A program made the translations under genes and the position numbers. A model generated the notes under the pieces. The model saw only the letters and a list, made by a program, of their open reading frames with translations, had not been told where the DNA came from and did no database searches. A DNA stretch of 64,000 bases from assembly GCA_965209055.1 (NCBI GenBank), contig OZ242374.1:3648001-3712000 (forward strand). The letters run 5' to 3'. Source of the stretch: Acidobacteriota bacterium (GTDB lineage: Bacteria; Acidobacteriota; UBA6911; RPQK01; JAJDTT01). Positions 1 through 64,000 of the stretch are shown in pieces; within the stretch, counting starts at the first letter, position 1, and each line of letters begins with the position of its first letter.

Positions 1-504
1 GTCCTGCATGATCCGATCGCGCTCTCCCCGGGCCCGCCCGACACGCGAGTAGAGCTTGTATCGCCGGTCCGGCGTGTCGAAAAGATCGATGAAGGGGCTG
101 CCGAAGACGTCCAGGCCGATGATGTTCGTATCGAACCTCCCGGCGTACGGGACCAGGCCGAGATTCGGCTTGGTCCAGTGAACGCCGTCGTGGGAGACGG
201 CCAGACAGAAATAACGGAGCCGGTAGGAGCGGTCGAAGCTGTTGTAGTACATGCGGTACAGGGCGCCGTCCCGAAGAACATGGGCGTACCCGCCCGCCCG
301 CCCCTGTTCCCAGGGACGGTCCTTGAGGATGAGATTCTCCCGAGGTTGTTCGGGAAGGTTCAGCACCAGCTCCACGTTCCGGCTCGACTGGATCAGCCGC
401 TGGTCCAGGAAGAGTTGTTTCTCGGAACCGATGGAAAGGGGAGCGGACTGGCCCGCCAGCGGCAGGGTGAGCAGGAAACCGATCAGGACAGTTGCGAGAA
501 TCAT
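1..504 (-). CDS. Secreted beta-propeller glycoside hydrolase-like protein (partial, runs off window start)
   Basis: Read manually on - strand from ATG at 504: MILATVLIGFLLTLPLAGQSAPLSIGSEKQLFLDQRLI...; signal peptide, then an N-terminus resembling 44212..45780 (IGNRKQLFIDD). Confidence 0.6.
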   Translation of the reverse strand, partial: MILATVLIGFLLTLPLAGQSAPLSIGSEKQLFLDQRLIQSSRNVELVLNLPEQPRENLILKDRPWEQGRAGGYAHVLRDGALYRMYYNSFDRSYRLRYFCLAVSHDGVHWTKPNLGLVPYAGRFDTNIIGLDVFGSPFIDLFDTPDRRYKLYSRVGRARGERDRIMQD

Positions 505-527
505 CCGGCAGAAGCCCGGCAACCGGT

Positions 528-1274
528 TCAGGCCATTCCGGCCTCTTGATGCTGTCTTCGAAGGTTGTCCCGGTAACGGCGGGCCGCGTCCTCGTCCATG
601 CGGCAACTGACGCCTTTGTAGACCACTGCGAACGCGGGACGGTGCCGGTGATTGGAACGGTTGGGATCCGCACTGTGGATCATCATCCCGTGGTGGGCGG
701 CCAGATCGCCGGGTTGCAGCACCACCCGGTGTTCACGGAGACGGTCCCGGGGGCCGTAGTCGGTGATTCCCTGGGAGAAGCCGATGACTTCCGTCGGGTT
801 GTGCGGGCGGTAGCCTTCCAGGTGGGAGCCCGTGACGTATCGCAGGCAACCGTTTTCTTCGTCCACCGGCTGCAGCGGAAGCCAGAGGGTCACGACGTTG
901 CAGGGGATCAGGCAGAAGTAGTAGTTGTCCTGATGAGGGGGCGTCGGGTGCCGGGTGTTGGGTGGCTTATTGAACCATTCCGTATTTCCTCTGACCGGCT
1001 CACCCACCAGCGTCTCGGCGAGAGAGACCAGCTTCGGATGACCGAGGAAATCCCGGAAGAAGGGGTCTTCCTCCATATCCTGGAGCTGTTTCAGGGTCTC
1101 GGGCTTTTCGGGGTCCTGGTAAAACGCCTTGCTGGGGGGCAATCCCGGCACGACGTCCCGGATGAAGCGGTTGACGTTGTCGGAAAGTTCCTGGAACTCG
1201 TCCTCTGTCAAGAACTGCCGGATGACGAGATGGCCATCCCGCTTGTAGTCCGCCCTGTATTCCTGGTAACTCAT
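528..1274 (-). CDS. Phytanoyl-CoA dioxygenase (PhyH) family Fe(II)/2OG oxygenase
   Basis: Motifs TPPHQDNYY (HxD), ENGCLRYVTGSH, HHGMMIHSADPN...R; start placed at MSYQEY after GGAGG. Confidence 0.9.
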   Translation of the reverse strand: MSYQEYRADYKRDGHLVIRQFLTEDEFQELSDNVNRFIRDVVPGLPPSKAFYQDPEKPETLKQLQDMEEDPFFRDFLGHPKLVSLAETLVGEPVRGNTEWFNKPPNTRHPTPPHQDNYYFCLIPCNVVTLWLPLQPVDEENGCLRYVTGSHLEGYRPHNPTEVIGFSQGITDYGPRDRLREHRVVLQPGDLAAHHGMMIHSADPNRSNHRHRPAFAVVYKGVSCRMDEDAARRYRDNLRRQHQEAGMA

Positions 1275-1358
1275 GGACCCTCCTTGAAACCGCACCCGTC
1301 GTATGGCAAAAGGCAAATTTCATTATAGTGTGCTGCGTTGGGAAAGGCGCAAGCTCCA

Positions 1359-2357
1359 ATGTCCAAGCGACTCATCGTCACCGGTCCCCGAAACTCCCGG
1401 TTCCAGGAGGTTCCCGATCCTGACTGCCCGGCCGGCGCCCTGCTGGTCCGGGCGCGGATGACCGCCATCAGCACGGGGACCGAACTTCGCGTCTTTCGCG
1501 GGATTCCCGTGGACCGGGAGGGGAAGTACCTGTATCCGGGTTTTCCGCTGCAGTTTCCGGTGGAGAACGGATATTCCATGGTGGGAGAAGTCGTGGAAGC
1601 GGGATCCGGCGTCTCCGGTTTCCGGCCCGGCGACCGGGTCTTCGTTCCGCAGACCCACAAGCAGGCGGCAGTGTCGCCGGCCGATTCGGCCACTCGGCTT
1701 CCGGACGCCGTGCCGGACCATCTCGGAGTTTTCCTGAGCATCGTGGAAGTGGCTCATATCGCCCTGCGGCGAGGTGACGTCATGCCCGGAGAGAATGTGG
1801 CCATCATCGGATCGGGGCTCATCGGCCTCTCGGCGTTGGCCTACTGCCGCGTCTTCGGTTGCCGGACGGCGGTGGTGGACCTGGACCGGAGCCGTCTGAG
1901 GGTGGCCCGAACCATGGGAGCCGATTGGACCGGAAGCCCGGCCGAGGAGGGCTTCACGCATGGAATCATGGAATTTTTCGGAGGAGAAGGAGCCGACCTC
2001 GTGGTGGAGGCGGCCTCCACCTGGAAGGCCGTCGAGACGGGTTTGGACACCGCCCGTCCCGGGGGCAGGGTCGTCGTGGTGGCGCGCCACACCGACCAGC
2101 CCCATTTCAGTCCGGTGAACTATCCCTATTTGCGCAAGAACCTCTCCTTGAAGACCTCCTACGGACACCCGCCGGCAGGGCAACGCTGGGACCGCCGGCG
2201 GTCCATTGCTTTGACTCTGGATTACCTCTCCCGCGGACTTCTGCAATTTGCTCCCATGATCACCCACCAGTTCGAATGGGAGGACTTGCCGGACGTCTAT
2301 GCCAGGATGGACGCGGGAGAGGCGGAAATGATCGGCGTCTGCATCAACTGGACCTGA
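1359..2357 (+). CDS. Zinc-binding alcohol dehydrogenase family (MDR) oxidoreductase
   Basis: ISTGTE, GYSMVGEV and Rossmann motif IIGSGLIGL. Confidence 0.85.
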   Translation: MSKRLIVTGPRNSRFQEVPDPDCPAGALLVRARMTAISTGTELRVFRGIPVDREGKYLYPGFPLQFPVENGYSMVGEVVEAGSGVSGFRPGDRVFVPQTHKQAAVSPADSATRLPDAVPDHLGVFLSIVEVAHIALRRGDVMPGENVAIIGSGLIGLSALAYCRVFGCRTAVVDLDRSRLRVARTMGADWTGSPAEEGFTHGIMEFFGGEGADLVVEAASTWKAVETGLDTARPGGRVVVVARHTDQPHFSPVNYPYLRKNLSLKTSYGHPPAGQRWDRRRSIALTLDYLSRGLLQFAPMITHQFEWEDLPDVYARMDAGEAEMIGVCINWT

Positions 2358-2491
2358 TCACGCGGCGGTATTCCGTGAGACATGAAGTCGTCGGGCTTTT
2401 TGGCTCTCTTGGGGTATTTACATTGGAAACCTCGTCTGTATAATTCCGACTGAGCATAGTTCTTCGAATTCATCCACAGGGGGGAAATGTT

Positions 2492-3745
2492 ATGGCTTGG
2501 AGAAAACGGTTCCTGGCGGTATCAGTGCTGGGTCTTGCGGTTCTGGTAGCGACGGGTTGTGTGAATCGTCCGCCCCAGATCGACTGCGGTGCCGGCACAG
2601 CTTCGGTAGTCGCGGGCAGTTCCGTGCAATTGACGGTTCAGGCCTCCGATCCCGACCGTTTCGGTTTCGGTGGAGACAGCGACAAGTTGACGCTTACGTG
2701 GTCCGCCACGCAGGGAAGGGTGTCGGGAGGCTCGTTGGACCAGGATGCCAACACACCGGTTTCGGTTTCCGCCACCTTCGACGCGACCGGCTTGGAGCCG
2801 GGCAAGGTCCAGGTCACGGCTGAGCTCGACGACCGGAAGCTGCAGGAGACCTGCTCTATCGACGTTACAGTCGAGAAGAACAAGCAGAAGCCCACCATCG
2901 CCTGCAACCCCAGCTCGGTGAGTGTGACCGAGGGGAAGAGCATTACGCTGAAGGCCAGCGCATCCGATGCCAACAACGATCCTCTGACCTACTCCTGGGC
3001 GGTTGACGGGAGTTCGGTGAGCGGCAACATGGCCAGCTTCCAGTTCGGGACCACCGGCCGTTCCGTCGGAGCCCACCGGGCCACGGTGACGGTCAAGGAC
3101 TCGGACAACATGACGGCCAGTTGCACCTTCAACGTGACCGTCGCGCGCAGGCCCAATACCGATCCCAAGGTGACCCTGAGCCTCGACAAGTCGGAGGTCA
3201 TGATGGGTGAGGCGGTCAAGGCCATGGCCAAGGCCAGCGACGCCGAAGGAGATCCCATCACCTACGCCTGGGCGGTGAACGGACGCAGCATGTCCGGTTC
3301 CGGCAGCAACTACACGGTCAACACCAGCGGAATGGGCGGCGGCTCTCACGCGGTTTCGGTCACGGCCAGCGACGATCGGGGCGGAAAGGGAATGGCCACG
3401 GCCTCCTTCAAGGTCCGCGAGAATATCGTCATTCAGGTCAACGGCCGACTGAACAACGTGGCCAAGGCCAAGCTGGACGAAATCGCCCTCAAGCTGCAGC
3501 AGAACCCGAGCCTGATGGCCACCATCACGGGCCACACCGACTCCGTGGGCAGCGAGAAGGGCAACATGAGGGCCGGAACCAAGCGCGCCGAGCGAGCGAA
3601 GGCCTATCTGACCACTCAGCACAGTGTCGGAGATTCCAGGATCGCCACCAAGAGCGCCGGCGAATCCATGCCCATCGCCGACAACAAGACGCGCGAGGGA
3701 CGCAAGGAGAATCGCCGGGTGGAAGTGGAACTCTACGTTCCGTAA
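2492..3745 (+). CDS. OmpA-family lipoprotein with three PKD/Ig-like repeats
   Basis: Lipobox-like ATGC; repeated ASD..DPLTY.W Ig/PKD units; C-terminal ITGHTDSVG...NRRVE OmpA domain. Confidence 0.88.
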   Translation: MAWRKRFLAVSVLGLAVLVATGCVNRPPQIDCGAGTASVVAGSSVQLTVQASDPDRFGFGGDSDKLTLTWSATQGRVSGGSLDQDANTPVSVSATFDATGLEPGKVQVTAELDDRKLQETCSIDVTVEKNKQKPTIACNPSSVSVTEGKSITLKASASDANNDPLTYSWAVDGSSVSGNMASFQFGTTGRSVGAHRATVTVKDSDNMTASCTFNVTVARRPNTDPKVTLSLDKSEVMMGEAVKAMAKASDAEGDPITYAWAVNGRSMSGSGSNYTVNTSGMGGGSHAVSVTASDDRGGKGMATASFKVRENIVIQVNGRLNNVAKAKLDEIALKLQQNPSLMATITGHTDSVGSEKGNMRAGTKRAERAKAYLTTQHSVGDSRIATKSAGESMPIADNKTREGRKENRRVEVELYVP

Positions 3746-3801
3746 ACCCCAGACTCATGGGCTGGATGGAGTCCCGTCCGGTCCATGATCATAAAGTGAC
3801 G

Positions 3802-3840
3802 AAAATGCCTGCACCGCCTCCGGGTGGTGCAGGCATTTTT
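3802..3840. terminator. Intrinsic, probably bidirectional, terminator between convergent ompA-like gene and recR
   Basis: AAAATGCCTGCACC-GCCTCCGGGT-GGTGCAGGCATTTT inverted repeat with A and T tails. Confidence 0.8.
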
Positions 3841-3921
3841 CATTTGAGATTCAGCCTCTTTACCGGTTTCCCGGGGGTATGAGGAACAAGGAGTCCTCGC
3901 CGGTCGGCGGCGAGAGGGCGG

Positions 3922-4551
3922 TCAGAGGTCCTGGCGCCCGGACAAAGCCCGGGTCAGGGTCAACTGGTCGGTGTATTCCAGGTCGCTCCCGATGGGGATG
4001 CCCAGCGCGATCCGGGAAACGCGAATCTCCAGGGGCTTGATGAGCTTGGAAAGATAGAGCGCCGTGGCCTCTCCTTCGGTGGTGGGATTGGTGGCCACGA
4101 TCACTTCCTTGACCTCGCCGTCGCGAAAGCGCTCGAAGAGGTTCCGCAACTTGAGATCCTCGGGGCCGATTCCGTTGATGGGAGAGATGGCTCCGTGGAG
4201 GACGTGGTAGAGGCCCCGGTACTGGCCCGTCTTCTCGATGGAGAGCACGTTGAAGGGCTCCTCCACGACACAGATGGTCTCCCGGTCTCGATTGACCTGC
4301 TTGCAGATGGAGCAGGGATCGGTTCCGCCGATGTGATTGCACACCGCGCAGAACACCAGGCTGCGTTTGAGTTCTCCGATGGCCTGGGCGAGCCGGTTGC
4401 ATTCGCTGTCGGGCTGACGGATCAGGTGGAAGACCAGCCGTTGCGCCGATTTGGGGCCGATGCCGGGGAGGCGCTTCAATTCGTCGACGAGTCTGTTGAT
4501 CGGGTCCGGGCGGTGTGTGTCCATGACTCCTCCCAGTGAGATGCGGGTCAA
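3922..4551 (-). CDS. recR: Recombination mediator RecR
   Basis: LPGIGPKSAQR HhH, C4 zinc finger, Toprim ATNPTTEGEAT; dnaX-ybaB-recR synteny. Confidence 0.97.
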   Translation of the reverse strand: MTRISLGGVMDTHRPDPINRLVDELKRLPGIGPKSAQRLVFHLIRQPDSECNRLAQAIGELKRSLVFCAVCNHIGGTDPCSICKQVNRDRETICVVEEPFNVLSIEKTGQYRGLYHVLHGAISPINGIGPEDLKLRNLFERFRDGEVKEVIVATNPTTEGEATALYLSKLIKPLEIRVSRIALGIPIGSDLEYTDQLTLTRALSGRQDL

Positions 4552-4847
4552 AAAATTCCGCCGGTCAGATTGCTGACCCGGGAACTCATCATCTCATCGA
4601 CCTTGCGTCCCGCTTCGTTGACGGCAGCCAGGACCAGGTCCTGGAGCATCTCCACGTCTTCCGGATCCACGGCGTCGGGATCGATTACGATGGAATGCAT
4701 CTTCTTGGATCCGTCCATGACGACATGGACGGCGCCGCCGCCGCTGGTGGCCTCCACGCGGCTCTCGTGCATCTGGCGTTGCAACTGCTCCTGCATGATC
4801 TGAGCCTGCCTCATGAGGCCCTTGATGTTCTTTTTTCGCATCTTCAT
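4548..4847 (-). CDS. ybaB: YbaB/EbfC nucleoid-associated protein
   Basis: MRQAQIMQEQL...SGGGAV...DVEMLQDLVLAAVNEA; position between dnaX and recR. Confidence 0.95.
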   Translation of the reverse strand: MKMRKKNIKGLMRQAQIMQEQLQRQMHESRVEATSGGGAVHVVMDGSKKMHSIVIDPDAVDPEDVEMLQDLVLAAVNEAGRKVDEMMSSRVSNLTGGIF

Positions 4848-4917
4848 GCGCGTTTACTCCTGTGAGCGTGTGGATCGAAACGCCATGGAATCGGCTGGAC
4901 GCGTTCCGTGAAGAGGG

Positions 4918-6561
4918 CTACGGGTTGCGTTCCACGATCACCTTGCTCGGAAACCGCTTCAGAAATGCCTTGACCTTCGGGTGCTCCGCAAGGTCCTCTT
5001 CCTCATCCTTCCCCGCCGGCTCCGCTTCCTGGAACCGGATCTGAAGCTTACAGGGGGATCCTGTCAACTGTCCCGACAGTTCGGCGAGGTGCTGCGCCTT
5101 TTCCTGAACCAAGCCGGCGTGGACCTGCTCGGAGGCGGGGAAGACGACGATCAGATCTCCGTCCTGAACCTGGCTGTCGGAGGAGTGCAGCAACGACGAA
5201 TAGAGTGCCGGAGCTTGATCCTGGACCGCGGCCAGGAGCCGGTCCCGAAATTCCTGCGGGTGTTGGACAGGCTCGGACCGGGCCGGTTCGGGGGCGGCGG
5301 GAGAGGTGGCCGGGGCGGGCGCGGCAGTCGTCTTGGCCGCTGGGTCCGGTCCGCTTGGAGCGGGTCGACCCCCGAACAGATCCCGGCTCTCCGGAGGATT
5401 TTCGGGTGTCCGCGCGGTTCCTTGGAAACGACCGGATTCGAGTTGTTCCAGGACGCTCTCCAAGCGGGGAAGTCCGGCCAGCTCGATGAGCTTCATGAAG
5501 GCCATTTCCAGGTGAAGGCCCGGATTGGGGTGCCACCGCATCTCTCCCCCACACCGGGTGAGCACGTCGAAGAACCGGATCAGGTCGGGAGTCGAAAACG
5601 CCTCCGCCTGCCGCGTCACCACCTCTTTCTGGCTGTCGGGAAGTTGGAGCAATCGTTCTTCCCAACCGCTGACCTGAAAGACCATGAGGTTGCGGACATG
5701 GGCCAGCATCCGGCCCGCCAGGTTCAACGGATCGACCCCGGACTCGACGGCATCCTGCATCCGCTGCAGCAGGGCCTGGGCGTCCCGCTCCTGAATGCAG
5801 TCCACGAGTCCGGCCACAAGTTTCTCGTCCACCACGCCCAGCAGTACGCGGACGTCCTCGTCGGAGACCTGCTTACCCGAAAGCGAAGTGATCTGCTCCA
5901 GAATCGACTGGCCGTCCCGCATGCTCCCCTTGGCGGCCGAGGAGATGGCCCTCAGGCCGTAATCGCTGATCTCGATCTCCTCGCTGGCGCAGATCCGTTT
6001 CAGGTGCTCCAGGATCAGCACGAAGGGGATCGGTTTAAGGTCGTATTCCTGGCAGCGGGAGGTGATGGTGACGGGGATCTTGGCGTGTTCCGTCGTGGCC
6101 AGGATGAACTTCACGTGAGGCGGAGGCTCTTCAAGGGTCTTGAGCAACGCGTTGAAGGCCGCGTTGGAGAGCATGTGGACCTCATCGATGATGTAGATCT
6201 TGAAGCGGTCGCGCGCCGGCGTGTAGCGGGCGCTCTCGCGAAGCTCCCGGATGTTGTCCACGCCGGTGTTGGAAGCGGCGTCGATCTCCAGGACGTCCAG
6301 GCTGTTGGCGGCGGCGATCTCGGTGCAGGAGACGCATCGGGAGCAAGGCTCCTCGGTCGGTCCCTTCTCGCAGTTCAGGGCCTTGGCCAGAATCCGGGCC
6401 GTGGTGGTCTTGCCCACTCCCCGTACGCCCGAAAAGAGGAAGGCATGGGCGATGCGTCCGCTGCGGAGGGCGTTCCGCAGAGCCCGGGTGACCGTGTCCT
6501 GACCCGCGACCTCATCGAAGGTCTGAGGGCGCCATTTCCGTGCCAGAACCACGTAGCTCAT
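4918..6561 (-). CDS. dnaX: DNA polymerase III subunit gamma/tau
   Basis: MSYVVLARKWRPQTF, Walker A GVRGVGKTT, IIDEVHML, TITSRC. Confidence 0.98.
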   Translation of the reverse strand: MSYVVLARKWRPQTFDEVAGQDTVTRALRNALRSGRIAHAFLFSGVRGVGKTTTARILAKALNCEKGPTEEPCSRCVSCTEIAAANSLDVLEIDAASNTGVDNIRELRESARYTPARDRFKIYIIDEVHMLSNAAFNALLKTLEEPPPHVKFILATTEHAKIPVTITSRCQEYDLKPIPFVLILEHLKRICASEEIEISDYGLRAISSAAKGSMRDGQSILEQITSLSGKQVSDEDVRVLLGVVDEKLVAGLVDCIQERDAQALLQRMQDAVESGVDPLNLAGRMLAHVRNLMVFQVSGWEERLLQLPDSQKEVVTRQAEAFSTPDLIRFFDVLTRCGGEMRWHPNPGLHLEMAFMKLIELAGLPRLESVLEQLESGRFQGTARTPENPPESRDLFGGRPAPSGPDPAAKTTAAPAPATSPAAPEPARSEPVQHPQEFRDRLLAAVQDQAPALYSSLLHSSDSQVQDGDLIVVFPASEQVHAGLVQEKAQHLAELSGQLTGSPCKLQIRFQEAEPAGKDEEEDLAEHPKVKAFLKRFPSKVIVERNP

Positions 6562-6671
6562 GGATGAACCCGCCGTCTCGGAGAGGAGGCCGGAGTCCCG
6601 TTTCGAGGGCCGGAATCCGGGTCGATCCCGCCGCCGACGGACTCTCGAAGCCCCATACTATACCACTCCAA

Positions 6672-6845
6672 AACCGAGACGGGAGCGGGCTCGACGGCTG
6701 TCCGGAGCAGGCACCGTTCCTCGACTTGGAGCCGGCGGATTGGCTCCAATGAGCGGTGGAGGAGCACCGAATTGGACGTGCCGGGCCCGACTCGAAATCG
6801 GGGTGTTGTCCGATGATGAGCCGTCCACGCGGGCTTGTACTCGAA
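6672..6845 (+). pseudogene. Decayed duplicate of the tRNA-Ser(CGA) leader, promoter and 5' three-quarters
   Basis: Aligns with 11384-11545 with many substitutions; keeps the anticodon arm CCCGACTCGAAATCGGG but lacks a TTCGAATC T-loop and the 3' acceptor strand. Confidence 0.85.
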
Positions 6846-7038
6846 ACAACAGTTCCGAGTCGTCCTTCTGGCTGAATACCTCGCCAAAACATCTGATTAG
6901 AAAAAAATCTGGTTTATCATCGATAAGTCACGATATAGTCACTAAATCGGCCTTTTTGGGACTTGAAGTTGGCACCGATTTTGCTTGGTATTTCAAGGTT
7001 TCGTACGATCCTCCCAAACTGAGTACTGGTGACCCGAG

Positions 7039-9864
7039 TTGACCATCAACCTCAATGAGGAGAGCAAAATTCCGCCTTATCGAATTATGGTTCGAAATGC
7101 TCTCCTGACTGCAGTGGCCATCGGTATTCTCCCTGGTCTCCAACTGGTGCCGGGCGTTGCCTCGGCCGCTCCCGGGAGTGACTTGACTCGAACCGGAGAG
7201 GCCTATGAACTCCGGCTGGCCCGGGCGCACCAACGTATGGAGAACACCATGTACGCATCCACCCCGGATCGTGCGGGTGCGCCCTCCATGTGTCCTGTCC
7301 TGAGCGACGGCCGGACCGGGCCACCGATTTCGCTGGACTTTCGCGGAGCGTTGCTGACGTCCGACCCCAGGAGGTATGCCGCAGCGGCAGATGAAACGGA
7401 GTCGGAGGCGGAGGCGGAATCGGCACTGGACTTTTTTCAGAACTACATTTCCGAATCCATCGTGCAGGCGAAGTGCGTCAACTGCCATGTCGAAGGGGGC
7501 GTGTCGGGCCACACCCGGCTGATTCTCCATCCGTCTTCGAACGCCGACCATGCGACCCTCAACCTAGGTGTTTTCGAGAATTTCCTGGCTGACGTCGAGG
7601 ACGGCGGCAGTCTGATCCTGAACAAGATCCAAGGCGTCGGCCACGGCGGAGGGATTCAGGTGGCGGCCGGATCGGACGACTTCGCCAACATGGAAACCTT
7701 CCTCAGCCTGCTGGGCTACGGTGACGATTCCGGTTCTGGCCTGTCTCCGGACACATTGTTCGACACGGTCACGATGGCGTCGCCGGGGAAGACGTTGTGG
7801 CGGGCCGCATTGATCTTCGGCGGAACGATCCCGACCCGGGAGGAACGCGAGGCCGTTGAGAACGGCACCGAGGAGGACCTGCGGGCGGCGATCCGGAATC
7901 TGATGACGGGACCTGGATTTCACGAGTTCCTGATTCGGACGAGCAACGACCGGTTGCTCACGGATTATTACCTTGGCAGGACCGTGATTTTTCCCTCCCA
8001 GAGGCAATTCGTCGATTTGACCAATCTGAATTGGGCGAAGCTCAAGGCGTTACGCGACAGAGGCGTCACCCACGAGCGGCGCGATCCGGAATATGCGCGA
8101 TGGCGGGGTTCAATCCAGTACGGACTCATACGCGCTCCACTCGAATTGGTCGCTCATGTCGTGAAGAACGATCTCCCATATACGGAGATTCTGACCGCCG
8201 ACTACATCATGGCGAACCCGATGACATCGGAAGCGTACGGCGCATCGACACAATTCGACGATACCGAAGATCGACACGAATTCCGGCCTTCGGAGATCGT
8301 CAGCTATTACCGGAACGACGATTCGAAAGTTGTTGAATCCGATGACGATCTCGGGGTCCGTGTTCTCGATCCCGGGAATCTGAGCACGGACTACCCGCAC
8401 GCCGGAATTCTCAATACGACCGTGTTCTTGGGGCGTTACCCCACGACTCCGACCAATCGCAACCGCGCCCGATCGCGTTGGACCTACTACCACTTCCTGG
8501 GCCTCGATATCGAAAAATCGGCGTCTCGGACAACCGACCCCGTCGCGCTGGCCGATACCAACAACCCCACCATGAACAACTCCGCGTGTACGGTCTGCCA
8601 TCGCGTCATGGATCCCGTTGCTGGTGCTTTTCAGAACTACGGGGAAAATGGGTTCTACCGGGATGAATGGGGAGGACAGGACTCATTGGACGGTTTCTAC
8701 AAGGACCCACCGGGTGGCGCGTACACGCCCTATCGATCCGGCGATACTTGGTATCGCGACATGCGCGAACCCGGTTTCGACGGATCAATCGCACCGGACG
8801 CGGAAAACAGTGTGCAGTGGTTGGCCGAGCAGATCGTGGCCGACGATCGGTTTGCCGAGGCTACAGTGAAGTTCTGGTGGCCGGCGATGATGGGTGTTGA
8901 GGTTACGGCGCCGCCGGAGGACGAAAACGACACCGGGTTTGAAGGGATGCTGCTGGCCTCCAATGCCCAAACCGCCGAGGTGGAGCGACTCGCCGAAGCG
9001 TTCCGGACGGGTATCGAGGGTGGGGACCCCTACAATCTGAAAGATCTTCTTGTGGAGCTCGTGCTTTCGCCTTGGTTTCGAGCGGAATCGGTCTCCGGCG
9101 ACGATCCGGTGCGGTCGGTGGCGTTGCGGACCGCCGGAGCCGAGCGGTTGCTCACGCCGGAAGAGTTGGCTTGGAAGACTCAAGCCATCACCGGATACCG
9201 TTGGGGCCGGAAGGCCACAAGACACGGGGACATCGATGATGGCTACTATGACGACTATATGGACTTGTTGACCCATCCTGAAGGCTACCGTTTGGTTTAC
9301 GGCGGAATCGACTCGGAAGCGGTCACGGAACGGACGTACGACGTGACGGCGACGATGGCGGCGGTCGCCCAGAGCCATGCGCTCGCATCCAGTTGTGCCA
9401 TCGTTCAACGCGAGTTCCTGCTTTGGCCGGATGAGGACCGACGTCTATTTGGTGGGATCGACCAGTATGTGTCGCCGAATTCGGGGCGCGGCGCCAAAAG
9501 AATTCGTGAAAAGCTGGTCGAACTGCACGAGAAGCTCCTCGGAGTGATCGTATCGGCCGATTCCCCCGATGTCGAGGCTGCGTTCCGCCTGTTCGTGGAG
9601 ACTTGGAGACACAAACGCAACACAAGGGAGTGGCGGAACGAATGGATTGACTGTGAAATTAATGACCATTGGTATTTCGAAGGAATCGCTGACGATGTTC
9701 TGCAAACGAACGAGGACGGAAACCTGGAATACGATCGGGGACGCGCGGGCGAAATATTGGACGATGCTGACTGGAGTGACCGAGGCGAGCGAGATCCTAT
9801 TGTCCAGACGTGGGTCGTCGTGCTTGCGTATTTGTTGACGGATTACCGGTACCTCTTTTTCTAG
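7039..9864 (+). CDS. Large secreted c-type cytochrome protein (DUF1588/DUF1585-like); start may be 7087
   Basis: Signal-like N-terminus; CVNCH and CTVCH heme motifs; CTVCHRVMDPVAGAF resembles the DUF1588 region; directly upstream of a DUF1501 gene. Confidence 0.7.
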   Translation: MTINLNEESKIPPYRIMVRNALLTAVAIGILPGLQLVPGVASAAPGSDLTRTGEAYELRLARAHQRMENTMYASTPDRAGAPSMCPVLSDGRTGPPISLDFRGALLTSDPRRYAAAADETESEAEAESALDFFQNYISESIVQAKCVNCHVEGGVSGHTRLILHPSSNADHATLNLGVFENFLADVEDGGSLILNKIQGVGHGGGIQVAAGSDDFANMETFLSLLGYGDDSGSGLSPDTLFDTVTMASPGKTLWRAALIFGGTIPTREEREAVENGTEEDLRAAIRNLMTGPGFHEFLIRTSNDRLLTDYYLGRTVIFPSQRQFVDLTNLNWAKLKALRDRGVTHERRDPEYARWRGSIQYGLIRAPLELVAHVVKNDLPYTEILTADYIMANPMTSEAYGASTQFDDTEDRHEFRPSEIVSYYRNDDSKVVESDDDLGVRVLDPGNLSTDYPHAGILNTTVFLGRYPTTPTNRNRARSRWTYYHFLGLDIEKSASRTTDPVALADTNNPTMNNSACTVCHRVMDPVAGAFQNYGENGFYRDEWGGQDSLDGFYKDPPGGAYTPYRSGDTWYRDMREPGFDGSIAPDAENSVQWLAEQIVADDRFAEATVKFWWPAMMGVEVTAPPEDENDTGFEGMLLASNAQTAEVERLAEAFRTGIEGGDPYNLKDLLVELVLSPWFRAESVSGDDPVRSVALRTAGAERLLTPEELAWKTQAITGYRWGRKATRHGDIDDGYYDDYMDLLTHPEGYRLVYGGIDSEAVTERTYDVTATMAAVAQSHALASSCAIVQREFLLWPDEDRRLFGGIDQYVSPNSGRGAKRIREKLVELHEKLLGVIVSADSPDVEAAFRLFVETWRHKRNTREWRNEWIDCEINDHWYFEGIADDVLQTNEDGNLEYDRGRAGEILDDADWSDRGERDPIVQTWVVVLAYLLTDYRYLFF

Positions 9865-9873
9865 GAGGGTGAA

Positions 9874-11172
9874 GTGAAACGGCGGACCTTTGTCAGAAGT
9901 CTGTTGGCCCCGGCGGTCGGTGCAGTGTCGGGATTCCATCTGCCGCTGGCGAACGCTGCCAACTACGACGGCAAGCTGTTCATCTTCGTTCAGGCGGAAG
10001 GAGGTTGGGACCCGACAAGTTTCTGCGATCCGAAGATGAATACGCCCGGCGAGAAGGTCATCAACCACTGGGCCGAGAACGGAGAGACTCGGCAGGCGGG
10101 CAATCTCTTCTACGCGGATTTTGCGAACAACGCGCCATTCTTCGAGAAATACTACGACCGGATGCTGGTCATCAACGGGGTTGACGCGCAGACGAATTCA
10201 CACACGGTGGGGGTCGCCCATAACTGGAGTGGCCGGGTCGCGGAAGGCTACCCCAGTATGACTGCATTGCTGGCGGCCCATCACGGACCGGAGTTGCCGC
10301 TTGCCTATCTCAGATTCGGGGGTTTCTCGTACACGGCCGGTCTGACCACCTTCACACTCATGAAAGAACCGGAACTGATTCGAAATATCGCGACCCCGAA
10401 TCTCAATCGGTGGGGTTCGACCCCGTATCTCCGCATGGCAGACTGGGAAAGGTTCCAGAGATTTCGGGCAGAGAATATCGCTCGGCTGAACGAGCCGTCC
10501 CAGCTTTTGCCCAGAGCAGCCCGCAACCGCGAGCTTTATGCAAAGGCGCTGTCGTCGGACTCGACCGATGGACTGAAACATTTTGCTTCCCTCATTCCAC
10601 CGGAGGATGAATTGGATCAACTGGAAGGGTTTCAAGGCCCGTTCAACAGCATCCCCAACCAGTTGCGGCGTCAAGCGCTGTTTACGATCCTTGCGTTCAA
10701 GGCGAAGGTTGCCGTGAGTGCCGATCTGCTCCTGCAAGGTTTCGACACGCACTTCGATCACGACGTGGAGCACACCGAGCGGTTGGGAATGTTGACGGAT
10801 TCCGTGGATTTTCTGTGGGATTTCGCCGAGAAGCATGAAGTCGCCGACCGGCTGGTCGTGGTGATGGGATCGGATTTCGGCCGCACCAACCACTACAACG
10901 TGGATGACGGGAAGGATCACTGGCCCATCGGCAGCTTCATCGTGATGGAAAAGAATCAGACCTGGACCAACCAGGTGATCGGCGAAACCGACGCCCTGCA
11001 CTTCGCGCACAAGATCCACCCGGCCACACTGCAGCGCGACGACGCCAACGGGACCATCATCCACCCGAAGCATATTCACAAGGCGTTGCGCCGGTACTTT
11101 GGAATCGAAGACTCACTGGGAGCCCAGGCATACCCCTTCCGCAACACCGAGGATTTCGCGTTCTTCGAATAG
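9874..11172 (+). CDS. DUF1501 family Tat-exported protein
   Basis: Tat signal MKRRTFVR; GGWDP, GFDTH, SDFGRT, GKDHW motifs. Confidence 0.85.
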   Translation: MKRRTFVRSLLAPAVGAVSGFHLPLANAANYDGKLFIFVQAEGGWDPTSFCDPKMNTPGEKVINHWAENGETRQAGNLFYADFANNAPFFEKYYDRMLVINGVDAQTNSHTVGVAHNWSGRVAEGYPSMTALLAAHHGPELPLAYLRFGGFSYTAGLTTFTLMKEPELIRNIATPNLNRWGSTPYLRMADWERFQRFRAENIARLNEPSQLLPRAARNRELYAKALSSDSTDGLKHFASLIPPEDELDQLEGFQGPFNSIPNQLRRQALFTILAFKAKVAVSADLLLQGFDTHFDHDVEHTERLGMLTDSVDFLWDFAEKHEVADRLVVVMGSDFGRTNHYNVDDGKDHWPIGSFIVMEKNQTWTNQVIGETDALHFAHKIHPATLQRDDANGTIIHPKHIHKALRRYFGIEDSLGAQAYPFRNTEDFAFFE

Positions 11173-11180
11173 GTCACTCA

Positions 11181-11385
11181 CCCGCATTTCCCGCCAAGGG
11201 GCGTGACGAGCGCGCGTCCGGCGCAGTCGGTTCTGGAGAAACCTCGGACAACAAGAACCAGACCTAGCGCGACGTGACCCGGACCTGAGCCCCGATCTTC
11301 AGCGCCAATCCCAGGAGGGAATCGGTCCCTTCCTCTTCGCACCATGCCGTCAGCTCATCGTTGCAGAATCCACTGTCCTCCCGAA
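11181..11385 (-). mobile_element. IS1380-family remnant
   Basis: - strand peptide VREDSGFCNDELTAWCEEEGTDSLLGLA resembles the IS1380 transposase R.DSGF...WCE..G.D...GLA segment; CCCGCATTTC at 11181 resembles an IS1380 terminus. Confidence 0.55.
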
Positions 11386-11432
11386 CCGTGACGGTAGCGG
11401 TCACGAGGCCTGCCCGGAGCGGGCCCCGTTCC

Positions 11433-11462
11433 TTGACTTGGAACCGGCGGATTGGCTCTAAT
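11433..11462 (+). promoter_or_regulatory. Sigma70-like promoter of tRNA-Ser(CGA)
   Basis: TTGACT-N18-TCTAAT ending 7 nt before the tRNA. Confidence 0.55.
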
Positions 11463-11469
11463 GAGCGGT

Positions 11470-11565
11470 GGAGGAGTACCGAAGTGGACGTACCGGGCCC
11501 GACTCGAAATCGGGTTGTCCGGTGATGAGCCGGGCACGTGGGTTCGAATCCCACCTCCTCCGCCA
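11470..11565 (+). tRNA. tRNA-Ser (anticodon CGA)
   Basis: Acceptor GGAGGAG/CTCCTCC-G-CCA, anticodon arm CCCGA-CTCGAAA-TCGGG, long variable arm, GGTTCGAATCC. Confidence 0.96.
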
Positions 11566-11693
11566 AGCTCTTTTCGTCCTTGCTTTCGCGAACGCACATC
11601 GAAGACACTTCCGGCGTAACCATCGCATTTCCCGCTGAGAAATAAGGGCCGGGGGCGTTTCCGGTTCTACGGAAGGCCGGACCCGTAGAGGCC

Positions 11694-12410
11694 ATGCTTT
11701 CCAGGTACGACAAATTCGCCGCCGTCTACAACGGGCACTGGGGCGAGGACTCCCTTGGCTGGTTCCCGCAACTGGAACGTCTTGTGTTGAGAAAGCTCGA
11801 TCCCGGCAGCTTCATCCTCGATGCCTGCTGCGGCACCGGCCAGTTCGCCCGGAAGCTGAGCGCAAGGGGCTTTCGGGTGGTTGGCGTCGACGCCTCTTTC
11901 GAAATGCTCCGCCATGCGGCCGTGAATGCTCCCGGTTGTGGGTTCTTCTGCGCGGATGTCCGATCATTTTGTCTGAGTCGCAAGTTTGCTGCCGCCTTCT
12001 CGCTCTACGATAGCCTCAATCATCTGCTGACGTTGGACGACCTGGAGTCGGCGCTCGCCGGCGTCTCAAGTTGCCTCGCTCCAAGAGGCGTATTTGCCTT
12101 CGATCTCAATACGGAAGTTCAATACCGGTCCACTTGGTCGGGCACTTGGACCATCTCCGATCCGAGTTCGACCACGGTGGCATCGACTTCCTATTGCGAG
12201 GACACTCGGCTAGCGGAATTCCGGGCGACGATATCGTCTCCGAATCGGATCCACGCCGAAGTTGTTCATCTGGTACAGACCTGGTATCCCGTTTCCACGG
12301 TTGTCCAGGCGCTCGAACGAAGCGGCTTCAGGGATGTCTCCTGTAGATCCCTTGACCGTAATCGAGGGATCGCAGAGGCGCGCCGCGTGCTCTTCGTCGC
12401 CGGGAAGTGA
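11694..12410 (+). CDS. Class I SAM-dependent methyltransferase
   Basis: ILDACCGTG motif I, GVDAS.EML, DSLNHL. Confidence 0.88.
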   Translation: MLSRYDKFAAVYNGHWGEDSLGWFPQLERLVLRKLDPGSFILDACCGTGQFARKLSARGFRVVGVDASFEMLRHAAVNAPGCGFFCADVRSFCLSRKFAAAFSLYDSLNHLLTLDDLESALAGVSSCLAPRGVFAFDLNTEVQYRSTWSGTWTISDPSSTTVASTSYCEDTRLAEFRATISSPNRIHAEVVHLVQTWYPVSTVVQALERSGFRDVSCRSLDRNRGIAEARRVLFVAGK

Positions 12411-12597
12411 TTTATCGGCGGGACGGTGTCTGTTCGGTAGATACAGTGAGGCGCGCACCTTGACGGCAGCCTTCGGCCGCGTTGACAATGGACAAAGATT
12501 CTACGCGACTGATTCCATTCGGCGGTGTGGAAGCCATTCAGTTCGGGTATCTTCCGACGCCGCCGTCACCATGTTCGCTCCGGGAGGACGAGAACTC

Positions 12598-13887
12598 ATG
12601 AATCGAATCCGAATCTGGCCGACGTTGTTTTTGCTGATCTCTCCTGCCTGCCAGGAAGCACCCCAGGAAGCCATGAACGAAGCGATGGATCACCGGGTGA
12701 CGGTGAAGATCGACCGGCTGGTGAACATCGTCCCCGCGGGCGCGTCCAAGCGGGCCATGATGGCCATGTCGCGGCATCCCGACGGGACCATCTACCTGGC
12801 GCTTCAGACCGATCCGCCCGCCCTTTACTCGAGTGCGGACAATGGCGAGACCTGGACTTCCTCGCCGGTGGATCTCGGCCGGCCCCACCAGGTGGTCCAG
12901 GGGATGGGTGTTAACCGGAAGGGGAGGATCCTTCTGGTCCACCAGACCAGCGGGGAGCACCCGCCGAACCATAAGGAGTCGCGTCTCTACGGCCAGGACC
13001 TGTTCGTTTCCTACTCGGACGACAGCGGGAAGACCTGGACCACGTCGGAGACCGACTTCACCAAGTTCGGGCCAGGGACGCCAAACATCAAATTCCATGA
13101 GGACGGCAACCGGGCCGTCATCGAGCAGCCGGACGGGACCCTGCTCTTCAACACCACCGTTGTTTCCAGTGAAGAGTACAAGAAGAAACATCCACCCACC
13201 GATCCGGTGAGCCCCCCCAACTACATGTACGGCGGGACACCGGATGATTTTTTTGGGGATGTGGTCTTGCGTTCCACCGATGGCGGAGTCACGTGGGGGG
13301 AACCGGCCCGGGTCTACACCGATCTGAACGCCCACGAGTCGACACTGGCCATCGGTCCCGCCGATCCCGATCACATCCTGGTCATGACCCGGATCCAGCG
13401 CCTGGGCCGGCCCGAGGAGGACGGCGCCAAGATGATGATGGAGACGGGGAACCCCATGCACTACTACAAGCAGGGGGCGCTCTTCGAATCGAAGGACGCC
13501 GGCCAGACCTTCCGGTTGGCGCCCGGCGGAATGACCGAATGGTACGGTCACCGGGGGACGGTCGATTGGACACCCAGCAACGTCGTCGTGGTGACCCATG
13601 CCTGGGGGCACGCCGGAAATACGCGCAGAGCGGCGCGAATCAGCCTGGACGGCGGACAGACCTGGGTCGACGGCACCCGCTCCGGGACACCCCTCATGAA
13701 CCGGTCCAAGAAGTTCCTGCTGGCTCCCGTGGCCGGCTTCACGACCCCGACTGTCGAAATTTCCCCGGGACGCTTCATGACGGCCGTTTACCACTACTCG
13801 CACATCGATTCGGTCCCGGACCACCTCAAGGGGGTCGTCGCGGGAGTCTTCTGGACCCTCGAAAAGGCAGCCGGTGCCGAAGAATGA
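12598..13887 (+). CDS. BNR/Asp-box repeat (sialidase-like) secreted protein
   Basis: Asp boxes SADNGETW, SDDSGKTW, STDGGVTW, SLDGGQTW; GGAGG before ATG at 12598. Confidence 0.8.
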   Translation: MNRIRIWPTLFLLISPACQEAPQEAMNEAMDHRVTVKIDRLVNIVPAGASKRAMMAMSRHPDGTIYLALQTDPPALYSSADNGETWTSSPVDLGRPHQVVQGMGVNRKGRILLVHQTSGEHPPNHKESRLYGQDLFVSYSDDSGKTWTTSETDFTKFGPGTPNIKFHEDGNRAVIEQPDGTLLFNTTVVSSEEYKKKHPPTDPVSPPNYMYGGTPDDFFGDVVLRSTDGGVTWGEPARVYTDLNAHESTLAIGPADPDHILVMTRIQRLGRPEEDGAKMMMETGNPMHYYKQGALFESKDAGQTFRLAPGGMTEWYGHRGTVDWTPSNVVVVTHAWGHAGNTRRAARISLDGGQTWVDGTRSGTPLMNRSKKFLLAPVAGFTTPTVEISPGRFMTAVYHYSHIDSVPDHLKGVVAGVFWTLEKAAGAEE

Positions 13888-14720
13888 TCGTTGACGCCCA
13901 TCTTCACGTCTGGCGTGCGGCGCCCGATTACCCCAATCCCGGCGCCACCATCGTCAGTCCGACGTCGGACGTCCCCGTGGAACTGCTCCGGCAGTACATG
14001 GACGAGCACGGGGTGGACCGGGCCGTGTTGGTCCAACCTCTCTACCCCGGTGAGGACAACTCCTACGTGGCCGACTGCGCCGCCGCGGAACCGGACCGCC
14101 TGGCGGCCGTGTGCTACGTGGACCCGCGGCGGGAGGGGGCAGACCGGCGCCTCCGCTACTGGGTCGAGGAACGGGGTTGCCGGGGTCTGAGGATTCGTCC
14201 GAACGTTCCCGGCGAGGAAGTGACCTTTGGCCGGCCCGCTTCGTATCCGGTCTGGGCAGCCGCCCAGGACCTGGGAATCGCGGTCAACCTGCTCATGAGG
14301 ATGGACCATGTCCCGTCCCTGGCCGGACTGGCGGAGCGGTTTCCCCAGGTTCCCCTCCTCATCGATCATATGGCCTATCCCGACGTGACGGCCGGAACGG
14401 GCGATCCGGCATTCCAGGCGCTGCTGGCGCTCAGCCGGTATCCCCAGGTGTCGGTGAAGGTCAGTGGCTACTACTACCACTCGCGGCAGGCGTGGCCGAA
14501 CCTGGACTGCCATCCGTTCTTCCGGGCCTTCCACGATGCGTTCGGCGCGGATCGGCTGATCTGGGGAAGCGACTTCCCCCACGTTCTGCTCAAGTGCAGC
14601 TACGCCAGTGCTTTGGGGCTCCAGGAGCGCTTCTACACGGAACTGGAACCTGCAGAAATGGCCGCCGTCATGGGAGGGAACGCCGCCTCCGCCTACTGGC
14701 CGGATTCCGGTTCGGGGTAA
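13884..14720 (+). CDS. Amidohydrolase_2 family protein
   Basis: MIVDAHLHVW, LIDHM, LIWGSDFPH; ATG overlaps the upstream stop. Confidence 0.9.
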   Translation: MIVDAHLHVWRAAPDYPNPGATIVSPTSDVPVELLRQYMDEHGVDRAVLVQPLYPGEDNSYVADCAAAEPDRLAAVCYVDPRREGADRRLRYWVEERGCRGLRIRPNVPGEEVTFGRPASYPVWAAAQDLGIAVNLLMRMDHVPSLAGLAERFPQVPLLIDHMAYPDVTAGTGDPAFQALLALSRYPQVSVKVSGYYYHSRQAWPNLDCHPFFRAFHDAFGADRLIWGSDFPHVLLKCSYASALGLQERFYTELEPAEMAAVMGGNAASAYWPDSGSG

Positions 14721-14804
14721 GGTCCAGCCTGGGTTCCGACCGGGTCGCGGGCTTGTTCCGGAACCACCCAGGAAGTAAAATTCACGGCTTGTATTTTCCG
14801 GCCA

Positions 14805-14895
<91 letters not shown>

Positions 14896-15025
14896 TCTAT
14901 TCATGTAACTCTTTTTTTTAGAACGCTTTATCTGATAATTTGCAAAGGGATATCACGAATCATGCTGTATTTCGAACGGCATTAGTCTTTGCCGATCACA
15001 GTCGCGCATGCCTCCCCACGAAGTG

Positions 15026-15952
15026 TCAGCTGCTTTGAGGCCGACTATGGGGTACCACTATGGTGGGTGGGAGAGTGCTCACGGCTTGAATGAGGATGAA
15101 GACCTGATATGTCTGCGTGAATGACTCAGCGATGCACTCATGGCGCAGACCGTTGATGTCATTGAGAACAAGCGGTCGTTTCCCAGAAGACTTGCGGGTT
15201 CCGAGTGGAATTAGTGCTCCGAGCGGATCCGCTGGAGTAAAGACGGTACACCACGAGTACCCGCCGAAGGTCTTGAGGAACGAGTCAGACGAGATGACCC
15301 GACGAAGTGTGGCTCTGAATCCACCATTTGATAGTGTCGGAGGATTTAGGACCAGAACTACACAGCAGCGGTCGTTCTTTGAGACATACTGGCGTATCGA
15401 CGCGTACAGCGATGCGTCGAACTTCTTGGCCAGTCTTATCGGAGTCCAGATTTCGAACTTTTCGTCTGCCGCCATGCAGGCGAACGTATCGTTCTGGAAC
15501 AGCACCTCGGAAGCGAATACATTTGCTTCCCGGTCAAAGAGATCTGCGGCTGCGGGATCGAGTGCCTGATCGCAGTCCTCGACAAGATCGTACATGGCCC
15601 GCTGCCAAGGCATAAACCCATGCCCGGCTTCGTGAAGCATGACAAACCGTTTCCTGACGGGCTTTAGAAGATGGTCGACGAAGACTATGTTCGACTTTAC
15701 GTCGAAAACGCCGACCACCTTGGATAGGGCTCGCTTGAGCGCGTCGCCTGCTTTGGAGCGCAACTTCGACAGGAATTTCTCGTTGAGTACCTCGTCTTCG
15801 ACCTGCTCGACATTCGCCACGGCGAGGATGTGGTCAACGGGTGTGGGAAGATTGCCGAGAGCGCCGGCCTCAAGCAATGCTCTGCGGGCGTGGCGGCGTA
15901 CGTTGAGCAGCTGAGCGGGCGTTAGCGAGCTGTCGTCGGGTTTGTGCGTCAT
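15026..15952 (-). CDS. ImmA/IrrE-family metallopeptidase (CapP-like)
   Basis: RKRFVMLHEAGH (HExxH) followed by DREANVFASEVLF; overlaps the upstream HTH gene. Confidence 0.85.
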   Translation of the reverse strand: MTHKPDDSSLTPAQLLNVRRHARRALLEAGALGNLPTPVDHILAVANVEQVEDEVLNEKFLSKLRSKAGDALKRALSKVVGVFDVKSNIVFVDHLLKPVRKRFVMLHEAGHGFMPWQRAMYDLVEDCDQALDPAAADLFDREANVFASEVLFQNDTFACMAADEKFEIWTPIRLAKKFDASLYASIRQYVSKNDRCCVVLVLNPPTLSNGGFRATLRRVISSDSFLKTFGGYSWCTVFTPADPLGALIPLGTRKSSGKRPLVLNDINGLRHECIAESFTQTYQVFILIQAVSTLPPTIVVPHSRPQSS

Positions 15953-16329
15953 CGTTTTCTACGCCATCGAATAAAGGCAAGGTGTTCTCGGAGAGCCTCC
16001 TCCTCTTCAGCCGTGAGGTCTTCGATGGAGTAGGTGGCGGCCTTTCCGTGTTTCGCGGCGTCTCCCCGTTGTGTCTGGGACACGATATAACCGGTCCGTT
16101 CCATCAATAGCTCATAGGGAATGGCAAGTGCTTGCGATAGAGCGTACAGAACATGCGGGGACGGTTTTCTGACCTTGCCGGTTTCAAGTTGGCTCAGGTA
16201 CGCATTACTGACCTCCTTTCCAGTCGCTTCCTCGACGTCCCGGAGAGAAAGGCCTTGAGCGGTTCGGGCGGCTCTTAGGTACTGCCCCAGTTTGTTGGGC
16301 TGATCTGGAGTTCCGTTGGCCATGGGCAC
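15949..16329 (-). CDS. XRE-family HTH transcriptional repressor (CapH-like)
   Basis: LRAARTAQGLSLRDVEE...SNAYLSQLETGK..KPSP. Confidence 0.9.
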   Translation of the reverse strand: MPMANGTPDQPNKLGQYLRAARTAQGLSLRDVEEATGKEVSNAYLSQLETGKVRKPSPHVLYALSQALAIPYELLMERTGYIVSQTQRGDAAKHGKAATYSIEDLTAEEEEALREHLAFIRWRRKR

Positions 16330-16379
16330 CTCTCCTGTTCAACAAGGACAGCGTGTTGGCCGTAGTCTATTTATTGAAC

Positions 16380-16441
16380 GCTTGAGGTGTCAAGCATCGC
16401 TCGGGATATGCTTGATCTGTCAAGCAGTTGCATGGTATACT
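16380..16441. promoter_or_regulatory. Twin palindromic operators overlapping a divergent promoter
   Basis: GCTTGA-GGTG-TCAAGC (16380-16395) and GCTTGA-TCTG-TCAAGC (16410-16425); TTGATC...TGGTATACT promoter-like elements. Confidence 0.6.
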
Positions 16442-16761
16442 GTGCAAAATGTTGATGGACGGTCCAAAAAAGGGTGAGGACGGAAGAAAAAAGAGAGGTG
16501 GAGGAAGAGGAGAATGTCCGCTACGACGACATCGGTCGTTTCTGTGGAGGACGGATTGCCGACGTCAACCACGCGGCGAGAGTACCGCCGACCGATCCAC
16601 CCGCAGTAAGCCTGCCGGACCCACCGGGCTCAGGCTGGACTTCGTCGCGGTAGGAAGAACGGAGGACGGGAGTCCGCTGCCTAGGAAAACATCAGTTTGG
16701 CGCACAATCGAGTCGAGTTGTTCGAATTACGCCTTAATTCCAACAATAGGAGAAGCAAACA

Positions 16762-17010
16762 ATGAACGGTGACACGCAGATTTACGTGAGCGGTCGAGAG
16801 TACAAGGTCCCGGGCCAAGTCGTGAGCTATGAGCAGGTCGTGGATATTTGGAACAAGCTGCACAAGGCGGAGAACAAGTACATCATCGGTACGCCCGGCA
16901 TCGACTACGAAGACAATTTGAAAGGCGAGGACGGCGTTCTCCTCCCCGGCAAAGATGTTGAAGTCAAGGACGGCACGAGCTTCTCGGTAGACCCCGAACA
17001 TGTCTCGTAA
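16762..17010 (+). CDS. Single-domain multi-ubiquitin-type ubiquitin-like protein
   Basis: IYVSGREYKV...VSYEQVV...LLPGKDVEVKDGTSFSV fits the Multi_ubiq beta-grasp pattern; good RBS; overlaps the ThiF gene. Confidence 0.75.
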   Translation: MNGDTQIYVSGREYKVPGQVVSYEQVVDIWNKLHKAENKYIIGTPGIDYEDNLKGEDGVLLPGKDVEVKDGTSFSVDPEHVS

Positions 17011-18187
17011 GGACCGCCTTTTTGGTTTCGCGAAACAGGCCGGCTTTACAGTCAGGATGGGCTCGGACGTTGTCGTGGCAAAGGACGTCCCATGTCTGCT
17101 TGTGAACGGGAAAGTCAGCTCTTGCACTATCGAAAAATCCTTCGATTCCGAGAGTGAGAAACCGAACACACGTATAGGAGGCGCAGCCCATGGCGTGCGT
17201 ATCACGCCTGATGAAGCCCACGACGGCTGCGTCTACAATGCGGACAGGACGCCTGTCGGGAACCGCATAGGCGGGGATGGGCGGACTTGGTCGAACATTT
17301 CCATTCGGAAGGGCGGCGGAGATTGCCCAGAGGACGACGTGTCAGCATGGGACACGGTCCACCGCTATGCGAAGCAGATCGTCGGCGCCGTCTCTGCGTC
17401 TGGTTTTTACGAACCCGATTCTCTCCGGGACCAAGGTCCGTTCAAGATTCCCAATACTTTCGAGGCACGAGCGGCAATTGGCCCGGTTCAGGATCGCATA
17501 CGCGATCAGCGGATTGCGATCATCGGGTTGGGTGGAACGGGCGCCTACGTTCTGGACCTAATTGCAAAGACGCCGGTGATCGAGATACATCTCTTGGACT
17601 CCGATCACGTTGATTGGCACAATCTCATGCGTGCACCGGGGGCACCTTCTACCGACGAGATTGAGTCCCTGCGGAGGGAGACCCTGCGCAAAGTGGAATA
17701 CTATCGTTCCAAATACTCATCGTTGCGAGAAGGGATCCACTTGCACGTTTCCCGTGTGGTTGGCTCATCTGAGTTTGCTAAGTTTTTGACGGCTTATCCC
17801 ATCGATTTCGCCTTCGTGTGCATCGACCAAGTGGCCGACTCCGACTCACCTCGTCAAGATGCTGTGTACTTTGCGCTCTCGGAAGCGGAGGTACCGTTCA
17901 TAGACTCGGGTGTGAGCATAACGCTGGAGGGCCGCGCGGTCAGAGGCGTCGTGACAACGAGCGTGTATGCCGGAGGCTCTCTGGCATGGAAGGAGGCCAT
18001 ACCGAATGCTAGAGTCCGGGGCAATGTGCCTGGTTATCGCAACGTTCAACTGCCGGAAGTGAACGCGTTGGCGGCGTCACTTGCCGTGATGGAGTGGCGG
18101 CGCCGCACGGAACAGTATGTTTCGGAGTCCACTTCGTTTCTCCATAAGTTCCGCCTTGAGGCGCCGCGGATTGTCAATGTGGGCTGA
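17000..18187 (+). CDS. ThiF/E1-like adenylyltransferase with an N-terminal DUF6791-like domain
   Basis: IAIIGLGGTGAYVLDLIAKTPV.EIHL.D.D...HN..RAPGA; PFIDSG; NVQLPEVNALAA. Confidence 0.85.
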   Translation: MSRKDRLFGFAKQAGFTVRMGSDVVVAKDVPCLLVNGKVSSCTIEKSFDSESEKPNTRIGGAAHGVRITPDEAHDGCVYNADRTPVGNRIGGDGRTWSNISIRKGGGDCPEDDVSAWDTVHRYAKQIVGAVSASGFYEPDSLRDQGPFKIPNTFEARAAIGPVQDRIRDQRIAIIGLGGTGAYVLDLIAKTPVIEIHLLDSDHVDWHNLMRAPGAPSTDEIESLRRETLRKVEYYRSKYSSLREGIHLHVSRVVGSSEFAKFLTAYPIDFAFVCIDQVADSDSPRQDAVYFALSEAEVPFIDSGVSITLEGRAVRGVVTTSVYAGGSLAWKEAIPNARVRGNVPGYRNVQLPEVNALAASLAVMEWRRRTEQYVSESTSFLHKFRLEAPRIVNVG

Positions 18188-18205
18188 CGTGCAGGAATAG
18201 AATCT

Positions 18206-18622
18206 GTGAAACTCCGGCCCATTTTTGTAGACGTATTGCCCGAGTTCAACACAATCAAAGCCGGCGAGCTCTGGATCAGCCACAAGTACCGGACCGTCAA
18301 CCTGCGTTGCCCCTGCGGTTGCGGCAATTTGACGGTGCTGTCGCTCCACCCCAGCCGGTGGCATGTTCACTTCGATGGGAAGTCGGTTTCCCTGGACGGT
18401 CCCACGGGCGGGTCGGTGTGGGCGAATTCGGGCTGCGGCAGCCATTACCTCATACGGAACAACGCTGTGATTTGGGCGGACAGGATCGATCCAGGTTGTC
18501 ATTATCAATATGCCGACATCGAGCGGGCCAGACTGCTTGGCTCGAAACCGAGCCACGAGACTCTTGGTTCACGGATCGGACGTGTATGGCGCCGTCTGTT
18601 GTCAGGGTGCAGGCGCAAGTAG
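18206..18622 (+). CDS. DUF6527 family protein
   Basis: G.LWIS..YRT...CPCGCG...W...FDGKSVSL...C.SHY.IR.N.V.W pattern; follows the ThiF gene. Confidence 0.8.
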   Translation: MKLRPIFVDVLPEFNTIKAGELWISHKYRTVNLRCPCGCGNLTVLSLHPSRWHVHFDGKSVSLDGPTGGSVWANSGCGSHYLIRNNAVIWADRIDPGCHYQYADIERARLLGSKPSHETLGSRIGRVWRRLLSGCRRK

Positions 18623-18722
18623 CGCGCCTTCCACTCGGAGGCTAACCATTCGGTCCAACGAGCGCAGCCGTGCACGCAACTGGTGCCCGCGACGGAAAAT
18701 GTAAAGGGGCAAGTAGATGACG

Positions 18723-18965
18723 TCAGCCGAACCTCTTCAATCTTCTCGATTTCCCTCGCTCGCGCCTAAGCAATGAGACCATCTCCCGGGTGGAGATGTT
18801 CGCCTTGATTGAGGGAACGTTCAAGGGTGACGTGGGGGTCCCCTCCGGCACAAGAGCATTGGTCCTCCCGTCTCTTCGACGAATGTACACTTTGCCTGTT
18901 GAATCCGCCTCATCCAATACGGTGGAAAGGTCTTGTCTGGCTTCAGTGTGGGTAAAGATTTTCAT
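18723..18965 (-). CDS. Phd/YefM-type antitoxin (orphan)
   Basis: MKIFTHTEARQDLSTVLDEA...VYIRRRDGR. Confidence 0.7.
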   Translation of the reverse strand: MKIFTHTEARQDLSTVLDEADSTGKVYIRRRDGRTNALVPEGTPTSPLNVPSIKANISTREMVSLLRRERGKSRRLKRFG

Positions 18966-19037
18966 TTGAAACCTGCTGAGGCGCCGCTGGATCCGGCTGG
19001 TTTCAATTCCAGTGCCGAACACGACTGTCGGCACTAA

Positions 19038-20227
19038 GGAAGGTCTGATTAAGTCCTCATATGGGGCGAAACAGACCTTGTATCCCTCCCTTTTTCGGAT
19101 CCAGACGCTCTAACCTGGGATTTGCAACCCTGAATTGGTCTTGACCAAGCGATTGCGAGACGGTTTCCCCAGCCTCAAACACAGCCGTGCCGCATTCCGA
19201 TCAGGCGGTCACACCGGAGCGCTCGGCGATCATCAGATTGGCGAATCCCACCAGCAGATAGATCCGTTGGGTGTTTTTCGCCAGCCCGCGGTAGCGCACC
19301 TTGGCGTAGCCGAAATGCCGTTTCAGGTACCCGAACACATGTTCTGCCTTCGCCCGTACCGATGCCTTACGCCGCTCGGCCAACGCCGCCTCACTCTCCG
19401 GCGACAGCTGCCAACGCTTCCCGGGCTTCATCATCACCTGCCAATCCACCGGCCGATCTCGATTCTCCGACCGCTTCTGCACTCCCTGGTATCCGGAATC
19501 CCCCCAAACTTGCGACTCCGAGCCGTGCAGCAATTCGGAGGCCCGCGTCACGTCATGCTCGTTGGCCGGAGCCGTCACCACCGTGTGCGCCACCCCCGTC
19601 TGGGCGTCCACCCCCAGGTGGGCCTTCATTCCGAAATACCACTGTTTTCCCTTTTTCGTCTGGTGCATCTCCGGATCCCGCGCCCGATCCTTGTTTTTCG
19701 TCGAGGAAGGCGCCGCCAGGATACTCGCGTCCACGATCGTCCCCCGGCTCAGCCGCAGGCCTTGACGCTGCAGGTGAGAACCGATCTCCTCGAACAGCGC
19801 CTCCCCCAGACCATGCTCCTCCAGCCGATGACGGAACTTCAGAATCGTCGTCTCGTCCGGCAGCGGCCCTGTGAGCTTCAGACCCACGAACCGCCGCACC
19901 GACTCCACCTCGTAAAGCAGATCCTCCATCCCCGGATCGCTCAGGTTGTAAAACAACTGCACGCAGTGGATCCGCAGCATCGCCGAGAGCGGGTAGGGAC
20001 GCCGGCCCCGTCCCGCTTTCGGGTAAAACGGCTCAATCCGGGCTTCCAACTGCTCCCACGGAATCAACCCGTCCATGCGGACCAGAAACTTCTCCCGACG
20101 GGTCACCCGCTTCTTGGCGTCGTATTCCAGATCTGCGAACGTCCGTTGCGACATCGTCTTTCCCCCCACGCAGTGATGATGAAGGGATTATCGTGCAGAA
20201 CGCTGACTCGACTTAATCAGACCTTCC
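19038..20227 (-). mobile_element. IS5-family insertion sequence
   Basis: Perfect 18-bp terminal IRs GGAAGGTCTGATTAAGTC / GACTTAATCAGACCTTCC; flanks CTAA and CTAG. Confidence 0.93.
19201..20169 (-). CDS. IS5-family DDE transposase
   Basis: TIVDAS, WYFGMKAH, WGDSGY, RAKAEHVF, YRGLAKN. Confidence 0.95.
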   Translation of the reverse strand: MGGKTMSQRTFADLEYDAKKRVTRREKFLVRMDGLIPWEQLEARIEPFYPKAGRGRRPYPLSAMLRIHCVQLFYNLSDPGMEDLLYEVESVRRFVGLKLTGPLPDETTILKFRHRLEEHGLGEALFEEIGSHLQRQGLRLSRGTIVDASILAAPSSTKNKDRARDPEMHQTKKGKQWYFGMKAHLGVDAQTGVAHTVVTAPANEHDVTRASELLHGSESQVWGDSGYQGVQKRSENRDRPVDWQVMMKPGKRWQLSPESEAALAERRKASVRAKAEHVFGYLKRHFGYAKVRYRGLAKNTQRIYLLVGFANLMIAERSGVTA

Positions 20228-20590
20228 CTAGATCGCCAATGGAACAATCTTCGAGCCCTGTATGGTCCGGTCCCGGGTGAGGAGCGGTACGTTGTGGACG
20301 ATGCTGGTGGCGGCAATGAGCTCGTCCGCCGGATCGCCCTTGAAATCGAGGCGGGTTGACGTGACTGCGACGGCTAGATCGATCGGCCATACCTGCACAC
20401 GGTTCAATGCGCGCACCACTTCGCGATCATTCAGGTCAATATCCACCCGGCCCAGTTGAACCAGTTTGGCCAACTCCCATAGCACGATGGCGGATACAGA
20501 CCACCTGTTGCGTTTCAGCAGAGTCTGCTCGGACGGACGGAGTTCACCAGCGAGGGCACGGACAAGGATGTGCGTATCAAGATTGAGCAT
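20228..20590 (-). CDS. vapC: VapC PIN-domain toxin
   Basis: LNLDTHIL...SAIVLWE...DPADELIAAT...LLTRD. Confidence 0.88.
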   Translation of the reverse strand: MLNLDTHILVRALAGELRPSEQTLLKRNRWSVSAIVLWELAKLVQLGRVDIDLNDREVVRALNRVQVWPIDLAVAVTSTRLDFKGDPADELIAATSIVHNVPLLTRDRTIQGSKIVPLAI

Positions 20591-20801
20591 CGGCATCCCA
20601 GCGGAGACCGGTCGTCAGGAGGTCGCCCCGTATCTCGATCTTGTGTTCAAGGCTGCCGATCAGGTTGCCGCATTCCTGATCATAGGGAAGGACACGCGCG
20701 ACCGGTTTGCCATGCTTGGTCACGATCAAGCCCTCCGCATCCAGTCGCTCCAACAGGGCCAAGCATTGTTCCTTGAACTTTGCTGCTCCAATTGTCTTCA
20801 T
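20577..20801 (-). CDS. Phd/YefM-family antitoxin paired with VapC
   Basis: MKTIGAAKFKEQCLALLE...VTKHGKPVA. Confidence 0.88.
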   Translation of the reverse strand: MKTIGAAKFKEQCLALLERLDAEGLIVTKHGKPVARVLPYDQECGNLIGSLEHKIEIRGDLLTTGLRWDADAQS

Positions 20802-20962
20802 CGTTCAGCTCCCCGCATAGTGGACATATATTATAACCAGTCATAATAAATGTCTACTTTTCGACTTGCCTTCCATGGCTCGAATCGCGGGGAATCTGCT
20901 AGACTGACGCTCGCCGGACGCCCCGGCCCTGGCCGGCGGCGTTTCTCCGGTCTTCCAGCCGT

Positions 20963-21035
20963 GGGCCGTTAGCTCAGTCGGTAGAGCATCTGCCTTTTAA
21001 GCAGAGGGTCGCTGGTTCGATCCCAGCACGGCCCA
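20963..21035 (+). tRNA. tRNA-Lys (anticodon TTT), CCA not encoded
   Basis: GGGCCGT/ACGGCCC-A, TAGCTCAGTCGGTAGAGC, TCTGC-CTTTTAA-GCAGA, GGTTCGATCC. Confidence 0.95.
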
Positions 21036-21099
21036 CCCCCGTTTCCGAGAGAAGAAGAGGAAAGCCCTCCCGCCGGTCGCCGGGTCCGCCTTGGTGCTT

Positions 21100-21159
21100 G
21101 AGCGGGGGACACGAGTGTCCTCTCTACTATTCAAGAGGGGGACTGACAGTCCCCCCTCC
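21100..21159. repeat. REP-like palindrome doublet
   Basis: GAGCGGGGGACACGAGTGTCCTCTCT and AGAGGGGGACTGACAGTCCCCCCTCC in inverted arrangement. Confidence 0.55.
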
Positions 21160-21903
21160 CAGGGCTTCGAGGATCAGAACCTCCACCCTGTTCCAGACCT
21201 CGGGATCGCGGTCCATTTTGGCGTGGGCGATTCGGGCCAGGGTCTTGTACCAGGGGAGATCGGACACGTCGATGGGACTCTCCGCGTAGTCGAAGCGGAA
21301 ATTGCCGATAATCTCGGTGCGGCTCGGATCCACAGCCCGAATCGGCGCCTCCCCCCGGATCAGGCGTCCGTTGTCCTGGTAGATGTTGGCCGCGGCGCGG
21401 ACATTGGGAGGAATCATGCCGTCTCCGCGGCCGACGCTGTCCACTTGGACGGTGAGTAGGATCGGCACATTCAGCGCGTCGAGCTGGCGGGCGAACTTGA
21501 CGACGGCGGCTCCTCCGAAGCTCTGTCCGTAAACCACGATACGCGCCTGAAGGCGCTCGGCGGACTGGAGCCGGCCGTCGCGGTTCGCATCCAATGCGGC
21601 GCGGACCAGACGAAGGGCCAGATCCCGCTTCCGGTTCTCGACGGTCTCGATGTGTACTCCCGCAAGGCGTCGGTCACGTAGCCGCTGGGAGATGCGGCCC
21701 ACGCCGACCTCGGTGTTTTTCCAGGAGTCGCGGCCGCCCATGAAACCCAGAATCAGGGTGTCGCCCTGCTTGATGGGAGTGGTTGTGGCGAAGTGGCCAT
21801 ACTGTTGGCCGGAGCGCAGGATGCAGGATGCTGCCGTGGTGGCGGCCAGGAACAGGATTAGGAAGAGCCGGAAAAGCAAGGATCGGGTCATGCCTGACAT
21901 CAC
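21127..21903 (-). CDS. Hypothetical exported alpha/beta-hydrolase-like protein
   Basis: Hydrophobic N-terminus; VVYGQSFGG nucleophile-elbow-like motif. Confidence 0.6.
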   Translation of the reverse strand: MMSGMTRSLLFRLFLILFLAATTAASCILRSGQQYGHFATTTPIKQGDTLILGFMGGRDSWKNTEVGVGRISQRLRDRRLAGVHIETVENRKRDLALRLVRAALDANRDGRLQSAERLQARIVVYGQSFGGAAVVKFARQLDALNVPILLTVQVDSVGRGDGMIPPNVRAAANIYQDNGRLIRGEAPIRAVDPSRTEIIGNFRFDYAESPIDVSDLPWYKTLARIAHAKMDRDPEVWNRVEVLILEALGGGTVSPPLE

Positions 21904-23138
21904 ACGTCCGGAGCCTTGGGCTTGATTTGAAGGTGGACCTGGGACGCCAGTCCCTGCTTGACCTCCAGCACGCGGGCCGTGACCTGTTCCAGCTCCAGCA
22001 CGTCGCCTCTTGCAGGCAGGCGCCCCAGATGGCTCACGATCAGGCCGGAGAGGGTGTCGACATGCGGAGCCTCCAGTTCCAGCTCCAGCTCCTGGTTGAG
22101 CCAGCCCAGAGAGATCTGACCCCGGACCCGGAATCGATCCTGGCCATCGGCCACAATGTCCGGCGCCTCCTGGTCGAACTCGTCCTGAACCGCTCCCACC
22201 AGTTCCTCCAGCACGTTCTCCAGGGTGATGACCCCCACCGCGGTCCCATGTTCGTCCACCACCAGGGCCATGTGGAGGCGTTCGGCCTGCATGCGCCGCA
22301 ACAGCTTGCTCAAGGGCAGGGTTTCCGGGATCGCCGGGAAGGATCGGGCCAGGGAGACCAGGTCCGGGCTCTGATCCCGGGGAACATTGAGGAGATCTTT
22401 GACGTGGATCAGGCCCATGGCGTCATCCAGTGAGGTCCCGCAAAGGGGATAGCGGGAGTGCCGCGTCTGGCGCGCCAGCGCCAGGGCTTCGTCCAGATGA
22501 TCGTCCATCCTCAGAAAGGCGACCTCGCGGCGCGGCACCATGGCTTGGCGGCAGACCATCTCGTCGAAGCGGAAGACGGAGTTCAACAGTTGCAGCTCGG
22601 TGGGGCTCAACTCTCCCGAACGGGCGCCCAACCGGATCATGGAGAGAATCTCCCCCTCGGTCGGCTGGCCCGCCGGGGCCCGGCGGGTCAGCAGCCGGGT
22701 CAGCCCCTCCAGAGACCGGATGACCGGGTAGAAGAGCTTCTCCATGCCCGCCAACGGCCAGACGATGAAGGGCCAGAGCCGGCGCCAATGAACGGCGCCG
22801 TAGGTCTTGGGCAGGATTTCCGACAACAGCAGAATTCCCAGGGTCAGGCCTCCTGAAAAGACCGGGACCCAGGACACCCCCAGGACCTGGGCGGCGTACA
22901 TTCCGGCGATGGTGGCTCCGCCCGTATTGGCGAGGGTGTTCAGGATCAGGATGGCCGAGGTGGGGCGGGCGATGGACGTCTTCATGGTCAGGAAGCGCCG
23001 CGCCAAGTGGCGTCTCCGGCCTTTGGCCCGGGCCGCCTCGAGGCTGGGGACCGTCGTCGAGTACAGAGTCGCCTCGAAGAGCGAGCACAATCCCGAAATA
23101 ATCAATGTGAGCGCGGCCACCGTGAGCAAGGTGCCCAT
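21900..23138 (-). CDS. Hemolysin/CNNM family protein (DUF21-CBS-CorC)
   Basis: CSLFEA, EILPKT, MVPRRE, HSRYP, VVDEHG...LENVLEELVG. Confidence 0.92.
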   Translation of the reverse strand: MGTLLTVAALTLIISGLCSLFEATLYSTTVPSLEAARAKGRRRHLARRFLTMKTSIARPTSAILILNTLANTGGATIAGMYAAQVLGVSWVPVFSGGLTLGILLLSEILPKTYGAVHWRRLWPFIVWPLAGMEKLFYPVIRSLEGLTRLLTRRAPAGQPTEGEILSMIRLGARSGELSPTELQLLNSVFRFDEMVCRQAMVPRREVAFLRMDDHLDEALALARQTRHSRYPLCGTSLDDAMGLIHVKDLLNVPRDQSPDLVSLARSFPAIPETLPLSKLLRRMQAERLHMALVVDEHGTAVGVITLENVLEELVGAVQDEFDQEAPDIVADGQDRFRVRGQISLGWLNQELELELEAPHVDTLSGLIVSHLGRLPARGDVLELEQVTARVLEVKQGLASQVHLQIKPKAPDV

Positions 23139-23172
23139 GCCGTAACTCCTTTCTGCGGAGATGAATAGCGGG

Positions 23173-24645
23173 TCAGGAGAGGATCGGTTTCACCAGGTGA
23201 CCATGCACGTCGGTGAGCCTGAAGTCCCGGCCCTGGTACTTGTAGGTCAAGCGGGTGTGGTCGATTCCCAGGCAGTGAAGGATGGTGGCCTGGAGATCAT
23301 GGATGTGGACCGGGTCCCGGGTGATGTTGTAGCTGAAGTCGTCGGTCTCTCCATGGACGATTCCCGGCTGGATGCCCCCTCCGGCCAACCAGATGGTGAA
23401 GCAACGGGGATGATGGTCCCGCCCGTAGTCGTCCTCGGTGAGACGCCCCTGGGAGTAGACCGTTCGTCCGAACTCTCCTCCCCAGATCACCAGGGTGTCC
23501 TCCAGAAGCCCTCGCTCCTTGAGGTCCTGAACCAGGGCGGCCGACGGTTGGTCCGTATCGTAGCACTGGCCCCGGATCTGCTTGGGAAGGCGGTTGTGCT
23601 GATCCCAGCCCCGGTGAAAGAGTTGGATGAACCGTACGCCTCGCTGGGCCAAGCGCCGCGCCAGCAGGCAGTTGGCCGCGAAGGTGCCCGGCTTCCGGGA
23701 CTCGGGGCCGTACAGTTCGAAGATCCGCTCCGGCTCGTCCGAGAGATCGGTCAGATCCGGGACCGACGCCTGCATCCGGTAGGCCATCTCGTACTGAGAG
23801 ATCCGCGTGTTGATCTCGGGGTCGTGGTACTCCCGGGCCTTGAGCTCGTTGAGGCGGCCCAGATCGTCCAGAAAACGCCGACGGCTGGCCCGATTCAAAC
23901 CTGGTGGATTCGAGAGGTACAGGACCGGGTCTCCCACCGACCGGAACTTCACTCCCTGGTAGCGCGTCGGGAGGAAACCGCTGCCCCAGAGCCGGTCGTA
24001 AAGAGGCTGACCGCCGGGTGCGCCCGTTCCCATGGAGACCATGACCACGAATGACGGCAGGTCCTCGGTGTCGCTGCCCAGACCGTAGGAGATCCAGGAG
24101 CCGATGCTGGGCCGGCCGGCCAACTGGGCTCCGGTCTGGAAGAAGGTGACCGCCGGATCGTGATTGATGGCTTCCGTGTGCATCGATTTCACGAAACTGA
24201 TGTCGTCGGCGATCCCGGCCGTATGGGGCATGAGTTCGCTGACCCAAGCACCAGACGGGCCGTGCTGGCCGAACTTGAACAGCGTGGGAGCCACCGGGAA
24301 GCTGGACTGGGTGGCCGTCATGCCGGTCAGGCGCTGCCCTTTGCGGATGGAGTCGGGAAGCTCCGTTCCTCGCAGGTCCTGCAGTGCCGGCTTGTAGTCG
24401 AAAAGCTCCATTTGCGACGGGGCCCCCGATTGAAACAGGTAGATCACCCGTTTGGCGGTGGGGGCGTAATGGGGAAGGCCGGGCAACCCGCCGGCCGTGT
24501 CTTCCGTGGAGGCTCTTCCCAGGGCCGCAGCGCCCAGGTCACGGTTCAGGAGCGTCGCCAGAGCCGCCGTCCCGATGCCTGTGCTCCCCAGCCCGAAGAA
24601 GTGACGCCGGGTCAGGAGCAGACCCATTTCAGGTCGTGGATCCAT
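23173..24645 (-). CDS. DUF1501 family protein
   Basis: Tat-like TRRHFF; [33 protein letters not shown]. Confidence 0.92.
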
Positions 24646-24648
24646 TTC

Positions 24649-27600
24649 TTATTCCTTGGAGATGGTCTCGTCCAGGTTCAGGATCAGACTGGCCACCGTC
24701 GTGTATGAGGCCAGCTCCGCCAAGTCCAACTCCGGATTTCGGGCTCTCTCTCCCTGGCTCACCAATTGGAGCGCCGCCTTTCGATCCTCTTCGTAATTTG
24801 ACAGATGATGGCGATAGCTCTCCAGGAGGATCGCCTCTCTCCGGGCGTCGGGTCGCCGGCCCGTGGCCAGCCGGTAGGCGAATCCGATCCGTTCCTCGGG
24901 CGAGGCGCCCCCCTCCAGCATCATCCGCTGAGCCAGAAAGCGGGCGGCCTCCACGTAGGTCACGTCGTTCATCAGGTTCAAGGCCTGCAGCGGCGTGTTG
25001 GTCCGTGTCTCCAGCACCTCGCACGCCTCTCTGCCCGACGAATCGAACGTGAGCATGAAGGGAGGAGCGATCGTGCGCTTCCAGTAGGTGTAGAGGCTTC
25101 TCCGATAGAGGTCCTCACCTTCACTCTGGTTGTAGAACTGTCCGCTGGTGAGCTCTTCCCACAGCCCGTCCGGCTGATACGGCTTCACGGACGGACCTCC
25201 ATTTCTTTCCACCATCAGGCCGGACAGGAACAAAGCCTGGTCCCGAATCACTTCGGCCGGCAGGCGGAAGCGCGGGCCCCGGGCCAGCAGGCGATTCTGG
25301 GGGTCCTGCGACCGGAGTTCCGGAGCGGACTGGGAAGACTGCCGATAAGTGGCGCTCAAGACGATGGCCCGTTGGAACGCCTTCACGTCCCAGCCTGAAT
25401 CCATGAACTCGGTGGCCAGCCAGTCCAGCAGGAGGGGATGGGTGGGCCACTCTCCCTGGGAGCCGAAATTCTCCGCCGTCCGGACCAGGCCCTGCCCAAA
25501 AAACATCTGCCAGAAACGGTTGACGGTGACGCGGGACGTCAATGGGTTGGCCGGGTCCACCAGCCAGCGGGCGAATTCCAGCCGATTGGCGGGCGCGCCG
25601 TTCCCGAGTCCCGAGAACAGGGCGGGGACGGCGGGACCGACCTTCTCCGTCGGGCTGTCGTAGGCTCCCCGGTCCAGGATGAAGGTCTCTCTGGGGTTGG
25701 TGCGCTCCTGCATCACCATGACGGTGGGAAAGCTCTGGACCAGCCGCTTTCGATCGGCCGCCAAGTCCAGGACCCTCCGCCAACTGTCCCGCATTTCCAC
25801 CGGTGCGTACTGGTCCAAAAAGCCGAGTCGCAGCTTTTCGATCTGCCCCGGAGTCCTTTCGCCCCGCGGGATCCTGGCGATCTGGTCCAAGCTCCGGCTG
25901 GTGGCAAGGACGGCGACGCGCTCCGGAGGAAGGACGCCACGGTAGATTCGAACGTCGTCGATCTGACCCCGGAACCGTTCCTCGGGACCGGCCGCGCCGA
26001 TCCGCAACGGATCCTTGACGTAGAAGTTCTGGTTCATGAAGTCCAGCAGGACCCGGATCGGCGCCGGCCTGCCGTCGATGTAGATCCGGATGCCCCCGGC
26101 CTGGAACGAGGCGTCGTAGGTCGCGGCCACATGGCGCCATTCGCCGGGCTTCAGCGCCTCGACGGTCTCGACGCGCAGGGCGTCATCCAGCCAGCGCACG
26201 ATCAGGTTCAACTGGAGCTTCCCGTCGCGCAAAAAGAGTCCGTAGCCGCGGGAGCCATGACCCTCTCCCTCGAACTCGGTCTGGGTCTTGGAGAGAATGG
26301 CGCCCTCGGTGGTCTCGGGCCGGACCCATGCCGCCAGGGTGAAGCGGTCGGTGACGCCGAAGGCGGCCACCGTGCCGGCGTCTACGTATCTCTTGTCGTC
26401 GAAGCTGGCCGCCGTCCCCATGGGACCCGGAACGAAGTGGGGCACTCCGTCCAGGAGACGGGCGACGGGCGGCTCCGCTCCCGGCGTCTCGGCCGTCAGG
26501 TGGCCGTCCAGGGAGTAGGCGACTTCCAGATCGTCGCGCAGAGTCCAGTTCACCAGGCTCGAGTTCGCGAGCGCTTCTTCCCACGATTTCTGGAGCCGGT
26601 CCAGTTCGGGTCCCTGCTCTTCGAATTTCTCTTTCGCCTCGGCCAGCTCCGCCTCCAACTCCTTCAACCGGCGCTGCTGAGCGTCCGTCGGCGCCGGGAT
26701 GTAAGGGGGAGAGTTCCCGTACTTGAGCGCGCGCCCTTTCTCCGGGATGTTGTTGAAGTAGGCGAACATCTCGTAGAACTCGCGCTGCGAAAGCGGGTCG
26801 TACTTGTGATCGTGACACCGGGCGCAGCCCATGGTCAGCCCCAACCAGACGGTGGAGGTGGTTTCAACGCGATCCACCACGTATTCCACCCGGTATTCCT
26901 CGGGAATGATTCCGCCCTCGCCGTTGCCCCGGTGGTTGCGATTGAAGGCGCTGGCGATCCGCTGACCCAGTGTGGCGTCCGGCAGCATGTCGCCTGCGAT
27001 CTGCTCGACGGTGAACTCGTCGAAGGGGAGGTTCCGGTTGAAGGCCTCGATCACCCAGTCGCGCCAGGGCCACATGGTGCGCTCGGCGTCGGTCTGGTAG
27101 CCGTTGGTGTCGGCGTAGCGGGCGGCGTCCAGCCAACGAATGGCCATGCGCTCGCCGTAGCGGGTCGAGTGGAGCAACCGGTCGACCGCCCGCTCGTAGG
27201 CGCCGTCGGTGGGGTCTTCCAAAAAGCGGTCCATGGCTTCCGGCTCAGGTGGAAAGCCGGTCAGGTCCAGCGAGACCCGGCGAAGCAGCGTGGCCGGATC
27301 GGCTTCGGGAGACGGCTTCAACCCGGCCGCATCCAGACGGGCCAGAACGAATCGGTCGATGGGATTCCGGACCCAGTCCGGGTCGCTGACACTCGGCGGT
27401 TCCGGCCGTCCGGGGGGATGGAACGACCAGTGGCTCTGCCACTCGGCCCCCTGCTCGATCCAGCTTCGCAGCAGATCTCTTTCCTGATCCGAGAGGGTTT
27501 TCCCCGAGTAGCTGGGGGGCATTCGGGTGACGCTGTCCGCGGAGTTCACCCGGCCGATGAGGCCGCTTCCTTCCGGGTCTCCCGGAACGATGGCGTAGCG

Positions 27601-27873
27601 CCCGCCCAGATCGGCCAGAGCGCCATCCCGCGTGTCCAGGCGCAACGGACTCATGCGCTTGTTTTCGTCCGGCCCGTGACAGGCGAAGCACTTGTCCGAA
27701 AGTATCGGCCGGATGTCCCGGCTGAACTCGACTGTCGGATCCGGACGCCTCGCGGTCGAGCCTTCCGCCGCGGAAGCCCAAATGATCGCCAAGGCTATGA
27801 CAAGTGGAATTGCGGATCTGGTAAACGCCATCGTCTTATCTGCCCGTGCCGAGCAACCGTGTGGATTCGCCAC
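24649..27873 (-). CDS. Planctomycete cytochrome c + DUF1549 + LamG + DUF1553 protein (start may be 27831)
   Basis: IRPILSDKCFACHGPD, WLDAARYADT, CARCHDHKYDP, LamG-like WRHVAATYD...GQIDDVRIY, TNTPLQAL. Confidence 0.9.
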   Translation of the reverse strand: MANPHGCSARADKTMAFTRSAIPLVIALAIIWASAAEGSTARRPDPTVEFSRDIRPILSDKCFACHGPDENKRMSPLRLDTRDGALADLGGRYAIVPGDPEGSGLIGRVNSADSVTRMPPSYSGKTLSDQERDLLRSWIEQGAEWQSHWSFHPPGRPEPPSVSDPDWVRNPIDRFVLARLDAAGLKPSPEADPATLLRRVSLDLTGFPPEPEAMDRFLEDPTDGAYERAVDRLLHSTRYGERMAIRWLDAARYADTNGYQTDAERTMWPWRDWVIEAFNRNLPFDEFTVEQIAGDMLPDATLGQRIASAFNRNHRGNGEGGIIPEEYRVEYVVDRVETTSTVWLGLTMGCARCHDHKYDPLSQREFYEMFAYFNNIPEKGRALKYGNSPPYIPAPTDAQQRRLKELEAELAEAKEKFEEQGPELDRLQKSWEEALANSSLVNWTLRDDLEVAYSLDGHLTAETPGAEPPVARLLDGVPHFVPGPMGTAASFDDKRYVDAGTVAAFGVTDRFTLAAWVRPETTEGAILSKTQTEFEGEGHGSRGYGLFLRDGKLQLNLIVRWLDDALRVETVEALKPGEWRHVAATYDASFQAGGIRIYIDGRPAPIRVLLDFMNQNFYVKDPLRIGAAGPEERFRGQIDDVRIYRGVLPPERVAVLATSRSLDQIARIPRGERTPGQIEKLRLGFLDQYAPVEMRDSWRRVLDLAADRKRLVQSFPTVMVMQERTNPRETFILDRGAYDSPTEKVGPAVPALFSGLGNGAPANRLEFARWLVDPANPLTSRVTVNRFWQMFFGQGLVRTAENFGSQGEWPTHPLLLDWLATEFMDSGWDVKAFQRAIVLSATYRQSSQSAPELRSQDPQNRLLARGPRFRLPAEVIRDQALFLSGLMVERNGGPSVKPYQPDGLWEELTSGQFYNQSEGEDLYRRSLYTYWKRTIAPPFMLTFDSSGREACEVLETRTNTPLQALNLMNDVTYVEAARFLAQRMMLEGGASPEERIGFAYRLATGRRPDARREAILLESYRHHLSNYEEDRKAALQLVSQGERARNPELDLAELASYTTVASLILNLDETISKE

Positions 27874-28061
27874 GTCCTCCTGGACGAATTAGAATCAAGA
27901 ATACGCCCGCCGGGGCTTTTTTCGCAAGACCGGTATGCTAACCGATACCTCCGAAAAAGCCGCCGTGATTCACGTTTCTGCGAAGCAAGGGGTCACCCTG
28001 GGACGGGGGAATTCTTGTCTCCGGCCCGGAACCGCGGCTGACAAACCCCCGTTCCTGCCGC

Positions 28062-29324
28062 TCAGGGATAGATTCCCCGAAGCTGGGTGGCCCGGGCCAC
28101 CCGCTGGATGGCCAGGACATAGGCGGCCTGCCGGTGGTTGATCTGCGGACCGTGAAGACTTTGGAGCCGGCGCAGCTCGGCCGAAACGTCGCGGTAGGCG
28201 GCCGTCATGACCCGCTTCAGTTCACGGTAGACCCGGTCCTCGTCCCAGAAAAAGGAGCCCAGGTCCTGCACCCATTCAAAGTACGACACGGTCACGCCGC
28301 CGGCGTTGGCCAGTACGTCCGGGAGCACCGTTACGCCCCGTTCGTTCAGAATCCGGTCCGCCTCGGGAGTCGTGGGGCCGTTGGCGGCCTCGACCACGAT
28401 GCGGGCCTGAATCCGGTCGGCGTTGGCCTCGGTGATCTGGTCCTCGACGGCCGCCGGAATCAATATGTCGCAGGGTTGTTCCAGGAGCTGCTTCGGATCC
28501 ACCCGGTCCCCGTCCGGATATTCGGCCGCCGTCGTATTTTTCTCTTTGAGCCGCATCAGCCGGGCCACGTCCAGCCCGTTCGAGTTGTAGACGCCTCCGC
28601 GGGAGTCGCAAACAGCCACGATCCGGGCGCCGGCCCGGGCGAAGAGGGAAGCGGCGAAGCTGCCGGCGTTTCCGAATCCCTGAATGGCAACGGTCTTGCC
28701 CTCCAGCGTCTCCCCGCGCTCCTTGAGCGCTTCTTCGGCGACGTAGAGGCATCCCCGCGACGTGGCGTCCAGACGTCCCAGGGAGCCGCCGATCTCGATG
28801 GGCTTGCCCGTGACCACGCCCGTGTCCGAGAAACCGCTCCGCATGGAGAGCGTGTCCATGAACCAGGCCATGATCTGGGGATTGGTGTTGACGTCGGGAG
28901 CCGGAATGTCCTTCTCCCGGCCCACGATGATGGAGATCTCGGAAGCATACCGGCGGGTCAGGTTCTCCAACTCTCCCAGGCTCATGTGGTGCGGGTCGCA
29001 GATGACGCCCCCCTTGGCCCCGCCGTACGGAATCCGCACCACGGCCGTCTTCCACGTCATCCACATGGCCAGGGCCCTCACCTCGTCGAGGGTCACCTCC
29101 GGTGAATAACGAATGCCGCCCTTGGTGGGTCCCCGGGCCTGATTGTGTTGAACCCGGTAGCCTTCGAAGACCCGGATGGAACCATCGTCCATGCAGACCG
29201 GAAACCGGACGGTCAGGTCGCGGTTGCAATGGCTCAGGATCTCCTTCAGATCGTCGTCCAGATCGGTCAGCTCGGCCGCTTCGAAGAATTGCTGACGCGC
29301 CACATCCCAGATGGTTCTTTCCAT
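28062..29324 (-). CDS. gdhA: Glu/Leu/Phe/Val dehydrogenase (glutamate dehydrogenase)
   Basis: GPTKGGIRY, GGAKGG, DIPAPDV, QGFGNAG, ANAGGVTVSYFEW. Confidence 0.93.
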   Translation of the reverse strand: MERTIWDVARQQFFEAAELTDLDDDLKEILSHCNRDLTVRFPVCMDDGSIRVFEGYRVQHNQARGPTKGGIRYSPEVTLDEVRALAMWMTWKTAVVRIPYGGAKGGVICDPHHMSLGELENLTRRYASEISIIVGREKDIPAPDVNTNPQIMAWFMDTLSMRSGFSDTGVVTGKPIEIGGSLGRLDATSRGCLYVAEEALKERGETLEGKTVAIQGFGNAGSFAASLFARAGARIVAVCDSRGGVYNSNGLDVARLMRLKEKNTTAAEYPDGDRVDPKQLLEQPCDILIPAAVEDQITEANADRIQARIVVEAANGPTTPEADRILNERGVTVLPDVLANAGGVTVSYFEWVQDLGSFFWDEDRVYRELKRVMTAAYRDVSAELRRLQSLHGPQINHRQAAYVLAIQRVARATQLRGIYP

Positions 29325-29555
29325 GGTGCTCCGTTGCCTCCTGTTCCGGTCTGGATCTCTCACCGCGTCGTTGAGCGTTTCACGAGACAGTTCTCATCGT
29401 CAGGCTTTTCAATTCATTCTATTGAAGTTTCCCGGACTCTGGCGGTGCCGGGCGGGTCTTCGCAGGAGTGCGCATCCATAAACCGTGCGTTCCCGGTTTC
29501 GACCGGGAGCGCGCCGCGCAGCGGGATCAACTCGCCCGCGGTTGAGGCACGCCGA

Positions 29556-30569
29556 CTACGAGGCGATGGTGGCTCGGAGACTGGACCGGCCAAGGACGTC
29601 CGGATTCACGACCCAGTCCGGGACCTTGCCCGACAGGACGTCGGCGACTTGCCGGGCCGCCGTGGTCTGCAACTCCAGGAGCGACTCCTGGGAGTAGAAG
29701 GAGGCGTGGGGAGTGATGATGATCTTGGGATGGAGCACCACCGGGTCGTCCGGGTCCGGCGGTTCCTGGGGCAGCACGTCCAATCCGGCGCCTGCGATCT
29801 CGCCCGCATCGAGCGCCTCCACCAGTGCGGCCGTGTCCACCACGGCTCCCCTGGAGGTGTTGATGAGGAAGGCCTCGGGACGCATCCGCCGAAAGGCGTC
29901 GCGGTTGAAGAGGTGGTGCGTCTCGTCGTTGAGCGGGACATGGATGGAAATGTAGTCGCTGACCTCCATCAGGCGGTCCAGCTGCATCGGCTCCGCGCCC
30001 TGCTCCCGTACCGTGGCGTCGTCCAGGTAGGGGTCGAAGGCCGCGATCTTGAGACCCAAGCCCCGGGCCTTGCGTCCCAGCGTGCGCCCGATCTTGCCGA
30101 ATCCGACTATTCCCAAAGTCCGTCCGCGGATCCGGAAGATGGGCCGGCCCGGCGCCATTCCGTAGCGGCCTACCTTGGCCTCCCGGTCGAAGAGGACGAC
30201 CTTGCGGGCCGAGGCCAGAAGCAACGCCAGCGCCTGGTCGGTGACCTCTTCCAGGCAATAGGCGGGAACGTTGGTCACGATGACGCCCTGCTCCGTGGCG
30301 AACGGGATGTCGATGTTGTCCAGCCCGATCCCGTAGCGGGCGATGATCCGGCAGCGCGCGGCCTCCCGGATCGTCCGCGTCGACACCGCCTTCCAGCAGG
30401 TCAGGATGGCGTCGGCCCGGGGGGCCATCTCCACCAACTCGTCCTCTTCGCCGGTCGAAGCCACCATCAGAGAGGCTCCGATCCGCCCCAGGATCTCCTT
30501 TTCCGGATCGAGCGTCGGCCAGGCATAGTCCGTGACCAGGACACGCGGTCCCTGTCGTCCCTCGCTCAT
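29556..30569 (-). CDS. D-isomer-specific 2-hydroxyacid dehydrogenase (CtBP-like)
   Basis: RYGIGLDNID, GIVGFGKIG, INTSRG, TPHASFYS. Confidence 0.9.
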   Translation of the reverse strand: MSEGRQGPRVLVTDYAWPTLDPEKEILGRIGASLMVASTGEEDELVEMAPRADAILTCWKAVSTRTIREAARCRIIARYGIGLDNIDIPFATEQGVIVTNVPAYCLEEVTDQALALLLASARKVVLFDREAKVGRYGMAPGRPIFRIRGRTLGIVGFGKIGRTLGRKARGLGLKIAAFDPYLDDATVREQGAEPMQLDRLMEVSDYISIHVPLNDETHHLFNRDAFRRMRPEAFLINTSRGAVVDTAALVEALDAGEIAGAGLDVLPQEPPDPDDPVVLHPKIIITPHASFYSQESLLELQTTAARQVADVLSGKVPDWVVNPDVLGRSSLRATIAS

Positions 30570-31174
30570 GTGCTGTCTCCTTCGACGGCCTTCTTCTCCA
30601 GCAGCTCGTTCAAAAAGCGGACGGACGATTCGTCGTCCCACCGGGCGCTCCCCACGTGGCGGAACACGATCCGGCCCGTCCGGTCCATTATGAAGGTGGC
30701 CGGGATTCCTCGACTCTCGAATGCAGAGGGTTTCTCGTCGTCCGAGACGTACAAGGGAAGTTTCCACCCCTTCTCATCCACGAACTCTTCCACCACGTCC
30801 GGCGGCTCGTCGGAGACCAGGAGGAACGCCACGTCTTCCTGCGGGAACTGTTCATAAAGGCGCTGAATTCCGGGCATTTCGACCACGCACGGCCCGCACC
30901 ACGTGGCCCAGAGATTGACGAACAGAACCTTCCCCTCGAACGCGGACAGTGAAGTCTCCTGTCCGTCGAGGCTCTGAAGCTTCCACTCCATGCCGGTAAG
31001 CGATTCCTGTTGGGGAAACGGCGGGGGAGGCAGGCCGAAATCCCGGTCTCCCAGGCCGCCCATCTGCTGCCTCGACAGCAGCATGAGCAACATGCCGGTG
31101 CCCAAGATCAGTGCGACCGTGAGTCCCACTCCTGCAGCCAGGCCGACGAAGAAGTACCGGTTGAAGAAACTCAT
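30566..31174 (-). CDS. TlpA-family disulfide reductase
   Basis: N-terminal TM segment; VNLWATWCGPC, GIPATF. Confidence 0.9.
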   Translation of the reverse strand: MSFFNRYFFVGLAAGVGLTVALILGTGMLLMLLSRQQMGGLGDRDFGLPPPPFPQQESLTGMEWKLQSLDGQETSLSAFEGKVLFVNLWATWCGPCVVEMPGIQRLYEQFPQEDVAFLLVSDEPPDVVEEFVDEKGWKLPLYVSDDEKPSAFESRGIPATFIMDRTGRIVFRHVGSARWDDESSVRFLNELLEKKAVEGDST

Positions 31175-31346
31175 CAGCTTCCTCCTATTCCGGTCAGCAT
31201 AACAAATGCCCATGGGAGCGGCGCCCTTCTTGCGGCCGGGAGCGGCGCCATCCCAGTCGCCGGATGGGAGCGGCGACATCTCTGTCGCCGAACTCTTCAG
31301 GGCGAACACGCGACAATTCAGCCACCCATCGCAACAAGGCGCCCTT

Positions 31347-32084
31347 CTACACCATGGGGCTCCGCCACAGCGCCTGTCCGACGAAAAACGGTCCCATCTG
31401 TTGCATGAACTCCGAGGTCTGCCGCGTCCGGCGCATTCGCTGGACCAGGTGGGAGAGCGGATGCAGTTCCTTGCCCACCAGGCCGATGACGAACTCGTTG
31501 TCGTTGGTGTCGATCCCGTGGCAGGCCAGCCGGATGTCGTGGGCGAGATTCTGTTGTCCGTAGAGCCGGCCGACCCCGCCGTGCTCCCGCAGTATGCTCT
31601 GCTGCACGTTCTGCGGCTGGGCATTGAAGGCGCCGGTGCGGCGCAGGGGATACCAGACGGCCCAGGGCCAATCCGGATTCAGGGCCGTGCGCTGAGGACG
31701 TCCGATAAGCCAGTCCTCGACATCGGGTTCGTAGCCGCTGGCGTAGCTCCGGCCCAGCATGGTGAACTCGGGCCGCAGCGTGAGGGAGCCGAAGGACCCG
31801 GAGTTGAGGAATGGACGCACCGCGGTGACGAAGTCGGCCGGATCCTCGGACATGGTCAGGAGTCCAACCCCTCGAGGGTGATTCAGATCCAGATAAAGTA
31901 CGGCCGGCCTCAGGCCGCTCGCCTTGAGCTGTTTGATCAGGGGTCGCGTATCGCGGCAGCCGCTGAAAACGTGAAGCTGCATGAAGAGCCGCCGGTCGGT
32001 CGTATGCTCGTTCCCGTCCCGGTCCCGGCCGTGCTCCAGGACGTCGATCCGATGTTGCGGTTTCTGAGTGTGCATGCGCGCCAT
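31347..32084 (-). CDS. Chlorite dismutase family / coproheme decarboxylase (ChdC/HemQ-like)
   Basis: AVWYPLRR, ILREHGGVG, DNEFVIGL, LVQRMR...GPFFVG. Confidence 0.8.
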   Translation of the reverse strand: MARMHTQKPQHRIDVLEHGRDRDGNEHTTDRRLFMQLHVFSGCRDTRPLIKQLKASGLRPAVLYLDLNHPRGVGLLTMSEDPADFVTAVRPFLNSGSFGSLTLRPEFTMLGRSYASGYEPDVEDWLIGRPQRTALNPDWPWAVWYPLRRTGAFNAQPQNVQQSILREHGGVGRLYGQQNLAHDIRLACHGIDTNDNEFVIGLVGKELHPLSHLVQRMRRTRQTSEFMQQMGPFFVGQALWRSPMV

Positions 32085-32135
32085 TCTACTCGATCGGCGA
32101 ATGCACACCGATCCCGAGTCCCGGAACGAAAGAGC

Positions 32136-32540
32136 CTAGACTCCAAGTGTTGAGAGAAACCGGGGAGCGTTGACGATCTTGGTGCCGCGGTGTTCTCCGA
32201 GGGGCAACAGATGCCGCCGGTCACCCGTTACGAGAAAATCGGCAGCGGATTCGACCGCGCACGCCAGGATCTGGTTGTCGGCTTCGTTATTCACGATTAC
32301 GTTTGGCAACTGTCGGGGCTCAATGATGGTTGCCGAATCGCCTAACATTGCAATCGCGCGGTCCGAAACTGTCTCCTTCCAACCGAACTTCCGCACCAAT
32401 ACTCCACGAACCTCATCCAAAATCAACGGGGAGAGGACCAATGCATACCGCCCTCGGCGGGCCAGATCGAGAACGAGACGCTCGTTTCCAGGAAAGTTCA
32501 GGCCGGAGACAATGACGTTGGTGTCCAGAACGACCCTCAT
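32136..32540 (-). CDS. PIN-domain toxin
   Basis: MRVVLDTNVIVSG...DNQILACA...DFLVTGD. Confidence 0.9.
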   Translation of the reverse strand: MRVVLDTNVIVSGLNFPGNERLVLDLARRGRYALVLSPLILDEVRGVLVRKFGWKETVSDRAIAMLGDSATIIEPRQLPNVIVNNEADNQILACAVESAADFLVTGDRRHLLPLGEHRGTKIVNAPRFLSTLGV

Positions 32541-32794
32541 GAGCGAGAAGCGGCTGTCTCGGCCCGAAACTCCTCAACCAGGAGCCCCACATCCTCTGGA
32601 CCGATGCCCTTCTCCCTCGTCCGCCGTTCACCATACTGGAGCAACTGCCTCCATTCGCACTCCTCGATGTACCGGAGCAGTGCCGTTCGCAGAAGTGCGC
32701 TCCTGGTGCGGCCTTCCTGCTTCAAGATCTCGTCGACCCTGTCCGCCAACTCGGGCGGCAGCGAGAACGTAATGGTCCTGCTGGTTCTGGCCAT
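32537..32794 (-). CDS. CopG/RHH antitoxin
   Basis: ITFSLPPELADRVD...RTRSALLRTAL; overlaps the PIN gene. Confidence 0.88.
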   Translation of the reverse strand: MARTSRTITFSLPPELADRVDEILKQEGRTRSALLRTALLRYIEECEWRQLLQYGERRTREKGIGPEDVGLLVEEFRAETAASRS

Positions 32795-32876
32795 ATTGCC
32801 TCTAGCTGTGTGTTATCGAGTCTTACTCAAGTCTCCCATCCGACTTGGACGATTGTCAAAGTTCTCAGACTCCAGT

Positions 32877-34166
32877 CTACGCCATCGTCTCGTCCAACCT
32901 CCGGGCCCGGTCGACCTGCGCAGGCCGAACCAGCGGGAGCAGGAGGATGGGTACGATGATCATCAGGCCCGAGACCAGGAACGAGTGCTCGTAGGAAAAG
33001 ACCTCGCGGACCGGTCCGGCCATCCAGTTCCCGATGACGTGACCCACGTTGGAGAGGGTCATGTAGGTGGTGAAGATGGTGGCTGCTGAACGGGTCCAGG
33101 TGATCCGCATGGAGAAAGAAAGGAAACTGACGCCGACCACCGCCCAAAGCGCCGGCGCTGCAATCAGGTAGAGGATCGTGAACCACGAGTCGGACCAGAG
33201 TCCGGGCAGGGCCCCGAAGAGCAAAGCCAGGAGGGCCGAGGCTCCCAAGCTGACACCCATGACGCGGCGGCGCCCGAAGCGGTCGGCCAGGAACCCGGCA
33301 CCGATGGCTCCCAGGAATTCGGGAACCACAGCGTAGGATGAGACCAGGGAGACATCCACGAAGCTCCATCCCAACTGTTGCGTGTAGAGGGCCTTGGAAA
33401 CGATCTCCGTCACGCCAAAGCCGATGGTCTTGACGAGTGCGAGGAGGGCGAAAACGTACATGGAGCTCAGGGCGAAGCCGTAACGCATGTCCCGAAGGAC
33501 CTCCATGGGACTGCGGACGCTGGGAGCCTTCACGTCTTCGGAAGCTTGGCCCCGGCTCCAGGGAAAGCGCTTCTCCCCCGACCTCTCCAGCAGCAGCAGG
33601 GGCAGCAGCATGATGACCACCATGAAGGCGAACTGCACCAGGACCGCAGCCGGGATCCCCCAGTGGCTCATCACCACGGCCATGAGACCGGCGCCGACCC
33701 CCTTGCCCACCAGCTTGGAACCCCACATCAAGCCGTTGACCTGCCCATATTCGTTCCGGGGCAGGATGTCCACTGCCAAGGCATCGGTGGCGACGTCCTG
33801 CAGCGAGGCGAAGCAGTTGTGTATGAAGAACATCCAACCCAGGAACTGAAGGTCGCCCTCCAGGTTGCCCATGAGGAGCAGCCCCAGCATGGTGACGCCC
33901 ATCATCAGTTCCGCACCGATGATCCAGGGGCGGCGCCGGCCCATGGAGCGGATGGTCACGGTGTCGATTAGCGGCGCCCAGACCAGCTTGAAGGTCCAGG
34001 GGACCAGGACGATGGCGGCCAGTTCACCGGCCCGAGCCTCGTTGACGCCTTGGGCGGTCAGGTACGAGATCAGGGCGATGGTCATGAACCCCCAGGGGAG
34101 CCCCTGGGCGGCATAGAGGCCGCATAAGGTTGCGATACGTTGCCAGCGGCTGTCGGCCATGGACAT
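32877..34166 (-). CDS. MFS transporter (AmpG-like)
   Basis: LYAAQGLPWG, PWTFKLVWAPLID, QDVATDALAVD. Confidence 0.88.
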   Translation of the reverse strand: MSMADSRWQRIATLCGLYAAQGLPWGFMTIALISYLTAQGVNEARAGELAAIVLVPWTFKLVWAPLIDTVTIRSMGRRRPWIIGAELMMGVTMLGLLLMGNLEGDLQFLGWMFFIHNCFASLQDVATDALAVDILPRNEYGQVNGLMWGSKLVGKGVGAGLMAVVMSHWGIPAAVLVQFAFMVVIMLLPLLLLERSGEKRFPWSRGQASEDVKAPSVRSPMEVLRDMRYGFALSSMYVFALLALVKTIGFGVTEIVSKALYTQQLGWSFVDVSLVSSYAVVPEFLGAIGAGFLADRFGRRRVMGVSLGASALLALLFGALPGLWSDSWFTILYLIAAPALWAVVGVSFLSFSMRITWTRSAATIFTTYMTLSNVGHVIGNWMAGPVREVFSYEHSFLVSGLMIIVPILLLPLVRPAQVDRARRLDETMA

Positions 34167-35413
34167 CAGCGATGGTTCTCCTTCGGCTTCAGGATCGAAT
34201 AGTGAGCAATCAACAACAACACGGCGCCGGTCAGTCCGATGCACCCCCCCACGTAGAAGGGAAGGGACGAGGAAAAATCAGGACTGTCCGGCGACTGCAG
34301 GTTCCTCATCACCGTGGCGAACAGAGTGGAGGCGAGCCCGCTCAGAGTGGTGGAGAACCCGATGGCTGGGCCTCGCAACTCGATGGGCATGTGCTCGGTG
34401 ATGTAGCCGGTCTGAGACCAGCGCATGAGTTGCCTCAGGAACTCGAACAGTGCGGTAAACAACACCACTCCGTAGACGTTGGAGGACAGACCGATGCCCA
34501 GGCTACTGGCGGCATAGGCTCCCAGCACCGCCGCGGCCATGAGGGCGCCGGCCTTCTTCCCGGCGATGAGGATGATGAAAAGCCCGCCCAGGAACTGCAT
34601 GCCGTAGCCGGCGGTGAGGAGCGTGGACCAGCCCTGGTCCACGGCGCCCACCTTCAGCGCGATTTCCTCGGCTTCGGCCCGGTACGGCAGGTAGATGTTG
34701 ACGGTCTGGAATACGGGTCCGCCCATGAGGCTCAGGGGAATGACCATGGCCAGATACCGGGGCATGCGCAACAGGGAGAAATTGGTTTTCCAGTCTTCCT
34801 CCACGAGCTGGCGCCGAACCGGCCCCGCGTGTCTCGCCACGGTCCGGATCAGCAGCGCGCCTGCAACGCACAGGGCCGTGTGAAACCAGAGTGTGGGAAC
34901 GAAGTCTCCGGGAGATGGGTCCCCGTTGGACGTCCACGTCAGAATCGCCGCGCCCAAAGGGGCTCCCAGGAAGCTGCCTCCGCCGAGGGCAATCATCAGC
35001 AGGGCGTTCGCCCACCCCCGCTTGCCCGTAGCCGCGGTCTGGACGAAGGCCATGGCCCCGACCCATTGTGCGGCGGCCGTGATCCCGTACAGCAGTCCCG
35101 CAAAGGGGACCACCCAGTAGCCCGGAATGAAGATCAGCAGCAGACCCAGCCCGGCAAACCCGGCGACGCCGCTGGACCAGACGTCGCGCTCGTCGACTCG
35201 GGACGCCAGCAGACCGGAGAGGGTGGAGCCTGCGATGAAGGCGACCAGCCAATAGAAGCTGAAGGTTTCGTAGGCGTCCCTGGGATATTCGAGGGCGCTG
35301 AAATACAGCGGCGTGCTGTAGCGGATGAGCGCGTGGGACAGGTAGTTGGACAGCGCGATGCCGAACACCAGACCGAGTCGCGGAGTGCCTGCTCTGGCGT
35401 CGCCTGACTGCAT
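34166..35413 (-). CDS. MFS transporter
   Basis: About 12 hydrophobic segments; TGATG coupling with the downstream gene. Confidence 0.8.
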   Translation of the reverse strand: MQSGDARAGTPRLGLVFGIALSNYLSHALIRYSTPLYFSALEYPRDAYETFSFYWLVAFIAGSTLSGLLASRVDERDVWSSGVAGFAGLGLLLIFIPGYWVVPFAGLLYGITAAAQWVGAMAFVQTAATGKRGWANALLMIALGGGSFLGAPLGAAILTWTSNGDPSPGDFVPTLWFHTALCVAGALLIRTVARHAGPVRRQLVEEDWKTNFSLLRMPRYLAMVIPLSLMGGPVFQTVNIYLPYRAEAEEIALKVGAVDQGWSTLLTAGYGMQFLGGLFIILIAGKKAGALMAAAVLGAYAASSLGIGLSSNVYGVVLFTALFEFLRQLMRWSQTGYITEHMPIELRGPAIGFSTTLSGLASTLFATVMRNLQSPDSPDFSSSLPFYVGGCIGLTGAVLLLIAHYSILKPKENHR

Positions 35414-35514
35414 CGCTCAGCTCACGACACCGAGTAGAAAGACAGGCCTCCCGGTACCGCCATCGGTGTGCCTGGCAACGCCGCGATTGTAGCCATGGAC
35501 GCCCATCGTACCCA

Positions 35515-37272
35515 TCAGATGCGTGCCTGGTAAGTGTAAAGCTGGAAATAACGGCCCTGCTGCCGGATCAACTCCTCGTGACCGCCCCGTTCCACGATCT
35601 CGCCCGCCTCCACCACCAGGATCTGGTGTGCTTGGCGAATGGTGCTGAGACGATGGGCGATGACGAAGGTGGTGCGTCCCCGCAACAGTCCGGCCAGGCT
35701 CTGTTGGATGTAGAGTTCGCTTTCGGTGTCCAGATTGGAGGTGGCTTCGTCCAGGATCAGAATCCTGGGATCGGCCAAGAGGGCCCGGGCGATGGAGACC
35801 CGCTGGCGCTGTCCTCCCGAGAGCTTCACGCCCCGCTCTCCGATGAGGGTCTCGAGTCCCTGGTCGAATTGGTCGGTGAACTCCTTGACATGGGAGGCCC
35901 GCACGGCTTCCAGCAGCTCCTCCTCGCTGGCCTGGGGCCGGCCGAAGAGGATGTTCTCGCGGATGGTTCCCTCGTACAGGAAGTCGTCCTGAAGCACGAC
36001 TCCCAGCCGGGACCGGTACGATTGCAGAGTCACCGTGGACAGGTCGCGGCCGTCAACCAGGACCCGGCCCTGGTCCGGCTTCAGGAAGGAGGCCGCCAGG
36101 CCTGCCAGCGTGGTCTTTCCCGAACCGGAGCTCCCCACCAACGCCGTCACGCTCCCCGCGGGAGCGTCGAAGCTCACTTTCTTCAATACCGGGTTCCCCG
36201 GCTCGTAGGAGAAGGTGACATCTTGGAAGACGACATGGCCTTCCACGTCGTCCAGGACCACAGTCCGGTCCGGGTCGTCGTCTTCCCGGGCTGTCGTCAG
36301 GATCTCTTCGCTGCGGTCGAGACCGGCGAAGGCCTCGGTGATCTGGCTGCCGATGTTGCCCATCTGGACGATGGGTGCGATGAGGAATCCCAGGAAGAGG
36401 GTGAAGGAGACGAAATCCCCCACCGTCATCTCGCCCTCCAGAATCATGGAACTCCCCAGGCCCATGATCCCCACGCTGGCCAGTCCCAGAAGCAGCGTCG
36501 ACGCGCTGGTGACCAGGCTGGTGGCGGTGAGGGACTTCCTGACGTTTTTGAAGATCCTCGCCACCCCTTTTTCGAAGACGCGGATCTCCTGGCGCTCGGC
36601 GCTGAACCCCTTGATGACCCGGATGCCGCCCAGGGATTCGGCGAGCCGGCCGGTGACGTCGGCGTTGATCTTGCCCCGCTCGCGGAAGATGGGCCGGATG
36701 TAACCGAAGGCCTTCAGCGAGATCAGTCCCAGGATGGTGAGGGGGACCAGGGTGTAAAGCGTCATCAGGACGCTGATCCTGAAGAGGAAGAAGAGGGAGC
36801 CGATGGCGGTCAGGACTCCGCCGAAGAGGTGGACGAGTCCCGTGCCGACCAGGTTCCGGACGCCCTCCACGTCGGTCATGATCCGGGAGACCAGTTCGCC
36901 CGACTTGGTGTTGTCGAAGAACCGGATGGGGAGAAAGATGATGTGGCGCTGGACCTGCGCCCGGAGCAGGGAAATCAGGTGCTGGGCCTCCACGCTCAGG
37001 AGCTTGGTGAGGAAGAAGGCGCTGAACGCCTGAACCGCGATGGCCACCGTCACGCCCGCCAGCAGCAGACGGAGCAACTCGACGTCCCCTTTGCCGATCA
37101 CGTCGTCGACGAGAAACTTGCTGGCGGCGGGCAGGGCGAGACCCGACATCCGGTTCAGCAGGATCAGGGCCAGACCCAGCAGGAGCAGCTTGCGGCGCGG
37201 CCAGATGATCTTCCGGAAGGCGTAGCGGACGGTGGCGAGAGAAGGCTTCTTCCTGCTCTTTCGCGATCGCAT
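35515..37272 (-). CDS. ABC exporter, fused permease/ATP-binding protein (MsbA-like)
   Basis: TMD followed by GSSGSGKTT, LSGGQRQR, ILDEATS, IAHRLST. Confidence 0.95.
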   Translation of the reverse strand: MRSRKSRKKPSLATVRYAFRKIIWPRRKLLLLGLALILLNRMSGLALPAASKFLVDDVIGKGDVELLRLLLAGVTVAIAVQAFSAFFLTKLLSVEAQHLISLLRAQVQRHIIFLPIRFFDNTKSGELVSRIMTDVEGVRNLVGTGLVHLFGGVLTAIGSLFFLFRISVLMTLYTLVPLTILGLISLKAFGYIRPIFRERGKINADVTGRLAESLGGIRVIKGFSAERQEIRVFEKGVARIFKNVRKSLTATSLVTSASTLLLGLASVGIMGLGSSMILEGEMTVGDFVSFTLFLGFLIAPIVQMGNIGSQITEAFAGLDRSEEILTTAREDDDPDRTVVLDDVEGHVVFQDVTFSYEPGNPVLKKVSFDAPAGSVTALVGSSGSGKTTLAGLAASFLKPDQGRVLVDGRDLSTVTLQSYRSRLGVVLQDDFLYEGTIRENILFGRPQASEEELLEAVRASHVKEFTDQFDQGLETLIGERGVKLSGGQRQRVSIARALLADPRILILDEATSNLDTESELYIQQSLAGLLRGRTTFVIAHRLSTIRQAHQILVVEAGEIVERGGHEELIRQQGRYFQLYTYQARI

Positions 37273-37358
37273 AGAGAATCCGGCGGGAGAGACGGGGCAC
37301 ATCCCCGGGAAGCGGCCTCATTCTTACCGATTCGGGAAAGCTTTTCCAGGAGAGGGCT

Positions 37359-38011
37359 GGAGGGGAAGTTGCCCAACCGCCGAACTCCGAAATGACAATT
37401 TCCCACCCAGGAACGGGCGATTGGAAATCGCCCCTCCTATGGGGCGGCGGTTTCCCAACCGCCGGACTCCGGAGCGACAATTTCCCACCCAGGAACGGGC
37501 GATCGGAAATCTCCCCTCCTATGGGGCGGCGGTTTCCCAACCGCCGGACTCCGGAGCGACGATCCAGCACCCAGGAACGGGCGATTGGAAATTGTCCCTC
37601 CTATGGGGCGGCGGTTTCCCAACCGCCGGACTCCGGAGCGACGATCCAGCACCCAGGAACGGGCGATTGGAAATCGCCTCTCCTCTGGAGCGGCGGTTTC
37701 CCAACCGCCGGACTCCGGAGCGACGATCCAGCACCGAAGAACGGGCGATCGGAAATCTCCCCTCCTATGGGGCGGCGGTTTCCCAACCGCCGGACTCCGG
37801 AGCGACGATCCAGCACCGAAGAACGGGCGATCGGAAATCTCCCCTCCTATGGGGCGGCGGTTTCCCAACCGCCGGACTCCGGAGCGACGATCCAGCACCC
37901 AGGAACGGGCGATTGGAAATCTCCCCTCCTATGGGGCGGCGGTTTCCCAACCGCCGAACTCCGAAATGACAATTTTCCACCGAAGAACGGGCGATCGGAA
38001 ATCGCCTCTCC
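37359..38011. repeat. Tandem array of about 8 x 82-bp REP-doublet (BIME/REPIN-like) units
   Basis: Unit GG(G/A)GCGGCGGTTTCCCAACCGCC-GGACTCCGGAGCGACGATCCAGCACCCAGGAAC-GGGCGATYGGAAATCKCCCCTCC, joined by TAT/TCT; near-identical copies, no unique spacers. Confidence 0.9.
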
Positions 38012-38127
38012 TGGCGCCACCACAGCCGCCTCCCACAGTGGTCATTGCTCGGCTTGCGCGGCTGAATTTCTCAGACTCTCAATGTTAGAATCAACTGGCT
38101 TATATCCTCACGTCCGGGGAGGACTCG

Positions 38128-41100
38128 ATGGAGTTGGGAAACTGGAAAATTCCGGCGCCGTGGCTGCTCGCGGTGCTCCTTTCCCAGCCTCTCCTCGCCG
38201 GTTCGGCGGACGACGGCGAGTATTTCGAAAAGAAGATCCGGCCGCTCCTGGCCGAACACTGCTACGCCTGTCACTCCAGCACCAGCCAGCCGGTCATGGG
38301 CGGGCTGATCCTGGACCAGGAAGAGGGCTTTCGCAAGGGTGGTAGCCGCGGGTCTCCCGTGGTCGCGGGCGATCCCGGGTCGAGCCTGCTGATTCGCGCC
38401 GTCACCCACCAGGATGACAAGCTGCGCATGCCCCTGGCGGGCCGGCTGGCGGATCGGGAGATCGCCCTGCTCACGGATTGGGTGCGGATGGGCGCCCCCT
38501 GGGGGATGACCGCCGACCCGGACCAGACAGCCTCCGGGACGGAAGGCTTCTGGGCCTTCGAGCCTCCGGTGGAACCCTCTCGGCCACAAGTCCGGCGAGT
38601 TGATTGGGTCCGTTCTCCCATCGACCGATTCATCCTGGCCCGGTTGGAAGCCGAAGGGCTGGAGCCGGCGCCGGCGGCGGATCGGCGGACCCTCATCCGG
38701 CGGGCCACCTTCGACCTGACCGGACTCCCCCCCACCATCGAGGAGATCCGGGATTTCCTCCAGGACCGCTCGCCGGGAGCCTACTCCCGGTTGATCGAAC
38801 GCCTCCTGTCCTCGCCCCGCTACGGAGAGCGTTGGGGCCGCCACTGGTTGGACGTGGCCCGCTACGCCGATTCCAACGGGCTGGACGAGAACATGGCGTA
38901 TACAACGGCCTTCCGCTACCGGGACTACGTGGTCCAGGCCCTCAACCGGGACAAGCCCTACGATCAGTTCGTGCGGGAGCAGTTGGCCGGAGATCTCCTG
39001 CCCGAAACGGGTGATCTGGAGACCACGCTGGAGCGCTGGACGGCCACCGGATTCCTCTCCCTGGGTCCCAAGATGCTGGCGGAAGACGACCCCGTGAAGA
39101 TGCGGATGGACATCATCGACGAGCAGCTCGACACCAGCTTTCGGGCGTTCCTGGGGCTGACGGTGGGCTGCGCCCGTTGCCACGACCACAAGTTCGATCC
39201 CGTCTCGATTCGGGACTACTACTCGCTGGCCGGAATCTTCAGAAGCTCCAAGACCATGGAGCACCACGACGTGGTGGCCGAGTGGCATGAGCATGTCCTG
39301 GCTCCGGCGCACGACCGCCACCAACTGCGGCAGCAGCGGGAGAAGATCGAGGCCAAGACCAAGGCCATCGAATCGGTGACCAAGCGGGAGAACAAGAAGC
39401 TGGTCCAGGAGGGCCGCACCCGGGTGGGCGCCTACCTGCTGGCCGCCCAGGAGTTGGCGGAGTACCGGAAGATCCGCCTCAAGAGCGTGTTCGAAGGACG
39501 GAATCCCGAAGGGGAACCCCTGGCCGTGCGGGAGGCGGGGAGCTGGGAGCGGGGAAACGTCGAGCGGGAGTTGAAGAAGGGAAAGACGAATATCCCCGAT
39601 GCCGAGGGTTCCGACGCGCCTCCCGATGCCTATTTCGCCGAGTACGACATCCGGACCCCCGCAGCCGGCCCCTACCAGTTGGAGTTTCTGGAAGCCGAGA
39701 CCGGCGCCGGCACTGCGGATATCCACATCAACGGCACCCTGGTCAAGCGGGGGATCGAGGCCATCGAGAACCGGACCGCCTCACCCGACTCGGGAGGGTG
39801 GATGGTGGCCGGAATCTTCGACCTCGAGGCCGGGCCCAACACGTTGCGCCTGGAGCACAAGACCCGCTTTCCCTATTTTGAGAAGCTGCTGTTGACCCCC
39901 AATCCCCTACCGGAAGGCGCCCCGATCCCCAGGACCCTGGTCCAGGTGGCCCATCGGGACGGCCTGAACCCCGTCTTTCTGTACCAGTGGATCGATCGCC
40001 TCCGCCGGAGCCGCGGTGCGCCCTATTCGGTGCTTTATGCCTGGCACGCCCGGGCCGACGGAATATCGCGGGAGGGGTGGCAGTCACCGGCGGCGAGGCT
40101 CTTCCAGGATTTTGAGGCGACCGGTCTGGCGGAGCTGGCCGCCCAGTATCAGAAGCAGTTCCGTCTGGCGGAGGAGGCCTGGCGGGCGCTGGTAAGGGAG
40201 CGGGAAGTCGTCACCAGGAAGTTCAGCACGGTCCGCGCCGACGACGAGATCGAAGAGACCAAGCTGGAGGATCCGGCCCTGGAGGCCATGAGAGCGATCC
40301 TCTACGAGAAATGGGGGCCCTTCCGGCCGCCCGAGAAGACCACCGAGTACTTTCCCGAGGCCGCTCTCCGGGAGCTGGACGCCCTGGAAGAGGAACGGAA
40401 GAAGCTGGAGGAAGGCAAACCCGATCTTCCCACGGCCATGGGAATCACCGAAGGCCAGCAGATCGACGACTTGGCCATCCATCTGCGCGGCAGCCATTGG
40501 GACCTGGGTGAGAAGGTGCCGCGAGGATTTCCGGGACTGGGCCGCAAGTCGCTGGAACAGCTTCGGGACCCGGCAAGCAGCGGACGGCTGGAACTGGCGA
40601 ATTGGATCACCCGCGACGACAATCCTTTGGCGGCTCGCGTCATGGTCAACCGGATCTGGCGCTGGCACATGGGACGGGGATTGGTGGCCTCCACCGACAA
40701 CTTTGGCCGGCTGGGCGACGCACCCACTCACCCCGATTTGCTCAACTGGCTGGCGATCCGATTCGTGGAAGGGAATTGGTCCCTGAAACGGATGCATCGT
40801 CTCATCATGCTTTCCGCCACCTATCGGATGAGCACCCGGTATTCCGCCGAAGGGTCGGAAAAGGATCCTGAGAATCGACTGCTTTGGCGGATGAACCGGC
40901 GCCAGTTGGAAGCCGAGGCGATTCGCGACTCCATCCTGGCCGTTTCCGCCTACCTGGACCTGAAGCCGGGAGGATCGTTGTTGGGCCAGAGCGGCCGGGA
41001 GTATATCCGGCCCGGAACCCGTTACGACTGGAATCGAAGGTCGATCTATCTTCCGGTGGTGCGCAGTTCCATGTACGATTTCCTGCGGGCCTTCGATTTC

Positions 41101-41445
41101 GCCGATCCGTCGGTGACGGACGGAGACCGCGGCGCCAGCGTGGTGGCGCCGCAGGCCTTGTTCCTGATGAACGATTCTCTGGTGCTGGAGAACTCGCGGC
41201 GGATGGCCACCGGACTCCTGGCCAGGGAAGACCTGGACGAGGCCGCACGGGTCCGCGTGGCCTACGAGCGCGCGTTGGGCCGTCTGCCCAACCAGGAGGA
41301 GTCGCGCCGCGCCCTGGAATTCGTGGCCCGCATGGATGCGGGCTGGCGAGACCGGGTCGAAGAGCCCGGCGAACGCCGCCTCCGGTCCTGGCAGGGATTC
41401 TGCCAGGCGCTGATGGCGTCGAGTGAATTCGCGTATCTGAATTAG
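38128..41445 (+). CDS. Planctomycete cytochrome c + DUF1549 + CBM-like insert + DUF1553 protein
   Basis: IRPLLAEHCYACHS, WLDVARYADSNG, CARCHDHKFDP, beta-sandwich-like AEYDI...AGPY...LEAGPNTLRL, APQALFLMN. Confidence 0.9.
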   Translation: MELGNWKIPAPWLLAVLLSQPLLAGSADDGEYFEKKIRPLLAEHCYACHSSTSQPVMGGLILDQEEGFRKGGSRGSPVVAGDPGSSLLIRAVTHQDDKLRMPLAGRLADREIALLTDWVRMGAPWGMTADPDQTASGTEGFWAFEPPVEPSRPQVRRVDWVRSPIDRFILARLEAEGLEPAPAADRRTLIRRATFDLTGLPPTIEEIRDFLQDRSPGAYSRLIERLLSSPRYGERWGRHWLDVARYADSNGLDENMAYTTAFRYRDYVVQALNRDKPYDQFVREQLAGDLLPETGDLETTLERWTATGFLSLGPKMLAEDDPVKMRMDIIDEQLDTSFRAFLGLTVGCARCHDHKFDPVSIRDYYSLAGIFRSSKTMEHHDVVAEWHEHVLAPAHDRHQLRQQREKIEAKTKAIESVTKRENKKLVQEGRTRVGAYLLAAQELAEYRKIRLKSVFEGRNPEGEPLAVREAGSWERGNVERELKKGKTNIPDAEGSDAPPDAYFAEYDIRTPAAGPYQLEFLEAETGAGTADIHINGTLVKRGIEAIENRTASPDSGGWMVAGIFDLEAGPNTLRLEHKTRFPYFEKLLLTPNPLPEGAPIPRTLVQVAHRDGLNPVFLYQWIDRLRRSRGAPYSVLYAWHARADGISREGWQSPAARLFQDFEATGLAELAAQYQKQFRLAEEAWRALVREREVVTRKFSTVRADDEIEETKLEDPALEAMRAILYEKWGPFRPPEKTTEYFPEAALRELDALEEERKKLEEGKPDLPTAMGITEGQQIDDLAIHLRGSHWDLGEKVPRGFPGLGRKSLEQLRDPASSGRLELANWITRDDNPLAARVMVNRIWRWHMGRGLVASTDNFGRLGDAPTHPDLLNWLAIRFVEGNWSLKRMHRLIMLSATYRMSTRYSAEGSEKDPENRLLWRMNRRQLEAEAIRDSILAVSAYLDLKPGGSLLGQSGREYIRPGTRYDWNRRSIYLPVVRSSMYDFLRAFDFADPSVTDGDRGASVVAPQALFLMNDSLVLENSRRMATGLLAREDLDEAARVRVAYERALGRLPNQEESRRALEFVARMDAGWRDRVEEPGERRLRSWQGFCQALMASSEFAYLN

Positions 41446-41456
41446 AGGTTCGTGCT

Positions 41457-42887
41457 ATGGACTCACATTGGAACAGTCTGTTGGGGAACCGGGTTTCGCG
41501 CCGGGAAATGCTACGGGCCAGCAGTTGCGGCTTCGGCTCCCTGGCCCTGGCGGGCCTCCTGGCCGAGGAGGGCGTGGCCGCGGTTGCTGGGGACTCCGCC
41601 AATCCGCTGTCCCAGAGGCCGCCCCATTTCACGCCCCGGGCCAAGCGGATCATCTTCCTCTTCATGCACGGCGGCCCCTCCCAGGTCGATACCTTCGACT
41701 ACAAACCCCTGCTCCAGCGGGACCACGGCAAGCCGTTCCCGTTCCAGCGTCCCCGGGTGGTCTCCAGCGAGACCTTCAACCTGCTCAAGTCCCCCTGGGC
41801 GTTCAAGCGGCATGGCGAGAGCGGCCAGTGGGTGAGCGAGCTCTTTCCCAACGTGGCCGAGTTCGTGGACGACCTCTGCTTCATCAAGTCCATGCACGCC
41901 TCCAACTCTCGACACGGGGCGGCCCTGCTGGAGTTGCACACCGGCAGCGACACCTTCGTCCGGCCCAGCATCGGTTCCTGGCTCACCTACGGCCTGGGAA
42001 GCGAGAACCAGGACATGCCGGGATTCATCACCATCTGCCCCACTCAAGGGCACGGAGGAGCCAACAACTACGGATCGGCCTTTCTGCCCGCTCCCTACGC
42101 CGGCACCGCCGTCGGCACCAGCCGAATCGAGGCCAAGAACGCCAAGATCCCGTTCATCACCAACGAAAAGGTGCCCCGGGACATCCAGCGCATGCACCTG
42201 GATTTCATCCGGGAGATGAATCAGCAACAGTTGGCCCAAACGGGTCCCGACCGGAATCTGGAAGGCCGGATCCAGGCCTTCGAATTGGCGTTCCGGATGC
42301 AGGCCCAGGCACCCGGGTTGCAGGATCTCTCACGGGAATCCGAGGCCACGCGGAAGCTTTACGGCCTGGACGACCGGATGACCGAGGATTTCGGCCGCCA
42401 GTGCCTGATGGCCCGCCGTCTGGCCGAGGCTGGCGTCCGCTTCGTCCAGGTGAGTCACAGCTACAAGTGGGATCAGCACCGGCGGCTGCGCCGCGACCAC
42501 ACCCAGAACGCCCGGGAAGTGGACAAGCCCATCGCCGGCCTGCTCCGGGACCTCAAGGGGAGGGGTTTGTTGCAGGACACGCTGGTCCTCTGGGGTGGCG
42601 AGTTCGGCCGCACCCCGGTGGCTCAGGGCTCCGACGGACGGGACCACAATCCCCAGGGGTTCACCATGTGGATGGCCGGCGGCGGCGTGAAGCCCGGCTT
42701 CTCCTACGGCGCCACCGACGACTACGGCTACTACTCGGTGGAAAACAAGGTGCACATCCACGACCTGCACGCCACGATCCTGCACCTCATGGGGCTGGAC
42801 CATACCCGGCTGACCTACCGCTACGCGGGAAGGGATTTCCGGCTCACCGACATCCACGGCAACGTGATTACGGACATCATGGCCTGA
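41457..42887 (+). CDS. DUF1501 family protein
   Basis: Tat-like SRREML; [33 protein letters not shown]. Confidence 0.92.
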   Translation: MDSHWNSLLGNRVSRREMLRASSCGFGSLALAGLLAEEGVAAVAGDSANPLSQRPPHFTPRAKRIIFLFMHGGPSQVDTFDYKPLLQRDHGKPFPFQRPRVVSSETFNLLKSPWAFKRHGESGQWVSELFPNVAEFVDDLCFIKSMHASNSRHGAALLELHTGSDTFVRPSIGSWLTYGLGSENQDMPGFITICPTQGHGGANNYGSAFLPAPYAGTAVGTSRIEAKNAKIPFITNEKVPRDIQRMHLDFIREMNQQQLAQTGPDRNLEGRIQAFELAFRMQAQAPGLQDLSRESEATRKLYGLDDRMTEDFGRQCLMARRLAEAGVRFVQVSHSYKWDQHRRLRRDHTQNAREVDKPIAGLLRDLKGRGLLQDTLVLWGGEFGRTPVAQGSDGRDHNPQGFTMWMAGGGVKPGFSYGATDDYGYYSVENKVHIHDLHATILHLMGLDHTRLTYRYAGRDFRLTDIHGNVITDIMA

Positions 42888-42955
42888 GTCTCCGGCAGCT
42901 GCGGCATCCGCGCCGGTTCACCTCCCAGGATTCATCCAGCAACGAAAGGACCGAA

Positions 42956-43843
42956 ATGAGCAGTTTCAGAGGGCTCTATCCGGCCGTCATCACTCCCATG
43001 GACCGAGACGACCGGCTCAACGAAGAGGCTTTTCGGCAGGTCTTCGAATTCAACATCCGGGCCGGTGCCCACGGTTTCTGGGTGGCCGGCGGCAGCGGCG
43101 AGAGCGTGCTGCTCCAGCCGGACGAGAACCGGCGGGTCGCCGAGATCGCCGCGGACCAGTGCCGTGGCCGCGCAAGGACCATCATGCACGTGGGCGCGGC
43201 GACCACGTCGGCCGCCGCCGGCATGGCCGAACAGGCCGCCCGCGCCGGCGTCGACGCCGTCTGCGCCTTGCCCGGTTCCTTCTACGGAGCGGGTGCGGAC
43301 GAATCGATCGGCTACTACAAGGCCATCGGCGCGGCCGCCGACCTGCCCCTGTTCGTCTACAACCTGCCCGACGCCACCGGCCTGGAGTTCACGCCCGAAC
43401 TGATGAAGAGGCTCCAGGACGAGGTGCCTCAACTGGCCGGTCTCAAGCATTCGGCGGCCAATTTCAAGAACGTCTGGATCTTCGCCCGCATGGGCCTGGC
43501 CTGCTTCAAGGGTTTCAGCTGCCTGATGTTGCCGGCCCTGGTCGAGGGAGCCGTGGGGTGTGTGGACGGACCGCCCGGCGTGGCTCCCGAAGCCTTTCTC
43601 CAAGTCTGGGACGCGTATCAGGAAGGGGACTGGACGGGGGCCCGGAGGGCCCAGGACACGGCCACGGAGATCTTCGGCCTGTTCGACGGGGAGTACGGCC
43701 CCTACGTCGCCGTCCTCAAGGAGCTCATGGGAAGGCGTCTCGGAATCGACTGCGGAGTCCCGCGGCCTCCGGGAATGCCGTTGACTCGAGAGCAGGCGGA
43801 CCGTGTCTGGAACCGGTTCCGGGAGCTGATGCCTGAGGCCTGA
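42956..43843 (+). CDS. Dihydrodipicolinate synthase / N-acetylneuraminate lyase family protein
   Basis: GLYPAVITP, VAGGSGE, VYNLP, AGLKHS; RBS AAGGA before ATG at 42956. Confidence 0.88.
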   Translation: MSSFRGLYPAVITPMDRDDRLNEEAFRQVFEFNIRAGAHGFWVAGGSGESVLLQPDENRRVAEIAADQCRGRARTIMHVGAATTSAAAGMAEQAARAGVDAVCALPGSFYGAGADESIGYYKAIGAAADLPLFVYNLPDATGLEFTPELMKRLQDEVPQLAGLKHSAANFKNVWIFARMGLACFKGFSCLMLPALVEGAVGCVDGPPGVAPEAFLQVWDAYQEGDWTGARRAQDTATEIFGLFDGEYGPYVAVLKELMGRRLGIDCGVPRPPGMPLTREQADRVWNRFRELMPEA

Positions 43844-43851
43844 GCACCCAG

Positions 43852-43876
43852 GGAGGGGGGATTTTCAGTCCCCCTC
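43852..43876 (+). repeat. Single GGAG REP-like palindrome
   Basis: GGAGGGGGGATTTTCAGTCCCCTCT just after the stop codon; resembles the 21134-21159 copy. Confidence 0.5.
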
Positions 43877-43974
43877 TTCGATACCCCACTAACTGTTTGT
43901 GGCCTACGACAGAGGACCGTTGATATCCAAGACGACTCTGGCCAGCACGAATCTCCGGTTGTCCGAGTGTGGCG

Positions 43975-44208
43975 TCAGCCGCCCTTATTCGACGAGATAC
44001 TGGTCCGTTCAGCCTTGGCGTCTTTGGCCGCTTGAGTCACACATTTGAAATCCTCAGGCTGCCTGAGGGGCTTCACCGACCCGTAGGCCGACTCCAAGCT
44101 GAGGGTGCCTGCCGCCGAACGAACCTCAACGTCTGCCTCGGACCTCCGACTGTACCGGCCTTTGCGATTCAAAGTTTGATTGGGGCGTGAAATGCGCGTC
44201 TTCATCAA
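43975..44208 (-). pseudogene. Degenerate AbrB/MazE-type antitoxin remnant
   Basis: C-terminal LESAYGSVKPLRQPEDF resembles AbrB antitoxin tails; N-terminal part is poor. Confidence 0.35.
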
Positions 44209-44211
44209 CGT

Positions 44212-45780
44212 CTACTTGAATTGAAACGAGAACAGGCTCGCGTTCCGGATCCAGAAGCGGAGCTGGACGGGGCGGCCCTCCAGTGAACTCACGTCGCTGT
44301 TGCCCTGCCAACTGGCCTGGACGGCACCCCGGGCGGCCATGGGGTCCGACTCCTTCAACGAGAAGCCGGGCAGCGGCTGGGTCTGGTGATCCAGGATCTC
44401 CACCTTGATCTGGGGAATCCCGGCCCCATCGTTGTGCCGGGCGGCCTCCATGTTGACGTGCAGGCCCGAACCTTCGAAGCTGAAGGTCTGGGTGAGCAGA
44501 ATTCCGGGCTTGAGCTTTCCCGCGTCGATGGAGACGAATCCGTCCTCCGGCAGGGTCGCCAGGCCGGGCGCCCGCAGCGGCGCCTCACCCTCGGCCTCCT
44601 GCTTCAGATAGAGCTGTTCGGGCCCCCGCCAGTTGGCGCCCGTGTAGTAGATCCAGATCTTACCGCCTTGCATGATCGGCGCCTGGACGTAGACGCTGAC
44701 CGAATCGAAGCTCCCCTCGGGGCCGGGACGAACCAGGGGCTCGCGGAATTTCCGTTCGTAGTTCACGCCGTCGCGGCTGAAGGCCAGGGTGGGGTAGTGG
44801 AGGGTACGGGTAGTTCGAAAGATCCAGGGCAGGCCAATGTAGGTGCCCTCGTACGCCACCACCGGAAAGAGGTAGAACTCGGCATCCGGATAGTCGTCAT
44901 CATCCGGCAGCAGGATGTTCTGGGGGAGGCTCCAATTCGTGAAGTCGGGGCTTTCGGCCCGTCCCACTGTCCTGATGCCGGTGGGGCACCGGCGGTGCTG
45001 GCAATTCTCAATGTGGGCGGCGTAGACCTTCCGGATCGGGTCCCATCCCATGTAGTGGGTGGGGCCCCAGCGGCCCGGCTCCGGCGTCGTGTCCATCACC
45101 GGGTTGGTCGGCTCGGGAGTCCAGTTGAATCCGTCCGGGGAATAGTAGACGTGCAACTGCATGCCGGGCGGGTCCGTGGTGCGGGTCATTGCTATCGACT
45201 TGTACCGCTTGGCGGGATCGGTCCCGTTGGGGTCTTCGAAAGTCGGCGCCCGGCTGTCGGCCGGCAGCAGGTTGTTGTTGCGGCTGCCGTCGAACTCCAC
45301 CTTGCCCAGGTTCGGCTTCACCCAGTGGACTCCGTCCCTGGAGGTGGCGTAACAGAGCCTGTATTTGTAATTGTGGTAGATCCCCACGTAACGGTAGGGA
45401 GCTTCAACCCGCTCCCAGACGGCGCCGGTGTCGGTCCAGTGGTACTCGGAGAGCTGCCCGCCTGGTTCCGCACGCCATTCGCCGCTGGTGGAATACCACA
45501 TCTTGAAGAGCTTCTCCTCGGGGTCGTAAATGACCTTGCCCACGGGAGTGAGATGTCCCTCCCAGGGCTGGTCCGGACGGATGACCGGGTTGCTGGGCTC
45601 CTTGACCGCGGTGTTGAGGACTTGCTTGGCGTCGGTCAGGCTCTGGATCATGTAGTCGTCGATGAACAACTGCTTGCGATTGCCGATCTCCAACAGGCTC
45701 GGCACGTCGGAGGCGCCGTGGGCAGTGAAGGCGGACAGCATGAGAAGGCAGAGCATTCGCGTCCAAAGCTGGATTTTCAT
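44212..45780 (-). CDS. Secreted five-bladed beta-propeller glycoside hydrolase-like protein
   Basis: Signal peptide; FKMWY, YATSRDGVHWVKP.LG, SPDGFNW, WIYYTG; C-terminal beta-sandwich. Confidence 0.75.
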   Translation of the reverse strand: MKIQLWTRMLCLLMLSAFTAHGASDVPSLLEIGNRKQLFIDDYMIQSLTDAKQVLNTAVKEPSNPVIRPDQPWEGHLTPVGKVIYDPEEKLFKMWYSTSGEWRAEPGGQLSEYHWTDTGAVWERVEAPYRYVGIYHNYKYRLCYATSRDGVHWVKPNLGKVEFDGSRNNNLLPADSRAPTFEDPNGTDPAKRYKSIAMTRTTDPPGMQLHVYYSPDGFNWTPEPTNPVMDTTPEPGRWGPTHYMGWDPIRKVYAAHIENCQHRRCPTGIRTVGRAESPDFTNWSLPQNILLPDDDDYPDAEFYLFPVVAYEGTYIGLPWIFRTTRTLHYPTLAFSRDGVNYERKFREPLVRPGPEGSFDSVSVYVQAPIMQGGKIWIYYTGANWRGPEQLYLKQEAEGEAPLRAPGLATLPEDGFVSIDAGKLKPGILLTQTFSFEGSGLHVNMEAARHNDGAGIPQIKVEILDHQTQPLPGFSLKESDPMAARGAVQASWQGNSDVSSLEGRPVQLRFWIRNASLFSFQFK

Positions 45781-45921
45781 GGGCTCCTCTCTGGTAGGGA
45801 TCGAAGGGGTGACATGATTGTCCGGGAACACCGAAAAGTACCACACAGGTGTTAGCTGATCACGTCCGAGACGGCCTTCGGGTTCTTCTCCGAGACTGCG
45901 GCATGCCCGAACTCCGCGAAT

Positions 45922-46185
45922 TCAACTCGACGACAGTGCCAACTTGGCGGCCACGTCGGGAGAAACGGCGATCAGTTCTTGTCCGGTTGCAGCAGTGCTC
46001 GGCATAGGAATTTCCCACCGCTCCTGAATGTATCCCGCCAAAGCTGTCGCGAGCGCGTCCTCGGCCATCGCCAACGCTTCAATTCTGTCTTCGCCGCCGG
46101 TCAGCGCTTCGGGAACGTCTGGAAACGTGACAGAGAATCCGCCTTCTGGTTCGGGGGTCAGGACACAGGGGTAAACGTATTGCAC
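45922..46185 (-). CDS. hicB: HicB-family antitoxin (C-terminally truncated)
   Basis: YVYPCVLTPEPEGGFSVTFPDVPEALT.G...EAL.MAEDAL. Confidence 0.8.
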   Translation of the reverse strand: MQYVYPCVLTPEPEGGFSVTFPDVPEALTGGEDRIEALAMAEDALATALAGYIQERWEIPMPSTAATGQELIAVSPDVAAKLALSSS

Positions 46186-46186
46186 T

Positions 46187-46390
46187 TTAGAAGTCCTCCT
46201 TGCCGATGTTCGAATTCTATAGCATCCCAGGATGGGTACCCGGCTGCGTTCACCCCGCTTCACTTCGGCGAAACGCCGGCCCATCCACAACTGCGGGTGA
46301 CTGCCCTTGCCATGGTTGAGGACAATAGCGGAACCTTGTGGTCAACACAGTTCCGCATCTGCCGGACCACCGCGTTCGCCAAAACCCACC
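46187..46390 (-). pseudogene. hicA: HicA toxin pseudogene
   Basis: - strand HGKGSHPQLWMGRRFAEVKRGE, then a frameshift and stop (GML*NSNIGKEDF*) directly upstream of hicB; 5' limit approximate. Confidence 0.6.
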
Positions 46391-46471
46391 CCGGCTTTTC
46401 CCATCGGTTCCTACGGCGTAGAATTCCAGTTTCAATTGCGGGAGCGAAGAAAGCATGTCCGGGAGACAGCC

Positions 46472-47224
46472 GTGACTCGACTCGAGACTGAACTCCAGCG
46501 GCGAAGCCAGGCACAGCGGGCCGCCAACCGGAGCACCCGGGAGAACTGGCACTCCTTCACTCGGCACCGGAACCGGGTCATGGAGTTGTTGGGCGGCGAG
46601 AGCCGGCGTCAGGGCAAGGTCGCCATTCTGGGGGCAGGGAATTGCAATGACCTGGACCTGGTCCAGTTGGCGTCCGAGTGCGGCGAGGTCCATCTCTTCG
46701 ACCTGGACCGGGAGGCCATGGAGGGCGCGCTACTCCGCCAGGGAGTGCCGGAGCGGTCCAACATCCATCTTCGGGACGACCTGGATCTCTCCGGCCTCTC
46801 CGATTCGGAGCATGCCACGGGGCCGGATCCGGCGGCCGACTTCGACCTGGTGGTCTCCACCTGTGTCGTGAGCCAGCTCCTGGAGACGGTGAGCCGCGTC
46901 CTGCCACCCGGGCGCCACCGCGACCGGATCATGTTGCAGGTCCGGGACGCCCATGTTCGCCTGATGACCGGCCTGACGGCTCCCGGCGGGACCGGGATCG
47001 TGGTGACGGACATGGCCGAGGCCGATTCTGACCCCGATTCGCCCGCACCGCCGGAGACGGCACGAAAAGGCAGTCACTTTCTCGGTCTGGATCCGAAAGG
47101 GATTCGGCAAGCACTCGGGGCGGTTCGGAATCTGAAGCAGTCGGAGCCGTGGACCTGGCAGTTGGACCCGGTCCGGCGCTACCTGGTGCAGGCCGTCCGC
47201 TTCACCAAGTCCGCCGCCGGCTGA
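46472..47224 (+). CDS. Hypothetical SAM-methyltransferase-fold protein
   Basis: ILGAGNCNDLDL...HLFDLD...DLVVSTCVVSQL; start GTG inferred. Confidence 0.6.
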   Translation: MTRLETELQRRSQAQRAANRSTRENWHSFTRHRNRVMELLGGESRRQGKVAILGAGNCNDLDLVQLASECGEVHLFDLDREAMEGALLRQGVPERSNIHLRDDLDLSGLSDSEHATGPDPAADFDLVVSTCVVSQLLETVSRVLPPGRHRDRIMLQVRDAHVRLMTGLTAPGGTGIVVTDMAEADSDPDSPAPPETARKGSHFLGLDPKGIRQALGAVRNLKQSEPWTWQLDPVRRYLVQAVRFTKSAAG

Positions 47225-47244
47225 AGTTCCGTTGCCGCGGCTTC

Positions 47245-48297
47245 CTACCAGTCGACCCTGAGCCGGGTCCAGCGTACCCCGAACCGGCCCCCTTCCTGGG
47301 ACCAGTGAGTGGCCAGAAAGTCGCCGTCCTGGAGGCGGATAGCCGTGGGGAACCCGAACTGAAAGCCGCCGTACTCCTCGACACCGCGGCCGGTCGGCCC
47401 TTCCTGGCGGGTTCCCGGGTCGTACATCAGACCCTCGTAGTGAATCTCCCATCCTTCGTGAGAGAAGGTGACCAGGTTCATGACGATTCCCTGGTCCCCG
47501 TACCGCCGGTTGTAGAGGACCATGAGCCGGTCGCCGCCCAAGGGGATCGACGTCATGGTCTGGCCCCGGATCCCGGTGCTGCGGGGAGCGCTCCAGGTGA
47601 GGCCGTCGTCCCGCGAGAGCACATAGGAGTCCTCCTGGTCGACCACGTCCCCCAGGGTCACGGTCCAGCAGGTGGCGATCAACAGGCCGTCATCGGCTTG
47701 AGCCAGCTTCTGCTCCAGGTAACCCAGCTTCCCCTCCGGGTCTTCGAACACGACGGCGTGACGCGGCCACGTTTCTCCGCCGTCGTCGGAAACGGCCGCC
47801 AGGACCTGCTTGCCCAACGTGTCCGCCGAAACCAGGGTGGCGGCCGGCGCCAGCAGGCGCCCGGACCGCAGCGGGAGGATGCCGTGGGAGATCTCCAACT
47901 TCCTGTGCCCCTGCATGGGGATGGTGCGGCGAGCGGACCAGGTCCGTCCTCCGTCGGTGGAGCGGAGAAACACGGCCTCGTTTTCCGAATCGCCGAACAC
48001 CTTGGTGGCCCGGGCGTAGTGTCGGGATCCGTAGGCGTAGACGGTCCGGCCGTCCGAGGAAAGGCTCAGCTTGAGCGCGTTGGTGGAACCTCCGACCCGG
48101 GGAAGGAGCGTTCCTTCCACCTTCCAGGTTTCCCCTCCGTCTGTGGACCGGGCCCAATCCGAACCGCCGGTGACGTGAGCGCCGCCTCCCACGTTGAAGG
48201 AGCAGAGGATGTCTCCGCCGGGCAGTTGGACGGCCTGGGGAAACGCCGACTCACGCTCGTCGATCCGTCCCGTACCCAGAATCTCGATGGATGCCAT
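47245..48297 (-). CDS. BNR/Asp-box (sialidase-like) protein
   Basis: STDGGETW, STDGGRTW, SDDGGETW, SRDDGLTW. Confidence 0.85.
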   Translation of the reverse strand: MASIEILGTGRIDERESAFPQAVQLPGGDILCSFNVGGGAHVTGGSDWARSTDGGETWKVEGTLLPRVGGSTNALKLSLSSDGRTVYAYGSRHYARATKVFGDSENEAVFLRSTDGGRTWSARRTIPMQGHRKLEISHGILPLRSGRLLAPAATLVSADTLGKQVLAAVSDDGGETWPRHAVVFEDPEGKLGYLEQKLAQADDGLLIATCWTVTLGDVVDQEDSYVLSRDDGLTWSAPRSTGIRGQTMTSIPLGGDRLMVLYNRRYGDQGIVMNLVTFSHEGWEIHYEGLMYDPGTRQEGPTGRGVEEYGGFQFGFPTAIRLQDGDFLATHWSQEGGRFGVRWTRLRVDW

Positions 48298-48313
48298 ATT
48301 GGACTCGTCGGCG

Positions 48314-49642
48314 TCAGCCGGCCTGAATCGTCCGCTTCACGGGATCGAAGGTCATGCGCCGGCCGCTCCAATAGGAATCGGTGGACATGATGCAGGCGAC
48401 GGAATGACCGTAACCGGCCTCCACCGGACAGTGCAGCCGCTTGCTGTCCCGGGCGCGAATGGCGTCCAGCCAGTTGGCGACGTGGCTCCTTTCGCCCGGC
48501 GCATCGGGAATGGGGACCTGGTCCTCGATCTTGCCGTCCGCCTCCACTCCCCGGCCCGAGAAGTGCCAGGGAACGTTGGGGTTGGCGCTGGGCTCGGCCC
48601 GGCCCTCGCTCCAGTCTTTCCTGTTGGTGGAGCCGCCGGCCTCGAAGCTGCCCAGTGTGCCGTGCACCTGCGTCGCCTTGCCGTATCCGTTGATCAGGTT
48701 GGTGGAGTAGACCATGAGGAATTTACGGCCGTCCTTTTCATACTCCAGCGAGACTTCGATGGTGTCGGCGTTCTCCCGCCAGTCCTTCCAGGCGTAGATG
48801 CCGCCGTGGGCCACGGCGTTCAGGGGGTAGGAAGTGCCGGTGAGCATGTGGGCCATGTCGATGCCGTGGGTCATCCACTGGTCGATGATGCCGCTGGAGA
48901 AGTCCTTCCAAAGGCGGAAGCAGCGGAACACCCTGGGATCGAAGGGGCGGTGCGGCTTGCCCATGAGCCAGGTGTTCCAGTCCACGTCGCTCTCCCTGAT
49001 CTTGGCCAATTGCTCGTCCGACTTGGCCCAGCGGTAGGCGCTGTACCAGCTCCAGTGGAGGTCGACCTTGACCACGTCACCGATGATCCCGTCGGCGATC
49101 ATCCTGGCCGCCTGCCGGTACTTGGGAGAACTCCGCCGCTGGGTGCCGATCTGAACGATGCTGCCCGATTCCTTCACCGCGTCCAGCGCCGCGTTGGTCT
49201 CCGACAGGACGTTGCCCATGGGCTTCTCGCAATAGGCGTCCTTACCCGCCTTGGCGGCCATTTCCAGGATCTGGGCGTGAGCGTGATCCGGAGTGGCGAT
49301 GATGAGAGCGTCGATTTCCGGGTCGTTCACGATCTGTTCGTGGTGCTTGTAGACCTTGGGGGACGACCCTTGCCTTTCCTCGGTCAGCGCCTTCGCTTGG
49401 TCCCGCGCGTCGTTCCAGACATCGCAAACCGCCGTGAGGCGGGCGTTGAAACGCTGGTTATGATCGAAAAACTCCCTCATGATGCCCCGGCCGCGGCCGC
49501 CGGGACCGGCGATGCCGACCCGGATCTGGCCGTTCACGTCACGGGACTTGGCGATAGCGGGAAACCCGGCCAGTGCGAGTCCGGCTCCGGCTCCGGCCGA
49601 ACGGGACAGGAAGGAACGCCTGTTGATGGAAGATTGACTCAT
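48314..49642 (-). CDS. Tat-exported Gfo/Idh/MocA oxidoreductase
   Basis: NRRSFL, GIAGPGGRG, ATPDHAH, YCEKP, QIGTQRRS. Confidence 0.92.
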   Translation of the reverse strand: MSQSSINRRSFLSRSAGAGAGLALAGFPAIAKSRDVNGQIRVGIAGPGGRGRGIMREFFDHNQRFNARLTAVCDVWNDARDQAKALTEERQGSSPKVYKHHEQIVNDPEIDALIIATPDHAHAQILEMAAKAGKDAYCEKPMGNVLSETNAALDAVKESGSIVQIGTQRRSSPKYRQAARMIADGIIGDVVKVDLHWSWYSAYRWAKSDEQLAKIRESDVDWNTWLMGKPHRPFDPRVFRCFRLWKDFSSGIIDQWMTHGIDMAHMLTGTSYPLNAVAHGGIYAWKDWRENADTIEVSLEYEKDGRKFLMVYSTNLINGYGKATQVHGTLGSFEAGGSTNRKDWSEGRAEPSANPNVPWHFSGRGVEADGKIEDQVPIPDAPGERSHVANWLDAIRARDSKRLHCPVEAGYGHSVACIMSTDSYWSGRRMTFDPVKRTIQAG

Positions 49643-49778
49643 GGCTCATACTCCGTCAGGTTTGATCGGCGGGTTCCGGTTGTCGGAACCGATTGGACAA
49701 TGGTAGCGAAGCGGTGGGACCGCGACAAGGCGGATACGGCCCCTAAACGTAAACACTGACTAAGGATAGGAACCCCCC

Positions 49779-50738
49779 ATGGCTCAGAAGAGATTCCTGA
49801 TTACAGCCCCGGTGGAAGAGATCGTGATCGAGTTGCTGGAGGCCCATGCGCCGACGGTGACGTCGCCCGCCACCGACCAGAAGACGTTGTCAGGCCTGCT
49901 CTCGGGATCGATCGGGATCGTCGCCCGGGGCGAGGCCCGGATCACCCCCGAGCTGGTGGAGGCCGCGCCCGATCTCCAAGTCGTGGGCAGGACCGGCGTC
50001 GGGTACGACAACGTGGACGTGCCGGCTCTGACCCGCCGGTCGATTCCCCTGATCATCGCCCCGGTGGGTGGGTTCTCCGTGGCCGAAGGGGCGCTGGGGA
50101 TGCTGCTCTGCCTGATCAAGAACATGCGCGCCATGGACTCGGCGGTCCGCGAAGGCAACTGGGACATCCGCTACGACGGCCTGGTCGGGGACGTGGCCGG
50201 CCATACGGTGGGCATCGCCGGGATGGGCCGGATCGGTTCCTACCTGGCCAGGCTGCTTCAGCCCTTCGAAGTGACGGTCCTGGGCTACGATCCTTACGTG
50301 GACGCCGGTCGAATGGCCGAGATCGGGGTCCGCAAGGTTGAGTTGAAGGAACTGCTGGCCCGGTCCGACTATGTCTCCTTTCACATGCTTCTGAATGACG
50401 AGACCCGGGGCATGATCGACCGGGACGCGGTCGCCGGCATGAAGCGGGGGGCGGTTCTGCTGAACCTGGCCCGCGGCGGAATCACCGACGGCCTCGATAC
50501 CCTGGCCGACGCCCTGGACGATGGGCAACTGAGCTACGTGGGACTGGACGTTTTTCCCACCGAACCTCCCGATGTCTCCCACCGGATCTTCAAACATCCC
50601 CGGTGCCTCTTCGCGCCCCACTCCCTGGGCATGAGCGAACTGGCCATGGACCGGGTCGGCCGTTCCATGGCCAACGACATGCTGGCCGTGTTGGAGGGGA
50701 ATCGACCCCAGCACTGCGTCAATCCTGAAGTCTTCTAG
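49779..50738 (+). CDS. D-isomer-specific 2-hydroxyacid (phosphoglycerate-like) dehydrogenase
   Basis: RTGVGYDNVD, GIAGMGRIG, LNLARG, LDVFPTEP, APH. Confidence 0.9.
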   Translation: MAQKRFLITAPVEEIVIELLEAHAPTVTSPATDQKTLSGLLSGSIGIVARGEARITPELVEAAPDLQVVGRTGVGYDNVDVPALTRRSIPLIIAPVGGFSVAEGALGMLLCLIKNMRAMDSAVREGNWDIRYDGLVGDVAGHTVGIAGMGRIGSYLARLLQPFEVTVLGYDPYVDAGRMAEIGVRKVELKELLARSDYVSFHMLLNDETRGMIDRDAVAGMKRGAVLLNLARGGITDGLDTLADALDDGQLSYVGLDVFPTEPPDVSHRIFKHPRCLFAPHSLGMSELAMDRVGRSMANDMLAVLEGNRPQHCVNPEVF

Positions 50739-50863
50739 GAGTGGGGGTTTTCCTATCCCGATAGCCCCACAGTCAACAACTACCAAACATTAACGTTTTC
50801 AATGGATTACCGGGTTCTTCGCCGAATCGGTAGCGTGGTTGACTCCCTATGTTTGACATCCTG

Positions 50864-50882
50864 AACAGGCAACAAACAGGCA
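50864..50882 (+). promoter_or_regulatory. Putative integrase arm-type binding sites, left end
   Basis: AACAGGCAACAAACAGGCA, identical to 63052-63070. Confidence 0.7.
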
Positions 50883-50980
50883 GCAGTATTCGAGCCTGCG
50901 ATGCCGGTCTGGTACTATTTCCTCTGCGATATAGGCCCGCCGTCACCAGATCCGCTGTGACGAAGGTCGGGCAGTCGGAC

Positions 50981-52036
50981 TCAGTTTTTTGGCCCTTCCA
51001 CGTTCGTGCGATTCGCCGAGACGGCGCGTACGTACTCAAGCACTTCTGGTCGAATCTCGTCCCACTCTTCCAGGGTCTTGAAGGAGAGAGCATAGCCACC
51101 GTGTGTCCATTCTTCGAGATTGACGGAACCACTGAGCCTGGCAAATGCACCGTCACCGCCCCATGTAATCGCCTGCGGCAATACGCTGACGCTGCACACT
51201 TCCGTTCCCAGATATCCGGCTTGCACGCCAAAGTAGGTTCTCGTGACGTTGGAATCCCCAGGCTCGCTGAGCACAAATCCGACGCTCGTGCTCCCTACCT
51301 GCTCCCAAACGCCCTGCTCTGGCAGATGTCGGCGAAGGTCGGCATGGACTCGGTCAAAGAGTTCCTTGTATCCATTGTCAACCAGGTATTTTTCCAGAGC
51401 CCGACGCTTTTCGGCGGTGGTTGCGGAAGGACGCTTTCGGATGATTTCTGTTCGTCCTGACTCCACCTCCAGTTGTCGAGCTAGGAGTCGCTCCCCTTCA
51501 CGTTGAAACCCGTGGAATGTCACCACGGAAATATCCACTGGCCCAGCAGAAATGAATCGTGCCATCCGTTCGGCTACAGCGTCCACACCCAATCCGACGA
51601 GTACCATGCGGGGCGGCAGGAGGCGTGACAGGTCGTCCCCGCCGAAGTTGTCGGCGTACCATTGCTCGAAGTCATCGATCTGTTCGATACCGTCGTTCCC
51701 GCTACGTTCGGAAATGTGCTTCGCGAGGTCGCCGGTACTCATGGCGTCCAAGTCCGAAGCGTAGTCCAAGACTTGGGTCACAGCCTCGCGGGCAAGCATC
51801 CCTCGCTTCAACTCGTAGACGACCAGACGGCCGTCCGCGTCAACGGCGAGCAGATCCAGCCAACCGGTTTGGGTGGGCGTCTGTCGTCCCACGAGACGGA
51901 GGCCCGGTTCGAGCATTTCCGGGTTGCGAACCAAAAGCTCCTCCAAGCCCAACTCGGTTTGCATCTGCTTGAGCGGTGACAGGGGCGCCACCGTCCCCGA
52001 CCCGTCGACCGCCCAGATACACAGTTCCTCAGTCAT
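50981..52036 (-). CDS. Endonuclease NucS-domain (PD-(D/E)xK) protein
   Basis: LEELL..NPEML..GL.LVGRQ...GWLDLLAVD.DG.LVVYELKRG...AVTQVLDYA. Confidence 0.8.
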   Translation of the reverse strand: MTEELCIWAVDGSGTVAPLSPLKQMQTELGLEELLVRNPEMLEPGLRLVGRQTPTQTGWLDLLAVDADGRLVVYELKRGMLAREAVTQVLDYASDLDAMSTGDLAKHISERSGNDGIEQIDDFEQWYADNFGGDDLSRLLPPRMVLVGLGVDAVAERMARFISAGPVDISVVTFHGFQREGERLLARQLEVESGRTEIIRKRPSATTAEKRRALEKYLVDNGYKELFDRVHADLRRHLPEQGVWEQVGSTSVGFVLSEPGDSNVTRTYFGVQAGYLGTEVCSVSVLPQAITWGGDGAFARLSGSVNLEEWTHGGYALSFKTLEEWDEIRPEVLEYVRAVSANRTNVEGPKN

Positions 52037-52440
52037 TTCTGCGTCCGATATCTCAATCGGCTCATCAAGCTACACGATTGTCGCCGTCCGATTCAAACGC
52101 GCCGTTCCAACGGGGGATACGGCCCTGCTCAACCCCTACGGAGGGGTGACGGCAGCACTGAAGCGGGCGGTCGAGTTGCAACCAGCGGCGGAAAGTCGCT
52201 CCTTCCAGGTCGTGATTGACGGTGAACGCACTCGGCAATCGCAAGGGCCTTTGGAGGCTCGTTTCGGCTGTGCCTCAAGGGGGTCTCGCGCCCGATCCGG
52301 GATGTGAATGGGACAAGGGGGGTGGATTCACAAAAAGCGGTCCCGGTGATTCACAAACGCGCTGTCCCCGATCTTTTTTCCTTTCAGTCAGTTACGGCCC
52401 CATTTCTGGCCACCGGGTGGCCGCACGGGGAAAATGGAGG

Positions 52441-52541
52441 TGGACGGGAGCGACCCCCCCTTTTTCCTGCCCGGTGCGGGCGCGGGGGTGTTGCGCAATT
52501 CACATTTGCGCAGCACCCCCTGGGGGGGTCGCTCCCGTCCA
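52441..52541. other. Nested inverted-repeat structure (candidate origin or structured RNA)
   Basis: Perfect 20-bp IR TGGACGGGAGCGACCCCCCC / GGGGGGGTCGCTCCCGTCCA enclosing two further hairpins. Confidence 0.6.
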
Positions 52542-53145
52542 AATTATCCCTGGCGGGAAGGCAGTAAGATGATCCCATGAAGCCATGAAGTGGCGTTATG
52601 CAGGTATCATTCCGGCGGATTAGGCGGACATTGTCTGGCGAGCCGAATACGATCCCATATTCCGGCCTGGAGACCATCCGGTGCTGGACCTGATCGCCGT
52701 TCACGATCGTGCCGGGTATACGGTGACCCGGATTTGGCACTCTATGGCTCCCGATATCGCCGTCCTGCTCGGTGGGCAAAATTGCTTGTCCGTCTGACGC
52801 GTCTATGTCCAAATGAACCGCAGGTCGATAGATCGAAGGATCCTGCTTACGTGGCCGACCCGGTTCCGTTAGATCGTCGTCGGCGAAGCGCACCATCCGG
52901 CGAAGCCGTAGGAAGTCTCTCAACTCTCTTGGTTTTTCATTCCCGAGTGGTGCCTCTATACTGAATGCTGATCTTTCAGGACTGGGGGTTCTGGCAAGAC
53001 ATCGTGCATCGGAGTACGATCCGCTCGCATAGCCGGATGTGTTTGTCAAAAAGGAGTTGCAGACCAACCGAGGCAGCCTGCACACTTCTGCACCGCACTC
53101 CGCATCCCGGTCAGCGCCTCAGAAAACCATTGCCCGCATATCCAC

Positions 53146-55431
53146 ATGGCCATCACAGTCTTTAACGACAGCTCGTACAGCCTGTCTGCCTTGGTCGAGG
53201 CGATCGGTAGGGGCGAGATTGCTCTGCCCGACATCCAGCGACCCTTCCGCTGGAAGGCGACCAAGGTCCGAGACCTCTTCGACTCGATGTACCGTGGCTT
53301 CCCCGTTGGCCACCTGATCTTCTGGGCAACCGGTGCCGAGATGGGTGCCCGCCGAATCGGCACGCATGCCCACGAGGCCGCGCCGCGCCTCATGATCGTG
53401 GATGGCCAGCAGCGGCTCACCAGCCTCTACGCCGTGCTCACGGGGAGCGAAGTGCTCCGTGAGGATTACACTGCTTCGCGGATTCGTATCGCGTTTCGCC
53501 CCCGAGACGGCAGCTTCGAGGTAGCCGATGCCGCAGTGGTAAGGAACCCGGAGTTCATCGCCGACATCTCGATTCTATGGGCTGGCGGCAGTTTGCTAAA
53601 GAAGGTGCGGGAGTTCCTCATGCGCCTGGAAGAAAGCAAGGGTGATCTTGGCGAGGACCGGCGCGTCCGCATTGAATCGGCCATTGAAAGACTCTACAAC
53701 CTCCGAAACTATCCTTTTAAGGCCATGGAGGTGGCTTCAACGGCAGGTGAGGAACAGGTCGCGGACATCTTCGTGCGCATCAATAGCAAGGGGGATAGAC
53801 TCGGCCAAGCCGACTTCATTCTCACACTGATGTCCGTCTGGTGGGAGGAGGGCCGCAAGCAACTGGAGAAATTCGCCCGGAACGCTAGGCTCCGGCCTCC
53901 TGGGCCGTCTCCCGCAAATCCGTTCATCGACCCGTCCGCGGACCAGATGCTACGCGTGGTTTCGGGACTTGCCCTCCGGCGCGCCCGCCTTCGATACGTC
54001 TATCAGGTGCTTCGGGGCAAAGACCTTGAGACCGGCGAGATTTCGGCTCAGATCCGGGAGAAGCAGTTCGCCACATTGCGGGAGGCTCAGGCGGAGACCC
54101 TTTCGCTGACTAATTGGCACGAGTTTCTTAAGGCAGTCCGTCGGGCCGGCTACCGAAGCCGAGCCATGATCAGTTCGGAGAACAATCTGATGTTCTCCTA
54201 CCTGATGTACCTGATTGGCCATCGAGACTACCGGATCAACCGCAGGACCCTTCGCGAAGCCATCGCTCAATGGTTCTTCATGACCTCACTTACTGGCCGA
54301 TACACGGGCAACTTCGAGAGCCGAGTTGAGCAGGATCTCCGCCGTGTCGCCGAGGCGAGGTCCGGTGATGAGTTTGTGGCAATGCTGAACGGGATCATCG
54401 ACACGACGCTCACCATGGACTATTGGACGATCCAACTCCCCAGTTCGCTTGAGACTTCCTCAGCCTTCGGTCCGACGGTGTTCGGATACCACGCAAGCCT
54501 TGTTCTCCTCAATGCGCAGCCGCTGTTTTCCCCGCTGCAATTGAGTGAGCTTTTGGATCCATCGACGCACGCTCCTCGCTCGGCCGTCGAGCGTCACCAT
54601 CTTTTTCCCAAAGCGTACCTGACACGGATTGGCATCGATCGCACAGTACAGCGAAATCAGATCGCCAACTACGCCTTCGTCGAATGGCCCGACAACGCGG
54701 AGATCGGCGACTCACGGCCAAGTGAGTATTTCCCTCCCCTCTTCGCCAAGCTTACGGCGCGGCAGCGAGAACGAGCACGGTTCTGGCATGCGCTGCCGGA
54801 GGGTTGGGAACAGATGGATTATCGGGAGTTCCTTCAGCAACGGCGGGTGCTCATCGCTGATGTCGTGCGAGCGGCATTCAACAGGCTCCGGACCGGCGAG
54901 CCTCCCGAGGAGGAGGAACCGCTGCCGCTGCCGCCTGGTGGCCACGCATGGTCCATTGACGATCTCCTCGCCGAAATGGAAACCGAGCGGGTCGAGTTCA
55001 AGTCGTCTGCCTACTACAGCTACAAGCCGAACGTACCGGAGAGAGTAATCACGGAGTCCGTGCTCAAGACCATCGCGGGCTTCCTGAACGCCGGAGGTGG
55101 CATTCTCGCGGTCGGCATTGCGGATGACGGCGAGATCCTCGGCATCCAACCGGACCTGGACATGAAGAACATGGACGGGGACCGGTATGTGAACTCACTC
55201 ACAAACCTGATCGAGCGCTCGCTCGGACCACTTGCTTCCACGATGGCGAAGATTCAGTTGCAGGCTGTCGATGGCGTGCAAGTCGCCATGGTACACGTGA
55301 CCCCATCTCCTGAGCCGATCTATGCCAAGGTCTCCAAACGTGACCGGGCCTTCTTCGTTCGGGTGAACAACTCGACCCGGATCCTTGAAGGGGCCGATCT
55401 TGTCGGATATGTCAGACAACGCTGGGCCTAG
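53146..55431 (+). CDS. GmrSD-like (DUF262 + HNH-like) protein fused to a C-terminal Schlafen AlbA_2 domain
   Basis: PDIQRPFRW, DGQQRLT, FVRIN (DUF262); ERHHLFPK...NQIANY (HNH-like); ETERVEFKSS...AGFLNAGGG.L.VG..DDG (AlbA_2). Confidence 0.85.
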   Translation: MAITVFNDSSYSLSALVEAIGRGEIALPDIQRPFRWKATKVRDLFDSMYRGFPVGHLIFWATGAEMGARRIGTHAHEAAPRLMIVDGQQRLTSLYAVLTGSEVLREDYTASRIRIAFRPRDGSFEVADAAVVRNPEFIADISILWAGGSLLKKVREFLMRLEESKGDLGEDRRVRIESAIERLYNLRNYPFKAMEVASTAGEEQVADIFVRINSKGDRLGQADFILTLMSVWWEEGRKQLEKFARNARLRPPGPSPANPFIDPSADQMLRVVSGLALRRARLRYVYQVLRGKDLETGEISAQIREKQFATLREAQAETLSLTNWHEFLKAVRRAGYRSRAMISSENNLMFSYLMYLIGHRDYRINRRTLREAIAQWFFMTSLTGRYTGNFESRVEQDLRRVAEARSGDEFVAMLNGIIDTTLTMDYWTIQLPSSLETSSAFGPTVFGYHASLVLLNAQPLFSPLQLSELLDPSTHAPRSAVERHHLFPKAYLTRIGIDRTVQRNQIANYAFVEWPDNAEIGDSRPSEYFPPLFAKLTARQRERARFWHALPEGWEQMDYREFLQQRRVLIADVVRAAFNRLRTGEPPEEEEPLPLPPGGHAWSIDDLLAEMETERVEFKSSAYYSYKPNVPERVITESVLKTIAGFLNAGGGILAVGIADDGEILGIQPDLDMKNMDGDRYVNSLTNLIERSLGPLASTMAKIQLQAVDGVQVAMVHVTPSPEPIYAKVSKRDRAFFVRVNNSTRILEGADLVGYVRQRWA

Positions 55432-55439
55432 GCACTTAG

Positions 55440-56628
55440 GGAAGGTCTGAACAAGTCGATTCAAGGGACGTGAGAGCCGTTATTGTTTCGGCTTTGCGGT
55501 GTCCAAACCTTCATTATGAGGAGTACCACCCTGGCAAGGCTCTGGGTGCCCCCATTCTCAGACTGATTCCCCGAATCTCGACGCACCTCTCCCGCGCCCG
55601 GATCAGGCGTTCACGCCAGAGCGCTCGGCGATCATCAGATTGGCGAACCCCACCAGCAAATAGATCCGTTGGGTGTTTTTCGCCAGCCCCCGGTAGCGCA
55701 CCTTCGCGTAGCCGAAATGCCGTTTCAGGTACCCGAATACATGTTCTGCCTTGGCCCGAACCGACGCTTTGCGCCGCTCGGCCAACGCCGCCTCACTCTC
55801 CGGTGGCAGCCGCCAACGCTTCCCCGGCTTCATCATCACCTGCCAATCCACCGGCCGATCTCGATTCTCCGACCGCTTTCCCACTCCCTGGTATCCCGAA
55901 TCCCCCCAAACTTGAGACTCCGAGCCGTGCAGCAACTCACCGGCTCGCGTCACGTCATGCTCGTTAGCCGGCGCCGTCACCACCGTGTGCGCCACCCCCG
56001 TCTGGGCGTCCACCCCCAGGTGGGCCTTCATTCCGAAATACCACTGTTTTCCCTTCTTCGTCTGATGCATCTCCGGGTCCCGCGCCCCCTCCCTGTTCTT
56101 GGTCGAGGAAGGCGCCGCCAGGATACTCGCGTCCACGATCGTCCCCCGGCTCAGCCGCAGGCCTTGCCGCTGCAGGTGAGAACCGATCTCCTCGAACAGC
56201 GCCTCCCCCAGACCATGCTCCTCCAGCCGATGACGGAATTTCAGAATCGTCGTCTCGTCCGGCAGCGGCCCCGTGAGCTTCAGGCCCACGAACCGCCGCA
56301 CCGACTCCACCTCATAGAGCAGATCCTCCATCCCCGGATCGCTCAGGTTGTAAAACAGCTGCACGCAGTGGATCCGAAGCATCGTCGAGAGCGGGTAGGG
56401 ACGCCGTCCCCGTCCCGCTTTCGGGTAAACGGGCCGAATCCGGGCTTCCAACTGCTCCCATGGAATCAACCGGTCCATCCGGGCCAGAAATCTCTCCCGA
56501 CGGGTCACCCGCTTCTTGCCGTCGTATTCCAGATCTGCGAACGTTCGTTGCGACATCATCTATCCTCCATGCAGTGATGATGGAAGAATTATCGTGCAGA
56601 ACGCTGACTCGACTTAATCAGACCTTCC
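55440..56628 (-). mobile_element. IS5-family insertion sequence with 4-bp TSD TTAG
   Basis: IRs GGAAGGTCTGAACAAGTC / GACTTAATCAGACCTTCC; TTAG at 55436-55439 and 56629-56632. Confidence 0.94.
55603..56559 (-). CDS. IS5-family DDE transposase
   Basis: Highly similar to 19201..20169. Confidence 0.95.
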   Translation of the reverse strand: MMSQRTFADLEYDGKKRVTRRERFLARMDRLIPWEQLEARIRPVYPKAGRGRRPYPLSTMLRIHCVQLFYNLSDPGMEDLLYEVESVRRFVGLKLTGPLPDETTILKFRHRLEEHGLGEALFEEIGSHLQRQGLRLSRGTIVDASILAAPSSTKNREGARDPEMHQTKKGKQWYFGMKAHLGVDAQTGVAHTVVTAPANEHDVTRAGELLHGSESQVWGDSGYQGVGKRSENRDRPVDWQVMMKPGKRWRLPPESEAALAERRKASVRAKAEHVFGYLKRHFGYAKVRYRGLAKNTQRIYLLVGFANLMIAERSGVNA

Positions 56629-56632
56629 TTAG

Positions 56633-56980
56633 TCCCATCGAGTGCCAGACCGTGCATGCCCTAGAACTCATGGATCGCGACGCTGCTTGGTCCGGCCGGG
56701 ATTTACTTTCTTGGTTGCCGAAGACGCATGCCACAAGCAACAGGGGAAGATTTCCGTACGGGAAACGGTTGCCGCCACCCGCGATCACATAGTGCGTGAA
56801 TGGCCCATTGACCCGCTTGTACTCCTTCCGTCGGCGTGGGTTGGTGCGCGGTAGAGTAGACAGCGCCCGTAGCCGGGCCACCCAACCGAGGTCCAGTTCC
56901 GCCTTGCGGCCCGTGACCAAATGATCGATCTGGCGAGCGGAGGTCCAATGGCGGAAGGACTGCGGCGGTAGTAACTGCCA
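56633..56980 (-). pseudogene. Remnant of a plasmid replication protein (RepA_C-like)
   Basis: DLGWVARL.ALSTLPRTNP...Y.R.NGP...AGGGN.FPYGNLP.LL fits the RepA_C N-terminal pattern, then breaks down; limits approximate. Confidence 0.6.
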
Positions 56981-57210
56981 GGCGTTCCACCCGAACGCGG
57001 CCTTCATCTTCCCGTACTCGATCTTCTGCTTCTTGGAAGGGTTAATGTTGTCAGTTTCCCATGAGGGACTAGCACCCACAGCGGGGAGCGCTGAGCGCTT
57101 GGGAGTCCTCCCGTGGGACAACGGGACCGCAGCATGACGGGGACAAACATCTGGAGGCGTATACTTGCCTTCGCCTACGGGATTTCAGACGCTCTCAAGC
57201 AGCCTCTCTA

Positions 57211-58128
57211 CTAGTCTGAATGGTGCCCGCGCCAGACCAACTGCTTGTCGGTCGTCGCATCGATGCAATTTTTCAAACGTGGCGGCTTGTCTGGAGATGC
57301 AAACGCCCCATCAAGTTGCTTTTGGGTTAAGTTGGTCGCGGGAGGCCTACTACGGGGATCCGCTTCGTCGAGCTCGGCGAATCGGGTGCCAGACAGATTG
57401 GTCCCATCAAGATTGGCGTTCTCAAGGTTAGAGCCTGACAGGTCCGCGTCTACGAGAGACGCACCGGACAGGATCGCGTTAGATAGGTCGGTTTTCATGA
57501 GGAACGCCCCATCAAGGTTTATCTTTGCAAGAGATCCATAACGAAGGTGGACGCCGCGTAGGTCCAGTCTGAAATTGGCGTCCCGTTCAAGCTCGATACG
57601 TTTCTCTGAGCGTCTGCGGAGCAAGTCCATGACGGCCTGCACGTCTTCGCGCACCCATTGCCGATGATCATGTTCTTCCCCTCTTTCCGCAGCAATCTCT
57701 TTGGCAGCTTCCTCAGAGCCGCTAGCAAATTGAGCGTCATCCGTTAGGATGCCGCCGTTTGTCAGAGCAATGTTCTCAACGGATTTCCCGACCGGATGAC
57801 GAGCGAACGCGCAGAATAGGCGCATGACCTCGATGTGGTATTGCTCTGGGTGTTCCCCGGAGAGGCGTTCGAGAGCATACAAGCCGCCGAGCCGGACCGG
57901 GAGTTTCTCACTGCCCAGCATTTCCGAGCATTTCTGATAGCGCTCGTTCAAAAGCCCACGCTGCGCTGTTTCGGCTTGGCGTTCAGCTATCCTGCTGCGC
58001 CATATGGCAAGGGGCAGAGCAATTCCCGCTGCGATAACCAGACCCAAATTGCGGATGATCGTACTATAGGATTCCCAGTTACTCAGCGAATCCGTAAGCT
58101 CGTCGCACATGCTTCTTTCTGCCCCCAA
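57211..58128 (-). CDS. Membrane-anchored pentapeptide-repeat protein
   Basis: TM segment, then ERYQK..EMLGS...VRLGGLYALERL; A(D/N)LxG pentapeptide repeats. Confidence 0.85.
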   Translation of the reverse strand: MGAERSMCDELTDSLSNWESYSTIIRNLGLVIAAGIALPLAIWRSRIAERQAETAQRGLLNERYQKCSEMLGSEKLPVRLGGLYALERLSGEHPEQYHIEVMRLFCAFARHPVGKSVENIALTNGGILTDDAQFASGSEEAAKEIAAERGEEHDHRQWVREDVQAVMDLLRRRSEKRIELERDANFRLDLRGVHLRYGSLAKINLDGAFLMKTDLSNAILSGASLVDADLSGSNLENANLDGTNLSGTRFAELDEADPRSRPPATNLTQKQLDGAFASPDKPPRLKNCIDATTDKQLVWRGHHSD

Positions 58129-58148
58129 GCCAAGGATACAAAAGTGGC

Positions 58149-59777
58149 TCAGTCAGGCTTCATCGGCAGGTGATTCTGCTTCTTCGATGAAGTGGGTCTT
58201 ACTCGCTTTGCTCGCTTGAATGTCACGTCGGCGGCTTGGGGGTAATCCACGCTCATTCCGCCCAAGAGATCCTCAATCGTGAGTAGTTGAATGCGAGGGT
58301 GATTCCCCCATGGAGATTTGTAGAAACCTGCCGAGGCTGCTTCTCGACGCATCGGTGCGGTCGGAGGATTCAGGGACAGGAAGACTCCTATCTGGGCCTT
58401 CTCACGGTTCACAACACCCACGAGGTCACGGATCTGGGACACTGTGACGTGTCCGGCCTTCACCGAGAAGATGATCTGCTTCGTCTTCCCATTCCGGCCC
58501 TCGTCATGGAAATAGAGCCGACCATCAATACCCTGGTCGGCTCCTTTTTTCTGCTCAATGGGACGAGCACCGGCCAAGCCGAGAGCCCACCACTGAAACT
58601 GATAGGGGTCCTGCCCCGCTAGAGTGGCGGCATCTTGGAGACTGATCGGTTCACCGATGACGTCAAATCGACAGTTCTTGCCGAAGGAATCCTGGAGTCG
58701 ATGACGAATCAGAGAGATGGCTAGATGGGTGATGTCGATCCCGATCCAGCGTCTATCGAGTTTCTGAGCCGCCGCAATGGTCGTCCCGCAACCACAGAAG
58801 GGGTCGAGCACAATTTCGCCCTCGTCAGTACTCGAAAGAATAATTCGATCAAGCAACAATTGAGGCTTTTGCGTCGGGTAGCCCAGACGTTCGGCAGCGA
58901 GATTGTGCAATGGACGAATGTCCGTCCATACGTCTTGCAAGGGAACGCCTGGCGAGTCTTCCGGGTATTGCTTCAATCGAGGCATCCCGCCCTTCTTCTT
59001 TGGCCAGTGAACACGATCCTTTCGGTCAAGTTCATCTAGCGTAGACGGGGGTGATCTCCAATGCCGTCCCTTTGCCGTGACGTCAATCCCGCGCCATGGC
59101 AGACCTGTTTCGCCATATCGGATGCCTGCGCCGGTCATATCGGCCCGCTTCCACCGTCTGCCATCCGGGTCAGTCTGATCGAAGAATGTTTCTATGTAAT
59201 CAGTGTCGTATTCCTGAAAGACTCGATTCCACTTGTACTTGTTCGTTTTCCCATAGAATAAGATCACGTCATGCACAGGTCCGTATCGCTTCGCACTGCT
59301 GTGGGCGCTCGTGCGTTTCCACACAATTTCGCTCAAGAAACGTTCTGGTCCGAAGACGGCATCGAGCAAGAGTTTTAAAGAATGGCTCGCCGTTGGGTCG
59401 CAGTGCAGGTATAGACTCCCCGTCAGTTTCAGCACCCTTCGAAGTTCCAAGAGACGAGGTGCCATCATCGACAGGTAGGCCAACATGTCGTTGGTCCCCA
59501 TGAACTTCCTGAAGGCGATTAATGCCTCGGCTACTCTGCCGCCAGTTTCTACCGTCTCTTGATAGGCCCTGGCCGCAGTTTCGTCCCACTGCCACGTGTC
59601 CTCGAACGCCTTAATCTGGGAAGCCGACTGTGATCCGTCTTTCTCTTGAAACAGGACGTTGTAGGTCTGGTTGCTTTTGAAAGGAGGATCTAGGTAGACG
59701 AGGTCAACGCTTTTGTCCCGCAGGTAGCGCCGGAGAATATCCAAATTGTCGCCATAGTACAGAGTGTTGGATGCCAT
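58149..59777 (-). CDS. N6/N4 DNA methyltransferase (beta class) fused to an Mrr-like endonuclease domain
   Basis: YLDPPF, YPTQKP, LDPFCGCGT; C-terminal DQGIDG...SVKAG. Confidence 0.9.
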   Translation of the reverse strand: MASNTLYYGDNLDILRRYLRDKSVDLVYLDPPFKSNQTYNVLFQEKDGSQSASQIKAFEDTWQWDETAARAYQETVETGGRVAEALIAFRKFMGTNDMLAYLSMMAPRLLELRRVLKLTGSLYLHCDPTASHSLKLLLDAVFGPERFLSEIVWKRTSAHSSAKRYGPVHDVILFYGKTNKYKWNRVFQEYDTDYIETFFDQTDPDGRRWKRADMTGAGIRYGETGLPWRGIDVTAKGRHWRSPPSTLDELDRKDRVHWPKKKGGMPRLKQYPEDSPGVPLQDVWTDIRPLHNLAAERLGYPTQKPQLLLDRIILSSTDEGEIVLDPFCGCGTTIAAAQKLDRRWIGIDITHLAISLIRHRLQDSFGKNCRFDVIGEPISLQDAATLAGQDPYQFQWWALGLAGARPIEQKKGADQGIDGRLYFHDEGRNGKTKQIIFSVKAGHVTVSQIRDLVGVVNREKAQIGVFLSLNPPTAPMRREAASAGFYKSPWGNHPRIQLLTIEDLLGGMSVDYPQAADVTFKRAKRVRPTSSKKQNHLPMKPD

Positions 59778-59850
59778 AGTTCACCAGTATCCCATGAGGG
59801 GCAGACACCCAGAGAAGGAGGGATGAGAGTTCCGCTGCCGACTGAAGCCT

Positions 59851-60107
59851 ATGAACCGGCACGCGCCGGACACGCGGGAATCGGAGAAATTTAGGGATGA
59901 TTTCCGCGATAAGGCCATCGGCACGATTCGCAAATACGCCGATCTGAACATCATCAAAGCAAGAGTTGTACTCGATACCACTGGACGCCGCCGCCGCGGC
60001 TTTGCCTTGGAGGATTTGAACACCTACTCCGTTTCTCTGGAGCCGTGGTACGATTCGCCCCACGGCGAAGAACCCGGATCCAGAAAGGAGGAGATGCATG
60101 GGCATCT
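59851..60107 (+). CDS. Putative excisionase / MerR-like HTH protein (exon 1; stop TAA at 62021-62023 after splicing)
   Basis: GTIRKYADLNIIKAR...GRRRR.F.LEDL resembles winged-helix Xis; directly upstream of int; N-terminus uncertain. Confidence 0.5.
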
Positions 60108-63095
60108 GTGCGCCAGGCTAACTGGCACAAGACAAGCGGTGAAAGTCCGCTGAAACGAAGGACTAACCATCCACGTTTCTCCGCGAGCCGTGCGTTGGCA
60201 CCCGTGAGGGTGTCGGCGAAGCGTCGGCAGCGGCGCGTGTGGGCGGGGCTATTGAGCATCGAAACATGCAGGAACGGAAGTGCCGAGGCTGTGGATGCGG
60301 TCGAAGGCAACACCGGCTGGACCGGGAAGGTGAGGGACAGACGGACACCGCGGTGTCTAGGAACCCAAGCACGCACGTACGTCTTGTGTCGGGACCTGGG
60401 AGGGCTTCATTTCGCTCCGGTGGTCGAGCCAGGGCCGCATGAGAAAGGAGCAAACCGAACCTCATGATGGACGAAACGAAGCAGTCGGATTCATCCATAG
60501 TAGCGATGAAGCGGGCGAACAAAGAGGGGGAACCCTCGGCGGAGCCGGTGGAGCGAAGGGATGAAGCCAAGGGGAATTCGGTGTGCCAAAGCACGCGCCG
60601 GACGCAGAGTCGGGGGAGCGTGTCCCAAGCGGCGGACCGGATACGGCGAGCCATAGCGAGAAACCCCAAGGAGCGACTGACCGCGCTGTTGCACCATATC
60701 ACCGTGGAGGCCTTGCGCCGCGCCTACCTCGGACTGAGGAAGGATGCGGCCCCGGGAATCGACGGAGTGCGGTGGGAGGAGTACGGGGCGAAGCTGGAAG
60801 AGCGACTGCTGGACCTGCATCGCCGCGTGCACCGGGGCGCGTACCGGGCGCCTCCCGTCCGGCGGGTGAGAATCCCCAAGCCGGACGGACGGACACGACC
60901 GCTCGGGATCGCGGCACTGGAGGACAAGATCCTCCAGAAGGCCGTGGTGGACGAGCTCCTGACGCCGATCTATGAGGCGGAGTTTCTCGGGCTCAGCTAC
61001 GGGTTCCGGCCCGGACGGAAGGCGCATGACGCGCTGGATGCCCTGGCCTACGGGATCGAACGGCGGAAAGTCAATTGGATCGTGGACGCGGACATCCGAA
61101 CGTTTTTCGATGCGATCGACCGGGACTGGATGATCCGGTTCGTGGAACATCGGATCGGGGACCGGCGGGTGTTGCGGCTCCTGACCAAGTGGCTGAACGC
61201 GGGAGTGATGGAAGAAGGGACCCGGTCGGACACGGGGAAAGGGACGCCTCAGGGCTCCATCGTCTCCCCGGTGCTGGCAAATGTGTACCTGCACTACGTG
61301 CTGGACCAGTGGTTCCATCGGAAATGGCGTCCACGAGTCCCGAAAGGCGAGGCGATCCTGGTGCGGTATGCGGACGACTTCGTGGCCGGATTCGAGAAGC
61401 GGGCAGACGCGGAGCGGTTTCTCCGAGACCTGGGGGAACGGTGCGCCGAGTTCGGACTGGAACTGCACCCGGAAAAGACGCGACTGGTGGAGTTCGGGCG
61501 ATTTGCGGCAGCGGATCGGCGGCGACGCGGGGCGCGGAAACCGGAAACGTTCGATTTCCTGGGCTTCACGCACTACTGTGCGAAGACCCGGAAGGGGCGG
61601 TTCCGGCTGGGGCGGAAACCGAGTGCGAAGCGGATGCAACGAACCCTGAAACGGGTGGGGGAGAGGCTGCGAAGACGCCGGCACGACGACATCTGGGAGG
61701 TCGGGAAATGGTTGGGCCGCGTATTGAACGGCTGGCTCAACTACTTTGCGGTCCCCGGAAGTGGACGATGGCTGCAAGGCTTTCGATATCGGCTGCGAGA
61801 GCAGTGGATGCGGGTGTTGCGCCGCCGGTCGCAGCGAGCGCGCTTCACGTGGAGACGGCTCCGAAAGATGGCCAAGCTTCTCTGGCCGTCGGTGACGATT
61901 CGCCACCCGTGGCCGAGCGAACGGCTCACCGTAACGACCCAAGGCAGGAGCCGTGTGCCCTAACGGGCACGCACGGATCTGTGCGGGGGGCGGAGGGAAA
62001 CCGCCGTTCCTACCGCGACATAAGGTGAAGGATCGCCGGGGGAGACGACGGTACGTCGTCAGCAAGTACTGGCCGAACGGATCCGGTCGGCTCCGAATGT
62101 ACGCCCCCAACTACCGGAGCGCGCAAGCGCTTCAAACACGAATCGAGTCCAGTATCCTGGACGGCACCTGGAAGCGGCTCAAGCAGGAACTCGCCGGTGG
62201 GAAACGCAAGATCTGGACGGTCCGGAGTTTCTACGAGCGTTTTTTCGAGGAGTATTGCAAACCTCGTCTACGCTGCTTGCGCCGCTACGCACTCTCGTTC
62301 AAGAGCCTCAACGCCATGCTGGGGAACATTCCCCTGAAGGAGTTCCAGCGCAAGGACCTCCACCGCTACGTCGCGAAACGGAAGGGACAGGTCCAGCCAG
62401 CCACGGTGAACCGAGACATTGCGGCCCTCAGCAAGCTGTTTTCCTACGCGCTGGAGTGCGGGGAAGTGGACACGCATCCGCTGGTTCGATTCCCCAAACT
62501 GAAGGAGCCCAAGAAGGTCTTCCGGCCTTTGACGGTCCAACAGTTCCGCGACCTGGTCGAGGCGGTGGACAACCCTTCCCTGCAAGCCATGATCGCAGTG
62601 ATCGGTGAAACGGGGATTCGCAAGGGAGAGGGATTGTCGCTCACATGGAGTCGGGTGGATTTGGGCCGCCGGATGTTGTGGGTGGAGTTCACCAAGGACG
62701 ACGAACCGAGAGAGATTCCGCTCTCGAAGTACGCCGCCCGATATCTGGCGGGGCTGGTTCGTTACCTGAACACACCGTATGTGTTCGTCAACAGCCGGAC
62801 CGGGACAAGATGGGTGAATCCAGACAAGTCTCTACGTCGCGCTGCCGAGCGGGTGGGGTTGAAGGTTGGGTTTCACGATCTGAGGCGATTCCGCTGTAGC
62901 CATTGGCTGATGCAGGGTGTGGACGTGAGAACGGTGCAGAAGCTGATGGGACACTCATCGATCAGCACGACGATGCGCTACGCGGGCTACGTCAGTTCGC
63001 ATGCGCTCCAGAGCATTCGAGAGGCACAGGCTAACGAAGACTCACAAACGCAACAGGCAACAAACAGGCAACGGGTCGGAATGAAGGGACAATGA
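60098..63095 (+). CDS. int: Tyrosine recombinase/integrase split by the intron (exons 60098-60107 and 62020-63095)
   Basis: RBS AGGAGGAG; spliced ATG GGC ATC T|AT AAG gives MGIYKVKDRRG...; catalytic TGIRKGE, FHDLRR, MGHS, TMRY. Confidence 0.9.
60108..62019 (+). mobile_element. Group II intron (IEP without En domain, class E-like by inference)
   Basis: 5' GTGCG; domain V GAGCCGTGTGCCCTAACGGGCACGCACGGATC; domain VI ending in AC; EBS1 GGATGC and EBS2 CATGCA complementary to exon 1. Confidence 0.92.
60464..61963 (+). CDS. ltrA: Group II intron reverse transcriptase/maturase
   Basis: APGIDG, IPKPDGRTRPLGI, SYGFRP, GTPQG, VRYADD, FDFLGF, maturase X domain. Confidence 0.96.
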   Translation: MMDETKQSDSSIVAMKRANKEGEPSAEPVERRDEAKGNSVCQSTRRTQSRGSVSQAADRIRRAIARNPKERLTALLHHITVEALRRAYLGLRKDAAPGIDGVRWEEYGAKLEERLLDLHRRVHRGAYRAPPVRRVRIPKPDGRTRPLGIAALEDKILQKAVVDELLTPIYEAEFLGLSYGFRPGRKAHDALDALAYGIERRKVNWIVDADIRTFFDAIDRDWMIRFVEHRIGDRRVLRLLTKWLNAGVMEEGTRSDTGKGTPQGSIVSPVLANVYLHYVLDQWFHRKWRPRVPKGEAILVRYADDFVAGFEKRADAERFLRDLGERCAEFGLELHPEKTRLVEFGRFAAADRRRRGARKPETFDFLGFTHYCAKTRKGRFRLGRKPSAKRMQRTLKRVGERLRRRRHDDIWEVGKWLGRVLNGWLNYFAVPGSGRWLQGFRYRLREQWMRVLRRRSQRARFTWRRLRKMAKLLWPSVTIRHPWPSERLTVTTQGRSRVP

Positions 63096-63127
63096 ATGGA
63101 GGGGATATTTGGGATAACCGGTTGATA
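63052..63127. promoter_or_regulatory. Right-end arm-type sites plus IHF consensus site
   Basis: AACAGGCAACAAACAGGCAAC (63052-63072); TAACCGGTTGATA (63115-63127), whose reverse complement TATCAACCGGTTA matches WATCAANNNNTTR. Confidence 0.65.
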
Positions 63128-63228
63128 ATTAAGGATCTAGATCGTAGATCATTTGGACCGAGCGACGGATTTCCTACCCCCACTCCCCAGGGGATAGGAA
63201 AGTCCCCCCACTAATGTCCCCTCCTACC

Positions 63229-64000
63229 CTATCCGTTCACCAGATTCACGAGCGGTTCCAAAGCGGGCATTCCGGAGGCGATCTCCTTTCGCTCAATCCG
63301 CTTCATGACTCGCCGAACCGCCTCGTTGACCGGCGTCGGGACCCCTTTCTTCCTTCCCTTTCGGACCACGAACCCGTTGAAGTGATCCACCTCCGTGATC
63401 CGCCCCTTCCAATGGTCCTGGAGCAGGGAAGTGGCGGCTGCGGGACTGATCCGTTCCGACATCCGGGCCAGCCGCCGGTCCATGGTCCCATCCCGGCCCC
63501 GGGCGGCGGCCAGAACCTGATCCGGCGTACATGGGCCCAGGACGCGATGAATCCCGTGTCCATGGGCACGTGCCACCAGGACCACCTCTTCCGCCAGCCG
63601 GATCATGATCTTCCGGACCTCCGGCTCACCCAGGAGTGGCGCCGACCGCAACCCGGTGATTCCCGACAGGGCGTTGACCATGGCGCTGGTGGCCAGCTTG
63701 GTCCAGCGCATGGCCAACAGGTCGCGGGTCGTCTTCGCCGGCCACACGGTATTCAGATAACCGGCCACTTCCCGGGCCTTGCGATCGGAGGACCCCGCGT
63801 ACTCGCCCACGTAGGCTCCCGGAGCATCCAGGTTGGAAGACCGGGAGACCGACTGGGTCGAGACCTGGATCCGGCCGGGAGCCTCCAGCACGGCGTTGAT
63901 CAGGATGACGACACCGAGAATCCGGCCGCCGTCGATTCGCTGCGCGATGATCTCTTCGTTGATGCCGTTCTGGGTGCTCACCACCCACGCCTGTGGTGAC
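63229..64000 (-). CDS. Ketopantoate reductase (ApbA/PanE) family, 5' part outside the window
   Basis: STQNGI, RWTKL...VNALSG, SLLQD..KGR.TEVD.FNG. Confidence 0.85.
   Translation of the reverse strand, partial: SPQAWVVSTQNGINEEIIAQRIDGGRILGVVILINAVLEAPGRIQVSTQSVSRSSNLDAPGAYVGEYAGSSDRKAREVAGYLNTVWPAKTTRDLLAMRWTKLATSAMVNALSGITGLRSAPLLGEPEVRKIMIRLAEEVVLVARAHGHGIHRVLGPCTPDQVLAAARGRDGTMDRRLARMSERISPAAATSLLQDHWKGRITEVDHFNGFVVRKGRKKGVPTPVNEAVRRVMKRIERKEIASGMPALEPLVNLVNG

Follow-up and report, generated by a model that had tools for sequence, protein, structure and literature searches.

A defence-gene island of a sponge-associated Acidobacteriota as a probable lambda-type integrative element targeting the loop of a REP-like palindrome

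How does a 12.4-kb island of defence genes come to lie precisely between the two halves of a small extragenic hairpin? The window considered here (the whole stretch of 64,000 nucleotides that was analysed, to which positions refer unless another record is named) belongs to a sponge-associated Acidobacteriota, and the island that it carries is one of 26 related integrase elements in that genome. In our view, the island is most probably (a probability of about 80%) the integrative element of a lambda-type tyrosine integrase, with the loop of a GGAG-headed REP-like palindrome serving as attB. A literature search found no precedent for tyrosine-integrase islands in REP hairpins.

The boundaries of the island are sharply defined. 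The heptamer TTTCCTA was found at both junctions, by reading the sequence and by a script check, and its two copies constitute the putative crossover core at attL (50749-50755, plus strand; left boundary) and at attR (63170-63176, plus strand; right boundary). Outside the left core, AGTGGGGGT (50740-50748) matches the reverse complement of ACCCCCACT (63176-63184) without a single mismatch, as expected from the original prediction that the outer flanks rebuild a perfect 9-bp stem around a shared core, and the complementarity reaches 11 bp once the GG before and the CC after are counted (rebuilt stem of 11, loop of 6). The left half of the target palindrome, formed by the GGAG head and the 5' stem (GGAGTGGGGGT; 50738-50748, plus strand), is assigned to host DNA on the basis of its sequence and of orthologous palindromes in relatives, and overlaps the last base of a TAG stop codon (50736-50738), where the target site begins, at the end of a 2-hydroxyacid dehydrogenase ORF. 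The right half (3' stem plus CTCC; 63177-63186, plus strand) is also host DNA, and the site is located between convergent genes. The second palindrome claimed for 63190-63212 (minus strand) does exist as an inverted copy of the first, making the empty site a REP doublet, but it is degenerate and weaker than claimed, with a stem of only 5 bp (GGGGA/TCCCC) and an 8-nt loop.

The int gene is encoded on the plus strand in two exons, in agreement with the spliced int that had been predicted. Exon 1 (60098-60107; ATG GGC ATC T, with an AGGAGG ribosome-binding site upstream) and exon 2 (62020-63095) are separated by a group II intron (60108-62019, plus strand; 5' GTGCG, with an RT/maturase ORF at 60464-61963), which interrupts codon 4; a sibling int without the intron encodes the N-terminus MGIYKVKDRRG. 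Splicing yields a tyrosine integrase of 361 aa, whose N-domain is of the arm-binding type and which matches Phage_integrase (PF00589) with an E-value of 1.9e-26 and 93.3 bits (cut-off 27.1). Of the catalytic residues (R-K-H-R-H/W-Y), R204, H289, R292, H315 and Y324 show no variation among 47 integrase homologues, and the conservation of K229 is 90% or more. The AF2 model (pLDDT 88.7) places N-terminal strands at residues 2-7, 13-20 and 27-32, together with a helix at 35-51, and, among PDB structures, full-length lambda Int is its best match (1z1b_A, E 5e-14, with 349 aligned columns for a chain of 349 residues); the Pfam arm-domain gave no match in the integrase. Judging from the sequence and this model, the enzyme is a tyrosine recombinase, predicted to be of the heterobivalent lambda type. 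The integron-integrase models score far lower (61.3 bits for a cut-off of 265, and 28.1 bits for a cut-off of 435), the similarity to these and to XerA being weak and below threshold, and no integron cassette array adjoins int.

The ends of the island carry the two-sided layout expected of such an enzyme. The 19-mer AACAGGCAACAAACAGGCA, formed by two AACAGGCA units 11 bp apart, occurs at 50864-50882 and at 63052-63070, so that the identical 19-mers predicted inside both ends are separated from the core by 108 bp on the left and 99 bp on the right. The left copy belongs to the putative P' arm (50756-50890, plus strand), conserved in 25/25 aligned copies, and the P-arm copy (plus strand) is contained in the region coding for the C-terminus of int; every one of the 26 elements has the 19-mer at its two ends, with at most three mismatches, and the left copy is conserved although non-coding. 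Between arm and core, a perfect match (TATCAACCGGTTA) to WATCAANNNNTTR, which we take to be the IHF consensus, is present on the minus strand at 63115-63127, inverted relative to the left site at 50797-50809, which has one mismatch. Both predicted IHF sites are thus in place, but the number of perfect matches is no better than chance (one found for 0.54 expected, and at least one in 39 of 100 shuffles, not significant by count). In 25 aligned copies, these IHF-like motifs occupy +42..+54 and -55..-43, with conserved consensus positions and variable N positions. No excisionase (Xis) gene was recognised on unsystematic inspection.

The interior of the island is mostly cargo. From left to right, it encodes a 351-aa protein with a NucS_C-type endonuclease domain (50981-52036, minus strand; PF01939, E 1.6e-09), a 761-aa GmrSD_N and Schlafen/AlbA_2 protein resembling type IV restriction systems (53146-55431, plus strand), a pentapeptide-repeat protein (57211-58128, minus strand) and an N6/N4 DNA methylase fused to an Mrr_cat-type nuclease domain (58149-59777, minus strand). 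A conserved structured non-coding module (52128-52562, plus strand), with a three-way junction in its 3' half, is present once per element, always on the int strand, and matched no Rfam family. A passenger IS with an IS5-type DDE transposase (55428-56632, minus strand; ORF 55603-56559) has copies 99.8-100% identical inside two other elements and is absent from most.

The junction architecture described above is repeated in 25 further elements of the genome (a MAG with an estimated contamination of 7.4%). The 26 paralogues span 2.7-25 kb, the smallest (2.7 kb) holding little beyond the recombinase, and comprise four core types. The gene conserved in all 26 is the tyrosine integrase (86-100% identical), whose ORF is intact and free of internal stops in every case, and each integrase copy has a partner left end. 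Orphan left ends without int are also present in the genome. The insertions occur in both orientations, each splitting a single hairpin at a core identical to the attP core of the element, with a duplication of 7-15 bp and flanks unique among copies. Rebuilding the empty sites gave a perfect stem of at least 7 bp in 21 of the 25 evaluable copies (the other four having stems of just 5-6 bp); 24 of the 25 have a GGAG/CTCC head. In type a, where the 7-bp repeat by itself contains no stem, the five sites yielded rebuilt stems of 9, 9, 11, 16 and 5 bp. All five type-a insertions are in a rare G(T/C)GGGGG stem. One b-clade element (3142200) is inserted in an a-type stem, with which it has only TTTCCAA in common, in keeping with the loop as overlap. 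Orientation flips are frequent among the elements, and sister genomes contain more loop variants. Movement appears to have been recent, since one sibling copy, located at another site, shows 100% identity along 10.5 kb, and four pairs of identical integrases occur.

Is the split palindrome a member of a repeat family? The genome contains 468 perfect GGAG-headed hairpins (the head often being TAGGAG), and one 22-mer has 48, 45, 36, 23 and 4 copies in G000, G003, G004, G005 and G001, respectively, for zero copies of its reversed control; the corresponding numbers of int matches are 28, 1, 10, 2 and 0. At the loci read, the family is extragenic, with inverted doublets at the island locus and in relatives. 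Additionally, a RAYT-like ORF (L033, 806-1564, minus strand), with NHVHVL and YIRENP motifs, has REPs on both sides; it matches NF047646 with an E-value of 1e-21 and 77.4 bits, 2.6 below the NCBIfam cut-off of 80, and PF01797 with 29.7 bits (cut-off 23), and one element abuts its REP cluster. On sequence grounds, the palindromes are a multicopy repeat family of the host, of REP-like type, as the original prediction had proposed for attB. The genome-wide count expected to follow from this holds for the GGAG-headed family but not for the exact type-a palindrome, which has no second copy in the genome and no unoccupied copy at up to one mismatch. The many harmless landing sites foreseen may likewise not extend to this element's own type, whose stem is rare: none of the 120 TTTCCTA-loop hairpins with other stems is occupied, and the element may therefore have few targets that it can use.

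The comparison with relatives reveals the insertion polymorphism directly. The left-flank gene is present in seven same-genus genomes. In the six where the gene tail was found (L006 being unmatched), the island is absent and short GGAG-headed palindromes follow the stop codon, as anticipated for an empty site, and in five of these six the right-flank gene lies within about 100-170 nt. Additionally, one metagenome contig (X4 record 24) joins both island flanks with about 165 nt between them. The palindrome type at the orthologous site varies between relatives; in G004 it is almost identical to the one split here, but inverted, free of any insertion and with a loop that is shorter by 1 nt. The equivalent type-a site of G004 (L014) has a perfect inverted partner palindrome. 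No circle junction was seen among the joints listed from contigs, which could hardly show one.

The right ends of the elements point to an ancestry at tRNA genes. In the island, what remains of the 5' half of a tRNA-Arg (D-arm plus 5' anticodon stem; 63143-63173, plus strand) ends in the core and is identical to the host tRNA-Arg(TCT) at 25 of 31 positions, with values of 29/31 to 33/38 in other copies. Pairwise alignment gave tRNA-Arg as the best match in 8/8 right ends tested, a likeness based on these alignments and on the relatives, since a search of three right ends with the Rfam models, at E-values up to 1, detected no tRNA. Among the int homologues, those 72-90% identical are at complete tRNA-Arg genes and those 39-53% identical at tRNA-Arg or tRNA-Leu; complete tRNA-Arg genes were found downstream of int, at the position of the remnant, in L023, G003, G010 and G035 (two cases in the last), and for homologues a tRNA is present in 15 of the 20 regions downstream of int. 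In a FastTree phylogeny of the int copies (read without support values and including two broken copies), the tRNA-targeting copy of G003 is sister to all 36 REP-targeting copies. The expectation that homologous integrases would also sit in such palindromes was therefore borne out by the 25 paralogues and by 10 copies in three other genomes, but not by the distant homologues at tRNA genes, which make the REP habit derived rather than refuted. Given the tRNA-Arg remnants and the tRNA-sited relatives, REP targeting seems to be a recent retargeting from a tRNA anticodon loop to a look-alike hairpin loop.

The analysis establishes the insertion polymorphism, the junction anatomy of 25 copies, the repeat family, the architecture of the integrase and its tRNA ancestry. 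The chemistry, the precise points of cleavage, the bending protein, excision and the way in which copies multiply belong to the following mechanism, which is inferred. The attP of the excised circle would have a 7-bp overlap between short inverted core sites and, on each side, an IHF-like site about 42-55 bp away where a bending protein may act, followed at about 100-127 bp by a pair of AACAGGCA arm sites; the integrase would contact the arms through its N-domain and the core through its central and catalytic domains. In the chromosomal REP, the two stems would play the part of inverted core sites and the loop that of the overlap, so that integration would split the hairpin and leave a duplication of 7 bp, or of 7-15 bp in the sister types. 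The family descends from integrases whose crossover point is the tRNA-Arg anticodon loop and which supply the 5' half of the gene. The likeness of the REP stem-loop to the anticodon arm would have enabled the jump to a target present in many copies; a subsequent burst may have raised the family to 26.

How the target is read admits variants of this scheme. It is possible, although we regard it as unlikely, that the integrase recognises the general shape of an anticodon arm (G+C-rich stem, loop of 7 nt), with specificity residing mainly in loop identity with attP, and that each integration rewrites the core through the heteroduplex overlap, perhaps on extruded or single-stranded hairpins, the family thereby retargeting itself. 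If true, self-retargeting would explain the four co-existing core types, the orientation flips and the loop variants in sister genomes, and the family would be an integrase system that carries cargo, is reprogrammable by nature and has, in each genome, hundreds of safe sites on which to land. Rather more doubtful is that the same integrase and targets operate on a folded single-stranded or extruded hairpin, as in IntI/attC and XerCD/CTX, with the shape of the stem-loop and the sequence of the loop being read instead of duplex core sites. The target is indeed always a hairpin, with varying stems and a loop matching attP; the b-clade element in an a-type stem has only the 7-nt loop in common with it, the ancestral target is an anticodon arm, and the subthreshold similarity to XerA and integron-integrase models goes in the same direction. 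Nevertheless, the layout is that of a duplex lambda-type system (two-sided arms, bend sites, arm-binding N-domain and lambda Int fold), the integron-integrase score is 61 bits for a cut-off of 265, and the avoidance by type-a elements of the 120 hairpins with the right loop and other stems implies that the stem sequence matters.

Two further explanations dispense with the integrase as the agent of spread, or with the repeat as a target. Spread through the REP machinery of the host (the RAYT), or through recombination of homologous REPs or elements, with the integrase as passenger or relic, could draw on the existing RAYT-like gene (whose REP cluster one element abuts), on REPs being dispersed homologies and on the orphan left ends. 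We consider it highly improbable, given that one hairpin is split exactly at the attP-identical core, with duplication and in both orientations, and that the flanks are unique, the 26 integrase ORFs intact and the arms conserved. Moreover, the substrates of a RAYT are REP hairpins that are intact and single-stranded, and such hairpins are destroyed at the element ends. Even less credible is an ordinary single-site island, in which the palindrome would be a terminator or the inverted core sites of a unique attB, its likeness to a repeat being coincidental. The cores of tyrosine recombinases are all partly palindromic, the site directly follows a stop codon between convergent genes and the rebuilt type-a palindrome has no second exact copy; against this stand the same architecture in 25 further elements at other loci, the hundreds of GGAG-headed copies common to relatives without the integrase, the orthologous-site palindromes that differ in type between relatives like mobile REPs, and a type-a attP far less palindromic than attB.

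The integration of a lambda-type element into a REP-like loop, which we therefore prefer, combines features of several known systems. Lambda-type tRNA islands share with it the enzyme family, the three-domain layout, the two-sided arm repeats, the bend-site-like motifs between arm and core and the 7-bp overlap between inverted stems, and its close relatives are at tRNA-Arg. In those islands, however, attB is a gene, here the loop of a multicopy extragenic palindrome; one island per site is usual there, compared with 26 copies per genome and four co-existing core types here, and the tRNA half in attP is a decaying remnant here. As in this family, the tRNA half supplied by the island is the 5' one in a minority of those listed by Islander (159, versus 3760 with a 3' fragment). 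An Islander-type tRNA-targeting identity was rejected for this island, as its flanks are halves of a REP and ARAGORN detected no tRNA at the left or the right junction, although it does fit the relatives 72-90% identical. Williams, in 2002, is said to have distinguished sublocation classes of tRNA-gene integration, anticodon-loop crossover reportedly corresponding to the Islander 'A' sites.

REP palindromes are targeted by insertion sequences such as IS1397 and ISKpn1 (IS3 family) and IS621 and other IS110-family elements, which also exploit harmless multicopy extragenic palindromes and reach many copies per genome. These use a DDE or DEDD transposase, whereas the present elements have a tyrosine integrase, no bridge RNA, cargo giving elements of up to 25 kb and, presumably, conservative site-specific recombination with attP arms; a REP-targeting IS identity was rejected because the sole DDE gene in the island belongs to the passenger IS. 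With REP/RAYT systems, the target family shares short G+C-rich extragenic repeats, often in inverted doublets, with a conserved 5' tetranucleotide and hundreds of copies, which flank a Y1 HUH transposase gene. In the REPtrons studied so far, the head is GTAG, compared with a conserved GGAG in the target family; the RAYT-like protein is slightly under the NCBIfam cut-off, and REPs are mobile in REPtrons but a landing pad here.

CTX phage and XerCD recombine at a folded hairpin, and this system, together with IntI/attC, resembles ours in having a tyrosine recombinase on a site able to form a stem-loop, with stem variation tolerated. IntI and Xer lack an arm-binding domain and attP arms, which are both present here. 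IntI is mentioned in PMC8266576. An integron identity was rejected on the integron-integrase scores and the missing cassette array given above. Finally, phiRv1 integrates into the REP13E12 repeat of Mycobacterium tuberculosis, and is comparable in its site-specific recombinase and in a repeated chromosomal attB with several alternative sites; it differs in using a serine integrase and in the nature of its target, a kilobase-sized repeat of low copy number instead of a hairpin.

The crossover core TTTCCTA lies at both junctions of the island, at positions 50749-50755 and 63170-63176, just as the original prediction had described, and the nine bases 5' of the first core (AGTGGGGGT) match, as a perfect reverse complement, ACCCCCACT (63176-63184). 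Including GG on the left and CC on the right, the rebuilt site has 11 complementary bp and a loop of 6 nt. A 2-hydroxyacid dehydrogenase gene, at whose TAG stop codon the insertion site starts, forms one flank, and a convergently oriented gene resembling ketopantoate reductase forms the other. The second palindrome proposed at 63190-63212 is indeed an inverted copy of the first, but a degenerate one, with a stem of only 5 bp. Inside the ends, the arm 19-mer (two AACAGGCA units) is found at 50864-50882 and 63052-63070. The predicted perfect match to the IHF consensus is present near the right end (63115-63127, minus strand) and is the only one in the window, but as a count it is unremarkable (0.54 expected per window, and at least one match in 39 of 100 shuffles).

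Comparison with relatives gives a view of the site before insertion. The island is missing in all seven same-genus genomes aligning over the whole left-flank gene, and in the six of these where the gene tail was located (L006 being unmatched) GGAG-headed palindromes follow the stop codon, with the orthologous right flank within about 100-170 nt in five of the six. In a public contig (X4, record 24), too, the two flanks are separated by about 165 nt; the left junction itself recurs in the public contig sets X15 and X2 (a different study). Among the joints listed for the four public runs, all of them contigs, none leads from the right end back to the left end as a circle would, a result that in contigs weighs neither for nor against excision. 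The palindrome types at the orthologous site vary among genomes, as would be expected for mobile REPs, and in one genome (G004) the stem found there is that of the window target, in a palindrome that is inverted, carries no insertion and has a loop shorter by one base.

The island is one of a large family. A tblastn search of the source genome finds 26 full-length integrase paralogues (86-100% identity; the copy b_5306137 has no internal stop), each paired with a conserved left end, in elements from 2.7 to 25 kb, several of which (2.7-2.8 kb) consist of the integrase gene and little besides. Four core types are distinguished. Five copies, the window island among them, are of type a and repeat 7 bp (TTTCCTA or TTTCCAA); five are of type b, with the 11-bp GATTTCCAATC except in one, which has GATTTCTAATC; nine are of type c, with the 15-bp GGGACTGTTAGTCCC; and seven are of type d, the type-c target in the opposite orientation. 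When the host flanks are joined, a perfect stem of at least 7 bp is rebuilt in 21 of the 25 evaluable copies (element 6076050, which runs off the contig end, being excluded) and one of 5-6 bp in the remaining four, with a GGAG head (or CTCC in the opposite orientation) at 24 of the 25 sites. A control joining true left sides to random right flanks is confounded, the c/d repeat being itself a 6-bp palindrome; the cleanest test is given by type a, whose repeat contains no stem, and there the rebuilt stems measure 9, 9, 11, 16 and 5 bp.

Four left ends (arm plus core) in the same genome, at 416798, 474840, 484463 and 4708529, have no paired integrase; they may be what is left of former elements, or derivatives that lack the gene. 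Two of the four, separated by 9.6 kb, point towards each other. Additionally, the single contig of the assembly ends within the right end of element 6076050 (6077123-6077182) and its start is no continuation, the assembly apparently having been broken or linearised at a repeat.

The original prediction regarded the attB as a multicopy REP palindrome, and this holds at the level of the repeat family rather than of the exact sequence. The rebuilt type-a palindrome is not found at up to one mismatch and only once at two to three, which initially favoured a single-copy attB; that reading was superseded by a genome census, in which 468 perfect hairpins have a GGAG or CTCC head. These belong to a few classes, sharing the head and a TCC, TCCT, TTCC or GTT loop and differing in their stems. 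Perfect hairpins as a whole are in modest excess (2294 observed; a third-order Markov simulation of 2 Mb predicts about 1386); the signal resides in the GGAG-headed classes. One 22-mer class has 48 copies in the source genome and 45, 36, 23 and 4 in four same-genus genomes (its reversed control, 0 in every genome), whereas integrase matches in the same five genomes, in the same order, number 28, 1, 10, 2 and 0; the repeats are therefore independent of the elements.

On the minus strand at 1142805-1143563 of the source genome (806..1564 of the extracted locus L033) lies a gene for a RAYT-like Y1 transposase, with GGAG-headed palindromes on either side. The 252-aa product has HUH and tyrosine motifs, matches the Pfam Y1_Tnp family above its cut-off and scores 77.4 bits (E 1e-21) with the NCBIfam REP-associated tyrosine transposase, below the cut-off of 80. 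The last REP of this cluster is occupied, forming the attR of element 1144931. A second, weaker Y1_Tnp match lies at 3750831-3751106. Since the palindrome head is GGAG here and GTAG in the REPtrons examined to date (PMC8266576), we regard the family as REP-like, its head being a variant. Five ARAGORN tRNA calls in the source genome (3279847, 3354464, 4203100, 3841235 and 5203736) are spurious, three being REP arrays and two, called tRNA-Val, copies of a structured module described below; automatic annotation of these genomes probably contains such false tRNAs.

Regarding what sets target specificity, a tree of the 26 local copies resolves three groups, a, b and c+d, with c and d intermixed. 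One element with a TTTCCAA core, inserted in an a-type stem, nests within the b clade and has nothing but the 7-nt loop in common with its target, which points to the loop as the overlap region. The stems are important as well. Perfect hairpins with TTTCCTA in the loop number 120 and those with TTTCCAA 140 (reversed controls, 1 and 2), yet all five type-a insertions are in the rare G(T/C)GGGGG stem, not in the abundant CGGCGG and GGGCGA stems. For types c and d, 16 occupied sites compare with about 12 that have the exact 15-mer and are free.

The recombination module is conserved across 25 copies, over 140 bp at the start of the element and 175 bp at its end. Relative to the core, the arm 19-mers span +109..+127 and -118..-100. 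The IHF-like motifs span +42..+54 and -55..-43 and are in inverted orientation on the two sides of the core; in both motifs the consensus positions (TCAA...TTA) are kept and the N positions are variable. The integrase has a PF00589 domain with the catalytic residues, and its confident structural model (pLDDT 88.7) shows an N-terminus of three strands followed by a helix, the best solved-structure match being full-length lambda integrase, over the whole length. The anatomy is that of a heterobivalent lambda-type system, and we infer that the chemistry is lambda-type as well.

The right ends retain the mark of another target. In every element, 30-40 bp inside this end resemble the 5' half of host tRNA-Arg genes (the best of nine tRNAs tried for 8 of 8 elements, with 25/31 to 33/38 identities), the core falling at the position that the anticodon loop would take. 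Rfam reports no tRNA model match at the right ends of three elements. Complete tRNA-Arg genes follow the integrase, in the same orientation, in a copy of 90% identity from a short contig of a MAG, in an 85% copy in genome G003 and in the 72% copies in G010 and G035, and homologues of 39-53% identity are located at tRNA-Arg or tRNA-Leu genes in the classical opposite orientation. Among 20 regions downstream of homologues, ARAGORN finds a tRNA in 15 and fragments are visible by eye in three more, the other two being REP junctions. In a FastTree topology with the 72% copies as root (read without support values; it contains two broken copies and leaves out L023), the tRNA-targeting integrase of G003 is sister to all 36 REP-targeting copies. 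In the Islander table, anticodon-centred sites are common (2083 islands) and the 5'-fragment arrangement is a minority (159 vs 3760). Beside one tRNA-Arg(TCG) of G035 (5131139-5133451), two homologues of the integrase, with 47% and 72% identity, lie back to back, and may represent tandem or nested islands at one tRNA.

The G+C content drops from about 0.65 to 0.55-0.60 inside the island. Its cargo (50981-59777) is compact and made up of defence genes, for a NucS_C-type nuclease, a GmrSD_N + AlbA_2 protein, a fusion of N6/N4 methylase and Mrr-type nuclease, and a pentapeptide-repeat protein. The cargo of other elements differs, and reaches about 22 kb. Besides the tyrosine integrase, the island contains an IS5-type insertion sequence and a group II intron. 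The IS5-type sequence (55428-56632) appears recently active, given its copies inside two other elements (99.8-100% identical) and its very high contig depth in two runs.

The original prediction spoke of a spliced integrase gene, and the intron behind it can be delimited. In a sibling island at 2.81 Mb of the source genome, element positions 1-9359 and 11272-12428 match with 100% identity and exactly 1912 bp are absent, which sets the intron bounds at 60108-62019. The intron has a GTGCG start and Rfam matches to domains 1-4 and 5-6, and interrupts codon 4 of the integrase gene, which in the sibling (L029 192..1277, minus strand) encodes an intact 361-aa protein (N-terminus MGIYKVKDRRG). Contig joints from 60107 to 62020/62022 were considered as evidence of splicing and rejected, as they correspond to intron-less paralogues in DNA. 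The same intron is found at this codon in three elements of three core types (a, d and b), the other two at 783102-784232 and 5305001-5306137 of the source genome, a distribution that suggests homing of the intron, a parasite of the parasite, to the beginning of the integrase gene.

A conserved non-coding module of about 330-440 bp (52128-52562, plus strand in the window) is found once per element, on the integrase strand, with no consistent reading frame and 63 BLAST hits in the source genome. Its 3' half forms a three-way junction (compensatory changes in 9 of 40 pairs; 93 G.U vs 11 A.C cells), and Rfam returns no family for it, only sub-threshold matches to unrelated hairpin families. About 30 partial copies lie outside elements, some arrayed at 500-600 bp spacing, and since G001 and G023 hold 17 and 12 copies with 0 integrase matches, the module is an independent repeat; it may be an RNA, an origin or a transfer site.

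Tyrosine integrases are classically single-site enzymes, and the only other REP-targeting elements known to us are insertion sequences. The family described here appears to have exchanged a unique tRNA gene for a multicopy hairpin as its target, and afterwards to have multiplied in the manner of an insertion sequence while carrying kilobases of defence genes. Its intermediates are kept (the tRNA-Arg relatives, a decaying tRNA half in every attP and one element in the "wrong" stem), offering a rare stepwise view of how att-site specificity evolves. The case also suggests a testable rule, in which the loop would be the overlap and the stems the core sites, and which could help in selecting or redirecting integrases where insertion at many sites with little damage is wanted. 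A full-text literature search returned no description of a tyrosine integrase targeting REPs; PMC2647930 was rejected as a precedent, its "Rep" being a replication protein. According to PMC3390384, Pseudomonas islands fall in REP-free regions; the present case shows that islands are not confined to such regions, and gives REPs an added use as island landing pads. The enzyme and its attP are ordinary; what stands out is the class of attB, the number of copies of the element and the change of target, which can be traced.

Follow-up and report, generated by a model that had tools for sequence, protein, structure and literature searches.

A group II intron without an endonuclease domain in codon 4 of a multi-copy tyrosine integrase gene

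A group II intron interrupts a tyrosine integrase gene close to its start codon in the 64,000-nucleotide stretch of DNA analysed here (hereafter the window), and its position raises the question whether splicing serves as a switch for the mobile element that carries the gene, or whether one selfish element has landed in another. The interrupted gene belongs to an integrative element at 50736–63184 (all window features given here lie on the + strand), which measures 10,537 bp without the intron. A twin element in the same genome (2820838–2810302, minus strand) is 100% identical to 50736–60107 plus 62020–63184, lacks the intron, and encodes an intron-free Int identical to that of the window. Because the two flanking parts abut without the intron in this otherwise identical twin, the intron occupies exactly 60108–62019 (1912 nt), and its location 10 nt into the integrase gene, counted from the ATG, as given in the initial annotation, is confirmed to the base. 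Its ends, GTGCG at 60108 and AC at 62018–62019, satisfy the GUGYG/AY boundary rule.

The intron has the parts of a complete ribozyme. Domains 1–4 matched Rfam RF02005 at 60142–60365 with 160.7 bits (gathering score, 49), covering model positions 1–225 in full, and domains 5 and 6 (61946–62019) aligned with RF00029 at 41 bits, a narrow pass over the gathering score of 40. In the latter region, UA is unpaired at 62011–62012, and the bulged A62012 is a candidate branch point, situated 8 nt before the 3′ splice site. The intron-encoded protein (60464–61963; 499 aa), delimited by its open reading frame and domain searches, is a reverse transcriptase/maturase (RVT_1, E 2.8e-36; TIGR04416, 363.8 bits against a cut-off of 300) with YADD at residue 302; the maturase (X) domain scored as GIIM alone is sub-threshold (19.7 against 23). 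Pfam gave RVT_1 and GIIM only, with no HNH/En, and the C-terminus lies about 30 aa past GIIM. The endonuclease-containing classes (ML, CL, A, and B) were ruled out by the missing C-terminal HNH/En domain, and group IIC (class C) was ruled out because a 6-bp EBS2–IBS2 pairing exists and covaries, because the intron lies within coding sequence, and because RF02005 is the best D1 model. Classes D, E, and F, or another class without the endonuclease, are thus the candidates; no class name was obtained from a literature search on the Rfam family, from the PDB search with the intron-encoded protein, or from the plasmid tblastn, in which plasmid-borne ltrA genes were 55–59% identical to the protein across 97–100% of its length.

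The guide sequences fit the flanking exons closely. EBS1 (GGATGC, 60293–60298), in a D1 hairpin loop, pairs with IBS1 (GCATCT, 60102–60107) over 6 bp including one G-U, and EBS2 (CATGCA, 60265–60270) pairs perfectly over 6 bp with IBS2 (TGCATG, 60095–60100), both EBS stretches being single-stranded in the D1 model of Rfam. In five related introns from other genomes, the letters of EBS1 and EBS2 differ, with compensating changes in the 5′ exon (for IBS1 in 5/5 relatives). Moreover, U60358, assigned as EBS3, forms 1 bp with the first 3′-exon base, A62020 (IBS3); in an alignment of 6 introns, covariation with the +1 exon base is confined, over the first 330 intron positions, to column 60358. Thus, the EBS1/IBS1 and EBS2/IBS2 pairings proposed at the outset are real, given that they covary in related introns from congeneric genomes. 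Together with the Rfam matches, they uphold the view that this is a cognate and structurally intact intron.

Exon 1 of the integrase gene (ATG GGC ATC T, 60098–60107) consists of the ATG at 60098–60100 plus 7 nt, so that the intron is inserted in codon 4, and exon 2 extends from 62020 to 63095. The joined protein (361 aa) is a tyrosine recombinase (Phage_integrase PF00589, E 1.9e-26, 93.3 bits against a cut-off of 27.1), and its translation shows HxxR and a C-terminal Y; its N-terminus scored slightly under the cut-offs for Int_N and SAM_1. Joining exon 1 to 62020 continues the integrase frame and terminates the overlapping frame at the TAA of 62021–62023. When read unspliced, the integrase frame is closed by a stop after 7 codons, and the ORF upstream extends to 60153 (100 aa). 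Exon 1 is needed because all 26 integrase paralogs in the genome start with MGIYK (N-termini ATGGGCATCT / MGIYKVKDRRGR), as do relatives down to 71% identity; among int loci of other genomes, 7/9 begin MGIYK(V/A)KDR, the 71%-identity homologs included. A Shine-Dalgarno stretch, AAAGGAGGAG (60084–60093), with its GGAGG core ending 6 nt upstream of the ATG, is kept in 26/26 copies. The start codon itself lies in the loop of a hairpin (AGATGC-ATGG-GCATCT, 60092–60107), and the intron follows directly 3′ of the stem. This hairpin forms when the uninterrupted twin leader is folded to minimum free energy (z −2.5), and the indels found in four genomic copies are all confined to the loop. Translation of Int from a start inside the unspliced RNA, at GTG 61953 or GTG 62025, was set aside, neither codon having a visible Shine-Dalgarno sequence. 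GTG 61953 overlaps the end of the intron-encoded ORF.

The upstream ORF (59851–60107), which after exon joining would end with A62020 and the TAA, had been described as Xis-like, and this holds for its C-terminal part only. It aligns with HTH_17 excisionase relatives solely from 'KAIGTIRK' onward, over the C-terminal ~60 residues, that is, C-terminal to the first HTH helix; the N-terminal HTH part has been replaced, and the ORF matched 0 Pfam families, even at E up to 10. The relatives themselves match HTH_17 in 7/9 aligned members (best E 4.1e-11); the profile of the Xis alignment gave nothing significant against PDB (best E 0.07). Because the stop codon of these excisionases is a TAA at the corresponding position, the overlap of xis and int is ancestral, and the xis stop recreated by the same splice would be a consequence of it. 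The claim that one splice restores both int and the upstream stop stands as far as the joining of the frames is concerned, but the TAA is kept in only 6/26 copies, being absent from 20/26 including one occupied copy, and a full uninterrupted xis is found in 1/26. Accordingly, the double restoration is a by-product of the old overlap rather than a conserved design, and xis is already decayed in the window copy.

Each of the 26 genomic copies of the integrase family belongs to a small integrative element, of which it occupies the right end. The int ORFs are intact in all of them (360–403 aa) and under purifying selection (dN/dS median 0.13, maximum 0.23; 320 pairs). Three sites are occupied by the intron and 23 are empty, 19 of the latter having perfect IBS1, IBS2, and IBS3. 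The three full intron copies, the only ones in the genome, are each 1912 nt and 100% identical, whereas the host exons of the three occupied sites diverge by 9–13%; all three introns lie at the same site of paralogs, the other exons 2 being 87–89% identical to that of the window. We therefore favour, with a probability of roughly 0.75, the explanation that a recently active intron without an endonuclease entered this 26-copy tyrosine integrase gene by retrohoming, at a 14-nt target where the gene begins. The arrangement looks like selfish DNA nested in selfish DNA and not like a purpose-built switch. From the pattern of copies, the intron would have passed from paralog to paralog through reverse splicing into the single-stranded DNA of replication forks, and the integrase start would offer it a conserved, multi-copy, and non-essential landing site. 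Duplication or gene conversion of int-plus-intron blocks would predict identical flanks beyond the intron, which were not seen in all three copies. The occupied copy at genome positions 5305001–5308100 has exons unlike those of any intron-less copy, with 3 mismatches in 60 nt upstream and 12 in 300 nt downstream relative to the nearest. Fork-primed mobility would lead one to expect an orientation bias; the occupied sites are co-directional with replication in 3/3 cases and the empty ones in 13/23, a difference that is not significant (hypergeometric P ~0.2) and for which the replication direction was taken from GC skew, which is noisy. In other genomes, none of 11 int loci beginning at residue 1 contained an intron at this site.

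It is highly improbable that the twins or the three intron copies are an artefact of repeat mis-assembly. The genome is a metagenome-assembled one from an uncultured organism, with an estimated contamination of 7.4%, and one int copy is cut by a contig end; yet each copy has unique flanks and its own exon variants, and in closed genomes of relatives the int family is likewise multi-copy and has empty sites.

A quite unlikely alternative is that the intron acts as a splice-dependent gate, by which Int and a correctly terminated Xis would be made only upon splicing, thereby controlling excision and integration of the element, as Ll.LtrB does with conjugation. The insertion in codon 4, which leaves just 7 Int codons in unspliced RNA, and the apparent splice competence of the intron are consistent with such a gate, as is the precedent of Ll.LtrB, the splicing of which is described as controlling relaxase expression and conjugation (PMC1874635, PMC7293003). 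The proposal that element excision and integration are gated by splicing is nevertheless undercut by the 23 intron-less paralogs, namely the identical Int on the identical twin and 22 further intact copies. Moreover, the intron is present in only 3/26 copies, the xis of the window lacks the HTH N-terminus, and the TAA is missing from most copies; the 100% identity of the three introns indicates insertions so recent that a regulatory role would not have had time to evolve. The likeness to Ll.LtrB (group IIA; ltrB relaxase of lactococcal conjugative elements) is confined to an intron inside a key mobility gene whose product requires splicing. Ll.LtrB differs in having an endonuclease domain and in interrupting a gene present in one copy. 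In the present genome, the host gene also exists in an identical version free of the intron, and splicing is therefore not the sole gate. Under the preferred explanation of recent retrohoming, the Int of an occupied copy would become splicing-dependent, and would be silenced if splicing were poor, as for RmInt1, while the identical Int would still be supplied to the cell by the twin.

The window element is absent from the orthologous intergenic site at 6/6 congeneric loci that have both flanks. Its left end (attL) contains the heptamer TTTCCTA (50749–50755), a putative crossover core, which is repeated at 63170–63176 in the right end (63096–63184), where a tRNA-like fragment is followed by the heptamer and CCCCCACT; ARAGORN called no tRNA at 63096–63184. 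A 2.8-kb sister element pair is bounded by an analogous 15-nt direct repeat. The cargo of the window element comprises a NucS_C-like nuclease, a GmrSD_N+AlbA_2 protein, a DDE transposase, a pentapeptide protein, and an N6/N4 methylase-Mrr fusion.

Among the closest known counterparts of this arrangement is RmInt1 of Sinorhizobium meliloti (class D / IIB3), the protein of which has reverse transcriptase and maturase but no endonuclease domain (PMC1802570, PMC8914252). Like the present intron, RmInt1 in ISRm2011-2 has a multi-copy mobile-element target, of which a single genome contains both occupied and empty copies, recognizes it through EBS1, EBS2, and EBS3, and is expected to move at replication forks, where priming has been described for introns lacking the endonuclease (PMC4424553). 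The host gene differs, being the tyrosine integrase of an integrative element here and a DDE transposase for RmInt1. RmInt1 located in ISRm2011-2 is reported to be spliced in vivo at 0.07% (PMC3035460), and its insertion is stated to 'block[s] its spread' (PMC5894124). With this precedent, and with the report that Ll.LtrB lowers expression of its host relaxase (PMC6003770), the intron might be considered a brake, a parasite of a parasite, whose poor splicing would inactivate each occupied integrase and whose spread would progressively silence a proliferating family. Activity of the element family, in which four pairs of int regions are identical or near-identical, two of them with 100% identical elements, and the location of intron relatives in att-like hairpins of the integrase system are in line with this reading. 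We regard it as unlikely, since only 3/26 sites are occupied, so that the present effect on the family is small; it also overlaps with the retrohoming explanation, differing from it only in the degree of silencing.

Introns in mobility genes of other elements, a relaxase (Ll.LtrB) and a transposase (RmInt1), were already known, and the locus opens no new category of biology. A literature search that covered few subscription journals found no published intron in a tyrosine integrase, only the integron attC cases and unrelated papers. The two 10.5-kb elements that differ solely by the intron form an unusually clean natural experiment, and sister introns in congeneric genomes have other guide sequences and other targets. 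The set is suited to measuring the cost of the intron to its host element, the choice of an endonuclease-less intron among equivalent sites, and natural retargeting of the guides.

The state of splicing was approached by comparing contigs of four out of 24 sequencing runs (X1, X2, X20, and X21) with an occupied copy that has unique exons (L017:7800-11500). The contigs of X1 and X2 behave as genomic DNA from the present organism would: the intron contig extends only 30 letters into each exon, too few to count as bridging, and two joints across the intron, with sides of only 22–29 letters, correspond to intron-less paralogs. X20 and X21, sponge metatranscriptomes, cover the intron partially with differing letters, and one contig enters a different 3′ exon, from which it follows that these sequences come from relatives. 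The ligated-exon junction 15-mer GGCATCTATAAGGTG is present as DNA at four intron-less copies, and the junction test proposed at the outset is therefore confounded. Short reads do not distinguish the window copy from its twin. Splicing may be efficient, and the intron accordingly harmless or regulatory, since no feature of a splicing-competent ribozyme is lacking.

The surroundings of related introns suggest a wider association with the same integrase system. Among 14 related full-length introns in congeneric genomes, 13 are located within REP-like hairpins, in the loop. Two of these hairpins agree with attB as reconstructed for elements of the present genome, pointing to a possible att role. 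Tentatively, then, the intron lineage may be specialised on one integrase system, as a hyperparasite that silences defence-carrying elements copy by copy or imposes splice-dependence on them; it would sit in the REP-like hairpin loops that the integrase family appears to use as attB, and would here have switched EBS1, EBS2, and EBS3 together to the hairpin holding the integrase start codon. Homing to recombination-site hairpins or ends is described for the group IIC-attC introns of integrons and for RmInt2 in the inverted repeats of ISRm17 (PMC4424553, PMC5894124). If the reading is correct, this lineage represents a non-IIC counterpart of the attC-targeting introns, from which the window intron is distinguished by its EBS2 and by its place inside a coding sequence.

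Positions 50736-60107 and 62020-63184 recur with 100% identity at genome positions 2820838-2810302 of the same MAG (the window being 3648001-3712000 of its contig), where the two blocks abut directly; because this twin site is exactly empty, the intron extends from 60108 to 62019, and the boundaries in the initial annotation are right to the base. On the forward strand, Rfam gave a full-length match to RF02005 for group II D1-D4 (60142-60365; 160.7 bits, gathering 49) and a match to RF00029 for D5-D6 (61946-62019; 41 bits, gathering 40), and the intron-encoded ORF of 499 aa (60464-61963, forward strand) matched RVT_1 (E 2.8e-36) and TIGR04416, the equivalog for group II intron RT/maturase (363.8 bits; cut-off, 300 bits). 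The encoded protein contains YADD, and a domain search of the 499-aa ORF found no endonuclease domain. By whole-genome comparison, the 1912-nt intron is present in three copies with 100% identity; a single degenerate fragment of 200 nt and a single distant RT also occur.

The int start codon (ATG, 60098-60100, forward strand) lies six nt after GGAGG, and exon 1 provides 10 nt of int. When exon 1 is joined to 62020, the integrase frame continues into the tyrosine recombinase ORF (62022-63095, forward strand; Phage_integrase, E 1.9e-26), and the overlapping frame reads a leucine codon and then TAA; when unspliced, the upstream ORF extends to 60153 (100 aa) and the int frame has 7 codons before a stop. 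Thus, the frame arithmetic proposed earlier, in which joining restores the int frame and the stop of the upstream ORF, holds throughout as read from the sequence and ORFs. A hairpin with a 6-bp stem (60092-60107) carries the start codon in its loop of 4 nt and may control int translation; in four paralogs with 1-2-nt insertions, the insertions fall in this loop and the stem is kept.

The need for exon 1 is borne out by the integrase family. The 6.08-Mb genome contains 26 full-length integrase paralogs, which are 84-100% identical to the window copy at the nucleotide level; all of them keep ATGGGCATCT followed by AYAAGG and have open frames of 360-403 aa starting MGIYKVKDRRGR. Their median dN/dS of 0.13, with a maximum of 0.23 (320 pairs), indicates that they are working genes. 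Among nine int loci from other genomes, seven start MGIYK(V/A)KDR, two 71%-identical homologs among them, in agreement with the N-terminus MGIYKV that had been expected; one at 51% identity starts MAINRVKYRKG, and the alignment of the ninth starts only at residue 40. These N-termini place the true int start upstream of the intron, and not downstream of 62020. Each of the 26 copies is also accompanied by a conserved leader of ~60-200 nt and a tail of ~90 nt. In four pairs of copies, the int regions are identical or nearly so, and in two of these pairs the elements (10.5 kb and 2.8 kb) are 100% identical as well, a pattern suggestive of recent integration bursts.

The upstream ORF had been described as Xis-like, which is only partly sustained. 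In related elements of other genomes, int is preceded by a ~95-aa gene that overlaps its start and ends with TAA at the same position, and seven of nine aligned members match HTH_17 (best E 4.1e-11), as expected for an excisionase type; these features indicate that the xis/int overlap is ancestral. The window ORF, however, aligns to them only from 'KAIGTIRK' on, its first ~20 residues being unrelated to their conserved N-terminal segment, and gave no family match in the domain search. Only one of the 26 copies in this genome has a full uninterrupted xis, and one more is full-length with an internal stop; the remaining ones are 5'-truncated at varied points or stop-bearing, and the best copy is sub-threshold on both HTH_17 and TIGR01764 'excise'. 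TAA is present in six of the 26 copies and CAA in the other 20, including the occupied copy (that is, one holding the intron) at 784165.

The pairings of EBS1 (60293-60298) with IBS1 (60102-60107) and of EBS2 (60265-60270) with IBS2 (60095-60100) are as initially annotated; both guides are in segments that the Rfam D1 consensus leaves unpaired. Covariation was analyzed over the first 330 nt, aligned with those of five related introns of congeneric genomes (full-length introns at 88-89% identity in three cases and ORF-less 643-nt derivatives in two). EBS1 varies by lineage (AGTCGC, AGTCCC, AACCCC, GGGTGC) and is always complementary to the last six exon bases, with two G-U pairs in one relative, and EBS2 covaries fully in two relatives, at 5/6 positions in one, and with only 4 bp in two. 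Position 60358 is the sole aligned column among the six introns that covaries with the first 3'-exon base (U/A in the window intron, A/T in three relatives, and G/C in two) and, judged by this pattern, is EBS3, which was absent from the initial list. The site is therefore cognate beyond chance. The ORF-less derivatives, which consist of ~540 nt from the 5' end and ~90 nt from the 3' end, occur in multiple copies in genomes G004 and G005; those read in G005 and G006 target another hairpin, which their EBS1 and EBS2 fit.

The exon 2 sequences of the other two occupied copies are only 87-89% identical to that of the window, whereas the introns are 100% identical; the introns would thus have moved recently between integrase paralogs, rather than having been copied along with their host genes. 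IBS1, IBS2, and IBS3 are all perfect at 19 of the 23 empty sites; the other four have loop indels altering IBS2. No intron was found at the int start in the 11 other-genome loci beginning at residue 1 (of 18 returned). Mobility of introns whose proteins lack an En domain is primed at replication forks (PMC4424553), and the same priming would be expected here. By our reading of the skew, replication runs in the same direction as all three occupied sites and as 13 of the 23 empty ones; since so many empty sites share this orientation, the bias is not significant (3 occupied, 23 empty sites). Upstream of its intron site, the occupied copy at 784165 matches an intron-less copy at 100% identity over 2,992 nt (786078-789069 versus 2829223-2832214); downstream, the identity is only 97% over 1,166 nt, a mosaic that suggests paralog recombination at or near the intron site.

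Related introns (88-89% identical) number seven copies each in G002 and G007, and sites were read in G002, G004, and G007; the unpublished genome G016 underlies none of the conclusions. Among 14 related full-length copies with flanks read (three first-read and 11 of 12 further copies, the twelfth having no 5' anchor), 13 lie in the loop of a REP-like hairpin. Two such sites match putative attB sequences deduced from element ends of this genome, and the G004 site equals the putative attB of the window element over about 30 nt. From these sites and matches, the intron lineage appears tied to this integrase system, and we infer an att function for the REP-like hairpins. In all three of its guide sequences, the copy in this genome appears to have switched target to the hairpin holding the int start codon.

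It had also been proposed that splicing gates island excision and integration. The window intron most closely parallels RmInt1 of ISRm2011-2, whose splicing in vivo amounts to 0.07% (PMC3035460) and which is considered to prevent this IS from spreading (PMC5894124). Whatever the splicing efficiency of the window intron, mobility cannot be gated by splicing alone, because the twin encodes an identical, intron-free Int.

The integrative element itself (50736-63184; 10,537 bp without the intron) has int as its last gene and TTTCCTA common to both ends. Its cargo (50981-59777) looks like a small defence island, with a NucS_C-like nuclease, a GmrSD_N+AlbA_2 (Schlafen AlbA_2) protein, and a fusion of an N6/N4 DNA methylase with an Mrr-type nuclease domain, among which an IS (DDE_Tnp_1) is inserted; a pentapeptide protein and a DDE transposase are also encoded in the cargo. 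The element is absent from the same intergenic site in all six congeneric loci holding both flanks, where REP-like hairpins are found instead, directly 3' of the dehydrogenase stop codon. A sister pair of 2,796-bp elements (4495126-4497921 and 6054121-6056916) is bounded by a hairpin-forming 15-nt direct repeat. The ends of the window element (50736-50760 and 63160-63184) and of the sister pair resemble REP-like hairpins (GGAG, stem, loop, stem) cut in half and have a core in common, namely TTTCCTA in the former and the 15-nt core in the latter; more than 100 hairpins of this type occur in the genome. Three tRNA genes (Ser-CGA, Ser-GGA, and Lys-TTT; 11470-21038) lie far from the element, none at its ends. 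In all 26 copies, the int stop is followed, up to the right end of the element, by a fragment resembling a tRNA D-arm plus anticodon arm (63120-63176 in the window, where ARAGORN called no tRNA), which may be what remains of an ancestral tRNA attachment site. The single contig ends within one integrase copy (6076051-6077182), and the 'closed' assembly probably breaks or circularises inside this repeat.
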